The notes beneath the pieces are model-generated. The model saw nothing but the letters and a program-made list of their open reading frames with translations. It had not been told where the DNA came from and ran no database searches. Made by a program: the position numbers and the translations under genes. A stretch of 64,000 nt of DNA from Eledone cirrhosa (Eukaryota), in contig OZ024742.1 in assembly GCA_964016885.1 (NCBI GenBank), positions 223,696,001-223,760,000 on the forward strand, in the 5' to 3' direction. Each line of letters opens with the position of its first letter. Positions within the stretch are counted from its first letter, which is position 1. Positions 1-64,000 of this stretch are shown here, piece by piece.

Positions 1-250
1 TTTATTCCTGGGAGGGTTGTGGGAGCAAAGTCTTCAGCCACACCTTCTGGAGGGACATATCAAAAGCAACTGTCTCTAAATGATCCAATTGGATCTCCAA
101 GTGATACCAGCCAAGCTCACAGATGTTATCCAACCCTCTTGCTCATGGTCTACCGCTCTGCCAGTAAAATCTGTCCAGTGATTCTTTCCTTAGACATTCT
201 ACAGAGCTGTGATCTTTCAATTTGGAGAAGTAGCAGCTATACATGGAACG
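1..250 (-). mobile_element. Degenerate RTE-type LINE 3' coding fragment
   Basis: Minus strand reads as a broken GR-x-RW-D...LGI...VAxD...WLKTLLPQPS C-terminus. Confidence 0.55.
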
Positions 251-1182
251 ATTCCCTGATCTCTAAGTTACAAACTCTATTTAATAATATTACTCCAAAG
301 ACCCTTCAGAGGAACCCCCATTTTGATCACTTATATTTGAGATTGTTTTCTTTTTCTATGGCCAAGATCCTTGGCCATAGGTAAGGGTAGGTATATAATA
401 AACCATTTCCCAATAAAAATCTCTAATTTCTATAAAACAATCTTCTCCACCAATGATATATCCCCTACCAGCTCCTTCTTTACTTACACTTATAGCCTAC
501 CCAACTAGCATAACTCCACAATATTATGATCCAGGTAATGTTTTAACTTTTAACACTTGATAAAACCACATTAGTAAGACATTCTTTAAAAATATAAAAC
601 AACACTATGACTGTCTCACATTCAAAATTTAAGATTTTGTCTAATACTGCAATTTTTTACAACAGTCTGTCCACTATAAACATTTAAATTAACAAATTTG
701 TATTAACTTTTACCATCCTGTACCACATGAAATTGCATTAGCAAGAGACATTCTTTAAAAGAATAAAACAGTACTGTGACTACATTACATTCAAAATTAA
801 ATTTGTTACTCTAATACTGCAACTTTTCACAATCTGTCCATTAATAAAGATACTATAAACATTTGAATTTACAAACTACATAAAACCATGTTAGCAAGGC
901 ATTTTTAAAAAGTACAAAACAGCACTATGACTGCATTACATTAAATATTAAACATTTTAATTAACACACCCATTTTTAAAAGATTGATATTAGATCTTTT
1001 AGATAAAGACAGTGTTTAAATTAAAACTACAAGACTGGTTCTGGATCTATGATATAAATGTATCATATTTAACCCTTTAAACATTAATCCAGCTGAAACC
1101 ACATCTATTAAAATGTTTAAATTAAAATTAAAATTTGAGACCAAAATCACAATATTACATAGTAGATAATATTAGTTAAATA

Positions 1183-1362
1183 TGTGGATTGGCACTATCA
1201 GTAGAGGGTCGGACGCCATGCTTTCCAGCATAGTTACGTCCCTTTACGATCTGAGTTCAAATCCCGCCGAGGTTGACTTTGCCTTTCATCCTTACGGGGT
1301 CGATAAAATAAAGTACCAGTAATACACTGGGTAATTGCTGGCCTTGTGCCTAAAGTAGAAAT
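1183..1362 (+). mobile_element. tRNA-derived SINE family 1 (copies at 30511-30698, ~10143-10345, ~53565-53778; fragments at 8030, 11672, 35280)
   Basis: B-box GAGTTCAAATCC followed by the central motif GCCTTTCATCCTTACGGGGTCGATAAAATAAAGTACCAG. Confidence 0.85.
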
Positions 1363-3381
1363 AATTAGTTAAATATTTGTATTATTGTTGAATTGAAAGT
1401 TAGTTATTTAACTAAACCTTTCATAATCTTTGGTTATTTTGATAATTAAAGTAAAAAGGTAATATATTCATGTTAGCAATATGATAACAAAGGGGTTAAA
1501 TTGAAGTATTCTTATTCAAATTAAAACTCATCATAATTATTTTTAAGAACCTTTTAAGTTATAATGTAAAAGTTGGCTATTTTACTTAAATACTTCCAAT
1601 ATATCTATTTATTTAGGGTTAAGTGGACTCATCAATTATTTCAAGGGCAAGACTAACTCTCTAGTGTTGGTAATCCTTACAATGAGTGCACTCAGTACAC
1701 TCTGTAAAGTAGTTGGTGATAAGGGAATCCAACCTGACAAACAAAGTGTCAGGAGCACTCATCAGCTGTATCAAAGACCTGACAAGCTTCTTAGTTTAGG
1801 TGCCATGATAAAATGCACCCAGTGCACTCTGTACAGTGCTAGGAAATATGTAAGCGAGATGCAGCCCATTGGCCCATCGGAGAAGTCCATAGTCTTGATT
1901 AAGTACTGACTTGGAATTTGACAACTCAACCAACCATTGCTAGTAGGGAAAATGAATGTTAAATGATTCTTTTTCAGGGCTTCTGGGACTGGAAAGAGGG
2001 AGGAAGAGTGTAGGGTATCCTCAAACCAGAGATCTGGCCTGTTTGCAACAGAGTGGACTCTACTGAATCCTTTTAAGAGCAAGGTGGTGATGTTAAACTG
2101 GGTGAGGAATTAAGTCTGCCATATAAATAGGACACAATGAACCAGAACAAATACTACAAGAAATCCTTTCTTACATGCTCACAATTCTGTCAATCCACTG
2201 CCCTGGATTGGTACTTTAATTTATCCACCCTGAAAAGACAAAAGGATTTGACCTCAAAGAGTAGAGAACAAGGCATTTATCTTACAATCTAATGACTCTA
2301 TCAATCCATTGGCAATCTTGAATATTTTCAAAATTAATTAAAACACGTAAAGAGGCACAGACATGGCTGTGTATGTGTAGCTAGGGAGTTCATTTCACAG
2401 CTATGTAGTTCTGTGTTCATGGTCTGATCTGATGATTGACTCCTTTCCTTTCTTTTCCTCTGCGTCACGCAGTAATACATAGTACCCGACCTCCCATGGG
2501 TACAGGCTGAAGCATATAGACAATATGCCCCCACACCCTCCCACTGCAAGGTGGTCGTGGAGGTGCCATGGCAAAAAAGCACCCAGCCCACACTGTAAAG
2601 TGGACATGTAGGCGCCACGGAAAAAGCACCCAGCACTCACTGTAAATGAGGTTGGTGTTAGGAAGGGCATCCAGCTGTAGAAATCGAGCCAAAATCAGTT
2701 CCTGTATGAGCAAGGCATGGTCAGCCGACCAGACACAGTCAACAGCAGGACAACCCGTCTAACCCATGCTAGCATGGAAGAACGGACGTAAAACAGTGAT
2801 GATGATGATGATGATGATGAGAGATGAAATAGATGTCATTTTAATGGAATCCCTTCATTAGAGGAGGATTATTTGTGTAGAACCATGCAATCACCTAATG
2901 TATATTTCTTGAATCTAGTGAGTCATTTAAAATCTTTCTTGGACCCAGAACCACATAGTATCGAAGCAAGTTTCTTAACTACACAATCCTAATTATATCC
3001 TAATGAAAAATATTGAGGAATATTTTAGTCTTTTCATTTTCATATTTTGATTTCTATTAATACTGTTTCTCTTCAAGTGAAGGCAAGTGACCTAGTGGTT
3101 AGGGTTTTGGACACATGATAAGGGTCATGGATTTGATTCCTGGACTGGGTGGCATTTATGTTCTTGAGCAAAATACTTCATTTCATTCATGTTGCTTCTT
3201 CTGCCAGGTGTTGTGACTGGCAGATAAATATCAACAATGGAAATACCAATAGAAACATTTTTTTCATGGTTCAATCATGGCTCCTTTTGTTTCACTTTGA
3301 AATTTCTAGTATTTATTTTTTTCCAATACATTAACAGTTACTTGGAGTATTCTAATATCTTTTCCTTTCTATTTTTAACAG

Positions 3382-3644
3382 CCTCTTACTTTATGAATCA
3401 TTGGTACTCTCAAGCAACCCAACCACCCAAAGTTGGTAATATTCCAGCACCCATTCAAATAGATACAATTAATGACACTCAGGTGATCAAAGATGGTTTA
3501 ACATGGCCAGGCTGGGAAATAGTGATGCCGAACGAATATTCCAATGTGACTGATATATCAAAGAATTTAAACAAAACATATGGAACGACACAGCCTAAAA
3601 GGTTGCAGTTAAAAGACAGTCAAACACAAAAGATATTATATAAA
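3382..3644 (+). CDS. Gene A, first visible internal exon (ASYFMNHWYSQ...DGLTWPGWEIVMPNEY...KILYK); upstream exons probably outside the window
   Basis: Polypyrimidine acceptor tttttaacag at 3381, open frame (inside ORF 3237-3704), donor GTAAAA at 3645. Phase 1 to 0 fits exon 9390. Confidence 0.7.
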
Positions 3645-6618
3645 GTAAAATGCTTTCATAATTTTTTGTTTTCTATAATTTGGTACAGTCATGCTGCTAA
3701 CTAAAACACACACCAATTTAGTTTTCACTTAGATTTTATAACCTTTTTGATACCAAACTGCTTGAAACTGCTCCTGGTTCTACGATACAAAACTGTTTGC
3801 TTTAAAGTATTTATAACTATTTATTTATCTAAAAATCTTTCATCATAATTTTATGTAAAAACTTTTAGGTTGTATTCCAAATAGCAGCTAAATAATGAAA
3901 AAGTTAATCATATTACTAAATCTAACCAAATTCATTATTTTCAAAATTATTTGAAAGTTATAAGCAGAAATATGGTAATGAATGGGTCCATCAGGTAATT
4001 AATCTATCATTGTTTGTAATCTTATTGATATATGCATATATATGCACACATGTGCACACCACACTTTGCAGACTGGCAAAAAAAGATGGTGTAAAGTTGA
4101 AGTAAGTAAAAACAGAGAAGAGACACATATGTCAAAAGTCATTGATAAGGTCACAAACTGTGACAATTAATTAATTTGCTGATTAGGTGATTGACCAACT
4201 GACTGATGGATTAATTAACTAACTAATTATATAATCTGTGTGTGTGTGTGTTAATTAGCAGCATGACCCTCCCCAAATGCCACAATATTTGTTTTAACAC
4301 ACAATTTCACCACAAGAATCTTGCAAAACAAATACAAAAATGAAACAAACGTTTTCTTTTAATACTGGTTTTGGTTATTGAACATTGAAGAATTTTAGTA
4401 AATTACATGTATTAATCTTTAAGGTGGTAAATTATAAGAGTCATTAGAGCATTAGATTAAATACCTCACAATACCTGATTTGCTTTCATCTTTTTGGGGT
4501 CAATAAATAAAGTACCAAACTTGAGTAAAGGATTAACAGGTTGTCGTGACCTTTGCCTTTCTCTTGGACAACATCATATGTAGTGTATATATAGTGTTGG
4601 TGATCTACACAATAAAAGTACCCAGTACAGGTTGTAAATTGATTGGTGTTAGGAAGGGCATCCAGCCATAGAAAGTTTGCTAAATAAAAAGTTTGTGAGG
4701 ACCTTCTAGTTGTGTCAAAGACATGACAACTTCTTTAGTGCTAGTGCCATAATAAAATGCACTTGGTAGAACATAGAACCATATGTAAGTGAGATGTGAA
4801 CCTCCAGCCTGTCTGAGAGGTCAATGGCCCTGCTTCAGTCCAGACACGGTTTGTGAGGACCCATCTAACCCTTGCAAGCAGAGAAAGTCGATGTTAAATG
4901 ATGATGATAATGATATACATACATATATCATCATCATCATCATTATTTAACGTCCATTTTCCTTGCTAGCAAGGGCTGGATGGGTCTTCACAAACCGAGT
5001 TGATACTCATATGGGGCTACTGACCTCTCAAATAGGCCAAGAGCTTGCATTTCACTTACACATGACCCGACACTCTACCAAGTGCATTTATTGTGACATG
5101 GGCATTATAGAGATTTTCCTGTTTTTTACACAACTGGAGGGTCTTCCAACCTTTTGTTTGGCAAGCTTTCTACAGCTTCCTAAGATCAATCATTTTACAG
5201 AGTTCACATGATGTGTTTATTGTGTAGATCACCAATATTAGGGAAATTATCATATATTTGATACAACTGAAGGGTCCTCCCAATCCTTTGTTTGGCATAA
5301 TTGAAGGGTCTTCTCAACTCTTTGTTTGGCAAAATTTCTACAGTTTCTTAGCATTTGACCCTTTTTGGCAGAGTTTTTACAGTGGGATGCCCTTCCTATC
5401 ATCAACCACTTTACAGAGTGTTTTGGGTACATCTTTGTGGCCCCAGCAGTAGAGAGGTTTGTTGGTTATTGTTTCAAGCCATTTGGGTTTGCTTTTATCT
5501 ATTTTTGTTTAGTAGAACTCCTGTTTATAGTTTATATGTAAGCTTTTTCTGTAATATGTTGGGGTGATGGGTTGTTTCATATTGTTTAAAAAAGTCTTAT
5601 TCAGGAATTTAATTGCTGAGTATGTAGCTTTACTTCATTCCTTCGTTCAGGTTTATCAACTCATTAAGTGGGGTAGGATTTAAATTAGGCTAATGGGTGA
5701 TTACAGAATTTTGGTTTGGTTGGTTCACATATTGGTAGTTGAGTGTGTGGTTTATTTCAGTGGGTCACATTTACTAGAAGTATATAGTTGAAGAGGATTT
5801 CTGGTGGTTTATACTGATTATGTGTTAGTGTAATGCAAATTATGTAATGAGGTAGTTGTCACTACATAATGTGATAGCAGCAACTGCCTGATGATGTCTA
5901 TCATTTCCATACCAGTAATTCATACAGGATAGTTGTTGTTTTGCTGGAAGGTTATATAGTTATATATGTGTGTGTGTGTGTGTGTATAATATATATTTAT
6001 ATATATATATAATATAGGAGTACGGTGTACAGACTTATGTGCATGTGTGGGCTCCTGTATCTGTGTGTATGTATGGATATATACATGTCTGTGTGCATCT
6101 GTACGTCTATGCCTGCCAGTCTATGTCAGTCGAATTTCTACATCTTACAATTATGTTTTTATTATTATCCGTCCAAACCCATGCAAGCGTGGAAGATGGA
6201 CGTTAAACGATGATGATGATAATGATGATGATGATGATGATTTCTTCCTATCAATATTATCCACACCCACAACCAGGCAATTCCCTTTTTTTAATTCTTT
6301 AACAAAAACTTGAACTGTCCTTACTGACATGATAATCTAACACCGGGCCGTCCAAACATGACCCACCCCACAAACCCCTGCACATAGGGCCAGTCCTTGC
6401 TTCCTGTTTACACCAAAGCAAGTTTTTGACTGACCAATACACATTCCAAAACGCGCCAACATGTGCACGCACACACACAAATCCTTAATTCCTTGAGCAC
6501 TCATGCAAACACACACATGAATATTGGTAAATGCACACCCGCATTGCTGCACCACCAATTACACCAAAATACACCTCATATGCCCAGACACAAAAAGAAC
6601 AGGCTGATGCCTATATAT

Positions 6619-7836
6619 CATCATCATCATCATCATCATCGTTTAACGTCCATCTTCCACGCTAGCATGGGTTTGGACGGGAATTTTACCACTTGAGGCA
6701 AGATTGGTTGTCTTGCTCGTATAGGACTGTCTGGCGGGTTTACTACGGCTGGATGCCCTTCCTAACACCAACCACGTTTACAGTGTGAACTGGGAGGTTT
6801 TTACCGTGTTACCTACACAGCCACATTACAGCGTGGACTGTGTGTTTTTTTGTCATGACACCTACACGCCCTCATTTGTTTCGGACTGGATGTTGTGGTA
6901 CCAACATAACTTTACAGAGAAAAGGGTGGTGTGATGGGGTGGGGGTAGTGGGACGGGGGGGTTGTTAAGAGGTGCCTACTGACTGTAGGTTTCGCTTTGT
7001 ACTTAGGCAAGGTGGGTCTTCTGTATTACTGTGTAGCGCCAAAGATCTTGGTCCAGTGACATCGTCTTGGAGAGGTGTAAGTGTGTGAGGTCGGAATTTA
7101 TCAAGTCATCCCAGGTTTTTCTCAGTCTGCCTACTCCGTGGCTACCGTCTATTTTTATCGCCCTGCACTTTTTTATACAGCTGTCATCTTTCATGCGCAT
7201 CACGTGACCATACCAACGTAGTCTTCTCTTGAGTAAACAACATCTGATCCCTCTTATTCCTAATTTCTCCCTTAGTTCGTTTATGCTTTGCCGTTCACGT
7301 ATATTACTATTACACATCCAGTGGAGCATGCACGCTTCATTCCTCTCCAGTCTGTGTATATCCTCTGCACACAATGCCCAGGTTTCACTGCCATGCAACA
7401 TTGCTGTTCGTATGCAGGCATCATACAGCCTGCCTTTCATTTTTAGAGAGAACCCTTTAGCGGCCAATAGTGGTATAAGCTCTCTGAACTTTTTCCATCC
7501 AGTTCTGACTCTAGCTAGTGTACTTTCAGAGTACCCTCCCCCACTGCTGATTTTGTCACCCAGGTAACAGAAGGTGTCCACTATTTCTATAGAACCATCT
7601 GTGCAATGGAATGAGTTAGTATTCTGTGGGCACTTGCTGCTACTTATTGCACCAGAGCACCGGCCACATATAAAATCTATATTCTTAGTTAGCTTACCTG
7701 TGATCCCACTACATCTTTTATGCACCCATACTTTGCATTTGGGACATAAAATGGAGTTTCTGCCTACTCCTTTCCTACACACTGAGCATGGCCATTTTCC
7801 AGATGGGACCGGTGTCCTATTTTCCTTCCTACAAAC
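6619..7836 (-). mobile_element. 5'-truncated copy of the same RTE LINE (PHD-like finger, C-terminus, 3'UTR, (GAT)n tail)
   Basis: ORF 7003-7872 closely matches the C-terminal ~280 aa of the full ORF. The 5' end abuts (TA)n. Confidence 0.93.
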
Positions 7837-8777
7837 TATATATATATATATACATACCTTCTCAGCCCACATACCACAACAAAAATATATCTTTTGTCAC
7901 ATCACCAGTTTGAGGAGTAGATCGATGCTAGAGCCGAGTCCATAACTCCTATGGGTCACCTTGAACCAATCCTCTGTGAAACACATGTAACAGGTCGATA
8001 TGCAATAAATATTTTTATATGTAAATGAAACTTCCTCGTTTTCTTCGATGTGGTCGATAAAATAAAGCACCAGTAATACACTGAGTAAAATCTGGCCTTG
8101 TGCCAAAAGTAGAAACAATTATATATATATATATGTATATAATAATATAAATATGAAGGCGTGTGGCTGAGCGGTTAGAGAATTGGATTCGCAATCGAAA
8201 GTTTGTGAGTTCAATTCCTGGACCAGGCGATGCGTTATGTCCTTGAGCAAGACACTTTATTTCACGTTGCTCCTTCTACCTGGAGTTGCGACTGATAGAT
8301 AGTACTAGCAATTGGAAAGACCAACGGAAACATTGTTTCCTCGGTCCGATTTGACGAAAGTCGATCGTTCCTTTTATGTATATAATAGAAGAAAACGAGC
8401 AAATTTTGTTTATATATATCATCATCATCATCATCATCGTTTAACGTCCATCTTCCACGCTTGCGTGTGTGTGTATGTATATATATATATGATTAGGAGA
8501 TGAAGCAAGTCAAATAGAACAGACATAACTTCAGCCGTTATTTATATATATTGTTGACATAAGAAGCATTGAGAAAATTTGAAATTTTGAAAAAAGTGGA
8601 CAGAGGTGACTCTGTTCATTATTTTTTGTCAATAAGATTATTTTATCTGTTTCTTTTTCAACTATTATTTATAGTGATCATTTATTACTATAATCCTCTC
8701 TACTGGGACAACAGCATTTCTAGTTGCATATATAATATATGTTTGACCTATCATCAATGATGACAGATCATACATAC

Positions 8778-9138
8778 ATCATCATCATCATCATCATCAT
8801 CGTTTAACGTCCCTGTTCCACGCTTGCATGGGTTTGGACGGGGGTTTTCCCACTTGAGGCAAGAGTGGTCGTCTTGCTCGCATAGGACTGTCTGGCGGGT
8901 TTTCTACAGTTGGATGCCCTTCCTAACACCAACCACATTTACAGTGTGGGGCTGGGAGGTTTTTACCGTGTTGCCTACACGGCCACATTACAGCGTGGAC
9001 TGTCTGGCGGGTTTTCTACAGCTGGATGCCCTTCCTAACACCAACCACATTTACAGTGTGGGACTGGGAGGTTTTTACCGTGTTGCCTACACGGTCACAT
9101 TACAGCGTGAACTGTGTGTTTTTTTGTCGTGACACCTA
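8778..9138 (-). mobile_element. RTE 3'UTR-only copy carrying the 112-bp internal duplication
   Basis: Near-identical to 31398-31740. Confidence 0.9.
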
Positions 9139-9389
9139 CAGTTTCTAATAATGCAAAATACATTCCTTTGTCAACAATGACTATGGAACTGATATTTTTT
9201 TAATATCCAGCCAATACCATGTATCAAAACATATATGAGCATATGTATATGTGTATACATGGGTGTACATGTATGTATATGTGTAGGAGTGGGTGTACAT
9301 GCATGCAAATAATACAAATAAATGCACATATTTGCAGGCATAGACTTTAATATTTATTCTAATCATGATGGTGTTATTTTTTTTTTAAG

Positions 9390-9513
9390 CTAAGAGCTGC
9401 CTTAAAACAGAGTGCTACTAAAATAGCTTTGGAAAAATGGTTTGAAAAAGTTGGTTCCTCCAACAACTTTGCCTTCTTTATGAAATGGATCAACAATTTT
9501 GAAAATCCACAGT
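9390..9513 (+). CDS. Gene A exon (LRAALKQSATKIALEKWFEKVGSSNNFAFFMKWINNFENPQ)
   Basis: ttttttaag acceptor, GTAAGT donor, 124 bp open frame, phase 0 to 1. Not in the ORF track. Confidence 0.85.
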
Positions 9514-11282
9514 GTAAGTTTTTCAATACTGTAACTCTTTTATTTCATATGTCATTTCACTAAAGATCATCATCATCATCAACAACATCGCCATTATAAT
9601 CCTCCTCCACATCATCATCATCATCATCATAATAATAATAATAATAATATTAATGATTTCTAGGTTAGACATAAGACCAACAATTTGTAGGGATGAGGAA
9701 AATTGATTTAAATCAACTTTCGTGGGTATGTAAAGAACAGGAACAAATGCTACAAAGCTTTTTATCCAACACTCTACTCATCAAGATCATGGTGATCATT
9801 ATTATAATCATTATCAACATCACTATCAACATCATCACCATCATCATTATTATCATGATATTGGTGATCATCAGCATGAGTTGGATAAGTTAACCAAGTC
9901 AGTACTTACTCAGAAATACAGTATTTTTTTACTTATATTTTTTTCCTAGCTAGCTGACAATTAACTACTCATGTTTTTTCTCTCTCCCTTTTCCTTCTTT
10001 TCTCTTATCTGTCTTCCTGTTCTGCCTTCTACCAAACCTCCTTTCTTCCCTTCTCTCTGTATCTACCTGCCAATGAAGGAATAGTGTCTGAAACATTAAG
10101 AGTCCTTTCTAACTTCTTATAAGTGTTTTTCTAATATAATGAAGGTGGTGGATTGGCAGAATTATTAAAGAATTGTACAATATGCTTTGTGGTATTCATT
10201 CTGACTTTTTATATTCTGAGTTCAAATTCTGCCAAAATCAATTTTATCTTTCAACCTTTTAGGATTGATAAAATAAGAATCAGTCATGTACTTTAATGAA
10301 CTTTCCACTACCTCCAAATTGCTGGCATTATGCCTAAATTACAACTATTATACTAATCATTAACATCAACATCACTATTTTACATCTATTTTCTATGCAT
10401 GGATCAAACTGGTTGTTATGTTCTAAGACAAGACAGATCAGCTGACCACGTCTTGTTCATACATTCCATTTGGGGATAGTTTCTATGGTTAAATGCCCTC
10501 CCTAATGTCAAATACTTTACAGTATGTACTGGGTGTATTTCATCATGGTACCACCATTACCACCTTACAGACTGGCCTGAATGTTTTTCATTATGACACC
10601 AGTACTGTCATCTTATAGTGTGGACTGATGCATTTTATTATGGCACCAGCATCACCACCTTACAGTGTAGACTAAGTGCATTTTATTGTGGCATTAGTAC
10701 AAAGACTTTATAAAGTGTAATAAGTGCATTTTATTGTGGTATCAGCACTACCACATTACAGTATGCCTTTTATTTTGACACCAGTACATTTTACAGGGTG
10801 GGCTGGATGCTTATTACTGTGGCACCAGCACTACCGCTTTACAGAGTGGACTAGGTGCTTATTATCATGACACCAACACTGCCCACTTACAGTGTGGACT
10901 GGGTGAACTTTATCTTGGCACCAGCACTACTGTTGTTTTAATGATTTTGACTTAACTTTAAATGTATATTATATTTTAGCTCAATGGCCTCATCAAAAAA
11001 AGAACTGGTTAGAGATCAACACCCCAACACATCAAAACAACTATTACATCCCACCACTCTACTCAGATCCCTTCCAGGCATATTACCAAATGAATGGTCA
11101 GCTATCTATGCCAACTACAAACGACCATTATATGAACTGGTTGACTGAAACAATAAATCCTTATATGAGTAAGTAAAGTCATGTTTCTCATCTTTACTTC
11201 AACAATTATGGCAACAAATTGACAGAATCAATAGAGCATCAGACCAAGTGTTTTGTGGTATTAGTTTTGGCTCTGTTTGCTC

Positions 11283-11600
11283 TATCATGGTACCAGCACT
11301 ACCACTTTACAGGGTGTATGGGGTGCATTTTATCATGGCACTAACACTACCACTTTACAGCATGGACTGGGTGCATTTTATCTTGGTACTGGTTCTACCA
11401 CTTTACAGGGTGTACTGGGTGCATTTTGTCATGGCACTAGTACTACCACTTTACAGCATGGACTGGGTGCATTTTATCTTGGTACTGACTCTACCACTTT
11501 ACAGGATGTACTGGGTGCATTTTATCATGTCAACAGCACTATGACTTTACAGGATGTACTGGGTACATTTTATCATAGCACAAACACTTCCACTTTACAA
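11283..11600. repeat. ~7 diverged 48-bp units of the same family (older array at ~10510-10930)
   Basis: ccactttacag...ctgggtgcatttt periodicity and 16-aa repeats in the spurious ORFs. Confidence 0.9.
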
Positions 11601-11810
11601 CAGTGAAGGTTGGAAAAAGATTAAAACATGGCACAAGTTACACTGTTGCATGGGTTTTGTTTTCTTAATTAATTGTTTCTACTTTTGGCACAAGGCCAGC
11701 AATTACTGGTACTTTATTTTATCGACCCCGTAAGGCAAAGTTAACCTCGGTGGGATTTTCTTAATTAATATAATCCAAATACAAGTTAACTTTACTGTTT
11801 GTCATTTCAG

Positions 11811-11975
11811 ATTATGATTTCACCTTCCCATATATGTACCAATCTTTGAACAAACCTTATTTCCAACAAGAGATGTTACCTTTCCAGCCTTATTACCCAA
11901 ACAAAATGCCTGAGATTGTCAATCCTATATCTCCATTAGATAATAAACCAGCTCTTATAGTAGATCGGGGTTTAA
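11811..11975 (+). CDS. Gene A exon (YYDFTFPYMYQSLNKPYFQQEMLPFQPYYP...IVDRGL)
   Basis: tttcag acceptor, GTAAGT donor at 11976, only phase 1 is open, symmetric 165 bp. Confidence 0.88.
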
Positions 11976-12004
11976 GTAAGTTAAATCAATTGTTCTACTT
12001 TAAT

Positions 12005-12315
12005 CGTCATCATCTTCATTGTCTTGTCGTCATTAATATCATCACCAGCATCAACAGCATCATCATCATCATCATCATCATCATCTTCATCACCATCATC
12101 ATCACCACCACCACTACTACCATCATCATTGCAGTCATTGCCATTGTCATCATTATCATCAACATCATAATCATCATCATTGTCAACATTATCATCTTCA
12201 TCATCTTTTTCATCATCGTCATCATCATCACAATCATCCTTACCTTCATCATCATTGTCATCGCCATTATCATCACCATTATCATCACCATTATCATCAA
12301 CATCATCATCATCAG
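12005..12315. repeat. Imperfect (CAT)n trinucleotide tract
   Basis: ~310 bp of CAT/CAC/TAT triplets. Confidence 0.95.
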
Positions 12316-13469
12316 AGTCATATGTTCTATGCTAACATTGGCTGGACAGGCTGTTACAGACCAAGTTGGTGCTAACTTAATTCTTCTTGATGGGCCAGTT
12401 GATCAATATTTCACTCAATATTTTCCAATTTTAGCATGGCTTCACAGGCTAGATGACCTTAATAATGGCAACCATCTTATAGAATGTACTGAATGCATTT
12501 TATTGTGGCACCAACACTAAGGATGCTGTAATGTTCTTGATGTGACTGGAGAGTCCTTTCAATCCATTTTGGCATTGTTTCTACAGCTGGATGACCTTCC
12601 TATCTCTAACTACTTTACAGACTGTACTGTATGCAATTTATCATAGGACCAGCACTAACACTTTACAGAGTGGATTGGGCACATTTTATTTATCTGAAAA
12701 TCTTCCATCATAATTTTATGTATGAACCTCTTTAAATTATGTTCCATACACCAACCTAATAATGAGAAAATTAATTATATTATTAAATTATTCCAAATTA
12801 TTTATTTTGAAAATTATATGAAGATAATAGGTACTTTCATTAGAATTATTATTTTTTTATTTTATGTCTTTATGGAAAGGGGTATGTAAGTATGTGTATG
12901 TGTCTAATTTTTTAAAAACCTATACTGAATGAAAAAAAGTTGTTTATCTTATAAATGAGTAAAATATTCAATTTTTGGTAGTTTCAGTCATTTGTTAAAC
13001 TTATTTGATTTATATGTAATTAACTACAGTATATATAATTTGTGTACATATATCATCGTCTTTGTTTTTACATCACCTTTCCCATGCTGGCATGGGCTGG
13101 ATGGGACATTTTATACAGCTACAGTTGCTGTGCCGACTTTTTTTTCAGTAAAATGACTATTTTTTTAAACAAACATTTATTAACAACACATATCTGAATG
13201 ATTGACAAACGTCACATCAATAAACTAGTAACCCCATCTAGCTTTGAAGTTATGAACTGTTGGAAAAGAGTTCATAACTTTGAAGTTATAAACTTTTGGA
13301 AAAGAGTTCAAACATGTTAGAACGAGTTTTCTTGTCTACGGCACTGAAGAGGTTAAACTGTTGAATTTTCATGGAACTAATTTTCATGGCAATGATTAAA
13401 ATATGTTTTTGTTGATATTATTGTTTTTTCTTAATTTTTGACTTATCAGCTTCCATTTATATATTTTAG

Positions 13470-13596
13470 ATATCACGGTGATATTTGATGTCAGGGAATT
13501 TAATGTTTCCATATGTAAGGCCACAGTATCAATGCCATATTCACCAACTCTTAAAAACCTTCTGAGAAAAGCCAAAGCTAAAAATGATTGTTTCAA
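13470..13596 (+). CDS. Gene A exon, start of DUF4430/transcobalamin-beta-like domain (NITVIFDVREFNVSICKATVSMPYSPTLKNLLRKAKAKNDCFK)
   Basis: ttttag acceptor, GTAAGT donor, phase 1 to 2. Pattern ITVxxxV...TVxxxxxxTLxxLLxxA...F resembles the beta-domain N-half. Confidence 0.88.
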
Positions 13597-13629
13597 GTAA
13601 GTTCAGATAAGTTAGTTAACTATTAACAC

Positions 13630-14250
13630 ACTGCACCACATGAAACTGCATTAGCAGTACAAAATAGCACCATGACTGCATAACAATAAACATGAAAGCC
13701 TTTACTCTAATACTGTAAATTTTCACAACACTAGTAAAGATAATATAAATATTTGAATTAACAGACCACATGAAACCACATTAGTAAGGCATTCTTGAAA
13801 AGTACGAAACAGCGCTATGACTGTATCATATTAGAAATTAAAGTGTTTTCTTTTGTTTACTGCTAATTTTCACAACAATCTGTCCACTAATAAAGATACT
13901 CTAAACATTTGAATTAACAAACACATTTTTAATATTTAACATCCTGTACCACATGCAAATATATTAGCAAAATGTTCTTGAAAAAGTACAAAACAGTACT
14001 ATGACTGCATCACATTAAAAATTAAAGTATTTACTTTAATACTGCAAATGTTCCCAACAATCTCTCCACTAATAAAGATACTATAAGCATTTGAATTAAC
14101 AAACCATATAAAATCACATTAGCAAGAAATTTTTGAAAACATCACTATGACTACATCTCATTAAAGATTGAAGTCTTTATTCTAATACTACAAATTTTCT
14201 CAATGATCTATCTACTAGTAAAGATATTACAAGCATTGGAATTAAGAAAG
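13630..14250. repeat. Tandem ~135-180-bp AT-rich minisatellite, ~4 units (also 560-960; reverse fragments near 38340, 38600, 62870)
   Basis: Recurring acattag(t/c)aag...aaaacag.actatgactg...ctaatactgc...gtccactaataaagatact. Confidence 0.82.
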
Positions 14251-14821
14251 TCATATTTAGATATCTTCTGCTAAATTATTACTGGGTGTTAAGATTGAAA
14301 ATCTATTTTTTTATGTTTATTTACTCTTTTACTAGTTTCGGTCATTAAACTGTGATCATGAAGTGATTTAGTCAATCATATCATCCCCAGTACTTACTTT
14401 TTTAAGTCTGGTACTTATTTTATCAATTTCTTTTGTCACACTACTAAGACTCACACAGATATATCTATATCTGGGAAGTGGTTGGCTTGGTGCCACAACA
14501 AAAAACCGCCAGTCCACACTGTAAAGTGGTCGTGTTGATGACATGACAAAAAGCACCCAGTCAACACTGTACAGCGGTCATTTTGGTGCCACAATAAAAA
14601 ATACCCACTCCACATTGTAAAGGTGGTTGGTGTTATGAAGGGCATCCAGCCATAGAAACTAGGCCAGAAACAGTTCTGTATGAATGAGCAAGACACGGTC
14701 ATCTGATCTGACTTGCCTCACAATGGGACAACTCGTCTAACCCATGCTGTGTGGAAAAATGGCCGTTAAATGGTGATGATGATGACACATACACACATGC
14801 ATACATACATATATATATGTG

Positions 14822-16105
14822 TCATCATCATCATCATCATCATCATCATCGATTAACGTCCATCTTCCACTCTAGCATGGGTTGATGAGTCCTATTTTAA
14901 GGCAAGTTGTGTCAGGTGACCATGTCTCGCTCAAATAGGAATGTTTCTGGCTGGTTTTCTATGGCTGGATGCCCTTCCTAGTGCTAACTACATTTACAGT
15001 GTCGACTGGGTGCTTTTCGCTGTGTCTTTTACACATCCACTTTACAGTGTGGACTGGGTGCTTTTTGCTGTGTCTTTTACACATCCACTTTACAGTGTGG
15101 GTTGGGTGCTTTTTGCTGTGTCTTTTACACATCCACTTTACAGTGTGGACTGGCTGCTTTTCGCTGTGTCTTTTACACATCCACTTTACAGTGTGGACTG
15201 GGTGCTTTTTGCTGTGTCTTTTACACATCCACTTTACAGTGTGGACTGGGTGCTTTTTGCTGTGTCTTTTACACATCCACTTTACAGTGTCGACTGGGTG
15301 CTTTTTGCTGTGTCTTTTACACATCCACTTTACAGTGTGGGTTGGGTGCTTTTTGCTGTGTCTTTTACACATCCACTTTACAGTGTGGACTGGGTGCTTT
15401 TTGCTGTGTCTTTTACACATCCACTTTACAGTGTGGGTTGGGTGCTTTTTGCTGTGTCTTTTACACATCCACTTTACAGTGTGGGTTGGGTGCTTTTTGC
15501 TGTGTCTTTTACACATCCACTTTACAGCGTGGGTTGGGTGCTTTTTGCTGTCTTTTACACGTCCACTTTACAGCGTGGGTTGGGTGCTTTTTGCTGTGTC
15601 TTTTACACATCCACTTTACAGCGTGGGTTGGGTGCTTTTTGCTGTCTTTTACACGTCCACTTTACAGCGTGGGTTGGGTGCTTTTTGCTGTCTTTTACAC
15701 GTCCACTTTACAGTGTGGGTTGGGTGCTTTTTGCTGTGTCTTTTACACGTCCACTTTACAGCGTGGGTTGGGTGCTTTTTGCTGTCTTTTACACGTCCAC
15801 TTTACAGTGTGGGTTGGGTGCTTTTTGCTGTGTCTTTTACACATCCACTTTACAGCGTGGGTTGGGTGCTTTTTGCTGTCTTTTACACGTCCACTTTACA
15901 GCGTGGGTTGGGTGCTTTTTGCTGTCTTTTACACGTCCACTTTACAGTGTGGGCTGGGTGCTTTTTGCTGTGTCTTTTACATGTCCACTTTACAGTGTGG
16001 GCTGGGCGAAGAGGGTTTGGGATATGTTAGTAGGGGGGGGGGGGGGGGGGGCATACTGTACATATGCTTCAGCTTGTGCTCATGGGAAGTCGGATCTTCT
16101 GTTAC
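14822..16105 (-). mobile_element. RTE-tail non-autonomous element with an expanded internal array (shorter relatives at 2480-2820, 14500-14785, 16355-16700, 37660-38000, 51990-52350, 62200-62645)
   Basis: (CAT)n-ttaacgtcc tail, ggatgcccttcct module, 48-bp units, and a shared 5' segment (gcttcagc..gt.c.catggga.gtcgg). Confidence 0.85.
14990..16005. repeat. Tandem array of 22 units of 48/46 bp (CCACTTTACAGTGTGGACTGGGTGCTTTTTGCTGTGTCTTTTACACAT)
   Basis: TTTACAG counted 22 times from 14993 to 15989. Spacing is 48 x11, then 46,48,46,46,48,46,48,46,46,48. Confidence 0.97.
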
Positions 16106-16839
16106 ATATAATGTGTAGTAGTTTGCTTGAAGCATTGTTTATTTTTTTTCATTTCAGTTTTGTTAAGATTAAACATACACATGCGTGTAAACATGTATTG
16201 AGCTGGTAGGACATCTATGTGTGTATATGTAAGGATGTATGTGTGTGTAAGCATGTATATGACATATATGTGTGTACGTAAATGTATCCATAGATGTGTA
16301 TGAATGTACATGTTTGTGTAAATATGTAAGTGCATATGTATGTGTATAAATGAATACAGAAGACCCGACCACCCACGGGTACAAGCCAAAGCTGAAGACA
16401 ATATGCCCCCACACCCTCCCACTGCAAAGTGGTCATGTAGGCACCACGGCAAAAAAGCACCCAGCCCACACTGTAAACTGGACGTGTAGGCACCATGGAA
16501 AAAAGCACCCAGCACTCACTGTAAATGAGGTTGGTGTTAGGAAGGGCATCCAGCTGTAGAAATCAAGCCAGAATCAGTTCCCGTATGAGCAAGACAAGGT
16601 CAGCCGACTGGACACTGCCCACAACAGGACAACTCGTCTAACCCATGCTAGCATGGAAGAACGAACGTAAAACGATGATGATGATGATGATGATGATGAT
16701 ATGTGTGTGTACATAAATGTATCCATAGGTGTACATATATGTGAATTGAGTGTAAAGTATGTATGTATGTATAAAAGATTGTACTGGCAATCAGGTGTTT
16801 GACTTGTGTGTGTGTGAATGTGTCTGAAGTATGGATCAA

Positions 16840-17460
16840 GCTAGATCAGCCACTGTGCCTTGTTTCTTTCCATGCTATTATTAATGGGAGGCTCTTGTTG
16901 CCTAATCAGAAGGGCTTCCTTGATTCTCAGCATGCCTATACTGCGTTCCATAACCAGGATGGTGGTAATTATTTTTGTATCCTTCTTCTTGTATTTAAGG
17001 ATATGTTTGTGGAATGATGAGGAATTTGTAGTGATGTGCTCTTTTATTCTGAGGTGCAGGGGTCGAATAGTGCTGTTGATGTAGATATAGAATTGACTGC
17101 ACTTGCTACATTCTAACCTGTACACCACATAGATATGCAGACAATGGTTAGGGCTGTGAATGGAGTAATTGCTTAGGGTGCACGTGTTCTTGTTGAGGGG
17201 TCTGTCTTTTGGATAGGCACCTATGTCGGGAAAGTCTCAAGAGAGACAGTCAGATGTCAAGGCCTTCTCTCCGGATAGCTCTGAGTATAATGCTAGTTGT
17301 TTTCTCACTGAGGTATGGAATCCTGAAGAAGCAACTGTTGGCTGAGTTGATCTATCTTGGGGTTCCACCATTGGGTGGAGAAAGCCTAGGTCGCCATTGG
17401 TTTCTAACACACTGTGAAACTACCTGGTGTGGGTGGCTCTACTTAAGGTATCACTGCATC
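16840..17460 (-). mobile_element. Penelope-like element remnant (GIY-YIG endonuclease)
   Basis: VYRLECSKCSQFYI...TIRPLHLRIKEH...KEALLIRQQEPPIN is the PLE GIY-YIG signature. Confidence 0.88.
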
Positions 17461-18904
17461 TTTTGTGTATATGAGTGATTTCACTTTTGATGTACCCTCT
17501 TTTAGAGCTGTTGGGGGGGGGGGGGGCAGATTTATGGTGGACAAAAACACACACATATGTCATTACATTTACACACATTCATATGCACTTAGATGTTTAC
17601 ACACATATGTCATATACATGCTTACACACACACATCCTTGCATATACACACATCAGTACATAGATGTTCTACCAGCCCAACACGTGCATTTTCATGCATG
17701 CATATGCATAACCTTAATACAACCCAAATTTAAAAAATAAACAGCAGCCAGAATGACAATGTCTGACTTCTCAAAAGCCTCCTCCCACTATGGAACCCCT
17801 TTGGTAAATAAAAAAAAAAAAATTAGGGGACAAATAAATTGCCGAGATAACTATCAATCATTCTTTTCTTTTATTTTCCTTCTCTCACTTTTTGCTTTCT
17901 ACCTCACCTCTCTCAATTCACTTGCTGCCTTGCTATTTAAAACCTGCTTACATTGTACAGCTTCCTAAACATACCCATTTTTCATATATGTCTAACCCAT
18001 GCTGATGTGGAAAAATGGACGTTAAACCATATATATATATGTACATATATATATATAAATTTGAGCATGTGTTGGTTAATCACCGACACTTCAGTATGCA
18101 GAATAGAGCACTTGACTAAGTGCACAAGTGGGTCTGTTTACTCCAGAGTATATTTATAAACATGAAATATAAGTCAACAAGTTAAAATCAACTTTGTTTA
18201 TTCATAGTCACTGTTATATATATATTGGTGATAACCGTTATGCAACAGCTATGACCTCATCAGACAGCTAGAATTTGAACAGAAAAAAACAGAAAAACAT
18301 AAAGATGAAATAACAGAAGTAAGCTTTATTTCATCTTTATATATATATATATATATATATACAACTGGCTTCTGCATTGGTAAACCAATGTGTTGCACAG
18401 CAGGATTGAACCTAGAACCATATGGTTACAAAATAAATTCTTTAACAACAGAGCCTTAGCTTTATTTATTTATTTATTTATTTATTTATTTGTTTGTTTG
18501 TTTGTTTGTTTGTTTGTTTGTTTGTTTATTTATTATAATGAATATATAGATGTCCAATATGTCTATTAGTTTCTGTCATCATCATTATCATCATCATTGT
18601 CATTATCATTAAGTCAAAGAAATTATCAGACACATGATCTTAGATTTGATTTGACCTGAGATGAAGGGTTGAGATGAAAACAATTATATTGTTGAGGAGA
18701 AAAAACACTTGATCTCAGATCAATTCAAATGTCAAACAAGTAGAACACATCATCATCATTTTATATCTGCTTTCTATGCTTGCATAAACCGAACGGGTTA
18801 TCACATTTTATTGTTGTCAAATTCTCAATAAGGCCAAAGGGACCGCTTTACTTTACTCCAAAATACAAATTATTCATTTTGTTTTTGTTCTTATGATATT
18901 TCAG

Positions 18905-19014
18905 ATTTACACCTGATAACCAAACTGGAAAATATCTGTATTCGATGAATGGTATAAAGGCAACTAAATCAAGTATCTGGAAGATTTCAAAGACAAATGA
19001 ACCAACTGAACTAA
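18905..19014 (+). CDS. Gene A exon (FTPDNQTGKYLYSMNGIKATKSSIWKISKTNEPTEL)
   Basis: tttcag acceptor, phase 2 to 1. GxYxxSxNGIxA...W is the transcobalamin beta-domain core. Donor GTACTT is weak. Confidence 0.85.
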
Positions 19015-19239
19015 GTACTTATCTCTTTCCTACCTTTCTTTTCTTTGTTCTTTCTTTTTTACTTTCATTCTTTCTTTATTTCCTTCCTTCTTTTTATTTT
19101 AGTTTGTTTATTTCTCATTTTTTCTTATACTCATCATGAGTTACTTTTTGTGACCATATTGCACAGCCAAATACCCTTCCTGGCACCAACTCTTTTTGTT
19201 ATCTCTCACAATACACAGGGACACAATGTACCTTTTTAC

Positions 19240-19535
19240 AAACTAGATATATACAGAGAAGATGACCTTAAATCTGGATATATACAGAGAAGATGGATTT
19301 AAAACTAGATATATATACAGAGAAGATGGACTTAAAACTGGATATATACAGGAGAGATGGACTTAAAATGCTTGCTGTTATTGTATTTCTCACAGTGGCA
19401 AATTTGGTAGACTTAATCCACCACCCAGTTCAAAACCACCACTTGGTCCCTGAGTAGTAGACTTAATCCATCACCCAGTTTACTACCACTACCTAGTCCC
19501 TTGGTGGTAGACTTAATCCATCACTACTTGGTCCA
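19240..19535. repeat. Two adjacent minisatellites: ~32 bp x4 and ~48 bp x3
   Basis: aaact(a/g)gatatatacagagaagatg repeats, then gtagacttaatcca.cac repeats. Confidence 0.85.
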
Positions 19536-20193
19536 CGGGGTGTTTTAGTGATTATTTTGTTGCAAGCATTCAGACTGAGTCACCAATTAAAGGAATAAAA
19601 TATACTTCTGTATACCCAGGTATATCACTACACTGCAGTGTACCCCTAACAATACACTACTACACTGCACTCCTTTCAGTACACTGCAGTGTACAGCATA
19701 AAGTACACTATTATACTACAGTGTACATCCTACAGTACACTGAAGTATACCCAGGCACCCCTTACTACACTGAAATGTATCCTTTACAATACACTGCAGT
19801 GTACACACACATATTCATACATACACACTCACACACACACACACTAACACATATGCATAGACATATATGCACACACAAATTTGATTTTTTTTTTAAATTC
19901 AAGTCATTCTAAGTAATGTTTCCAAATTATCTGACTAACTACACATGTGTCTCCCTCCTCCTGAGAAACTTTACCCACCTATTATCTTTCTATTCTTACG
20001 CTTCTCTATCTTTCTATTTCTTCTCTCTCTCATTCTGTCTTCCGATGAAGGACTAATGTCTGAAACGCCAAGACTCTTTTCCATACTCTGTCAAGTGTTA
20101 AATGTTTCATCATTTTATTATATTGTTTGTCCTCTTGTGTTGTTTTTAGTTATTAATTTTTGTCAGAATTATTTATACATTTATCTCTTTCAG

Positions 20194-20252
20194 GTTTGGA
20201 CTACAAGCCCAATGATGGTGACTACATCATTATTAATAACATCAGTACTTAA
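20194..20252 (+). CDS. Gene A terminal coding exon (SLDYKPNDGDYIIINNIST*)
   Basis: ctctttcag acceptor, phase 1, DYxPxDGDxI motif typical of the DUF4430 C-terminus, TAA stop. Confidence 0.87.
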
Positions 20253-20361
20253 CTGATTACATATCAGAAAAAGGAATTAAAAATTGTAAAACAAACAAAA
20301 AATATATATATTTCCACGAGGAAATATATTTTTTTTGTCTTCTTATTTTTTTTAAAATTCC

Positions 20362-20367
20362 AATAAA
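20362..20367 (+). terminator. Candidate polyadenylation signal of gene A
   Basis: AATAAA 110 bp after the stop, followed by T-rich sequence. Confidence 0.55.
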
Positions 20368-21172
20368 TATCTTGGGCTCATCCGAATACTTTTCTTCCAC
20401 TGTTTTCTTCATTTGCTTTTACTGTTTATAATGTTCATTTATTGTTGAAGAGAAATATGCAATAATGGAAGTATTTTTTTAAAGAAAGACTGAAAGAAAA
20501 AAGAAAAGAAAAATTAAATAAGGAAAAAAGTGTAAAGGGGAGGAAGGGACAAAATATATACCCTTGGTTGGCTGGTATATTTTAGCTACATCCCATGGGC
20601 AAGTTGACAAAAACTTGATGTGGAGGCTGTGATATCTGTTGCATCAGCTTTTCCACTTCAGAGGGTTCATTCCTCAGATGGAGAAAAATGGCAGCAGTTC
20701 AGAGACCAAGGACACCAGAGGTCTTGATTGCAGCCAGATTGAAGATTGAAATGGAAGCAATCCATCAAGTTCTGGTATTTGGATATTTTGCACTCCTGTG
20801 CATTACAAGTGGCAGTGTCTGGGTTTGTGGCCAAAATGGCATCATTGAAGGTGGAGAATGTGTCTCAGCATGTAGCATCCCATATTTGTACACACACTGT
20901 CAAAGATGGGTATTGACCAATCAGCACGCACACACCAAGAGACACATACTCACCCATGCATGTACTCACGTACATACAGACATATACTTACATGCAGATA
21001 CACACATATCCAAGAAAAATTAATGTGCATGTATTCATATACACATGCACACACATATATACACACATGTACATATGTAGAAAAAAATATACACATATAC
21101 ATACACATATACGCACATACATATATATATATACACACACTCACACACACACATATGTGTGTGTGTATGTGT

Positions 21173-21225
<53 letters not shown>

Positions 21226-21228
<3 letters not shown>

Positions 21229-22092
21229 GGTGTCCATAAAGTCTCTTTACAATTTGAAAAATATATTACAAAGGCAATTAATGAGATATCTTAATCAGAT
21301 TTGTTCTATATTCTCAGTAGTTATCAAAGATTTTAAACAAACTGCATTTGCTCATTTTTGGTATTCTGAAAGAGGTACTGTTAAATGAACCCCTAAAAAA
21401 TGTCTACTCCTCAAGAAAAGGCACAACGTGTGTCATGGTTTATTGAAACCAAAATCGGATATACAGACTCAGCGAAAGTACAGAACAACGTATGGAAGGG
21501 ATCCACCTTGTGGTGTGGGATTTTGTGCAATTGAATCATTGGTCCATCTTTCTTCAATAAGACATCAATTACTGCAAATGTTTACCATGACCTTTTGACT
21601 GAACATGTGGCACCACAACTAGATGACCTTCAACCAACAATCCTTTTCCAGCAAGATGCTGCACCATTACATTGGGGACTGCATGTTCGTTGGTTCCTAA
21701 ATCAAACATTTCCAGACCGGTGGATTGGAAGGGATGGCCCAATTCCCCGACCACCACGTTCACCAGATATCACTCTCCTGGACTTCTTTCTATGGGTTAT
21801 GTTAAAGATATCATGTATCGAACAAAGATACGGGATATCACTGATCTAAAGCAAAAGATCACTGCCATTGCCCCCATTGATGAGACTGTGCTACAGCAAA
21901 CATGGCAAGAAATCAAGTACCATCTTGATGTGCTTCGTGCAACTAATGGTGCCCATATAGAAGTGCATTAAATTAGTTTTTAAAAAACTTCAATATCTAC
22001 TCCTCATTTCGTAACAATTTTCACATATTTGTCTTTTCATTTGCTTTTGTAATAATTTTTTTAAATTGTAAAGAGACTTTATGGACACCCTG
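21226..22092 (+). mobile_element. Internally deleted Tc1/mariner DD41D (rosa/Visitor-type) transposon
   Basis: TIRs CAGGGTGTCCATAAAGTCTCTTTACAATTT at both ends, TA flanks. FQQDAAPLH...WIGR...PPRSPDITLLDFFLW with 41 residues between the 2nd and 3rd Asp. Frameshifted. Confidence 0.92.
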
Positions 22093-22145
22093 TATATATA
22101 TATATATATACATATATATGTATGTAAATATACATATATACATAT

Positions 22146-22530
22146 GGAGGCACATGGCTTAGTGGTTAGAGCATTGGGCTTGCAATCGAAAGGTTGTGAG
22201 TTCAATTCTCGGACCGGGTGATGTGTTGTTTCCTTGAGCAAAACACTTTATTTCATATTGCTCCAGTTTACTCAGCTGTAGAAATAAGATGATAGGACTG
22301 GGGTCCATATCATTCCACTGCAAAGTGGTCATGGAGGTGCCACGGCAAAAAAGCACCCAGCCCACACTGTAAATGAGGTTGGTGTTAGAAAGGGCATCCA
22401 GCTGTAGAAATCAAGCCAGAATCAGTTCCCATATGAGCAAGACAAGGTCAGCACCGGAGACTGCCCACAACAGGACAACCCGTCTAACCCATGCTAGCGT
22501 GGAAGAACGGACGTAAAACGGTGATGATGA
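22146..22530 (+). mobile_element. tRNA-headed SINE family 2 with a CORE-like domain and RTE-type tail
   Basis: A-box TGGCTTAGTGG, B-box GAGTTCAATTC, CCTTGAGCAA(G/A)ACACTT, 48-bp unit, AAGGGCATCCAGC module, (GAT)n tail. Confidence 0.88.
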
Positions 22531-23048
22531 GGATATACATATATGTACACACATACACACACACACACTGATTCTTATTTTAAATATATATATATATATA
22601 TACAACACATACACATGTGTATATATATCATCATCATCACCACCACCCTTTTATATCCATTTCTCCATGCTGGCATGGGTTAGATGAGTTATCCTGTTTT
22701 GAGCAATGCCAGGTCAGGCTGACCATGTCTTGCTCATACAGAACTGATTTTGGCTTGGTTTCTATAGCTGGATCCCCTATCTAACGGCAACCTCATATAC
22801 AGTGAGTATTGGGTGCTTTTTGTCGTGGCACCTACACAAACACTTTACTGTGTGGGTTGGGTGCTTTTTGTCATGTCGCCTACATATATGTATACATATG
22901 TATATGTATATATGTATATATATATATTATAAAGAATTGTGTTGCATCATCTCACATTTATTAGCATATTAACGAGTGCTCAACTGGTATACCGCATACA
23001 GACGCATATATATATATGCAAGCGTGGAAGATGGACGTTAAACGATGA

Positions 23049-23107
<59 letters not shown>

Positions 23108-23660
23108 AAAAAGTGAGTCCTTCATCAGTGACCCTCCAACCGTCCTCGGCATTTCATCGCTTTAAGGGCCATATACCTCAGGTTGGTGCGAACAACGGCT
23201 AAAAAAAGTCGTTGGGACACGTAAATAAAGGGGGACACTAGAGTAACAACAAAAAGGTTTAAGCAACGGAAAGTGAGTAGAAATAGACAAGTCCCAGATC
23301 TCTATGAATATAAACTCTGTGAAATCGTGAACAAGAGACGAAAGACCATCGAACCTGGTAGAAATGTGAGCAAGGAAAGAATTTCGCCCAAGTTTGACGG
23401 GGGGGGAAAAAAGAGAGAGAGAGAGAAAGAAAAAGGAGAGAAGAGGAAGAAGAAGAAGAAGAAGAAGAAGAAGAGGATAAGGTGGTCTGGTCTACGAATT
23501 CGGTAAACGCAAGTTTTGTGAAGTCGCAGACGAAAGAGAGAGAGAAAAAAATTTCATACCAGCTCGGTCAAGACTGCGCTAGAAAAGAATTACACACAGG
23601 TCAAACTTGAAGGAGGAGGAGGAAAGAGGAGGAGGAGAGGTAGTGACAGAGAATGAGTGA

Positions 23661-23709
<49 letters not shown>

Positions 23710-23766
23710 TCTGTATGCGGTATACCGGTTGAGCACTCATTAATATGCTAATAAATGTGAGATGAT

Positions 23767-24113
23767 GGAGGCACATGGCTTAGTGGTTAGAGCATTGGCC
23801 TTGCAATCAAAAGGTTGTGAGTTCAATTCTCAGACCGGGTGATGTGTTGTTTCCTTGAGCAAGACACTTTATTTCACATTGCTCCAGTTTACTCAGCTGT
23901 AGAAATGAGATGATAGGGACTGGGGTCCCTATCATTCCACTGCAAAGTGGTCGTGGAGGTGCCACGGCAAAAAAGCACCCAGCACTCACTGTAAATGAGG
24001 TTGGTGTTAGGAAGGGCATCCAGCTGTAGAAATCAAGCCAGAATCAGTTCCCGTCCCACCATTGCAAGCAGAGAAAAAGCAGACGTAAAATGAAATGATG
24101 ATGATGATGATGA
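23767..24113 (+). mobile_element. SINE family 2 copy with an alternative 3' tail
   Basis: Near-identical to 52410-52736 and 28750-29055. Confidence 0.88.
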
Positions 24114-24118
24114 TACAT

Positions 24119-24542
24119 ATAGGAACGAGTAGAACCGCGACGGCTGAGCTGAAGCCGTTTCGACGGCTAATTCTGAGGCCAGAATTAGCCGTCGAAACGG
24201 CTTGAGCTCAGCCGTCGGGGTCCTACTCGTTCCTATTACCCACTCTACTACTCTAAGTATTGAGTACTTTGGTGCGTTATGGTCCATCTGGTTCCTTACC
24301 ACATTTCCTTCCTTATATACATATATATATATATATATATACATATAACGAAGGAAATGTGGTAAGGAACCAGGTAGACCATAATGCACCAAAGTACTCA
24401 ATACTTAGGGTAGTAGAGTGGGTAATAGGAACAAGTAAGACCCCGACGGCTGAGCTCAAGCCGTTTCGACGGCTAATTCTTGGTCCAGAATTAGCCGTCG
24501 AAACGGCTTGAGCTCAGCCGTCGGGGTCTTACTTGTTCCTAT
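24119..24542. repeat. Nested palindrome: ~200-bp inverted arms, each ending in a ~118-bp hairpin; probably Penelope pLTR-derived
   Basis: Direct base-by-base complementarity, with (TA)n at the centre (~24315-24345). Confidence 0.9.
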
Positions 24543-24549
24543 ATATACA

Positions 24550-24612
<63 letters not shown>

Positions 24613-25045
24613 GGAAAAAATGAAACGAAATTTCATTTCCCACTCTTAGTACGGCTGTTACTTAAATATAAGTATGTACACGTACATACATATATGTATA
24701 CAGACGTACAGTAGTATGTATATATACATACATGCACACATATATATATGTATGTATGGATTCACCGAACATTTATTATAATGCTCGGTGTGTTTGTAAA
24801 CAAACATCCCGTATTAAGCCGTAGTGTCTAGCAACCATCGTAGCTCATTTATTCAACGCTGACAAAGGAACGCTGTACTAGTTTCAAGCTTATTAGCTAT
24901 CGTCGGCAATGTATACCTTCCTGCCAGATTGTTGAACGTATATACTTACCTTATGCATATTAACGGCTGAGTAGCCCAATTTGCATATCGCGTGGGTTAA
25001 TCGGCCGGGTGCACCGAAAACGATAAACAGAAAAAATGAAACGAA

Positions 25046-25650
25046 AGATTTGTAGGTTATTAGGTGATTGGCAGGTTTCTGGAAGTTTGTGTTGCAAATA
25101 GTCAATGTACCTGCATCACAAAATTCAAGAAGTCTCACTCCTTCTTCATTTCTTGAACCGTAACCGTGCCCACCATGTACCCCAGTGTAACCATCCTGGA
25201 GCTGTCCAACATGACCATTGAAGTCTCCTGCTAGCATAACGATGTCTCCATCCTCTGTCATTGCGGTTGTTTGTAAAAGTTGCTCATAAAAGCAGTCTTT
25301 CTCATCTTTGCCTAGGCCTGCTTGGGAAGCATAGGCAGAGATGATTGTCAGTAGTCTCCTGCCTACAACTAATCTAAGCTTAATTATTCGATTACTAACT
25401 CGAACTACCTCTATTTGATCCATTTCTCAGCCAGGAAAATGCCTACTCCCCTAACCCATCATCCTTACCTACCCAGAATAGCTTATAGCTAAGATGTTTG
25501 CCTACGACTAGTCTCGCAGAGGCACCTCTCCATCTCACCTCTTTCACGCAGCACACATCCACCTGTCTTCTCTCCAGCAGCTCCGCTATTTCAGCAGATC
25601 TACCTCTGAGAGTGCCAACATTAAGTGTTGCAACTCTGAGATGTGACGTC
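25046..25650 (-). mobile_element. RTE endonuclease fragment of a different subfamily, frameshifted
   Basis: LRVATLNVGTLRG, VKEVRW, ISAYA, AGDFNGHVG motifs split over ORFs 25443 and 24893. Confidence 0.88.
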
Positions 25651-25671
25651 TTTATATATATATATATATAT

Positions 25672-27244
25672 AGAGATCTAGATGAAATGCAGTTCGGGTT
25701 TGTGTCAGGCAAAAGTACCACAGACGCTCTTTTCATTGTACGACAACTACAGGAGAAGTACCTAGCTAAAAGTAAACCCCTATACTTAGCTTTTGTCGAC
25801 TTGGAGAAAGCCTTCGACAGAGTGCCCCGTTCCATTATCTGGTGGGCTCTTAGAAAACTAGGTGTTGATGAATGGCTTGTGAGAGCTATACAAGCCATGT
25901 ATAAAGAAACAGTCAGCAAGGTTAGAATTAACAACGAATATAGTGAAGAGTTTAGCGTAAAAGTTGGTGTTCATCAGGGCTCTGTTCTTAGCCCCCTACT
26001 ATTTATTATTGCCCTACAGGCTATAACAGTGGAGTTCAAGACCGGCTGCCCATGGGAACTCCTATACGCAGATGATCTAACGCTCAAAGCTGAATCAATG
26101 GCCGAGCTAGAGAAGAAATTCCAAACATGGAAGCACAGCCTAGAATCAAAAGGCCTTAAAATTAACCTGGCTAAGACTAAAGTTCTAGTTTGTAGGAAAG
26201 AAAATAAGGCGTCGGTCCCTTCCGGGAAATGGCCATGCTCAGTGTGTAGGAAAGGCGTAGGTAGAAACTCCATTTTATGTCCCAAATGCAAAGTATGGGT
26301 GCATAAAAGATGTAGTTGGATCACAGGTAAGCTAACTAAGAACATAGATTTTACATGGAAAAAGTTCAGAGAGCTTACACCACTATTAGTCGCTAAAGGG
26401 TTCTCCCTAAAAATGAAAGCAGGCTGTATGATGCCTGCATACGAACAGCAATGTTGCATGGCAGTGAGACCTGGGCATTGTGTGCAGAGGATATACGCAG
26501 ATTAGAGAGGAACGAAGCTTGCATGCTCCGCTGGATGTGTAATAGTAATATACGCGAACGGCAAAGCATAAACGAACTAAGGGAAAAATTAGAAATAAGA
26601 GGGATCAGATGTTGTTTAGTCGAGAGAAGGCTATGTTGGTATGGTCACGTGATGCGCATGAAAGACGACAGCTGTATAAAAAAGTGCAGGGCAATAAAGA
26701 TAGACGGTAGCCACGGAGTAGGTAGACCCAGAAAAACCTGGGACGACCTGATAAATTCCGACCTCACACACTTACACCTCTCCAAGACAATGTCACTGGA
26801 CCGAGACCTTTGGCGGTACTCAGTAACAGAGAAGACCCGCCTTACCTGAATACAAAGTAAAAGCTACTACAGTCAGTAGGCATCTCTAACAAAACACACC
26901 CCCGTCCCACCACCCCACCCCATCCACACCGCCCCTTTCAATGTAAAGTTATGTTGGTGCCACAACATCCAGTCCGAAACAAATGAGATCGTGTAGGTGT
27001 CACGACAAAAAAACACACAGTCCACGCTGTAATGTGGCCGTGTAGGCAACACGGTAAAAACCTCCCAGTCCCACACTGTAAATGTGGCTGGTGTTAGGAA
27101 GGGAATCCAGCCATAGAAAACCCCCCAGACAGTCCTATGCGAGCAAGACAACCACTCTTGCCTCAAGTGGGAAAACTCCCGTCCAAACCCATGCAAGCGT
27201 GGAACATGGACGTTAAACGATGATGATGATGATGATGATGATGA
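25672..27244 (+). mobile_element. 5'-truncated RTE copy (RT to tail) with an internal deletion and a frameshift
   Basis: QFGF...LYADD present. KNIDF joins directly to WKKF (about 60 codons lost). (GAT)n tail at ~27220-27244. Confidence 0.92.
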
Positions 27245-28525
27245 TATAAAGAGAAAACATGCTGACTACAATTATAACAGGAGGAAGGTAAAGTCCTGCT
27301 GTAGTAGTATTTCGAAATGTTCTTGGATTTAGGTTCATTTGTTGAGAGTCAAGGGTGAGTAAGTTGTGTTGACAGCAACTGAGAAGAAATATATTTATGG
27401 ATTGATAAGGTACTTACAGACATTAGTGTGGTATAGAACTAAGAAGGCTAGAATATACTTAATGATTATATTTCTGTGGTGGTTCATGCAGTGTAATGGT
27501 TATCCTAAGTTGAAAGCTAAGTTACGTCGGTTCGATTCACGGAGGCTTAAATCTTGTGAATTTAGTGGCGATCTTGTGTCTGCAGAAGATTGATCTTTCT
27601 AACTTGTTGTTGAGTAGCCTTTTTACATTTCTAAGGATATATAGTAATTCTAGATCACAGAGCCTACAGTGGGACATACCGTAGATATACTATACTTCCC
27701 ACCCACCTAGATTGATGTTGTGATTATTTCAAATAATTTATTGCTAGCATTGTTAGTATTGTTGTTATTGTTCTGATTGAAAGCCATTACTACTATATAT
27801 AGTAGCCATGCCTGTATATTCCTTTCATTCTCACAAGCTCCGATGAATTGATTGGTTATAACTTTGTATTGGTGATCGAATAACGTGAAAACAAGCGGGT
27901 AGCGATCTCTAGACCTACCAGTTCAGAGAAACAATTGTCAGCAATGAGATTAAAAACCATTTTTGTATAGCAAACCGTGTCACTCTTCTTTCCTGATTTA
28001 TATATATATATATATTATAAATTATGTCCATAGAATCATTTGATAATATATATACACCATTTCCTCTCCCAATTAGCATAATCAACCACACAAAAAACCA
28101 ATTAAACCAGGCTATAAGATTAAAAGGCACCTATAAAGAAATAATAGATAAATAAACGACAGCCATCTATTCGCGATCAACAGCTATAGAATATTTACCC
28201 ACCATTTCAATAGCACGTGGAAATCGATTAAATAAATCGTCAACCATACACAATTAAGTATAAAATTAAAGTTAGAAGAAAAAAATGCATATACACATAC
28301 CAGGATTACGTTTCTACCCTTTAGGGTTTCGTTCGCTTTCGGAAATATCCTATCAAGGATAAATTCTCGAGCTTCGAACTCATCATGATTCTATGGACAT
28401 AATTTATAGTATATTGCTTTGATTATTTAATTTATTAATTCATCATTGAGCCACATCGTGAATGGTTGCCAAAAGATATATATCTATGACTTTGTCTAGT
28501 TTGTGTATATGTAAATCTTTATATA

Positions 28526-28566
<41 letters not shown>

Positions 28567-28581
28567 GTGTGTATGTATGTA

Positions 28582-28615
<34 letters not shown>

Positions 28616-28618
<3 letters not shown>

Positions 28619-28750
28619 AGCTGTAGAAAACCCGCCAGACAGTCCTATGCGAGCAAGACAACCACTCTTGCCTCAAGTGGGAAAACCCCCGTCCAAACCC
28701 ATGCAAGCGTAGAACAGGGACGTTAAACGATGATGATGATGATGATGATG
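28616..28750 (+). mobile_element. Short RTE 3'-tail copy inserted in (TA)n
   Basis: Reverse complement of 31398-31515. Confidence 0.85.
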
Positions 28751-29299
28751 AGCATTGGCCTTACAATCGAAAGGTTGTGAGTTCAATTCTCAGACCGGGT
28801 GATGTGTTGTGTCCTTGAGCAAGACACGTTATTTCACATTGCTCCAGTTTACTCACCTTCCAGTGGTCGTGGAGGTGCCACGGCAAAAAAGCCCCCAGCC
28901 CGCACTGTAAAGTGGACGTGTAGGCGCCACGGAAAAAAAGCACCCAGCACTCACTGTAAATGAGGTTGGTGTTAGGAAGGGCATCCAGCTGTAGAAATCA
29001 AGCCAGAATCAGTTCCCGTCCCACCCTTGCAAGCAGGGAAAAGCAGACGTAAAATGATTTCCATTTCCATGATTTATATATATATATACACACACTCATG
29101 TATATATACAAACACACATATATATACATGTATATATATATATATACAAACATGTATATACACACACACATATATATACATGTATATATATATACATATA
29201 TACAAACATGTATATACACACATACACATACATATATAAACATGCGTTTATACATGCACACACATCCATGTACGTTCGATACATTGACAGGGGCTGCTT

Positions 29300-29990
29300 T
29301 ATGTACGGTAGGCAGGAGGCTGGAGGTGCTACAATAGTCTTCAAACTTGGAGAACCAGCTGGATCATTTGGAGAAGTTTGCTACAAATGTGTCTGAGGAT
29401 TCTGCCGCCACGAACTTCCCAGGAAAAAGTAGGCAAAGAAGAAGATATCATTTTGTCTCCTCTTCTAGAAATCAATAAAATAAGTATTGTTCCAGCATGG
29501 CCACAGTATAATGACTGAAAGCAGTAAAAAAAATATAGAAGTGAAATGATTGCATCAATGAAAGAAATGAACTACTGGGAGAGGCTGAAAAAACTAAAGC
29601 TCCTCTCCCTGGAGTGAAGACGGGAGAGATACACAGTGATATATATATATAGAAAATCTTGGAAGGGTTAGCACCAAACTTTGGGATTAAAGGCAAGACC
29701 AGCCCACAAACAGGATGCCACTGTGTAGTGCCAAAAGTTCCATCCGTGCATCAAGAATGAGGACCACATACTGCATTAGTCTGGGGTTTAAGGGACCCCA
29801 GCTTTTTAATAAGCTGCCAAAAAAATCAGAGATATCTACATGGTGTGCATGTAGATGTTTACAAGAGACATCCCAGATGAACCCACAGCACAAGGCAAAG
29901 CACATATAAGAACAGCAGCAACAAACTCCCTTTTACATCAATGGCCAACCTGGGAAGGCTGGCTATAGAAAGTGTAGCTTCAATGGTGGT
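29300..29990 (+). mobile_element. Degenerate CR1/L2-group LINE 3' fragment
   Basis: MNYWERLKKLKLLSLE*RRERY...KILEGLAPN at ~29567-29680 and GPQLFNKLP downstream. Confidence 0.8.
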
Positions 29991-31397
29991 GCCCTAGCAT
30001 GACCTCAGCTAATCAGCTGGAACACGTAATAATAGAGGATAAAATAGATACACAACAACATTTTTCTTCTAGTGAGAACTATAAACACTGTAACTGGATC
30101 AAACCAGTTCTCACAAATTTCAGTATATTTGACTTTTTATCCATTGTAATAATTAATTTTCATAGTGGGAAAATAGGAAAAAGTGATCAGGAATTTCTCT
30201 TTGATGAAATTTACAGCCAAGGTTAAAGTATTTGTTTTCTTCCAGATGCTGTTTATGGTAAATCTTGCTGGGAATTTATAAAACAATACAAATTCCAGGT
30301 GACACACATTTCGTCCTACACACATACTAAAAAATAAATTTTTACTGGTTTCAATCAATGGAATGTGATCATGCTGGGGCACCACCCAAAAGCAATTTTA
30401 GTTTATCATATCGATTTGGTCACATAATTTTCTCCTTACTCATATATTATTTTTTTACTTTAACTGGTTTCAGTGGCCATGATGTAGCTCTGCTTTAAAC
30501 CTTTTGTTATAAGGGCGGTGGATTGGCAGTATCGGTAGAGGGTCAGACGCCATGCTTTCCAGCATAGTTACGTCCCTTTACGATCTGAGTTCAAATACCG
30601 CCAAGGTTGACTTTGCCTTTCATCCTTACGGGGTCGATAAAATAAAGTACCAGTAATGCACTGGGTTATTGATGGCCTTGTGCCTAAAGTAGAAACAGTT
30701 ATTAGGTTTCTAATGAAAAACACTGCCTATAATTTTCAAATTATTTTGAAAATAATTGGGAATATACTGATATAACTAATTATCTCATTACCATATATTT
30801 AATGATAGAAATTGCTTATGATTTTTTTAAATAATCAAAGATTTAATAACTTTCTTATTATTAAGCTGGTGTTTGGAACACAACAAATGTTCTTACATAA
30901 AATTATGATGGAAGGATTTCAAATAAATATAAACATCTTAAAATAAACCGTTTTGTATCATAGAACAAGGAGTGGTTTTAACCCTTTAGTATTTACATTA
31001 CTCTATATATACTATAATATTATATTTTCACATAATTTTCTCACATAATATCGAATGTATGAGATTTTGATATTATTTATTTTGAGAAAAATTCCTTAAC
31101 ATAAGTATGAGTGGCTGGTTACAGCAGATTTGAACAGAAAGAGGTGAGAGAATTTTGGCCGGATATAGCCGATTTAAATGCTATAGTGTTAAGTGGTTTG
31201 GTAACGTAAGGGTTAAGGCAATTTTAGTCATCTTGTTTCAGTCATTAGACTGTGGTTTTGAAGGGAATTTATTTGATCAAATCAACCCCAGTACTTTCTT
31301 TTTCTAAGTCTGCTACTTATTTTATAGATTTTTCATTGAACTCTTGAATTACAGCACATAAATGAGGCACAGAAAGACAAATAGATACACTCACACA

Positions 31398-34300
31398 TAT
31401 CATCGTTTAACGTCCCTGTTCCACGCTTGCATGGGTTTGGACGGGGGTTTTCCCACTTGAGGCAAGAGTGGTTGTCTTGCTCGCATAGGACTGTCTGGCG
31501 GGTTTTCTACAGCTGGATGCCCTTCCTAACACCAACCACATTTACAGTGTGGGGCTGGGAGGTTTTTACCGTGTTGCCTACACGGCCACATTACAGCGTG
31601 GACTGTCTGGCGTGTTTTCTACAGCTGGATGCCCTTCCTAACACCAACCACATTTACAGTGTGGGACTGGGAGGTTTTTTACCGTGTTGCCTACACGGCC
31701 ACATTACAGCGTGGACTGTGTGTTTTTTGTCGTGACAACTACACGATCTCGTTTGTTTCGGCCTGGATGTTGTGGCACCAACATAACTTTGCATTGAAGG
31801 GGGCGGTGTGGATGGGGTGGGACGGGGGTGTATTTTGTTAGAGATGCCTACTTACTAGTAGGTTTTACTTTGTATTTAGGTAAGGTGGGTCTTCTCTGTT
31901 ACTGAGTACCGCCAAAGGTCTCGGTCCAGTGACATTGTCTTGGAGAGGTGTAAGTGTGTGAGGTCGGAATTTATCAGCTCGTCCCAGGTTTTCCTGGGTC
32001 TGCCTACTCCGTGGCTACCATCTATCTTTATTGCCCTGCACTTTGTTATACAGCTGTCGTCTTTCATGCGTATCACGTGACCATACCAACGTAGCCTTCT
32101 CTCGAGTAAACAACATCTGATCCCTCTTATTTCTAATTTTTTCTTTAGTTCGTTTATGCTTTGCCGTTCACGTATATTACTATTACACATCCAGCGGAGC
32201 ATGCAAGCTTCGTTCCTCTCTAGTCTGCGTATATCCTCTGCCCACAATGCCCAGGTCTCACTGCCATGCAACATTGCCGTTCGTATGCAGGCATCATACA
32301 ACCTGCCTTTCATTTTTAGGGAGAACCCTTTAGCGGCTAATAGTGGTATAAGCTCTCTGAACTTTTTCCATCCAGTTCTGACTCTAGCTACTGTACTTTC
32401 AGAGCACCCTCCCCCACTGCTGATTTTGTCACCCAGGTAACGGAAGCTGTCCACTATTTCTATAGAACCCTCTGCGCAATTGAAAGAGTTAGTATTCTGT
32501 GGGCACTTGCTGCTACTTATTGCACCAGAGCACCGGCCACATGTAAAATCTGTGTTCTTAGTTAGCTTACCTGTGATCCCACTACATCTTTTATGCACCC
32601 ATACTTTGCATTTGGGACATAAAATGGAGTTTCTACCTACGCCTTTCCTACACACTGAGCATGGCCATTTCCCGGAGGGGACCGGCGCCTTATTTTCTTT
32701 CCTACAAACTAGAACTTTAGTCTTAGCCATGTTAATTTTAAAGCCTTTTGATTCTAGGCCGTGCTTCCATGTTTGGAATTTCTTCTCTAGCTCGGCCATT
32801 GATTCAGCTATGAGCGTTAGATCATCTGCGTATAGGAGTTCCCATGGGCAGCCGGTCTTGAACTCCTCTGTTATAGCCTGAAGGGCAATAATAAATAGTA
32901 GGGGGCTAAGAACAGAGCCCTGATGGACACCAACTTTTACGCTAAACTCTTCACTATATTCGTTGTTAATTCTAACCTTGCTGACTGTTTCTTTATACAT
33001 GGCTTGTATGGCTCTCACAAGCCATTCGTCAACACCTAGTTTTCTAAGAGCCCACCAGATAATGGAACGGGGGACTCTGTCGAAGGCTTTCTCCAAGTCG
33101 ACAAAAGCTAAGTATAGGGGTTTACTTTTAGCTAGGTACTTCTCCTGTAGTTGTCGTACAATGAAAAGAGCGTCTGTGGTACTTTTGCCTGACACAAACC
33201 CAAACTGCATTCCATCTAGATCAATTCTCTCTCTGATTAGTTGCGCTATTACTTTTTCCGTGACCTTCATGACCTGGTCGATTAATTTAATGCCTCTATA
33301 GTTACTGCTATCTAGGGCATCTCCTTTACCCTTGTAACAGTTAACGATGATGCTGCTACGCCAGTCCTTCGGAACAACCCCATTCTGTATGACTTGGTTT
33401 ACTATCCAGGTGACCATGGTGTGTCCCACCGTACCGGAGGCTTTCAGCATCTCAGCAACTATTTCCGAAGGCCCAGCCGCCTTACCCGTCTTCATATCTT
33501 TGATTGCCTTACTTATTATACTACCTTTGACTAACACTGCTGGTCCCTCTATTGGATCGATGTGGGGGAGACTGTCTTTCTCCCATTTATTCTCCTCATT
33601 TAGTAGCCTTTCGTAGTGACACTTCCAAGCTACCTTCTTATCAGCGTCAGTGATGGCAAGTACGCCATCATCGTTAAGTACACACTTCTCCCCGACAATA
33701 TAACGGTTTTCCTTGACACATTGCCTAGCAATCCTGAACACCTCACGTATTTGGTCCTCGCATTGTAGAACATGCTTGAACTTTCTTTCCTCTGCTTCCC
33801 TTCTTGCGAAGTACACTTGTCTCCTAGCTTCCCTCCTGGCCACTTGATAGTCTTCTCTACTTCCCCCATCCCGCCATGCTTTCCAAGCCTGCTTTTTGGC
33901 CTTGATTGACCCCTCCACCTTACTGTTCCCCCACCATGTTACTCTCCTCCTGCCTACAGGCCTGCTCCAGCCACAGACTTCGTCTGCTGCCATCAGCAGG
34001 TTTGCTTTCAGGAATTCCCACTGTTCCTCTACCTTGTACGACTCTAATTGCTCTTCCTTACTGTCGAAAGCATCAAGTAATATGCTTTGAAATTTATTTC
34101 TGGCTGTGGGATCCTTTAGCTTCCATATTTTTCTCCTGACGATAGTCCTCTTCTGCTGTCTAGTACGTCTCGTCCTGACTATGAGGTCGCTAATTATCAG
34201 TCTATGTTGGGAGGTGCATTCTTCATGGGGGAGGGATTTAGTGTTTACAACAGACACTCTGTCACGTCTTCTGGTAAGGATATAATCTACCTGGCTGGTA

Positions 34301-35158
34301 TGTTCTCCTGATCTGTAGGTGATCAAGTGATTGTCTCGTTTTTTTAAGTTAGTGTTACAGATAGTTAGGTTGTTCGCATCACAGAATTCCAGGATTCTGG
34401 AGCCTTCCTCGTTTCTAGTACCAAACCCATAGCCTCCGTGGATTCCGTCATAGCCGTCACAATGTTGTCCAACGTGACCATTTAGGTCGCCAGCAATAAT
34501 TATATAGTCACTGTCGGTTATTTGGGAGGTAGTGAGCATCAGTGTCTCATAGAATCTGTCTTTTATAGCGCCAGGCAGTCCGGATTGGGGCGCGTATGCA
34601 GATATTACTGTCACAGTAGTTCTGTTTAGAACAAGTCTTATTTTAATTATACTGTCGTTCACTCTATTTACATCTATTATCTTATCCACCCATTTTTCTG
34701 CTAACATGATTCCTACCCCACCTATCCCATTGTCATTCCCCACCCAGAAAAGCTTATAGCAACGTTTTTTACCCACAATGAATCTAGCAGACCCGCCCCT
34801 CCACCTGGTCTCTTGGATACAGCAAACATCAACCTCCTTACATTCAAGCATTTCTACAACCTCGTTAGAGCGGCCTTTTAAGGTGCCTACGTTCATGGTA
34901 CCAACTCTGAAGTTTGGGATTGTGTTTGGAGGATGGGGCACAGGGAGGGGTGAGGGGAATGAGTTTGGGGTTATGTTGGCCATCCGCGGCCGAAACAAAG
35001 AGGGGGGGGGGCCTTGCCCCTTCGTCCGGCAGCATGAGGTGAATTTGTCGTTATCTTTGGCATTGTCATCGAGTGTCCAGATTCTTCAGACTCTCCAGAA
35101 ATTCCTTAGTCCATCCATCATATCGAAAAGCAGCCAGTAAAGCAAGAATAGCGATTGT
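31398..35158 (-). mobile_element. Near full-length RTE-clade non-LTR retrotransposon (5' end approximate)
   Basis: Single long ORF, ~480-bp 3'UTR ending ccatgcaagcgtgg...gacgttaaacgatg, several near-identical truncated copies in the window. Confidence 0.93.
31876..34983 (-). CDS. RTE ORF, ~1035 aa from the ATG at 34983: APE endonuclease, reverse transcriptase and an inserted PHD-like Cys/His finger
   Basis: APE motifs NVGTL, IQETRW, AYAPQ, GDLNGHVG, VDYIL, SQH. RT motifs YRGIKL, QFGF, DLEKAFD, GVHQGSVLSP, LYADD. No stops or frameshifts. Confidence 0.95.
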   Translation of the reverse strand: MANITPNSFPSPLPVPHPPNTIPNFRVGTMNVGTLKGRSNEVVEMLECKEVDVCCIQETRWRGGSARFIVGKKRCYKLFWVGNDNGIGGVGIMLAEKWVDKIIDVNRVNDSIIKIRLVLNRTTVTVISAYAPQSGLPGAIKDRFYETLMLTTSQITDSDYIIIAGDLNGHVGQHCDGYDGIHGGYGFGTRNEEGSRILEFCDANNLTICNTNLKKRDNHLITYRSGEHTSQVDYILTRRRDRVSVVNTKSLPHEECTSQHRLIISDLIVRTRRTRQQKRTIVRRKIWKLKDPTARNKFQSILLDAFDSKEEQLESYKVEEQWEFLKANLLMAADEVCGWSRPVGRRRVTWWGNSKVEGSIKAKKQAWKAWRDGGSREDYQVARREARRQVYFARREAEERKFKHVLQCEDQIREVFRIARQCVKENRYIVGEKCVLNDDGVLAITDADKKVAWKCHYERLLNEENKWEKDSLPHIDPIEGPAVLVKGSIISKAIKDMKTGKAAGPSEIVAEMLKASGTVGHTMVTWIVNQVIQNGVVPKDWRSSIIVNCYKGKGDALDSSNYRGIKLIDQVMKVTEKVIAQLIRERIDLDGMQFGFVSGKSTTDALFIVRQLQEKYLAKSKPLYLAFVDLEKAFDRVPRSIIWWALRKLGVDEWLVRAIQAMYKETVSKVRINNEYSEEFSVKVGVHQGSVLSPLLFIIALQAITEEFKTGCPWELLYADDLTLIAESMAELEKKFQTWKHGLESKGFKINMAKTKVLVCRKENKAPVPSGKWPCSVCRKGVGRNSILCPKCKVWVHKRCSGITGKLTKNTDFTCGRCSGAISSSKCPQNTNSFNCAEGSIEIVDSFRYLGDKISSGGGCSESTVARVRTGWKKFRELIPLLAAKGFSLKMKGRLYDACIRTAMLHGSETWALWAEDIRRLERNEACMLRWMCNSNIRERQSINELKKKLEIRGIRCCLLERRLRWYGHVIRMKDDSCITKCRAIKIDGSHGVGRPRKTWDELINSDLTHLHLSKTMSLDRDLWRYSVTEKTHLT

Positions 35159-36759
35159 AGATATATATGGATGAATGAACGAGGTTTTAAGGACATATAT
35201 ATATACGTATATCATCATCAACACCATTTAGCGTCCATTTTCCCAAGCTATCATGGGTTATATATATATAATAATAATAATTGTTTCTACTTTAGGCACA
35301 AGGCCAGCAATTACCCAGTGCATTACTGGTACTTTATTTTATCGACCCCGTAGGAATGAGGTGCGTCAAAGTATCATCATTAAGTTTATTTAGGTGTGAC
35401 GCACGTTTTGTGATTGATCAGTGCAAGGTACAATCCATATCGAATGGGCCCAACTCTGGAATCAATAGCTTATAAGACTCATGGTTTTCTTAATGATGGA
35501 ATTATTATTATCATTAACACCCTGCTTATGAAGGAGACCAACCATATTGTAACACCAAATGTACAACATCACATACTATACTTAAATGGACCCACTTATG
35601 CATTGAGTGCTCAAGTTGGTGAACCAACAGTTACATAAAGTTACAAAACATTATAAAACATTATTAAACTATATATAAATATATATATATATCATCATCA
35701 TCAACTTTAATGCCTGTTTTCCCTACTAGCAAGGGTTGGATGGGCCTTCACAAACTGAGTCAGCACTCAAGCAGAGCTACTGACCTCTCAGATGGGCCGG
35801 GGGCTTGCATTTTGCTTATACAATTCTGCATTCTACCAAATGCCTTTTATAATGGTCCCGATTCCCAGATAGATTATGTTTTTGACACATCTCAAAAGTA
35901 CTCCTAACCCTTTTTGGGGCAGGTTTTCTATGGTTAGATGCCCTTCCAATCACCAACCACTTTACAGAGTGTAGTCAGTATATTTATTGTGTAGATCACC
36001 AACACTAGGTTCTTGCATCTTTGACACAACTAAAAGTCTTTCTGATGCTCTGTTTGGCAAGTTTTCTATAGCTAGATACCCATATACATACCATAGTATT
36101 AACTATCTTAGTACTAATTACATTAGTACTAGTTGCTTTAGTACTGGAATAGGCTTCCATCAGTTTCAAAATTGAGTGTTCCAATTGTTCAACCAACAGA
36201 ACAGCCTGCTTTGTAATCATGTGGAACCAGGTTTGATTCCACTCTGTGGTATCTTGGACAAGTGTCTTTACTGTATGAGTCGACACATGCCTTGTGATTG
36301 AAACTGGATAAACAGGAAACTACAGAAACCTATCGAATGGATATATGTATGTATATATATATTTAGAACACTTGCATGAGGGGGTTTCTTCTTTAAAGGC
36401 TTTCTGCTGTTCAGCTCTCCTGAGAGTTTCTTACCATATATATATCCTTCAAATGGGAGGATGTTTTTCAATAGGCAAACTACCTATCATTGAAAAGACC
36501 AGTCTCATCATGTATTGTCTTATGCTGATTTAGCTTGGCAATTATGTTAATGGTACATATTTCTGTGGCATACTCAACCACTTACCATGTAATTCACAAG
36601 TGGGACATACAGTTGAACAACTGAATGCTCATTATCTAAACCAATAGGAGATTAATCATCTAAGGTAGATAGAAATGTTTGGTGTTTGTTATTTCCCTAT
36701 GTAGAACACCTGTGTGGAAGAACTGATTTACCAAGGTAATGGTGAATAGCACAATAGCA

Positions 36760-37400
36760 TCTGTGTCAACATCACCATGTATGGACATTCATGGGAGAAA
36801 GTGTCCAGCTTCAAATACTGAGAGCAGTCTTGTCAAAATATGGTACTTGCAATGCAGAAATCTGCACATGGATTGCTGCAGCTATGGCAGTGATGGCCAA
36901 ATTTACAAGAATATGGAGGAGCAAAATCAGCTTTCAGACCAAGTACAGATTGTATAAATTGCTAGAAGTCTCTGTCCTCCTATATGGATGTGAAACCTGG
37001 ATACTTTTGACAGAAAAAGAGAGAAGGATCCAGGCATTTAAGGACAAATGCATGAGAAGCTCCTTCGTATTTCCTATTGGGACCGTAAAACTAATGAATA
37101 TGTGCAGAGTAAGGTTTAAAGTTTTGTGGGTCATCAAGAACCTCTCCTTGCCACTATCAAGAAGGGGAAATTGGCATAGTTTGGCCACGTCACACGACAT
37201 GACAGCCTGTGCAAGACCATCATGCAAAGCACCGTTGAAGTTGGACACCAAAGCAATTACTGGTTGGACAATGTCAAAGAATGGACACAAATAACTACAC
37301 CAGATTTGTTGATGGCCACCATTGATAGACTATTTTGAGTGTGTGCTGCTTCTGCAATAGGATACCACCGACAACTACAGAAGTCAAGGTGATGATGATG
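36760..37400 (+). mobile_element. Degenerate RTE/BovB-like LINE 3' fragment
   Basis: VSVLLYGCETWILLTEKERRIQAF motif, frameshifts, (GAT)n tail. Confidence 0.85.
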
Positions 37401-40213
37401 ATGTGTATCAGTGCAGTTGTGAAAGACACTGTTGGATTGAGCAGCCAATGTTTCACTTTTATGAGCCCTGCTCTGAACTAGTTTCCTTCCAGCAATGGCC
37501 TTATTTTGTGATACACTCAAGTTATACTTTATACTTACGTACAGACAGTTATGGTAAGGATTATGTCCAGTAGGAGTTCCAAGGATCAATTGATTGATTA
37601 TGTCTAGTAGGTGATCTGAGGATCAACTGAAGGATCATGTCCAGTAAGCGCTCTGATCAATACCCCAAATACCCACCTCCCCAATCCCCACATACCTCTC
37701 CCACCAAAGTCCCCAGCCCACACTGTAAAGTGGTCATGATGGTGACACAACAAGCATTCAGTCCACACTGTAAAGTGGTTGTGATGGTGATACAACAAAA
37801 AACACCCAGCTCACACAAAAGGCACCCAGTACTCACTGTAAATGTGGTTGGTATCAGGAAGGACATCCAGCTGCAGAAACCAAGCCAAAATCAGTTCTGT
37901 ATGAGCAAGATATGGCACTTCTCACAACTAGACCATCTGTCTAACCCATGCTAGCATGGAAAAATAGATGTTAAACAGTGATGATGATGATGATGACGAT
38001 GAATGACTAGCCAGTCCTTTGTATCACATATTTCATCTGTCCTTGATTTGTAACTTCCATCAAAACCAGGATATTGAGCAATGCTGGATGGTTGTCTAAT
38101 TCAAAGGTTTATAGTATCTATATATAGAATTGTATTTTCACGGTTAAGGCTTTATCTCACATAATTATCTCATATAATATCAAATCTATGAGATTTTGAT
38201 ATTATTTATTTTGAGAAAAATACCTTAACGTCAGTATGAGTGGCTAGTTACGGCCAGTTTAAATAGAAAGGGTTGAGAGAATTCTGGCCGGATACAGCCA
38301 GTTTAAATGCTAAAGGATTAAACAAAAAACTTCAGTTTTAAATGTGATGCAGTCATAGTGCTGTTTCATGTGGTATAAATGATGTTAAGAGTTGATTGCT
38401 GAAAGTATCAGCTAAATACTAGGAGCCACTATAAACACCTTTCCTCTTCACCCCAAAATTACTGAATCCATTAAGTACAATTTGTAAGATTCTGTTTGCC
38501 ATTTTTCAATGTTGGTTTTCTTTGATTCTTCATTGGTGTTATTGTTGTTGATATTGGGCCCAACCATATTGTTTGTAGTGATCCTCTGTATGATGAATGC
38601 AGTCAGTGCTGCTTTTGTGCTTTTGAAGAATGTCTTGCTAATATGATTCCATGCCGTACAGGATGTTAATTAAGAGTCAATCAACACAAAAATAAAATTA
38701 GCTGTAAATAAATATTTGCAAGACTATCTGCAAAAAAATTATTTTCAAACAATTTTGGAAATAATCAAGATTTTGAAGGGAGTTAGTCATATAACTAACT
38801 TTTTTCATTAAGTTAGTGTTTGTAGTGGAAATATTTGAGATAAATAAAAATACAAACCTTTTCATTTCCACATTTCTAATATAAGAAATGATTGTTGAAT
38901 AATTTTAGTAATATAACTTTCTCATTAAGATGTCTAAACATAACTTAGTTTTCGACATAAAATCATGATTTTAGATAAATATATTTTAAACAAACAGTTT
39001 ATTCATCTATTTACCTTACTTTATTCTGCATCTATCTATCTATCTGCTTCTCTGTCAATACCAAACTGCCTGAATCCACAGTAAACAGATTTTGTTTGCG
39101 TCTGTGACTGTGTCCCATATCTTAGTGGTTCAACAAAAATGAGATCAATAAGATAAGTACTAGACTTGCATTATAATAAATAAAAGAATGTGTATTTATC
39201 TATATAAGAGAGATAGGTGAGTAAATAGATGTGTATATATACACATTAAAAACATCACTATAAATATACACATGCATATGTAAATAAAAGGAGTTCCTAT
39301 CATATTTTATAGGTGCTTTACTAAGGTCAGCATGATCACCTAAAATCACTTCAAGGTGGCGCCCCAGCATGGCCACTATCTAATAACTGAAATCAATAAA
39401 AGAATAAACCTGATTTCTAGCTTTAATGTACTAAACGCAGGGCTGCTATCTAATGACTGAAACTAGTAAAAGAGTAAGACGGGGAAAATGGTTTAACCCT
39501 TTAACATTTAAACTGGCTACTCATACTGATGTTAAGGTATTATTCTTAAGATAAATAATATCAACATCTCACAGATTCAATATTATGTGAGGTAAAACCT
39601 TTACCATGAAACTATAATAGTAAATATAGAGTAATGCAAATGCTAAAGGGTTAAACCAGTATTGATTTTAAAAGTGTATTTATAAAGTTTTGTTAGAGTT
39701 AAAAAAATACTAAAATTCAAGGGAAAATAAACAAATTATAGCAGTTTGTATCTACATGTACTGCATAAAATGTTAAAACAGCAGAAAACTAGTGTCTATA
39801 ACTTATATAATTATATATATAAACTTATATAAATACACATATCTATCTATCTATATATATTAATAGGAACAATTACCAAGTACACTCAGTAAAGAGGTTG
39901 GTGACAGGAGGAACATCCAGCCATAGAAAAACTGCCAAACATAGGGTCAGGAAAACTCTTCAGCTGTGTCAAAGACATGGCAACTTCCCTAGTGTTGGTG
40001 CCATGATAAAATGTACTTAGTTGAGTGCGGGATCATATGTGGGGCCTCTGGCTCACCTAGAGGTCAAAGGCTCTGCTTGAGCACTGACCAGTCTGTCTCA
40101 AAAAGCTCAAGCCTTGCTAGCAGGGAAAATGGACATTAAACGATGATGAACAATATGTAGAGATGTAGAGATATATATATAAAATAAGAACAAAGTGGAT
40201 TTACTGAACTTTA

Positions 40214-40247
<34 letters not shown>

Positions 40248-41455
40248 TATATGAATTTATAACTGTATATTTAAAGTATAGAGATAACTAAGACTGTGGG
40301 AATGTGTATGTAAATTTACATGAGTATTTAGACATATAAACATACCAAATTCATATATTTTCCTATAAATTTAAAAAAAAATTTTTTTTTTTACTTCACT
40401 CTAATTTTCACTCATTTATTTCTAACTTGCATTGGACTGGCTTTTCCAAAACAAACCTAACCACATATTTCAGAACACTTATTATTATAAACTAAACTTT
40501 CAGATTATTATTAGTTTTAATTTACCCTAACCCCCTACACGTTTTTTATTACTTAAACTTAAAGAAAACAAGCAGATCATCAAATTGAATCAATGAAACA
40601 ATGTTTCCATAAGTCTTTCTATTACAGATACTACCTGCCAGTTGCAACTCCTGGTAAAAGGAGCCATGTGAAATAAAGTATTTTATTCAAGAACAGAACA
40701 CACTGCCTGGCCCAGAAATCAAACCCACAACCTTATGATCGTGAATCCAAGCCCGTAACCATTTGGCCACATGCCTTATAAGAAAAATCAAAAATACTTA
40801 CATAATAACTTCTTTTAAATTAAGTTTATGAATTATTTTTAAACAAGTTAAAATTAATAAATCAAGGAATGGAAAGATAGTTAAAAAAATTGTTTGTAAT
40901 TATATTTTTTTAAATATAATGGAGATTGGTAATTATCATAAGTCACACCTCAATTTTACATATATTTACAATGTACCAGATATTTTGAACTGAGATTTTG
41001 TTGGTCTAGATGTCAGATGCTGGTTTTTAACGTATGTTTGTGGGAAAAGGTGCGACATACACAAATATATATGGTGTGTGTGTATGTGAGTGTATATAAA
41101 CACACAACATATACACCTGTATATAAGTCACATCTCTATTTTACGCACAACATTTACAATGTACCATATATTTTGAATTGAGGTTTTATAGGGTAGAGTA
41201 AATAAAGTCACACTGGTTTTTCATATATTTTTGAGGGGAAAAAGTACAACATATACATATTTATATATACACACCATATATACTTGCATATAAAAGGTGT
41301 GATGTATGCAGGAGTATATAAGTTGTGTTAAATGTGATGACGAAAAAGAGTTTGTTAGATGATAAAACGCAAAATTCACTTAACGGATATATAGAATTAA
41401 TTAAATATCAATATCTGGTTAACTAAACACTAAATCTATATTCCTGCAATTGACA

Positions 41456-41518
41456 CAACACGTAAACAGAGAGGAGTAGTTTGACTACCTCATACTACTC
41501 CTCTCTGTTTACATGTTG
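41456..41518. repeat. ~63-bp hairpin
   Basis: caacacgtaaacagagaggagtagt / actactcctctctgtttacatgttg. Confidence 0.8.
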
Positions 41519-41747
41519 CCTGCGTGAATGTGACTAAAAAGATGGGGGGGAGGGGGTATAGCAAAATAGCAGCTGACGTTCCATTTGTTATGATGTGTAT
41601 ATGTTTGTGTGAATGTGTCTGTGAGTGTGTAATTTTGTAAGAGTGTTTGTTTGCACGTTTATATTTATATACTCATACATATAAATGTATGCATATGCAT
41701 ATACACACACACGTGTGTTAGCGTGTTGAAAAAGAACCTAGTTTAAA

Positions 41748-41901
41748 AAATTTGAAATGTAGTCATCCCAACGTAAATGAATATTATAATAGTCAATCAC
41801 TTTCTTCCATCCCCAGCAATACCTTGCTTGATTTTCTCAGGTATTATTTATTGCGATTGACTATTATAATAGTTATTTCGAGATGACTATATTTCAAATT
41901 T
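41748..41901. repeat. Imperfect inverted repeat or MITE
   Basis: aaatttgaaatgtagtcatc...ttataatagtcaatc mirrored by gattgactattataa...gatgactatatttcaaattt. Confidence 0.7.
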
Positions 41902-41997
41902 CAATTAAATATTAATTAGCTATATTAATGCAATTTAGAAAATATTTCTACACTTCCTTCACTGACTGGAAAGGATTATCACAAATTTTGAAATAAA

Positions 41998-42033
<36 letters not shown>

Positions 42034-42036
<3 letters not shown>

Positions 42037-42131
42037 GGTGTCCCTAAAAATGTATACACTTTGATTACCTGTACAGACAATATTTATTAGAATGATGTTG
42101 AAGTGTGTATACATTTTTGGGAGACACCCTG
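42034..42131. mobile_element. 98-bp mariner-type MITE (CAGGGTGT TIRs)
   Basis: cagggtgtccctaaaaatgtatacact ... tgtgtatacatttttgggagacaccctg, within (TA)n. Confidence 0.82.
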
Positions 42132-42149
42132 TATATATATATATAAAGT

Positions 42150-42642
42150 ATAATTGTCAGAAGTAATAAAACACTTGGATAATCTACCATACTCTGAACG
42201 CTTTGCTTCCCTGGGCATGGATACATTGAAGCTCCGACGTCTGGCAACTGACTTGGTAAACACCCACAAAATTATTAACCATCTTGCCAACAACAACCCT
42301 GATCACCTTTTTGATTTCCATGTGTCTAACACACATGGGCATGCCTATAAAGTCAGAAAACAGCACAGCTCCCATGACTTTCGGAAACATTTTTTCACGC
42401 TCAGAGTTGCTGAAGCTTGGAACTACCTGCATCAGTTGTTAGCTGTCGAGACACTGCATCCTTTAATACCTCCATGCTTCCTGAAATTCGCCAACACTAC
42501 ACCTAATATTCCCCCTCCATACACATGCATATCATGACTCATACACTATTCACTTCCCTAAAATTTGTATATTATTCTATGCACTTTTGATGAGTTGTAG
42601 TGCACCTGAGCACTTTACACAATAATTTCATTATTATTATTA
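42150..42642 (+). mobile_element. CR1-group LINE 3' end
   Basis: LPYSERFASLG..TLKLRRLATDL..HKII...THGHAYKV...RKHFFTLRVAEAWN, (ATT)n tail. Confidence 0.88.
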
Positions 42643-42999
42643 TCATAAGAAAAAATATAAAACATTGTAATTTGAATCTAGAGCTTTCATCGTTTATGAA
42701 ACTAACCAAGATATAAAGTTAGTTGTTAAAAGGGTAGTCCATGGAAGAGCTAATATTTATTAATCACATATATTACATGATAGCTAACCAATGGTTTCCA
42801 CACCCCAACTAGAAACTTACATGATGTGGTTAGCACCTGTCTATACTAACCTCATCATATAAGACTCCTGTTGGAGAGTGAAACCAATGTTAATTTATTT
42901 TTTAATATCCTGTATATCATGCATACATTTATACATCTTCAAAAACGTAGACACACATGAATTTTGAGGTTCAGCACCCAGACACCACTGGATCCCTCT

Positions 43000-43545
43000 C
43001 TCTACTCGACTTTGCACTAAGAATCACAAAGGAGGGATCCATATAGACCAAATTTTATAAAAAAGATATCAGGAGAGACATTTTTTGTTTCACCATGACT
43101 CTGCTCTTGCCTACAGAGCCAAAATACAGAATGAGATCTCCCAGATACCAAAAAGATGCAGCCAGGGTAGTGACAAACATACTAGCACAGTGGAAATCCA
43201 AGAGTTCTCACCGAGAATGGCTACCCTATTTCTCTCACCAAATACCAAAATGCCAAGGCAGTAACACTTAAAAGGTCAAGGACATGCACTCCCAGAGGTA
43301 ATATATGCTGCCATCAGACAAGCCATCCACAGGGAGGGCCTGAATATACAGCTGCTGCATTCAGGACCTTCAAGGAGACTGCTCCTGGCACTAACCTACA
43401 TATGGTATGTGGACACTTCCTAATTGCTTCATCAACAATGCAGAAATGTGTATTTGGTGTAAAAGGTCATGTAGAAATGTAGCTCCTCATACATTGGAAG
43501 TACCATCAACAAGAGTTTCTGTAAAAACATCTTGACAGATGCTGC
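43000..43545 (+). mobile_element. Highly degenerate Penelope-like remnant
   Basis: NGYP-like segment at ~43217 and CSSSYIGST-like segment at ~43478, with many frameshifts. Confidence 0.5.
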
Positions 43546-43890
43546 AGTTAAGACAGAGGCGACAGAAAGGAATAAGGGGATTTATGAATCAATGAGGCCG
43601 GCCGTTATCAAGAAAAAAAACAGATAAATAATAGATTGGAAATGCACAAAACAGATTGATTATTACCGCAACTTCACGCATGCGTATTTCAGGCACGTAG
43701 ACCAGTTAAGGAAGAATGCATTGAGTTTCATTTTTGTTTTGAAGTGTTTACGTTTCACATATCACATTGAAATATAATGGGTAAAACATTTATTTTGTTT
43801 TGTCTTATTTGTCATCCTTTGCCTGTTATATATTTCTACTGCTTTGGACTGGCTTCTCAAAACTTAGTTATATATATAATGTAATAAATG

Positions 43891-44420
43891 ACTATCAGTG
43901 GTACCCGGCATTGCACGGGATAAGGTATTTTGGAACGCGGGCCGCCAATAGACCTAAAAACTGCATGCCTGGACAATATGTAAAGAAAATAAACCGAATA
44001 CTCTGATGGCTGGATAATCTTTAAGATTTTCCTCGATGAAGCAGGAAAAATGCAGGTTTTCACCTAATGCAGGCCCTAGGGGATCAAGAAAAAATTGGTT
44101 GAGTACTTCTCGAGTTTTAGGGATTCAAACTCACATCCTCAAGGAAGTGACGTAATGCAGAGACAGATATTATAAGGGCGCAACGTTATAAGTATGTATC
44201 TATCTAAAAAGAAAAAGACTAAGAATTATAGAGCTTAATCGCCTAATGTGGTCCCTGGGGCATGGAAAATTTGAAATTTGAAATTTTGCTCAGAACACTC
44301 CTTGAAACATAAGTATTAGATGTGTAAAGTTTGAATACAGTCGGTTGGGTGGTTCTCGAGTTTTAGGGATTCGAACTCACACACACACAGACAGACATCC
44401 TCAGTTTTATATATATAGAT
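43891..44420 (+). mobile_element. Non-autonomous Helitron/Helentron-type (Lep1/HINE-like) element
   Basis: 5' ACTA...CCCGGCATTGCACGGG hairpin and 3' ACAGACAGAC...TTTTATATATATAGAT end. Confidence 0.7.
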
Positions 44421-44536
44421 ATAGTCTAATAATGGGGCATATAAACCCACTGAACGGAAAAAGATGGGTATCAGCACACATGGTATACCCAGCTTTGTTC
44501 TGTTCAGTGGGTTTATATGCCCCATTATTAGACTAT
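44421..44536. mobile_element. 116-bp foldback MITE
   Basis: atagtctaataatggggcatataaacccactgaac is perfectly inverted at the right end. Confidence 0.85.
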
Positions 44537-45720
44537 AATATAATCAAAAATATTAATTTAGAAAAAACATTTCTAGGGAAATGATAAAAAATCTTTTTTT
44601 TTTTAATATTTCGTTTTTCTTGCTGGAAATGAAAAAAATAGTTAAATTGTCAGATAAAATTAGCTGTAATAGTGTGGAAAATGTTTTAATGGAGTAGTCT
44701 TAAAATAACAATTAAACAAACTTAAATTTAATTAAAATTTTCATATATATATATATATATGTGAACATTGGTTTACTTAAGAAACAATGAGAACATTTAA
44801 AATTTGAAGTACACTTTTTCCTATCTGTAGGGATATTTTATTCTATTATTTAAAGTAATTCACTAGTTATAATCATTTACATTTGGATGATTACATTTCA
44901 AATTCCATATACACATATAAATTCAAATGTTTCCTACACTAATAAACTCTCATTTTGTTGTTCATTGTAATTATCATAGTTATAAGTATCATCTAATAAT
45001 ATTTATTTCAACCATCATGGGTTCCTAACATTTTTATTACCAAAGACCTCATTCACTGAACATGTTTTATACTAAACCACACCTGCTTCTATGATACTAC
45101 AGTTTATTTTAACGTGTTTATGTTTACCTGAGAAACCTCCCATCATGATTTTATGTAAAAACTTTTATACTCAAACAGCTGGGCAATGAGAAAGTTACTT
45201 GAACTTTTGAATTTAGTTCAAGAATTCAAGGAACTCTAATACTTCTTATTCAAACTTCAGTTTAGTTAGAAAATGAACAGAATGTAAAAAGTAACTAAAT
45301 ACTCCAAAGTATCCAACACTCTAGCAATTCTGCCACCCCACCATTCTCAAACAAGTTTGATAATTAGAAGTTATATTACTAAATCTCTCCAAATTCTTGA
45401 TTATTTATCAAAATTACTTGAAAATCATAGGCAGCATCTATTATTAGAAATATGGTAATGAAAGGGATAAAAGAGTTAATCTCTGTGAGCAATCTGAAGA
45501 GGCTCATTTAAGCTAAAACTTTGAAGTCACTGTCACCTTTTGCTTCAAAAAAATTAAGCCGATACTCTCACGTATTCAGTGCTCAGTCAATTAATGTTTG
45601 ATGGCTTCTGTACACATATATTTAGGGATTGTAATGTCAAGTTACTGTAGGTTCACCAAAGTGAGCACTCGAAGTGTAGTCTCCAGTTTGTATTTTGGGG
45701 TTGTATTATACAGAGTTTAA

Positions 45721-45985
45721 TAATATGAACAAGGTGTCAAATTTTCATTACATTTATTGAGGTAGGACACGAGTTTCAAAATTGTTCAGCTCAAGGTTCG
45801 ACCTGCGTTGATCAGGCTTGATTCTGGAATCAAAAGGTCATCAGACCTCTGTTAGTGTAATGATGGAATGATTCCTGTACAGCGTTAAGAAAATATATAT
45901 CTAGATATATATTTGTAACCTTGAGCCGATCAATCGTGTCACACCTCAATAAATGTAATGAAAATTTGACACCTTGTCCATATTA
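45721..45985. mobile_element. ~265-bp MITE with ~50-bp TIRs
   Basis: taatatgaacaaggtgtcaaattttcattacatttattgaggt versus acctcaataaatgtaatgaaaatttgacaccttgtccatatta. Confidence 0.8.
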
Positions 45986-46303
45986 TTATCATCATATATA
46001 CACACATATTCATGATATATACATATATCTATATACACACATATATATATATACACATTTATATACACACCTATGTATATATAAACACGTGTATAAATAT
46101 ATACACATACATATACATACACACATGTATGTATGTATGTATAGGCTGTTACTATTTCATGACTAAAACTATATATCAATTTAATACTTCATACTTTAAG
46201 GAAAGTAGAGTGTAAATATTATAAAACATAAGTTCTATGGCCATTTCAATGGTTTAAGTATGATAAACCATGTGTCATATAATATATACACATTTATGTG
46301 TGT

Positions 46304-46351
<48 letters not shown>

Positions 46352-46954
46352 TTTAATAGTAAATATGAATGAACTAGAGGAACGGGTGTATAATTTTATA
46401 CAACTTTATTTGAAGAAAATTTTAACGGCCATGAAATATATTTTTTTTTAATTTAGAAATAAAGATTATCATTATTATTAAACTTTAAAAAAAAAAGTCA
46501 TTTATTTTTTTTCCGATGGAAAAAAAAGAGGAAGACGGAGGAAAAAAAAAAGAAAGAAAAAAGTGTCAAAGAGTTTCCAAATGGGGGAGATATCAATATA
46601 TTTATTCATCTCATTTTGCCTCCAGAGAGAAATAAAAACAACACAAACGAAACAAACAAACAGACAGGGTTTCAATACATTCACCACCTGAAAAAAAAAA
46701 AAAACTCAGATTTGTTTTTTCCAGACTCAACAAACATTCCAGAATAATATGGCTGAATGGTTAAGGAGTATGCTACTTTAGAAACCACATCGGTTCCAGG
46801 GCTCTCAGTTTCATCTCCACACCGCTGCTCAGTGGCACCTTTGGGCAAGTATCTTTCTGTCATCAACTATATAGCCTCAGGTTGACCAATACCTTGGGGC
46901 AGGTGGAATTAACTTGGTAAACTTTAACTGTGTACACATGCATCATGTGTATAC

Positions 46955-46996
<42 letters not shown>

Positions 46997-48655
46997 ATAT
47001 GTGCATGTGTTTACATTTACTGTTTTTTCTGTCCTGTAACTTTGTGGCTCCACAAAAGAGCAATCGTTAAATTATGTATCAGACTTGAAAAAAAAGAAAA
47101 AACAGGTACTGAGGTTGATTTGATTGACTAAATCCCTTTCAAGGCTGTGCCTCAGCAAGGTTGCAGTCTAATGAATGAAACAAATAAAAAAAAAACAATT
47201 TACACACCACACCACCATTATCATAGACTCAAAGACAGGGAGATGAATAATAATCAATGAAACTTGAACCATTTTAGAATTCACTCTTCTAACTGCATTT
47301 TTTCTTCAAACGATTGATTTGATTATATATATACTCTATATAAAGTACTATATACACACACACACAAAGTATGTATATGTGTCTGTATGTATATATACAC
47401 ACGCGCATAGATATAAAGTATGTGTGTGCGTGTGTGTATATAAAGTACTTTATATATATAGTGTGTGTGTGTGAGTGTACACACACATATATATGTATAT
47501 ATATAGTACTTAATTTGGCTTTTCTTCTTGGAGGGATATAGGAGGTTTTTAACTAGACCAAACCAGTTAGTATTAATTATACAGAAATGCAATGTTTTGT
47601 ATTGTATTGTAATGTTTTGTATTGTATTGTATAATATTACGAAGAAACAATCCATTATAAATATAAAAAATAAATTAAAGACAAATCTTTTTTTAAAAAA
47701 AAAACAAAAAAAAACAGAAAAAACATTATTTAAAACAGCAAAAGTTATTATTTCATTATTATTATCATTAATGAGAAAATGTTATCAAAATATGGTTTGT
47801 GTAGAGAGAATCCTGTCACAAAAGCAAAAAAACAAACAAGCACATACAAATACAGAGACGTTTGGCTCAATTTTTATTAATAATTCTAGTTTTTTATCAA
47901 TAGTAAAATTGGTATCACTCATTTATACAGATTTTTTTTTTGTGTTTTTTTTTCCAACAGAAACCCCTGCTCCAATATTTTCTAGTCAAGCACACATTTT
48001 TTTTTATTATTTTTTTTTTTTTGGTTGTTGAAAAGAGTAAGATAAAAGACTTTGAGAGTATTTATGTTAATTTTTTGGAAGAGGGAAGGGGGGAAGAGAG
48101 AGAAAGACAGAGAGAGATAGTGGGAGAGAGAGGGGAAGAGAAAAAAAATATTAAAGCTAGCAGACTGAAACGATGAATTGATATGATTTTTCTTTGATTA
48201 GATGACTGCTAGCTGGGCCAGCAGCAGCAGTGGAAATATTTCCAAAACATATACATAGGCATGGCTACCATATATATAGCTGAGCCATAAAAAATGGACA
48301 TTAAGAAATTGTTATGTGTTGTTACAGATAACAGAAGGAAGGATTTTGGCAGCATTCCTCAATCTAAAATAAATGTTTATTATATTGATCACATTATTTT
48401 TCCCAATACTCTTTACAATAGCCCTTACCCAAAGGCTATTTTGTCATAAAAAAGCCTTCCGATAATTATAGTGGGTGAATTGCATCTCAGTATTTCACAA
48501 AAATACTCAGTCTTCTCCATGCTGTGTAGGTAAATTAGTCGCCTGAAGAAAGCAGAACACCATTTTTTTCATCTTACTGGGCTTTAACAGTTGATACCAT
48601 CTCAATGGTAAATTTTTGAAGCTCTAGATAACTGTGTAATGATGCTGTCTCTTTG

Positions 48656-48829
48656 CTAAGATGGTAACAGATCAAAGTCATCATTCACTTGTACCATTGG
48701 TACATGGAGATCATCAACAACAGGCATATTGTTCAAGTCTGAAACTTCCTTCATTTTCCACTCCCAATCCATCTTTTGGACTGCAAATAAGGATTCAGCT
48801 TCGTGGTGGTGCCTCAGCAACAACAATTC
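48656..48829 (-). CDS. ANKRD11/12: ANKRD11/12-like terminal exon (ELLLLRHHHEAESLFAVQKMDWEWK...VPMVQVNDDFDLLPS*)
   Basis: 58 codons including TAG. HEAxxLxAVQxMxW and VPMVxVNDDFxLLP terminal motifs. Confidence 0.96.
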   Translation of the reverse strand, partial: ELLLLRHHHEAESLFAVQKMDWEWKMKEVSDLNNMPVVDDLHVPMVQVNDDFDLLPS

Positions 48830-49354
48830 CTATACACAAAACAGAAATTTACAATTTTACAGAAATAATGTGACAAATGGACTGACAATTCATTAATTCA
48901 AATGAAAAAAAGCTCATACCTATTATAGGTTTAGATAGCCTCTAAATAGATTGCATCTCGTAGGAAGCTTCTTAGGTGTTTTAATGATAGGGACGCCAGT
49001 GTAGCTGTTATAGCTCACACTTAAATAAGTCTAACTAGACTCCTACAAGGTTGTATCTTTCACTTTAACCCTTTAGCATTTAAACTGGCCATATCCATTA
49101 ACCCTAACCCTTCAAAATAAATAATATCAAAATCTCATAGGTTCGATGTTATGTGAGATAATTATGTGAAATAAAGCTTTTACCAAGAAAATAGAATAGT
49201 ATATATAGAGTAATATAAATGCTAAAGGGTTAAATAAATAATTTTGAATTGTAGAACCAAGGGCAGATTCAGGTGGGTTGCTATTAAAAAGGTTAAAACA
49301 ACTGACATGGAGGTAGCCACAAAGACAATAAAAGAGAAAATAAGATGAACTCAC

Positions 49355-49450
49355 CTTTATTTTATCATATTTATCACCAACATCTTGAATCCAGGAAATA
49401 AACTGTCTGCCATTGTAACGTGATCGTACATTTTTCTCTCTTTCTTCTAC
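49355..49450 (-). CDS. ANKRD11/12: ANKRD11/12-like exon (VEEREKNVRSRYNGRQFISWIQDVGDKYDKIK)
   Basis: 32 codons, GTGAGT donor, RQFISWxQDVxDKYD motif. Confidence 0.96.
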
Positions 49451-50739
49451 CTAGAAATGTGATGGCAGAAAATACAAATATATAATTTTATTATACATCC
49501 AGCCGTGGAAACCATGCCAAAGGAAGGTTTAAGGCGTGTCAAGAACAGGACAACCTCTCTAGTGCCAGTACCACAATAAAATGTACTCAGTATATTCTAA
49601 AGTGTTTGGTGATAGGAAGGGTATCCAACAGTACAAACCATGCAAAAGCTGGAACATATGTAAGCAAGATGTAGGAGCACTAGGACCATCGAGGTGGACA
49701 GTAACTGATTAAGTACTGACTTGACCTGTGACAACCGGTCCAATCCATGCCAACATAGGAAAACAGGTGTTAAATGACAATGATGACATATGATTATATA
49801 TCTGGCAAAATAAAACATGCTAAATCACTCAGGTAGTGTAGCAATATCATGGTGGAGCAATATCATCAACTACTGCTACGAGGACTAGGAGGTTCTTGGA
49901 AAAAACTGTAGAGGTATCAAAGTGATGAATCAAGTTACGAAAGTAACAAACAGTTATTGCACAAATAATTAGAAAGAAAATTAGCTTAAATGAGATATAA
50001 TTTTGCATCCGTATAAATAGGAACTTTATAGTGTATCAAATATAAACTATGGTTATACAACTGATCCAATGGGATCACAAGGCAGTCTGATTTAGAAGGA
50101 ACTTGTATGTAACAGCAGTATGAACATCAATGTAATAAATTCCTTCAAATACTCAAATGGCTCCCCAGATGTCGCTGACAGCTACACAAGTGACCTAATA
50201 AAAAAAAAAGCTGTGATGCTGGATGTTGTGAAAGTATCGTAGTCAGAGTAAGAATGTGGTGGAAAAGGTTTTAAAAGTTATTTCTAGTGTCCAAAATTTT
50301 ATTTATAAAAAATGCAAGGGAGGTAACTCAGCATGAACGACGAGACTACCACTTTGTAGTGCCAAAATAAAATGCACTCAGTTGCACTCTGTAAAGTGCT
50401 TGGCGTTCATAATGACATCGAACTATAGAAATGAAACCATTGCAAAAATGGAACAGGTTAGTAAAACTTGAACTCTAACGATCCATCCATTGCATGATAA
50501 CATGGAAAAATAGATGTCAGATGATGATAGGAAGTATAGATTAATGCTTCTCAACTTTTTTTTTATTTTACTCTCTACTTAGATTTTCTGAAAAAAAAAA
50601 GAAGTGTCCCATATATTCATCTCTAGCATAGTATATAGTACAGTGTATATGCTTCACGTTCCACCTTGATAAACACTTCTTTGACCAATGAATTTGATGT
50701 GGAGGATCTTAGGTTGGATTGGAGCCCACAGATGTTAAG

Positions 50740-51420
50740 GAAAACAAGGGAGAATTAGCCAGAGGGTTCAGTTTTAGTTTACGCAAGAGATGTAGTAGAC
50801 TAACAGAAAAGGTAAACTTTCTATATGGGAGATGCCCAAAGATAGTTCGTAGTAAGAGTCCTAGTATAATAAACTTTCTCCAATTCGAGGAAGACTCCAT
50901 GGTTGAAGCCCTTCGTTATCTAGGTGACTTAATTATCAGTGGAAGCATAGTAGCCAGACTAAGAATAGACTGGAAAAGGTTCAAGAAGCTATTACTTCTG
51001 TTAAAAATAAAATGTTTCTCTATGAATAAAAGGATGGTTGTATAATGCTTGTGTGCAAAGTTCTATGTTGCATGAAAGTGAGGATATACAAGGGCCGAAG
51101 AGAAATGAAGCGAGTATGCTTTGATGGATGTGTGATGTTAATGTTCATGAATGAGCTAAGAGAAATAATGCATAGAAGAGGAATAAAATGTAGAGTTCGA
51201 GAGAAGACAGCGTTGGTATGGACACATGATGTGTGTGAATGATGATCATCGGGTAAAAAATTGCCAGGGCTTCACAGTGGAAGGAAGCTGCAGTAAAGAA
51301 AGACAAAGGAAGAACTGGACAGAAGTGGTGAGATAAGATTTCTAAATGCTGAACCTCATAGTAGAGATGATAAAGGACGCAACAAATGGAGTAAAGTTAT
51401 GTTCGAAAAGATATGATGAA
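50740..51420 (+). mobile_element. Old degenerate RTE LINE fragment
   Basis: LRYLGDLI...ARLRIDWKRFKKLLLLL, homologous to the post-PHD region of the intact ORF. Confidence 0.8.
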
Positions 51421-52409
51421 GGAACTGTAGATGGGGTTGGCTTGTTATGAACACTTGGTAATTCCCTGCTTGTAAAAACAAACTCAGTTCATAGGGTGTA
51501 CCTCTTTTAAACTGGATACACACAAAAGAAAATGACCTAATGATGAATGACCTAGGCAAACATGGAAAACAGGAGTTTCACAATGATCATCATGTACTCC
51601 CCTCTCATTCATGATGCTTAGAAAGCTGAAAAACTCAATATTATACTGCCAAGCACATCCTCGCTCTCTTCAAGGCCACCTCCACGACATGTTGCTTAGT
51701 CTACCCCAATGCTGGTACTATAACAAAAAGCACCCAGTCCACCCTCTGAGGTGGTAGCAGTGATGCCACAATAATAAGCATCCCATCCACCCTCTAAGGT
51801 AATAGTGTTGGTGCCATGTTGAAATGCTCCCAGTACACGGTGTAAAGTGGCATCCAGCCACAGAAACAAACCCAAAACAACATATGAGCAAGACATGGTT
51901 ACTTGACCTATCTAACATCAAAACATAACCCATCTAACCCATGCAAGCAGTGAAAATAGACATTGAACAGTGTTGATTATATATACACAGAAGACCATGG
52001 ATACAGGCTGAAGATGAAGCATACATATAATATGCACCACCCCACCTACACATCTCCCATGAGGACAAGTTGAAGTATACATCCAATGAAGCCTCCAGCC
52101 CACACTGTAAAGTGGTTGTGTAGATGTCATGGCAAAAAGCACCCAGCCAACACTGTAATGTGGTCGTGTAGCACCCAGTACTCAGTGTAAATGAGGTTCG
52201 CACTAGGAAGGGCATCCAGTTGTAGAAACCAAGCCAAAAATTGTTTCTGTATGAGCATGACATGATCACCTGACCTAGCATTGGTCACAACAGGATAATT
52301 CATCTAACCCATGCCAGCATAGAAAAATGGATGTTAAATGGTGATGATGATTATATACATATATGTATATATACACACACACATATACATATAGATTTGA
52401 TTTTTATAT

Positions 52410-52736
52410 GGAGGCACATGGCTTAGTGGTTAGAGCATTGGCCTTGCAATCGAAAGGTTGTGAGTTCAATTCTCAGACCGGGTGATGTGTTGTTTCCTTG
52501 AGCAAGACACTTTATTTCACATTGCTCCAGTTTACTCAGCTGTAGAAATGAGATGATAGGTACTGGGGTCCACTGCAAAGTGGTCGTGGAGGTGCCACGG
52601 CAAAAAAGCACCCATCACTCACTGTAAATGAGGTTGGTGTTAGGAAGGGCATCCAGCCGTAGAAATCAAGCCAAAATCAGTTCCCGTCTCACCCTTGCAA
52701 GCAGGGAAAAAGCGGACGTAAAATGAAATGATGATG
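52410..52736 (+). mobile_element. SINE family 2 copy in an ANKRD11/12 intron
   Basis: Same head, body and tail as 23767-24113. Confidence 0.88.
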
Positions 52737-52787
52737 AAAAGACTAAACAAAAACCTATTGCAGTAAGATAGAATATAAATAACTAAC

Positions 52788-52931
52788 CTGTTCCACTTCA
52801 ATAAGATTATAAATCTCTTCATCTCGAAGAATTGTGCAAACACTTAAAGGGACTGCTTGATTATTTTGAGCTCTGGCTGCCCTAGCATGTTCCCGTAACA
52901 TCTCTTGCTCAATAGAAAGCATTAACTTCTC
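52788..52931 (-). CDS. ANKRD11/12: ANKRD11/12-like exon (EKLMLSIEQEMLREHARAARAQNNQAVPLSVCTILRDEEIYNLIEVEQ)
   Basis: 48 codons. EKLxxSxEQExLRxHxRAAR...NQxVPxSxCTxLxDxExYN motif. Confidence 0.96.
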
Positions 52932-54380
52932 CTACAAAATGAACAACATAAAGCGTTAGAATTAGGGAGGGAGAGATTGAAAAAAAAAACAAAAACAAAA
53001 AGGAAACTCAATTGAAAATTACACTTTTTTAATTCCTGAGAGATGAGGAATTATTATTATTATTGCATGCTGTCACTACATTACTGAACATAGCTCTGTG
53101 TGCCTTGGTTATGTGCAGTGTATTTGATGGTGGTGTTTCTATCGTATTGAAAGTAGCCTTTGAATATATGTACAGTGTAGAAGTGCTATTTCTATATGTT
53201 GTGCATGTTGTAAGTCCTGGGGTACTCTTCATAATATGCATGCAGTACCTTCTAGTGTTATTTTCTTTATGTTGTATATATTTTCTAGGTTCTGGAGTTA
53301 GGGTTATGTTGCTGTTTGAGCACCTATTATAGAGATTGTTCTGTTTACACAGCACATTTGGTTATTTCTAGCTTCAAATCATTATATTTGGATAATTATC
53401 CCATTTCCTTCATAGATATATTGTCATTGCGGAAAGGGGGGGGGGGGGGGTGTCCATTAAAAAGCATTTCTTTTTTTTCGTGGTCTTTGACTACAATATC
53501 TGGTTGGTTGGTTGGTTTTGATCTCCCTGTCTGTGAGTATTGGTTCGTATATTACTATTATTAGGAAGATGGATTGGCAGTATCGCTAGAGTGTTAGACA
53601 AAACACCATGGTGTTTGTTCAGAGTTTTTACATTCAGAGTTCAAACCTCTTTGTGGTCAATTTGCCTTTCATCCTCCTAGGGTTGATAAAATATAGTACC
53701 AGTCAAGTATTGGGGTTCATTTAATCGACTTTTCCCTCAGTTCAAAAATTGTTAGCCTTGTGTCTTAATTAGAAATAATTATTATTATAAATTGATTTAT
53801 TCAAACTAATGTTTTCATCTTAGTTTTTAAGACAACAGATTTAAATTCTTCACATACATTGAAGAAACCGTTTTAGCTCAGAAAACAGAAAATATATATC
53901 AAGAAAATGTTTGTAGTAACTACAGAGGTAAAACCAGCACATAAAAGTTAACATGTTTCTTAGTAATTTTCTCATGAAAAACACTGCCTATGATTTTCAA
54001 ATAATTTTGAACATAAAATTTGAAGGGATTTAGTAATATAACTCACTTTCTCACTATCAACCCTTTAGCATTTAAACCGGCCAAAGTTCTCTCACCTCTT
54101 TCTGTTCAAACCCACCCTCATACTAACTTTAAGTAATAATATCAAAATCTCGTAGATTCGATATTATGTGAGATAATGCCTTTACCATGAAAATATATTA
54201 GTATATATAGAATAATGTAAATGCTAAAGGATTAAACAAGTGTTTGAAACAACTTAAAGGTTCTTACATAAAAATCATGTTGGAAGGTTTTTAAATAAAT
54301 ATAAACATTCTAAAATAAAGAGGTGGTTTCAGATGGTTTAATATCAAAACGGTTAATGGTAGAAAACTAATTTTTCTTAC

Positions 54381-54479
54381 CTTTTCAATAAGGTGTTGTA
54401 ATCTTAGCTTATACCGAGCTTGTTCTTGATCTAAGAATAAATCTCTCATTAATCCAGTTACTGAATTTGGAGGGGAGAG
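54381..54479 (-). CDS. ANKRD11/12: ANKRD11/12-like exon (LSPPNSVTGLMRDLFLDQEQARYKLRLQHLIEK)
   Basis: 33 codons, canonical splice sites, KLRLQHxIE motif. Confidence 0.95.
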
Positions 54480-54836
54480 CTACAAAGATAAGAATCAACA
54501 CATTATATATATATATATATACATAAATAAAGCACAGCTCGTACAAACATACACACACATAAGCATGTAAATGTACAATAAGGCACAGCTCATACAAGTA
54601 GTACATTTATATTACATTTATATTTTCTAAAATGTTATTTAGTGTATCAATAATAATATATGTGGATGTGTCTGAGTTAAGGTGGTATTTAGAACAGCAT
54701 TTTAAGAAAGAATTTTTGCATAAATTTTTTTAAACACTTTTAAAACCATGATGTTGAGATGGTTCCAGGCAGTTTTATCAGAAGGTTTAATGATAGTAAA
54801 AAAAAAAAGTTATTTTTTTCAAACTGATTCACTAAC

Positions 54837-54965
54837 CATAGGAACAGATAAGGTGCTGGCAGAGTTTCCTTGTAACACATAACTACAACTCATCATCAGA
54901 TAATCCTTGAATCCCTGCGGGGCCTTCGGATGTACTACTGTTAAGTTTTTCCGTCGATCTTCCAC
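54837..54965 (-). CDS. ANKRD11/12: ANKRD11/12-like exon (VEDRRKNLTVVHPKAPQGFKDYLMMSCSYVLQGNSASTLSVPM)
   Basis: 43 codons, phase 0-0. Matches PQAPQxYxEYxxxxxSYLLxG. Confidence 0.95.
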
Positions 54966-55189
54966 CTGTCAGGAAAACAACAGAGTAACATTATCACCTG
55001 AACAATAACTAGGATGTACAGGAATCAGAAAGGTGAAATTCAGTAAATAAATAGTTAACGTTACCATGGTAACACATTACACTTACTTTGTTGTTATACC
55101 ATAGGATCAATAGATCAAACAAATAAAAAAAAAAAATGAAATATATTCACCTGCTCTCCAGTCCATTCAGCTGGAAAAAATGTGATTCA

Positions 55190-55590
55190 AAGGGCCAGCC
55201 TTGTCACATACACTGTGTCACGCTGAATCTCCCTGAGAATTATGTTAAATGTACTATATGCATTTGTGGAATGCTCAACCACTTGCACTATATTACAGGA
55301 TGGACTGTACTTGTATTTCAAAGAGCTCAGTTTCATCATAAACTATGTCATGCTGAATCTCCCTGAGAATTATGTTAAGTGTACTACACACATTTTCAGA
55401 ATGCTCAGTCACTTGCACTATAATATAAGATGGACTGTACCTGTGATTCAAAGGGGGCTCAGTCTTGTCACTGAATCATCCTGAGAATTATATTAAGTGT
55501 ATTGCATGTCTGAGGAATGCTCAGCTAATTGTACCAATGATTTAAATCACTCAGCTTTATTACACTGTGTCATGCTAAATTTCCCTGAAA
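55190..55590. repeat. ~120-130-bp diverged tandem repeat, x3-4
   Basis: ctgaatctccctgagaattatgttaa...gaatgctca..cacttgcacta recurring. Confidence 0.8.
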
Positions 55591-55594
55591 ATCA

Positions 55595-55813
55595 TTAACC
55601 CTTTAGCATTTAAACCGACCAGAATTCTCTCACCACTTCCTGTTCAAACCAGCCATTACTAGCGATTCATACTGATGTGAAGGTATTATTCTCAAAATAA
55701 ATAATATCAAAATCTCAAAGATTCAATATTATATAAGATAATTATGTGAGATAAAGCCTTTGCCACAAAAATACAATAGTATATATAGAGTAATGTAAAT
55801 GCTAAAGAGTTAA
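55595..55813. mobile_element. piggyBac-type MITE family A (also 30978-31192, ~38100-38320, 39493-39654, 49065-49233, 54058-54235)
   Basis: TTAA-CCCTTTAGCATTTA...TAAATGCTAAAG(G/A)G-TTAA ends and a shared body. Confidence 0.85.
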
Positions 55814-56564
55814 GGTACTATATGAGTCAGTAGAATGTTCAGTCATCTGCACATTAATTTCATAAGCAGGCTGTTCTATTATTCATACTGGAATAGTCGT
55901 CAGAACCGTTGGATATTGAAATGAAATAAAATTTACAGCTCACACCTATGTAGGCTTAGCTGGCTGCCCACAAGATGATATCACATAGAAAGTTTCTTGG
56001 GTGTTTTAATGATAGGGGCCCCAGGGTTGTTATTCTTATAGCTCACACCTATGTAAGTTTAGCTAGACTCCTCCATGGTTGTATCTCATCGAAGGTTTCT
56101 TAGGTGTTTTAATGACTGGGGTCCCAATCCTATCATCAAAAAGAATGTGAAAAGAATTAGTTGGCTCAAGAACACAATGTGCCACCCAATTCCAGGAATC
56201 TAATCTACGTCTTTGTGATATTGAGTTCACATTATATATAATATATGTATGACAGGTGTGTTTAACAAAAGACACTTTTGGTTAGATGTTTTGTTAGAAA
56301 TCTCGATGGAATATGGAATATTTTAGCACAAAAACTAATCACCCTTCAGCAATTCAGCAACAGCAAATCAAATTTCCTAAATCAATGAAACAGAACACAA
56401 TTTATTTGAATGGGATTAAATCGGAAATTTATAAAACAAAAACAAAAAAAAAACATTACACATATTAAATTATAAAGCAAACTTATATGTGCTGCTTATA
56501 TAAGTTATTTATATAATGAAATATTATGTACTATTATATGATGATGATGATGTGTGTGTATGTT

Positions 56565-56605
<41 letters not shown>

Positions 56606-59203
56606 CATAAGTAGGGAATAGCTTTTTTTTTTTCAAATGTTATATTGAAAACACCATTGTGCTTCAGTTTGATCATTTTAAATAAGGATTTTTCATAATT
56701 CTTTATGCTAAATTTGGAATAATAGCATGCCAAAATCCATTTGTATTAATGTTTCAAAACCTTCATGGATCAGAATGGTCATACTAGTGGTGTATTGGTC
56801 ACGCACTTAGCAGTGGATGTAAAGAATTATGGAAGCTGTATGAAGTCATGAGCACCTAATTTAAAATTTCTCAATGGTTGTATGGTAGCTATTATAACTA
56901 GTTTTATGTATGTAATAATTTTTGGTATTAGTAAAACCTCCAAATTACTTGCCTTGTTTTGTGCGGAATTCTATAAAGAATTATAGTATTATCAACTAAT
57001 TTAGTCCTATCTATTTTTCAGCATGTACTGTAAGGAAATGTGTCGCAATGGCTCCTTGTTGTAATTACATGGTTAACAGATAGGATAGTGCTAAGCTTAT
57101 GTGTGATCAAGGTAACAATTTTAGCAATGAAATACACAATATTCATGTTTATATTAAATTATACCATTGATAGGAAAGACATTCAGCCATAGAAAGCTTG
57201 CCAAATAAAGGGTTGGGAGGACCCTTCAGTTGTGTCAAACACATGACAACCTCTCTTGTGCACTCGGTAGAACTTGAGACCATACATAAGCAAGATAACC
57301 TGCCTGGGAGGTCAGTAGCCTGGCTTTAATACTGACTTGGTTTATATAGACCCGTCCAACCCTTGCTACAAGAAAAACAGACATTAAAACAACAATGATG
57401 ATACGTGATCATCTGCAGTATGTTCTGTGGTTTACCAGTCTGTGGTTTCATATTGAGAAGGATGGTTTTCATTTCAGTGATTTTGTAATATATTCTAACA
57501 ATGAATTTATGGTTAAGAGCAGGGCATGTATGACCATTCTGATTCTGAAGATGGACTGTAAAGTTCTTGAAGTGTTAATACACAAATGGATTTAAGAATG
57601 TTACTGTACCAAACCAAACCAAACAAACAAAGAACTAACAAAGAAAAATCCTTAATAAGACTGATCAAACTGGAGTAGAATTATGTTTTCAATATATATA
57701 TGCCATATATACTAAATCCCTCCAGGGATGGTTTCAGGTGGCTTGGTATCAAAACGAGTAAGAAGTACTGTTGGAACCAGACCACATTCCCATGAAGTGG
57801 TAGAAACACACTTTCTTCTAGATGAAAAAAAAAAAAAAAACAGTCTGCCCCATGGTTCACCTCTCAGGTGCTGCTGATGTTACTAATATTTTCTAGTTCA
57901 GTGGACTGTAGCAACACAAAACTGGTGTCTTATTCAAAGACACCATATGTCGCCTAGTCCAAGAATTGAATATACAACCTTACAACCATGAACCCAACAT
58001 CCAACCCCCTAGATTAAGATGGCAATTTATTGTTATTTGTGCAAAGATCTAAACTGCAAGCTCTAAACGTGCACCTAAGACCTATTTACACTTATCTGGA
58101 CCAAACTATGATAAATTAAGATATTAAATTTCAATCATTAATAATCCTATTTGCATCAAATTTAATTTTTTTCATTCCCTCTCCTCCATCTCTATTACTA
58201 TCTATCACTTGATCTTTCTCTCTGTAGCAAATATGTGGCTACCATTACTATCTCTTCCATTACCCTCTCCATAACTGTCTCTACAGTATGCCCACCACCA
58301 CTGCATACCTTCATGTACCCCCCCCCTATTACTCCTACTCTCTTCACTCACCTATTATTGCCCTTGCTACAATTCACCCTCTTGGTCATGTTGCTTTGAA
58401 AGAGCAGAGGCACTGTAGAGTAGTGAGGACTTTTTAGCCTTGTGATGTATAAGACAACCTCACTAATGCTGATGTTATAATAAAATGCACACGGTACGTG
58501 TAAAGTGGTTGATGATTAAATATTGAAAATACTCTTTAGTTGTGTCAAAGACATGCTAACCTCCTTAGTGCCAGTGCAATGATAAAATACATCCAGTACA
58601 CTTTGTAAAGAGGCTAATATTAAGGACATCTATATGCAAAAAATGGAACCAATGAGTGTAACATGGTTCCTGGTTATTCTAAGAGAGCAGTAACTCTAAA
58701 TATGAACTGACTTGAGCCACAGCAATCTGTCTAATCCATGCCAGCATGGAGAGCTGATGTAAAATGATGGAATAACTTTTGATATTTAACTATACTTATT
58801 TCTATCCATAGCAGACTAGATATACATATAGATGTTAGAAAGGCAGTCCAGCTGCAGAAATAATGCCAAAATATGGAACATATGAACAAGTCAGATATTT
58901 TATAAGCAGACACTCAAGGTTTTAAGGTTTTAAATAGCAGACTGAGATTCTTAACCATTTTGTTACCACAATGAAAGGCAATGCCTATGATTTTCAAATG
59001 ATTTTGAAAATAATCAGGAATATTAACGGATTTATTATTAGGCATATTGGTTCTTATACAAAATTTTGAAGAGGTTTTTAATTTCGAATTTAAAATAAAG
59101 AACTTGGAGGGATTTAGTAATATAACTTTTTCATTAGGCTGACGTTTAGAGCATAACTAGGGTTCTTCCATAAAATTGTTTGGAAGGATTTTAGATAAAC
59201 ACT

Positions 59204-59460
59204 TTAACCTTTTTGTTACCACATTTCTAATGAAATCCATGGTCTATGATTTTCAAATAATTTTTAGAGAGAAAAAAAATCAAGAATTTGGAGGATTTAA
59301 TAACAAGACAAACTTTCTCATTGTTAAGTTGGAGTATTTGGAGCATAATTTAATAAAATTGTGATGAAAGATTTTTAGATAAATATAAACACTAAAAATA
59401 AACAGTTTTATATTACAGAACCAGGTGTAGTTTCAGAAGGCCTAGTATCAAAAAGGTTAA
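59204..59460. mobile_element. piggyBac-type MITE family B (also 60545-60747, ~3738-3990, ~1070-1500, ~45070-45480, ~53960-54355)
   Basis: TTAA-CCTTTT...ATCAAAAAGG-TTAA ends and a shared AT-rich body. Confidence 0.72.
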
Positions 59461-59614
59461 AATAGTTAAACAAAGGTATAGTGGTGTTTTGCAGCAGCAG
59501 GCAACTGGGTACATAATGGGCCAAGGCCAGATATAGCAACACTTGATAGACCATGATAAAATGAGTATAAATAGGAAAAAAAATATTGAAACTTGTTATC
59601 ACCTTTTTTCTTAC

Positions 59615-59877
59615 CTGTTTCCTTATTGAAAGATAGGTTTTATATGGGTTTGGTGGCTTTTCAAGAATGATGGGGTGAGAAGTAGTGGCCTCGGTGCTTT
59701 GTGTTTGGTCACCTTTAGGTCGTAACTTTCTTTTCCTTGGATGGATATTAAGGTCTTCACATTCTTCTCCGGCTGAGGATACAGCACTAGTTGTAGAAGA
59801 TGTGAGTGTTGGAGGAAATTTTTGCCCTTTTATACTACTAAGTGAGTCATTTACTTGTGGTTGACTATCTAATCCAC
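59615..59877 (-). CDS. ANKRD11/12: ANKRD11/12-like exon (...HPRKRKLRP...KPPNPYKTYLSIRKQ); larger upstream part beyond the window
   Basis: AG/GTAAG boundaries. HPRKRK and NPYxxYLxIRK match the ANKRD11/12 C-terminal region. Confidence 0.93.
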
Positions 59878-61654
59878 CTGAAAATAAAATAATAAATCTT
59901 TATTTAATACTAATAAAATGGTGCATATAATAATAAGAGCACTGGGTATGTTAAAAAATTATGAACAAAAACACACAAGCCACACTAGGAAACAACCCAC
60001 ATCCTGTACAAGACATTATTGATTCAATAGCACAGATCAAACAATAATTGTCACAACACACACCATGTTCAATAAGCACCAAATAAAATAACACAACACA
60101 TACTCTACATTATACACAACAGAACAAACAGTAAAATAACACCAGAAACAAGTTAACCCCCATAACACAACAAGACTGATACAGTACACTAAGGCATCTA
60201 TACTTTCACAATCCTCACAAAAATAAGAACACACAATGCTGCACAGACACCTCAGGAACACATGTGCACCAGTTGATACAACAGAAACTTGCATGAAACA
60301 AACAAAGATATAATGGTTTCTAATTTAAGGACAAGGCTGGCAATTTGGAGGAGTGGAACAGTTGACCCTAGAAGTTACAGATTGATATGGAAATGTATTT
60401 TCCTATATTTCTTTACATTGTATAAATGCAATATGCCTTTACAAATTCTTCTTTACAGTATTCTGTATTTACAGACCACAATAATAACTTTCTTTTTTCT
60501 ATTTCTATTAAAAAAATCCTTTTGTTTAGTCAAGTTTCATTGGTTTAACCCTTTCATTATCATATTTTTAATGAAAGTCTACTATGATTTTCAAATAATC
60601 AAAGCTGGTGTTAGGAACAAAGCTTCTAAAGTTCTTTCATAAAATTATGATGGAAAGTTTTTAGATAAATACAAACATTTTAAAATAAACAGCTTTGTAT
60701 CATAGAACCAGAGGCATTTTCTGGTGGTCTGGTATCAAAGGGGTTAAATATGTTAACTTGTACTAGTATGGGTTGGGTACATTTTGCAAACAGATACTTC
60801 CAATAGTGGGATCGCATGTTTGTACAGTTACTTCCCCTTTTCAATACAAAGGGAGAAAGAGAGTACCTTTTATTAAGCAAGCTGTACTTAATGGCATATT
60901 TTATGTATAATTGATTGCAGTCTCTTTTAGTTAGTGGCTTACTGAAAAGATTTCATTGAAACAGTATGGTTAGTAAACCAGTTGATCATTTATTTGCATT
61001 TTTTCTTTTACTTTTAACAATTTCATGTCTTCGCTTACTTGATACTGTCCCCTTAAAATCAGGGTTGTAAAAGACCTGGCCCAAATGGTTGCAACAGAGT
61101 GAGCTCTGCTAAAGATGTTCAACGACCAAGAGAAGGCTTAAGCCTATCACCCAAATAGGCCACATCAGGATTTGAATACAGAATGTAAAGTGCCAGAACA
61201 AATACCATAAGGCATCAGGTTCAATGCCTTAATAATTTCTTTAATCCACCATCCTAGATATGAATAACTGGTGTGGAGTAGGGAAGGTACCCTTAAACCA
61301 GGGATTAGGCTCAAAATCTGGTGTATGGGGCATAAAATTCTTACATAATATTATCACAAGGTTTTTAGAGACACACATACATTTTAATCATGTCAAAAGG
61401 TTGACAGAGAAAGCTTGATAAACAAAATGATGGGAGGACTCTTCAGCTGTGTCATAGACAGGACAATCTTTTTAGTGTTGGTGATCTACACGATAAACAC
61501 ACCCTGTAAACTCTGTCAAATGGTTGATGATGGAAAGGGCATCCAGTCATATAAAACCTATCAAACAAAGGGTCAAGAGGACACTTCAGCTTTGTTAAAG
61601 GCAGAACAACCTCCCTAGTGTTGGTGTCATGATAAATTGCACTCAGTACAGCGG

Positions 61655-62120
61655 GGCATACACGACTCAGTCTTAACTACATCTAATGCTGCAGTGACTT
61701 CATCAAGGAAGGACCTGTATTCGAACTCTTTGTTTGATGCATAAACTTGCACCACCCACAGAGACCTATCTTTCAGCCTAAGCTTCAAGAGGCAAATCCT
61801 CCCTCTGAATAGGTTCCATAACACGTTCTGGCGCCACATCTGAATAGTGCAATCTTTGTGTGTCCATCCTACGCCTCGCAGGACAGTTTGCAGGCCCTTT
61901 GCCAGTTTTTGCGGCATGAAATGGAGATTGCAATATATTTTTCGAACAGGCCTCTCTACCTGAACACTAAATATTCCACTCACTTCATCCCCTCCTCTCA
62001 TCTCATTCCACAATCCTGATGTACCTCTCTTGTTATGCTCAACCCATTCATACAAGCATGGATGTATGGATATACTCCAAATTTGCTTCCCTGCCTCCCA
62101 TAATGCTGTTGCCATAACAA
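61655..62120 (-). mobile_element. LINE APE endonuclease fragment
   Basis: RICLLKLRLKDRSLWVVQVYASNKEFEY...FLDEV. Confidence 0.75.
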
Positions 62121-62941
62121 AAAGCACTTTCACCCTATAAGGAGGTTATATTGGTAACATGACATGATGCAGCTCCAAATGCACAAGATGGTTGTACTGG
62201 TAAAATGACAGGATATACCCAGTCCACTCTCTATACATGTCATGCTGATGACAGTGGAAAAAGCACTCAGTCCACCCGGTAAGGTGATTGTGATGGTGAC
62301 ATGCCAAAAAGCAGTCAGTCCACCCTGTAAGGGAATCATGATGGCGACATGCCAAAAGGCAGCCAGTCCACCCTGTAATGGTGACATGCCAAAAAGCAGT
62401 CGGTGCACTCTGTAAGGTGGTTGTGCTGGTGACACAACAAAAAATTGCTCATTCCACCGTTAGATGGTTGTTTTAGTGCCAAGATAAAAAGCGCCCAGTC
62501 CACACCAATGTGGTTTGTATTAGGAAGGGCATCTAAGCCATAGAAATCAAGCCAAAATACAGATCTGTATGAGTAAGACATCTCATAATGCGACAAACCG
62601 TCTAACCAATGCAAGTAGGGAATATGGACGTTAAATGATGATGATAATAAACACTTTAAAATACACTATTGTAGAAAGGAGATCACTACATTAAGAATTA
62701 ATTCTCAACATCCTCTAATGATTTATCAGAAAATATCTAAAAACATGTTTGTTAATTTAGATGTTTATAGTAACTTTAGTAGGGGATAGATTATTGTGAA
62801 AATTTGCAATGCTAACGTGGAAGATAGACGTTAAATGATGATGATGATGATGATATACTCTTAATACTGTTTTGTATTTTTCAAAAATGTACTGAAATAT
62901 GGTTTCATGCAGTACAAGACATTAAGAATTAACATTATAGA

Positions 62942-62996
<55 letters not shown>

Positions 62997-63011
62997 TATA
63001 TATAATATATA

Positions 63012-64000
63012 CAGGGTTGCTTAGTTCTTTGAGGACACGTCTTTTAATAACACTAACTTTTTTCGAACTTGTTCTGATTATCATTTCTTTTCAAATAAAT
63101 GATGACAGTTAACTCAGCAAATAAAAAGGTACTCTGTAATTGTTACCGTAAAGAGTAAAGATTTAGAGATTGTTCACTTCTTGAAAGTTGCATGGTCGTT
63201 TGTTGTCAAAGTCTGCAAGGAGCTGGAAGCTGCTGACAGGGATTCTACAGAAGTAGTCAAATGTAAAATGCCTGCTAAGTGCTCTAATACCATCAGAACA
63301 CCTAAATGTGTAAGGAAGATGCAGAAAATTATCAATAAGAACCCCAGAAAATCAATTAGCATCATTGCTAAGGAGCTCAAGGTTTCAAGACACACTAACA
63401 AAACAATCATGCTTGAGGACATTCGATACAAGTCATATGTGATGCAGAGAGGCCAATTCATGTTTGCAAAGACAACAGATAACTGTCTGATCCACACAAA
63501 GTGCTAGTTGAGGAAGTTGAGACATCAAGAGCCTGGAATGCTTTGGTTTTTCTCTGATGAGAAAAACTTTGATTGAGACCAAAATGACAGATGGTTATGC
63601 AAAGATCCTAAAGATGTTCCAAGGGTCATCCACACAAGAGACGTCATGCCTCCTCACTTCCTTCCTCAGGGTGTAAGGGCTGCTGACTATAAGGAGAGGG
63701 TTGTGATGTCTTGGATAGAGAGAGAACGATCAAAGGAAGATCATATACCTCCCAACAAGACTTTATATTGCCAAGATGACCCAAGAATGGATGAGTTACA
63801 ATCTACATGATCATGTCTCCCTAAACATATGGCCTCCTAGCTCCCAGACCGGAATCCGTTGGACTACTACATATGGGGCGTAGTCGAGAGGAAAGTTAAC
63901 AAACGCCTCCATAGCACTATAAAATCTCTGAAGTCTGCCATAACTAGCAAACTGTCCAAAATAGATAAAGATCATCTCTGATTTGGGCACGTCAATGTTT
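63012..64000 (+). mobile_element. Degenerate Tc1/mariner maT (DD37D-like) transposon running off the window
   Basis: TA-CAGGG start, FSDEKNF at ~63549, WPPSSPDRNPLDYYIWG at ~63830, HTH-like ORF 63181. Stops and frameshifts present. Confidence 0.85.

What the first reader, a model, noticed from the sequence alone, without database searches (positions are those of the whole stretch)
3382..20252. Hidden spliced gene: transcobalamin-beta (DUF4430)-like domain fused to an unrecognised domain
Seen: six exons buried in 17 kb of repeats join with consistent phases (1-0-1-1-2-1) into one open ~280-aa C-terminal peptide, which the ORF track misses. Established: the last ~100 aa (ITV...GKYLYSMNGIKA...W...DYKPNDGDYI) follow the cobalamin-contacting beta-domain pattern of transcobalamin, haptocorrin and intrinsic factor. 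Inference: the upstream ~180 aa (NHWY, GLTWPGWEIVMPNEY, YYDFTFPYMYQSL..PYF, PFQPYYP) do not look to me like the transcobalamin alpha-barrel. Several N-x-S/T sequons (NDT, NVT, NKT, NIT, NVS, NQT, NIS) suggest a secreted glycoprotein. It may be an undescribed B12-binding or ligand-binding domain fusion.
Basis: partly seen in the sequence, partly recalled or inferred. Interest (0 to 1): 0.8.

Follow-up and report, generated by a model that had tools for sequence, protein, structure and literature searches.

The report
Octopus proline-rich protein hides B12-binder domain
A real spliced gene, whose closest relatives are unannotated Octopus proteins, encodes a long proline-rich, likely secreted protein ending in a domain that is most likely a divergent relative of the vitamin-B12-binding half of transcobalamin, so it may catch B12 outside cells, though binding is untested.

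Summary
The gene is real. One spliced contig joins four of them at GT..AG and runs on into the fifth and into an upstream exon. Five more exons upstream (mostly inferred) give a 611-aa protein: signal peptide, short two-Cys motif, 234-aa Pro/Ser/Met repeat arm, short helical segment, Tyr/Pro/Asn/Gln spacer and a 98-aa C-terminal domain. Relatives are 'uncharacterized' proteins of Octopus bimaculoides and O. sinensis.

Pfam misses the domain, but several weak signals agree on the transcobalamin beta-domain (DUF4430 clade). An octopod-only profile ranks human TC-beta first of 177,635 PDB sequences (E 0.11). Language-model neighbours are DUF4430. A low-confidence model ranks haptocorrin, TC and intrinsic factor 1, 3, 4 and 12 of 48,161 (Z 3.5-4.4). 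Two introns match human TCN2 in phase and position.

The upstream part is not an alpha-barrel and is mostly low-complexity, not a new folded domain. Best reading: a secreted beta-only corrinoid binder on a polyproline stalk (0.45). Close rival: a structural secretion protein with a co-opted domain (0.4). New variant of a known kind.

The parts
3382..3644 (+). Coding exon, phase 1>0; carries the conserved W-P-G-W motif and the start of the helical segment; 3 sequons
   Evidence: joined upstream and to 9390 in the X1 contig; matches Octopus P0004
9390..9513 (+). Coding exon, phase 0>1; predicted amphipathic helices
   Evidence: 39% and 34% identical to P0004 and P0006; hydrophobic moment
10980..11168 (+).
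   Evidence: joints 9513>10980 and 11168>11811
11811..11975 (+). Coding exon, phase 1>1; Tyr/Pro/Gln-rich spacer
13470..13596 (+). First exon of the TC-beta-like domain (strands 1-2 and helix; two Cys conserved in octopods), phase 1>2
   Evidence: loose end; 51% identical to P0004, E 2.3e-4; pLDDT about 61-74 over this part of the P0004 model
18905..19014 (+). Second domain exon (ligand hairpin with Gly360/Tyr362/Leu363, Gly368 and Trp377 equivalents), phase 2>1, 110 nt; counterpart of TCN2 exon 8 (116 nt, phase 2>1)
20194..20252 (+). Last coding exon to the TAA stop (59 nt; last TCN2 coding exon computes to 62 nt); polyadenylation-like hexamers at 20276 and 20362
   Evidence: matches the end of P0004
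436..534 (+). Third tandem copy of the Pro-rich exon, with its long-form acceptor changed from AG to AA; skipped in the X1 contig; likely decayed
1..3381 (+). Intron reaching back out of the window to five upstream exons in G000 C3: L006:8223-8284 (signal peptide), L003:9310-9366 (two-Cys motif), L002:1166-1270, L002:1835-2299 and L002:7167-7298 (Pro-rich)
   Evidence: only the last is joined by the contig; the two-Cys exon matches O. sinensis at 11 of 17 residues; the signal exon is inferred

Best explanation
This is a spliced octopod gene for a proline-rich, likely secreted glycoprotein whose last 98 residues are most likely a divergent transcobalamin beta-domain, and it likely works as a beta-only corrinoid (vitamin B12) catcher held on a long proline-rich stalk in a secretion or extracellular matrix. 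Shown: exons and splicing, composition, the Octopus relatives. Strongly inferred (about 0.9): homology of the domain to TC-beta. Inferred: secretion through the upstream signal exon; an extended, unfolded repeat arm that spaces or anchors the domain; origin from a beta-only TC-type gene that gained symmetric phase 1-1 low-complexity exons between its signal exon and its three domain exons. Weakest step: that the pocket still binds a corrinoid, with lower affinity than two-domain carriers because there is no alpha-domain clamp.
For: Splicing.
Domain: (a) a profile built only from octopod sequences has human TC-beta 5NO0 as best of 3 hits among 177,635 PDB sequences, E 0.11, collinear over positions 22-101 of 106. 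(b) ESM Atlas first hit is a DUF4430 cluster, 0.90, 193 of 256 features shared, 10 of 10 best family hits agree. (c) An AlphaFold model from octopod sequences only gives strand-strand-helix-strand-strand order and aligns over the whole domain to haptocorrin (rank 1, Z 4.4, rmsd 3.7, 83 aligned), bovine TC (rank 3, Z 4.0), TC-beta (rank 4, Z 4.0) and intrinsic factor (rank 12, Z 3.5) among 48,161 chains. (d) A 27-sequence bacterial DUF4430 profile scores the window domain 7.0 bits, reached by 0 of 2000 shuffles. (e) TCN2 exon 8 is c.1107-1222 (PMC6373502): a phase-2 intron in mature codon 351, the residue after Phe350, and a phase-1 intron in codon 390. The window gene has a phase-2 intron in the codon after the aligned Phe and a phase-1 intron within one residue of 390.
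Ligand: the domain is the best-kept region against O. bimaculoides (50 of 98 identical, against 31 of 95 and 27 of 108 upstream). Gly360, Tyr362, Leu363, Gly368 and Trp377 equivalents are kept in 3 of 3 octopod sequences. Isolated beta-domains bind cobalamin and beta-only carriers exist (PMC5599065, PMC11107200).
Against: Every domain test is weak alone: 0 Pfam families; model pLDDT 53, under 50 over the ligand hairpin; Z 4.4 ties with an unrelated protein and lies in the range the tool calls common; hhalign probability 2%, 1 of 200 shuffles reach it, and the O. sinensis domain is reached by 12 of 2000 shuffles.
For B12 binding: the Gly after strand 2 (TC Gly334) and TC Gly390 are absent in 3 of 3 octopod sequences. 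The ligand hairpin differs by a six-residue indel between the window and Octopus, and carries an N-Q-T sequon in the window protein. Between the two Octopus species the domain is less conserved (70 of 104) than the helical segment (86 of 109). About 40% of the protein is Pro-rich repeat, which a simple carrier does not need. No tissue information was obtained.
Confidence: 0.45

Rival explanations
1. Structural or gland-secretion protein (mucus, cuticle, egg-string cement, spermatophore or similar). The Pro-rich arm is the working part, and the TC-beta-derived domain has been co-opted as an assembly, anchoring or other-ligand module that no longer binds B12.
For: Residues 34-267 are 41% Pro, 18% Ser and 12% Met with almost no charge. 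The Octopus proteins keep 36-37% Pro but swap the filler to Asn/Phe/Val/Gly. The repeat exons are symmetric phase 1-1 and tandemly duplicated, and the O. sinensis locus is annotated up to isoform X13. Divergence is fast. Two family glycines are lost and the hairpin carries a sequon.
Against: The pocket-side residues (Tyr362 and Trp377 equivalents and the G-K-Y-L motif) are among the best kept while most of the protein drifts to 25-33% identity. That Trp377 contacts the ligand is recalled, not read here.
Confidence: 0.4
2. An eroded canonical transcobalamin: the ~95-aa helical middle segment is a remnant of the alpha-toroid and still helps clamp the ligand.
For: Helices are predicted in the middle region (pLDDT about 30-38; moments). 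Exon phases 1>0 then 0>1 before the domain resemble TCN2 exons 5-6 (recalled, not checked).
Against: No PF01122 match on P0004, and no TC, HC or IF chain among PDB hits of P0004, A2 or exon 9390-9512. The segment is a third of the toroid's length, has no Cys in the window protein, and lies 117 low-complexity residues from the domain.
Confidence: 0.07
3. The resemblance to TC-beta is chance; the C-terminal domain is an unrelated octopod-specific alpha/beta module.
For: No test passes a standard threshold.
Against: Sequence profile, language-model features, fold comparison and intron positions all point to the same small family.
Confidence: 0.08

Closest known systems
Transcobalamin / haptocorrin / intrinsic factor (TCN2, TCN1, CBLIF)
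   Same: C-terminal beta-grasp-type domain with collinear sequence and fold order; two introns at matching phase and position to TCN2; likely secreted and glycosylated.
   Different: No alpha-toroid (PF01122). About 500 aa of mostly low-complexity sequence instead. Gly334 and Gly390 are absent, and a Cys pair flanking the helix is kept in all three octopod sequences.
Teleost beta-only Tcn-like (DUF4430-only) proteins
   Same: Secreted TC-beta domain without an alpha-domain (described in PMC4350170 and PMC1796856; called B12 transport proteins in PMC11107200, citing Benoit 2018, which I could not read).
   Different: Those are short stand-alone domains that carry DUF4430; this one scores below Pfam's cut-off and sits at the end of a ~500-aa Pro-rich arm.
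SLBB superfamily, transcobalamin-like clade (Burroughs et al. 2007, PMC1796856), including bacterial surface proteins with DUF4430
   Same: Beta-grasp with a hairpin insert, seen fused to varied extracellular tethering modules in prokaryotes.
   Different: The passages I read describe no animal fusion to a polyproline arm; one of the two hallmark glycines is missing here.
Octopus bimaculoides LOC106871109 (XP_014772898.1) and O. sinensis LOC115218319
   Same: Same order of parts; 35% and 31% identity to the model over about 600 residues (inflated by low complexity); likely orthologues.
   Different: Named 'uncharacterized' or 'basic proline-rich protein-like'; precomputed Pfam only PF02095 on P0006; repeat filler is Asn/Phe/Val/Gly, not Ser/Met; the records seen lack the signal peptide.

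Membership tests
Transcobalamin family (two-domain cobalamin carriers) | N-terminal alpha/alpha toroid (PF01122) | tested here: not met
   0 Pfam families on P0004 at E up to 1; upstream region mostly low-complexity
Transcobalamin family (two-domain cobalamin carriers) | C-terminal beta-domain homologous to TC-beta | tested here: met
   By convergence and intron positions (38, 101); no single test passes a standard threshold
Transcobalamin family (two-domain cobalamin carriers) | Binds cobalamin | not testable with these tools
   Needs a binding assay
Pfam PF14478 DUF4430 | Score above the curated cut-off of 23.8 bits | tested here: not met
   0 families at E up to 10 for the isolated O. bimaculoides domain; 7 of 7 window exons negative. 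The window's own joined domain was not scanned against Pfam itself, only against home-built DUF4430 profiles (6-7 bits)
SLBB superfamily, TC-like clade | Beta-grasp fold (five strands, helix after strand 2) | tested here: inconclusive
   Model has the expected order of elements but pLDDT 53; best Z 4.4
SLBB superfamily, TC-like clade | Hairpin insert after the helix with a hydrophobic residue that stacks on the cobalamin base | tested here: met
   By alignment only: Tyr at TC Tyr362 in 3 of 3 octopod sequences; hairpin not resolved in the model
SLBB superfamily, TC-like clade | Conserved Gly in the turn before strand 3 (TC Gly368, my mapping) | tested here: met
   Gly in 3 of 3
SLBB superfamily, TC-like clade | Conserved Gly just after strand 2 (TC Gly334, my mapping) | tested here: not met
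   No Gly in this stretch in 3 of 3
Secreted Pro-rich structural glycoproteins (extensin-like by analogy) | Signal peptide and Pro-rich tandem repeats | tested here: met
   41% Pro over 234 aa, 15 S-P-P; hydrophobic N-terminus, no later 19-residue window above 1.01; signal exon not RNA-confirmed
Secreted Pro-rich structural glycoproteins (extensin-like by analogy) | Presence in a structural secretion; cross-linking or O-glycosylation | not testable with these tools
   No tissue label on run X1

The most novel reading that the evidence does not exclude
Octopods have lost the two-domain transcobalamin, and this gene is its only descendant: B12 capture is done by a lone beta-domain on a 500-residue, alternatively spliced polyproline stalk, which would make a structural secretion double as a vitamin trap or a B12-withholding barrier against microbes.
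Probability: 0.2. Interest if true: 0.72.

Novelty: new variant of a known kind. Interest (0 to 1): 0.5.

Why it matters
It puts a recognisable ligand-binding module on a gene that two Octopus annotations call uncharacterized, and shows a TC-beta domain in an architecture I did not find described for animals. If it binds B12, it is a candidate for how octopods handle a vitamin they cannot make, and it is testable with one 100-residue construct. If it does not, it is a clean case of a vitamin-binding fold co-opted into a fast-evolving secreted material.

Tried and rejected
No RNA holder was listed by the run search; this is no evidence either way. X1's spliced contig is the evidence used, from one sample of one study.

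Single-exon searches found nothing useful: Pfam, word-based homologue searches, Atlas on the 36-aa exon (only beta-propeller look-alikes under 0.9), PDB, hhalign per exon. Three of the 4 hits (P0001-P0003) are unrelated repeat proteins and were dropped.

The full-length fold of P0004 failed (pLDDT 29), so it says nothing on the middle segment. Foldseek found no match at E up to 0.001 and listed no TC chain. Alignment A3 misplaced three exons and its PDB search was uninformative; hhalign of A2 with A1 gave nothing.

Own-genome searches for PF14478 (0 matches) and PF01122 (one match, E 9.2, with stops) work exon by exon and missed even this gene's domain, so they do not show that a canonical TC is absent. 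Searches with three exons and with P0004 found only this locus, so neither a paralogue nor a retrocopy was seen.

The locus names were not found in supplements of three octopus studies: skin mucus (PMC10138644, 1 file, cut when stored), oviducal gland (PMC8976471, 5 small files) and posterior salivary gland (PMC7693380, 1 file). No tissue can be excluded from this. Benoit 2018 and Wuerges 2006 and 2007 were not held. Earlier scan notes: none.
Full report
1. Observation. The window lies at G000 C3:223696001-223760000 of a 3.0-Gb assembly. Between 3382 and 20252 there are seven + strand exons with AG acceptors and GT donors whose phases chain into one open frame of 344 aa plus stop. Contigs of 4 runs were laid on 3000-12050. 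One contig of X1 (1148 nt, depth 676, no mismatches) joins 3644>9390, 9513>10980 and 11168>11811, continues into the first bases of exon 13470, and begins in a sequence found once in the 124 kb examined, in an exon ending about 2.7 kb upstream of the window. These joints have depth 0 in X2-X4. X1 is not on record as RNA, but it is spliced, and own-genome searches with three exons found only this locus, so a transcript is the simplest source. This is one sample of one study, and depth does not rank expression.

2. The whole gene. Scanning 60 kb upstream gave five more exons, all ending in phase 1: an ATG-bearing exon with a hydrophobic start (11-residue hydropathy 3.0), a 57-nt exon with two Cys, and three Pro-rich exons of 105, 465 and 132 nt. 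Joined in a script they give 611 aa without a stop. The signal exon lies 31 kb from the next one and is inferred, and further exons could be missing. Residues 34-267 are 41% Pro, 18% Ser and 12% Met and nearly uncharged. Residues 397-513 are rich in Pro, Tyr, Asn and Gln. A third tandem copy of the repeat exon at about 436-534 has lost its long-form acceptor.

3. Relatives. Exon 13472-13594 against 1.84 billion proteins gave 4 hits; 3 are unrelated repeat proteins and one is O. bimaculoides XP_014772898.1, 'uncharacterized'. Searching with its residues 60-440 found 2 proteins among 1635 candidates of 242-770 aa: itself and O. sinensis LOC115218319, annotated with isoforms up to X13. Longer or shorter forms were not searched with this query. 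The order of parts is the same. Identity of the window protein to O. bimaculoides is 50 of 98 in the C-terminal domain, 31 of 95 in the helical segment and 27 of 108 in the spacer. That the window's organism is an octopod is inferred from these relatives.

4. Is the C-terminal domain TC-beta? Pfam says no at its thresholds. Five lines say yes. (a) A profile of the two Octopus domains plus three window exons hits 3 of 177,635 PDB sequences at E up to 10, and the best is human TC-beta (E 0.11, 80 positions). (b) ESM Atlas neighbours of the O. bimaculoides domain are DUF4430 clusters: first hit 0.90, 193 of 256 features, 25 of 30 hits in that set. (c) The AlphaFold model from alignment A4 is low-confidence (pLDDT 53, pTM 0.53). 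Foldseek finds nothing, but VIA-align ranks haptocorrin, bovine TC, TC-beta and intrinsic factor 1, 3, 4 and 12 of 48,161, each over the whole domain with 16-22% identity against 3-13% for the other 46 rows, at Z of only 3.5-4.4. (d) Bacterial DUF4430 profiles: 123 loci were fetched by a motif pattern, 46 kept after a redundancy filter, and 27 of those picked by eye for A1, all 27 PF14478. The window domain scores 6.1 bits with the 46-sequence profile (2 of 2000 shuffles reach it) and 7.0 with A1 (0 of 2000). O. bimaculoides scores 5.9 (0 of 2000) and O. sinensis 3.7 (12 of 2000). These profiles are biased by the motif used to collect them. (e) Human TCN2 exon 8 spans c.1107-1222 (PMC6373502 passages): 116 nt, phase 2>1, introns in mature codons 351 and 390 (the 18-residue signal and 427-residue precursor are recalled, consistent with the 409-residue chains). 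The window exon is 110 nt, phase 2>1, with the first intron in the codon after the Phe aligned to Phe350 and the second within one residue of 390. TC numbering was checked against His345, Tyr352 and Leu358 (PMC5599065) and Tyr362 (PMC4350170). Together I put homology at about 0.9.

5. The upstream part is not an alpha-toroid: no PF01122 and no TC-family chain from P0004, A2 or exon 9390-9512. Only residues 301-396 look structured (W-P-G-W, then amphipathic helices). The full-length fold failed, so whether this is a small domain or a coiled oligomerisation segment is open.

6. How it likely works. Isolated TC-beta binds cobalamin and the beta-domain makes the first contact (PMC5599065 part 2 of 4 and passages; PMC11107200 passages). 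The clade is defined by a hairpin insert with a stacking hydrophobic residue, and most other contacts are through backbone atoms (PMC1796856 section 6). The octopod domain keeps Gly360, Tyr362, Leu363, Gly368 and Trp377 equivalents in 3 of 3 sequences while the rest of the protein drifts. I therefore favour a secreted beta-only corrinoid binder on a Pro-rich stalk (0.45). Against it: Gly334 and Gly390 are gone (several bacterial rows of A1 also lack the Gly390 equivalent), the hairpin varies by six residues and bears a sequon in the window protein, and the domain differs at a third of positions between two Octopus species. The repeat arm, with its swapped filler residues, tandem phase 1-1 exons and many isoforms, looks like a structural secretion protein, so the rival in which the domain serves assembly or another ligand is nearly as likely (0.4). 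The two can coexist. The shared introns suggest descent from an animal TC-type gene with low-complexity exons recruited ahead of the domain; this is inference.

7. Membership and novelty. It is not a transcobalamin (no alpha-domain) and not formally PF14478; it is a divergent TC-beta homologue in a different architecture. The two locus names and the XP accession had 0 occurrences in the 12 papers listed (13 held a term, all listed ones by the fourth term). 'Octopus' with 'transcobalamin' gave 2 papers on other subjects (listing only); searches showed nothing on cephalopod TC-like proteins in their listings. The library lacks most subscription papers, Benoit 2018 could not be read and may list invertebrate beta-only proteins, and unseen or cut supplements and InterPro may already note this domain. 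Also seen: PMC4350170 parts 1-3 of 4; passages of PMC6257451 and PMC7656900 (no bearing).

8. Verdict. Real gene; domain call very probably right but below threshold; the 'unrecognised domain' is mostly low-complexity sequence; function untested. New variant of a known kind, interest 0.5.

Noticed in passing
window 436-534 (+); L002:1835-2299 and L002:7167-7298: Three tandem copies of a Pro-rich exon ending in P-x-Y-Y-[DN]-P, 72-81% alike in DNA including intron flanks. The copy in the window has lost its long-form acceptor (AG to AA) but keeps an open frame and donor, with possible shorter acceptors at 472 and 496.
   Followed up: partly
window about 48660-48830 (-), with further likely exons toward the window end: A neighbouring gene on the minus strand; this exon's translation resembles the C-terminal region of ANKRD11/ANKRD12 (recalled, not tested).
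   Followed up: no
L003:9310-9366; N-terminus of P0006: A 19-codon exon with a C-x4-C motif is conserved between the window's species and O. sinensis (11 of 17 residues) although the flanking repeats are not; it could cross-link chains.
   Followed up: partly
P0004 against P0006: The two Octopus proteins are only about 70% identical, low for congeneric orthologues in my recollection; fast evolution or hidden paralogy.
   Followed up: partly
window about 25680-26830 (+) and 32000-34980 (-): LINE-type reverse transcriptase remnants, by eye (searches show a related copy upstream); ordinary repeats.
   Followed up: no
window about 14990-16000: A long tandem array of a roughly 45-48-base unit inside the intron between the first and second domain exons.
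   Followed up: no

Follow-up and report, generated by a model that had tools for sequence, protein, structure and literature searches.

As far as they are described in PMC8557442, Penelope-like elements (PLEs) of the Hydra clade are marked by the protein motifs DKT, CxCX5C, CxxC and CxH, and their hosts include molluscs; the same account gives (TA)n targeting, inverted 5′-truncated copies and a tail at one end as properties of PLEs. In PMC4209133, the hammerhead ribozymes of PLEs are presented with U3-A8 in the core, a helix II that bulges at its 5′ end and a helix III closed by a palindromic loop. Biochemical work on a PLE (PMC11167929) found two internal start sites for reverse transcription with the tail between them, and both cleavage and extension of both DNA strands; no difference between the strands in start site was seen in vitro.

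The locus analysed here, at 24119-24542 of the window (by which we mean the whole 64,000-nucleotide stretch of Eledone cirrhosa DNA under study), is a neat but unexceptional trace left by a retrotransposon of this known kind. With a probability of about 0.82, we read it as two separate stub insertions of a Hydra-clade PLE that face each other with their tails inside a single (TA)n tract, each likely produced by copying the same short 3′ piece of RNA off both cut DNA strands. Two 118-nt hairpins (H), each with an 82-nt segment X on its inner side, are inverted about a short (TA)n, and each stub is composed, in order, of an inverted arm ending at a terminus T1, a loop, an arm, and the 82-nt tail X ending at a terminus T2. 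An inverted-repeat search agreed with the nested palindrome of two hairpins about (TA)n that a preliminary description of this DNA had set out. The outer inverted repeat has arms of 217 nt each (24114-24330 and 24331-24547), which are 91% complementary and have no spacer between them, and within it lie inner hairpin A (24119-24175 with 24180-24236, 4-nt loop) and inner hairpin B (24425-24480 with 24487-24542, 6-nt loop). By position, the features are:

24119-24175, plus strand: outer arm of copy A, an inverted duplicate of the 24180-24236 arm (57 nt, 95% complementary); its outer end, ATAGGAAC..., reads as PLE terminus T1 (...GTTCCTAT) in reverse complement
24176-24179, plus strand: loop of copy A, where the arms join; the junction sequence varies among genome copies
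24180-24236, plus strand: PLE-derived arm of copy A, homologous by alignment to the PLE pseudo-LTR at L078 4757-4817 (95% over 61 nt); it contains the 3′ strand of helix II, GAAA (24194-24197), helix III (24198-24214), GUC (24214-24216) and then the 3′ strand of helix I
Between 24216 and 24217, plus strand: predicted scissile bond of copy A
24237-24319, plus strand: segment X of copy A, the PLE 'tail' from T1 to T2, a 96% match to the X of L003, ending ...CCTTATATAC beside (TA)n
24320-24342, no strand: short (TA)n-like tract common to both tails, likely the target microsatellite
24343-24424, minus strand: segment X (tail) of copy B, a 97.6% match to X
24425-24486, minus strand: PLE-derived arm of copy B, beside its own X, with the loop; the arm variant and the loop AATTCTTGGTCCAGAATT recur in L090
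24487-24542, minus strand: outer arm of copy B, an inverted duplicate ending at T1 (56 nt, 100% complementary), adjoining a long (TA)n at 24543-24609

The motifs quoted in the preliminary description lie where it had placed them. Copy A carries GAAAC (24194-24198), GGCT-tgagctc-AGCC (24199-24213) and GTC (24214-24216), with GGGGTCC thereafter, copy B likewise has GAAA, helix III, the UH triplet and the 3′ strand of helix I at 24500-24522, and the sub-hairpin AGCCGT-TTCG-ACGGCT is present in every hairpin arm. As was also claimed, the hairpins at 24119-24236 and 24425-24542 have no CUGANGA box on either strand; the inverted arm (CCGTTTC) occupies its place. The RNA folding energies of hairpins A and B are -106.2 and -113.8 kcal/mol (z of -18.4 and -23.6), and none of 200 shuffles folded as well. 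Compared as direct repeats, the two hairpins are 92% identical. Their arm variants, CGAGTAG./CCTACTCG in copy A and CAAGTAAG/CTTACTTG in copy B, are each found again in other stubs and in PLE pseudo-LTRs, and the earlier view that the two tail-to-tail copies differ slightly is matched by these differences in the assembled sequence. Because A and B carry different subfamily variants, they are likely to be separate insertions.

The contigs from public runs that fall on the locus are 60-84-nt pieces of the repeat families, none of which spans it, and the tail-to-tail layout is therefore an assembly-level one. As a separate observation, loose contig ends show other copies running into (TA)n past 24236 and into ...TTTCATTTA before 24483.

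On grounds of homology, H plus X is a stub of an autonomous 3.5-kb Penelope-like element of the same genome, and not a new element. The X-side arm together with X matches the PLE pseudo-LTR through the 3′ strand of helix II, GAAA, helix III, GUC, the 3′ strand of helix I and the tail, and X directly follows the motif in PLE units (L078 4818-4900). The suggestion that the hairpins hold half of a hammerhead of PLE origin was thus upheld, since the 3′ half of the hairpin is the 3′ half of the motif in the PLE pseudo-LTR, and the linkage to PLEs that had been foreseen was found as well: elements whose ORFs are of the RT/GIY-YIG type carry this stretch in their pseudo-LTR. With the endonuclease part as the query, 61,792 first-look candidates were returned, and 150 out of 150 scored at E <= 9e-84. 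The parent's open frames reach 819 aa, and its tandem copies are spaced 3,531 bp apart. Locus L078 holds three units. The motif plus X and the beginning of the open frame overlap in every one of them; the frame is complete, at 784 aa, in two units and is cut off by the end of the locus in the other. At L079, a full copy ending in T1 and (TA)n lies next to an inverted 5′-truncated copy ending in X and (TA)n. The parent thus has the insertion traits of PLEs: a partial-tandem pseudo-LTR, an inverted 5′-truncated partner (L079), a one-sided tail and a microsatellite target.

The ORF, read by eye, has the motifs FDIESYY, DKT (HSDKTGN), YRDD, CxCX5C (CNCPDRSIC), VIY...YIG, CNLC (CNLCSEE) and CKH (ACKH). 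Among these are the marks of the Hydra clade, namely the change of DKG to DKT, the CxCX5C linker, and CxxC and CxH around a conserved E and N. As for two further marks of the clade, an RWK motif and an EN core free of CCHH, the ORF has RWR in place of RWK, and C and H residues occur in and after the VIY..YIG stretch. The nearest ESM-Atlas clusters are labelled HTH_animal, DUF8422, GIY-YIG and RVT_1, and homologues bear the precomputed family labels PF26215/PF28514. Pfam-A gave no match on the 784-aa ORF even at E <= 10, and likewise nothing useful on three homologues; the RT and GIY-YIG assignments are based on the eye-read motifs, the precomputed labels of homologues and the Atlas neighbours. 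The parent would accordingly be named a Hydra-clade PLE, a placement that rests on motifs.

The motif in the parent reads ACCCC-[U/C]UGAN[A/G]A-G..helix II..C-GAAA-CGGCU-UGAGCUC-AGCCG-UC-GGGGU. A CUGANGA-type box is thus present upstream, mostly as UUGANAA and often as CUGANAA. Like the PLE linkage, the search for a CUGANGA core, whose absence would have refuted the preliminary description, came out in its favour: copies reading ACCCC-CUGAGGA/CUGAAGA-stem II-GAAAC do exist, with the canonical box (C3..G8) in 12 family copies, but the box is mostly non-canonical in the parent. Among the first 100 of 5,888 matches to a box pattern that fixed U4, G5, A6 and A9 beforehand, the core is U3..A8 in 75, C3..A8 in 23, U3..G8 in two and C3..G8 in none, and N7 is any of the four bases. 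The C3..A8 combination is a mismatch that is expected to cripple a hammerhead. In the ten PLE-type copies with an intact box that were found without the box constraint (L102-L104, L106, L107, L113, L116-L119), U4, G5, A6 and A9 are kept in all ten and G10.1 in nine (it is A in L104). Pairing in the helices holds in 88.5% of 1,121 cells over 33 copies, as against 25-50% with the partners slid; covariation is thin, with four pairs changing on both sides among 33 copies that are close kin, 11 of these rows having been chosen by a pattern requiring CUGANGAG.

A covariance-model scan, which had been proposed as a check, did not recover the motif in window or parent: the Rfam hammerhead models gave no match at E <= 10 in the window, in the canonical-box copy L037 or in the PLE stretch L078 4640-4900, and none at the gathering threshold in two full PLE stretches. 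The helix II of about 57 nt and the core variants may be the reason. A CUGANGA lies 4-60 nt upstream of the half-motif in 50 matches, compared with 29,879 matches to the half-motif (0.17%). A hairpin family bearing CUGANGA was considered and rejected, most of the 50 being point mutants or junctions; only a recurring form, CUGAGGAG.TCGGCTAT, pointed to the PLE itself. Because the copies in the window have lost the CUGANGA-type half and are locked in hairpins of -106 to -114 kcal/mol, we predict that they are neither ribozymes nor mobile, and are thus inert.

The stubs form a large family. The 118-nt hairpin is dispersed, with at least 81 matches at 92-100% identity (40 scored among 1,800 first-look candidates). 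X is one-sided in all 49 loci sampled, made up of 29 other loci and 20 palindromic ones picked in the order of the genome, and a TA/AT run, in some cases short, adjoins the unit on both sides in each of the 29. Genome-wide, exact anchors locate 18,640 lopsided stubs of the form (TA)n-T1 arm...arm-X, while the symmetric forms number 224 for T1/T1 (16-17 in a reversed-pattern control) and 207 for T2/T2. Relative to the expectation from independent ends, the form with one tail is about 45-fold in excess over the symmetric forms, and these counts rule out that the two ends choose between T1 and T2 independently, as in plain twin priming. T1 also occurs as the 3′ end beside (TA)n in the PLE-type copies L107, L113, L117 and L119 and at L079 8730. 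Small hairpins just 3′ of T1 and T2 were considered as signals for the start sites; folds of 55 nt there are no better than shuffles (z from -0.1 to -1.5).

We propose that the GIY-YIG endonuclease would nick both strands of a (TA)n, a step modelled on the findings of Frangieh et al. (2024, PMC11167929). Reverse transcription would then have two internal starting points on the RNA, T1 and T2, one for each DNA strand, with X as the 'tail' between them. Both cDNAs would extend toward the 5′ end of the RNA and stop early, here close to the top of helix II, and the two cDNA ends would be joined, probably via a template jump, to give a palindrome that is tailed on one side only. Since no strand difference in start site was seen in vitro, the rule of one T1 and one T2 that is seen here is unexplained by the data of Frangieh et al. 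(PMC11167929). Two cDNAs begun at two sites appear to fit better than the simple fold-back priming at stem II that the preliminary description had favoured. Its idea does not sit well with an inverted arm that always stops at the second PLE terminus (..GTTCCTAT), with arms that are often unequal elsewhere, or with the roughly 45-fold excess of one tail.

The positions at which stub arms meet hint at a further point. Among the first 100 short stubs, both arms end at the predicted cleavage bond between C17 and G1.1 in 25, and one arm does so in 17 more (hand count). Simple truncated copies begin exactly at this bond in eight cases out of 100, and any other start is seen at most four times. Such clustering at the predicted ribozyme cleavage bond hints at cleavage in vivo. 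The stub palindromes could therefore be a fossil record of the 5′ ends of template RNAs. Under that reading, the sharp pile-up at C17-G1.1 would mean that the hammerhead, in its U3-A8 form too, cuts the RNA in vivo before or during reverse transcription, and the near-obligate pairing of T1 and T2 ends would mean that a dimeric enzyme copies one RNA with both of its halves, beginning at two start sites, the cDNAs being joined by a template jump. We hold this combined reading tentatively, and would put it at somewhat short of even odds. If true, it would amount to a model, concrete enough to be tested, of two features of Penelope-like elements that have long been a puzzle, the inverted pseudo-LTR and the tail on a single side. 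The idea that C3..A8 subfamilies give long arms and U3-A8 subfamilies give arms ending at the cleavage site was dropped; it had arisen from samples biased by a half-motif pattern that left out AGCTGTC copies, and the unbiased list has many long arms of the U3-A8 type (CCAGTAAG).

It is conceivable, though in our judgement unlikely, that H plus X is instead a self-propagating, non-autonomous, SINE-like 'half-ribozyme hairpin', which arose in one or a few fold-back events and was then copied whole by a PLE enzyme that recognises the tail. The identical 118-nt hairpin, including its loop CTGAGTCCAG, is present in 17 of the 30 best matches, at different (TA)n loci, and copy B has both its arm variant and its loop in common with L090; moreover, every stub retains X, the tail, the part that contains the RT start sites in Poseidon (PMC11167929). 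Against such whole-unit copying stands the great diversity of the junctions. The apex differs in nearly all of the 20 palindromes in genome order, with poly-T/poly-A fillers, unequal arms and longer or shorter apices, the first 100 of the 18,640 lopsided stubs are equally diverse, and there are 1,121 further stubs with much shorter arms. The arm variants of the stubs (CCTACTCG, CTTACTGG and CTTACTTG) are also those seen in PLE-type pseudo-LTRs, as repeated new formation from PLE RNA predicts. The outer arm complements the stub's own variant in most of the stubs inspected, and variants are mixed between the arms in 3 of 20 (L080, L084, L099).

A second alternative retains part of the earlier fold-back idea. 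A cDNA primed at T2 could snap back and copy itself, and the resulting hairpin end could be nicked at the TA-like T1 (CCTAT|TA), leaving a palindromic extension, much as the off-centre opening of a hairpin gives P nucleotides. This scheme would account for the strict one-tail rule. Symmetry about a loop of 0-6 nt is also common among the stubs, 25 of the first 100 short ones reading CCCC-(0-6 nt)-GGGG; the loops in the window are 4 and 6 nt long. However, the arms are often unequal (L085, L092, L100, and several cases in which a long T1 arm faces a T2 arm starting GGGGTC), and the inverted copies at L079 join at points that are not mirrored, the interior of the ORF and the start of a pseudo-LTR. 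Furthermore, T1 serves PLE-type copies that lack any palindrome simply as their 3′ end, and in vitro a PLE has been shown to extend both strands (PMC11167929). We consider snap-back copying improbable, and favour two cDNAs begun at T1 and T2.

Two explanations lie outside retrotransposition. A palindrome created by mis-joined reads of a high-copy repeat is very improbable, even though PMC8557442 reports that the tandem and inverted structures of PLEs trouble assembly and no public contig crosses the locus. The architecture of the single stub is seen again at 18,640 loci, whose flanks are distinct. Several positions distinguish the two units, among them changes in copy B that are matched in both of its arms, which a collapse would not give, and neighbours lying tail to tail are expected where an element takes its own (TA)n tails, which are self-complementary, as targets (L002 and L009 are partial examples). 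Finally, a hairpin-ended DNA transposon (MITE or foldback) or a hairpin RNA or microRNA gene, to which the long perfect inverted repeats with TA flanks and sub-threshold matches to Rfam precursor models over the palindrome (best MIR7723, 94.5 bits against a gathering score of 200) might point, can hardly be credited, since the unit is homologous to a retroelement pseudo-LTR and is asymmetric, with H on one side and X on the other, in 49 of 49 sampled loci (duplications being unreadable inside (TA)n), copies truncated on the hairpin side, L002 and L009 among them, retain the X end, and all the Rfam matches are far under the gathering score, in models that track any long hairpin.

At this locus the window holds debris, predicted to be inert, of a family that peppers the TA microsatellites of this genome, with at least 18,640 lopsided stubs and very many longer copies. 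The family is young, huge and sharply ended, which makes it a data set for the pairing of start sites, the stops of cDNAs and the use of the pseudo-LTR hammerhead. In vitro work on Penelope-like elements reveals such points only with difficulty, and here the genome sequence alone provides statistics on them. Perfect hairpins of 57 bp would, if transcribed, also lend themselves as substrates to small-RNA pathways.

In the twin-priming inversions of human L1, two cDNAs primed off both strands of one target yield an inverted 5′ part, and each of the two parts corresponds to its own stretch of the RNA. In the stubs, by contrast, one and the same stretch is copied twice, starting from two fixed sites, and the result is a palindrome. 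The Poseidon element PAc of Anolis (PMC11167929) is like the present family in having two defined 3′ termini at a fixed distance with an optional tail between them, an AT-rich target, use of both DNA strands, which would yield inverted copies, and a hammerhead cut site a short way upstream of the start sites. PAc belongs to a different PLE clade, however, and showed no difference between strands in the start site in vitro, whereas T1 and T2 are paired here; no RNA reads ended at its hammerhead site, while DNA junctions accumulate there in the present family.

Hydra-clade PLEs, in the account given in PMC8557442, resemble the parent both in protein (an ORF with a C-terminal GIY-YIG domain, DKT for DKG, a CxCX5C linker, and CxxC and CxH near a conserved E and N) and in insertion (into (TA)n, with partial-tandem pseudo-LTRs, inverted 5′-truncated partners, a tail at one end and a hammerhead in the pseudo-LTR). 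The unit is longer here, at 3.5 kb compared with generally under 3 kb in that account, as is the tail, at 82 nt compared with 30-40 bp for PLEs. Canonical hammerheads are described there as readily detected, whereas the box here is mostly UUGANAA/CUGANAA and helix II is about 57 nt long. The 'minimal' PLE hammerheads, as Cervera & de la Pena (2014, PMC4209133) present them, share with the candidate motif the type I form in a pseudo-LTR, a helix I of 4-5 bp, U3-A8 for C3-G8, a longer helix II with an unpaired 5′ base and a palindromic helix III loop (UGAGCUCA here). The candidate motif differs in having a real helix III of 5-6 bp, a large apical extension of helix II and, in a quarter of the sampled boxes, C3..A8. 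Finally, the animal non-LTR retrozymes, as characterised by Li, Clavereau & Pollet (2026, 10.64898/2026.07.22.740005), are likewise short non-coding derivatives of PLE pseudo-LTRs present at high copy number; those are tandem repeats with a whole hammerhead, whereas the stubs described here are dispersed inverted palindromes that carry half of the motif.

The window palindrome is an ordinary trace left by Penelope-like elements (PLEs), an already known retrotransposon class. The motifs quoted in the preliminary description are present where it placed them, and the palindrome itself is borne out by the sequence, by an inverted-repeat search and by folding. The inverted repeat (217+217 nt at 24114-24547) is 91% complementary, has no spacer, and carries a 118-nt hairpin (H) at each outer end.

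Outer-end hairpins of the window palindrome
24119-24236, plus strand (copy A): 118-nt hairpin, arms of 57 nt, 95% complementary
24425-24542, minus strand (copy B): 118-nt hairpin, arms of 56 nt, 100% complementary

Compared as direct repeats, the two hairpins are 92% alike, and their RNA folds (-106.2 and -113.8 kcal/mol; z -18.4 and -23.6) are matched by none of 200 shuffles. The window thus contains two units, each consisting of H and an 82-nt segment (X) and hereafter called stubs, arranged with their X ends inward and separated by ~23 bp of TA-like sequence. Public contigs at this locus are short pieces of 60-84 nt, none of which crosses it. Since (TA)n is self-complementary and every copy brings a new (TA)n, stubs lying tail to tail are to be expected. 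Copy A is of the variant CGAGTAG./CCTACTCG with three arm mismatches and copy B of the variant CAAGTAAG/CTTACTTG with none; as the variants differ, we read the copies as separate events, of which copy B is likely the younger. Both are predicted to be inert. Directly upstream of the palindrome (window 23760-23900) is a tRNA-derived SINE-like repeat, in which the Rfam tRNA model scores 28.5 bits at 23776-23833, marginally below the gathering score of 29, and near-identical copies of this repeat lie beside other stubs (L016, about 1630-1720; L045, about 1290-1390). A 24-nt direct repeat, ATAAAC.GAAAAAATGAAACGAAA, at 24607-24630 and 25023-25046 (96% identity, 416 nt apart), directly follows a long (TA)n and may belong to another small repeat family.

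When one hairpin was used to query the species' own 3.0-Gb genome, at least 81 matches with 92-100% identity were found among 40 scored of 1,800 first-look candidates. At 29 of 29 other fetched loci, H is joined to the same X of 82-84 nt, on a single side only, and a TA/AT run, short in some cases, adjoins the unit on both sides in the printed flanks. Fragments that retain the X end alone beside (TA)n (loci L002 and L009) point to copying that begins at the X end. Genome-wide figures in what follows are exact-pattern counts and samples of the first 100. A repeat distinct from the stubs, reading ...CTGATGAGGGACTCATTTTATAACATGTTATCCATGTGCAACC... and containing a CUGAUGA box, adjoins (TA)n beside several stubs (right flank of L027, G000:C4:91626266 and G000:C1:75273213) and may represent one end of a further PLE family.

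The search for copies bearing CUGANGA, a check proposed in the preliminary description, found a few, in which the outer arm is replaced by ...GGAATTACCCC-CUGAGGA-GCUCGGCUAUUC...; the exact pattern has 14 matches, of which 12 are of this family and two (L057 and L060) have no relation to it. One of the family copies has, upstream of it, an open frame that contains a stretch resembling GIY-YIG. A genome search with this frame gave 61,792 first-look candidates, and 150 of the 150 scored had E <= 9e-84; the matches include open frames of up to 819 aa and occur in runs with a spacing of 3,531 bp. In one stretch, L078, motif and X overlap the start of the open frame in each of three tandem units, with two frames whole at 784 aa and the third cut by the locus end. 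Another locus, L079, has a full copy with an 819-aa frame, ending ...GTTCCTAT+(TA)n, and, adjoining it in inverted orientation, a 5'-truncated copy with the end X+(TA)n. The L078 region (G000:C1:437199000-437208999) comprises five or more PLE units, arrayed head to tail with a period of 3,531 bp, and the presence of these uninterrupted frames within 10 kb suggests that the family was recently active.

Pfam-A gave no match to the parent ORF. Of 8,000 scored candidates, 1,156 are homologues of the ORF with E <= 1e-5, the best being ~44% identical and carrying the precomputed labels PF26215 and PF28514, and the nearest ESM-Atlas clusters carry HTH_animal, DUF8422, GIY-YIG and RVT_1. By eye, we recognized DKT, YRDD, a CxCX5C linker (CNCPDRSIC), VIY...YIG, CNLC and CKH. 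The same marks are given for Hydra-clade PLEs by Craig et al. 2021 (PMC8557442), who also describe (TA)n insertion and occurrence in molluscs for this clade. On these motifs, the parent element is probably a Hydra-clade PLE.

PLE-type copies end in one of two ways: at T1, which reads ...GTTCCTAT and then (TA)n, or at T2, which reads ...X (CGTTAT) and then (TA)n. The first 20 unpaired half-motif matches in genome order comprise 11 PLE-type copies (six ending at T1, five at T2), eight palindromes with one altered arm and one simple truncated copy. In every stub, the outer arm stops at T1 and the other arm continues through X to T2. For a Poseidon PLE, Frangieh et al. 2024 (PMC11167929) showed that reverse transcription begins internally at two nearby sites, that the stretch separating them is the optional 'tail' of genomic copies, and that each of the two DNA strands is cut and extended. 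Since that tail lies between the two start sites, we equate it with X. Two cDNAs of one and the same short RNA piece, primed in opposite directions, would yield a stub.

Pairings of termini across the genome (exact anchors)
T1...T2: 18,640 loci
T1...T1: 224 loci (reversed-pattern control, 16-17)
T2...T2: 207 loci

Independent choice of start site at each end predicts a mixed class of ~2 x sqrt(208 x 207), or ~415, and is ruled out by the 18,640 loci observed, 45 times as many; the two ends are therefore not equivalent. In the simplest reading, a single RNA would be copied from both start sites, one for each DNA strand, and the two cDNA ends would subsequently be joined. Snap-back with subsequent nicking at T1 may nonetheless account for the stubs, but two cDNAs are favoured over a single snap-back, as the arms are often unequal (L085, L092, L100 and several listed T1...T2 rows), short stubs have fillers at the junction (A, T, TT, AA, ATT, TACTA), and the two L079 copies meet at non-mirrored points.

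At L110 (G000:C1:5195500-5196300), the X-side arm has zero length and the inverted X is joined straight to the apex of the T1 arm, the shape expected if a T2-started cDNA stopped on reaching T1. The apex between the arms of stubs L081 and L097 is an 18-20-nt run of T or A, which may reflect non-templated additions or slippage at the junction. In L078, the 25-30 nt past each terminus (4818-4862 and 4898-4942) look alike and could form small hairpins (CTCTACTACC..GAGTACTTT after T1, CTCCTACTCC..GAGCACTTT after T2), with folds no better than those of shuffles (z -0.1 and -1.3).

Junctions vary between copies, both among 20 palindromes sampled in genome order and among the first 100 T1...T2 rows (of 18,640), and in another 1,121 stubs the arms are much shorter. 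The arm variants of stubs (CCTACTCG, CTTACTGG and CTTACTTG) are those found in PLE pseudo-LTRs. In most stubs the inner arm is matched by a complementary outer arm; in L080, L084 and L099 the two arms combine different variants. Together, these observations argue for repeated new formation of stubs. However, 17 of the 30 best matches share one identical hairpin and loop, which counts against repeated new formation, and some secondary copying of stubs, or a strong hot spot, is possible.

The parent motif consists of ACCCC (5' strand of helix I), a 7-nt box, G, a long helix II, C, GAAA, helix III (CGGCU-UGAGCUC-AGCCG), UC and GGGGU (3' strand of helix I). The X-side arms in the window match it beginning with the 3' strand of helix II, so the 'half hammerhead' of the preliminary description is correct in homology. 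A hand count of short stubs (first 100 of 1,121) found 25 reading CCCC-(0-6 nt)-GGGG, with both arms ending at the predicted scissile bond C17|G1.1, and in 17 more one arm only ends there; no other junction recurs more than two to three times. Simple truncated copies starting with G or C directly after (AT)4 number 244; of the first 100, eight start exactly GGGGTC (the next commonest starts number four), and about eight further truncated copies have this start after a short non-TA filler. Such a pile-up would result from run-off on RNA cut by the hammerhead, but could also reflect a transcription start or polymerase stalling at the base of helix III. The window copies fall not in the scissile-bond zone but in the other stop zone, which is broader and lies at the top of helix II.

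Box forms in the first 100 of 5,888 pattern matches
UUGANAA (U3..A8): 75
CUGANAA (C3..A8): 23
UUGAAGA (U3..G8): 2
C3..G8: 0

All four bases occur at N7 in this sample, and 12 family copies have a canonical CUGAGGA or CUGAAGA box. A more distant and older relative of the motif, at L024 (2942-3070), has a UUGAUAA box, GUU in place of GUC, and helix II CAGCUAGAU/AUCUAGCUG rather than the CGGCUA/UAGCCG of the young family, with one compensatory change from G-C to A-U. In 33 aligned copies, 88.5% of cells pair in the drawn structure, versus 25-50% for slid partners. Against a hammerhead, these copies have little covariation, a C..A mismatch occurs in a quarter of the sampled boxes, and Rfam hammerhead models had no match in the window or in the parent and family stretches searched. 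With these points set beside its PLE-like features, we call the parent stretch a PLE-type hammerhead motif, a putative ribozyme. PLE hammerheads, as described by Cervera & de la Pena 2014 (PMC4209133), have a U3-A8 core in place of C3-G8, 4-5 bp in helix I, small palindromic loops on helix III and a longer helix II whose 5' end carries an unpaired base; all of these features of core, helices I and II and helix III loop are present in the parent motif.
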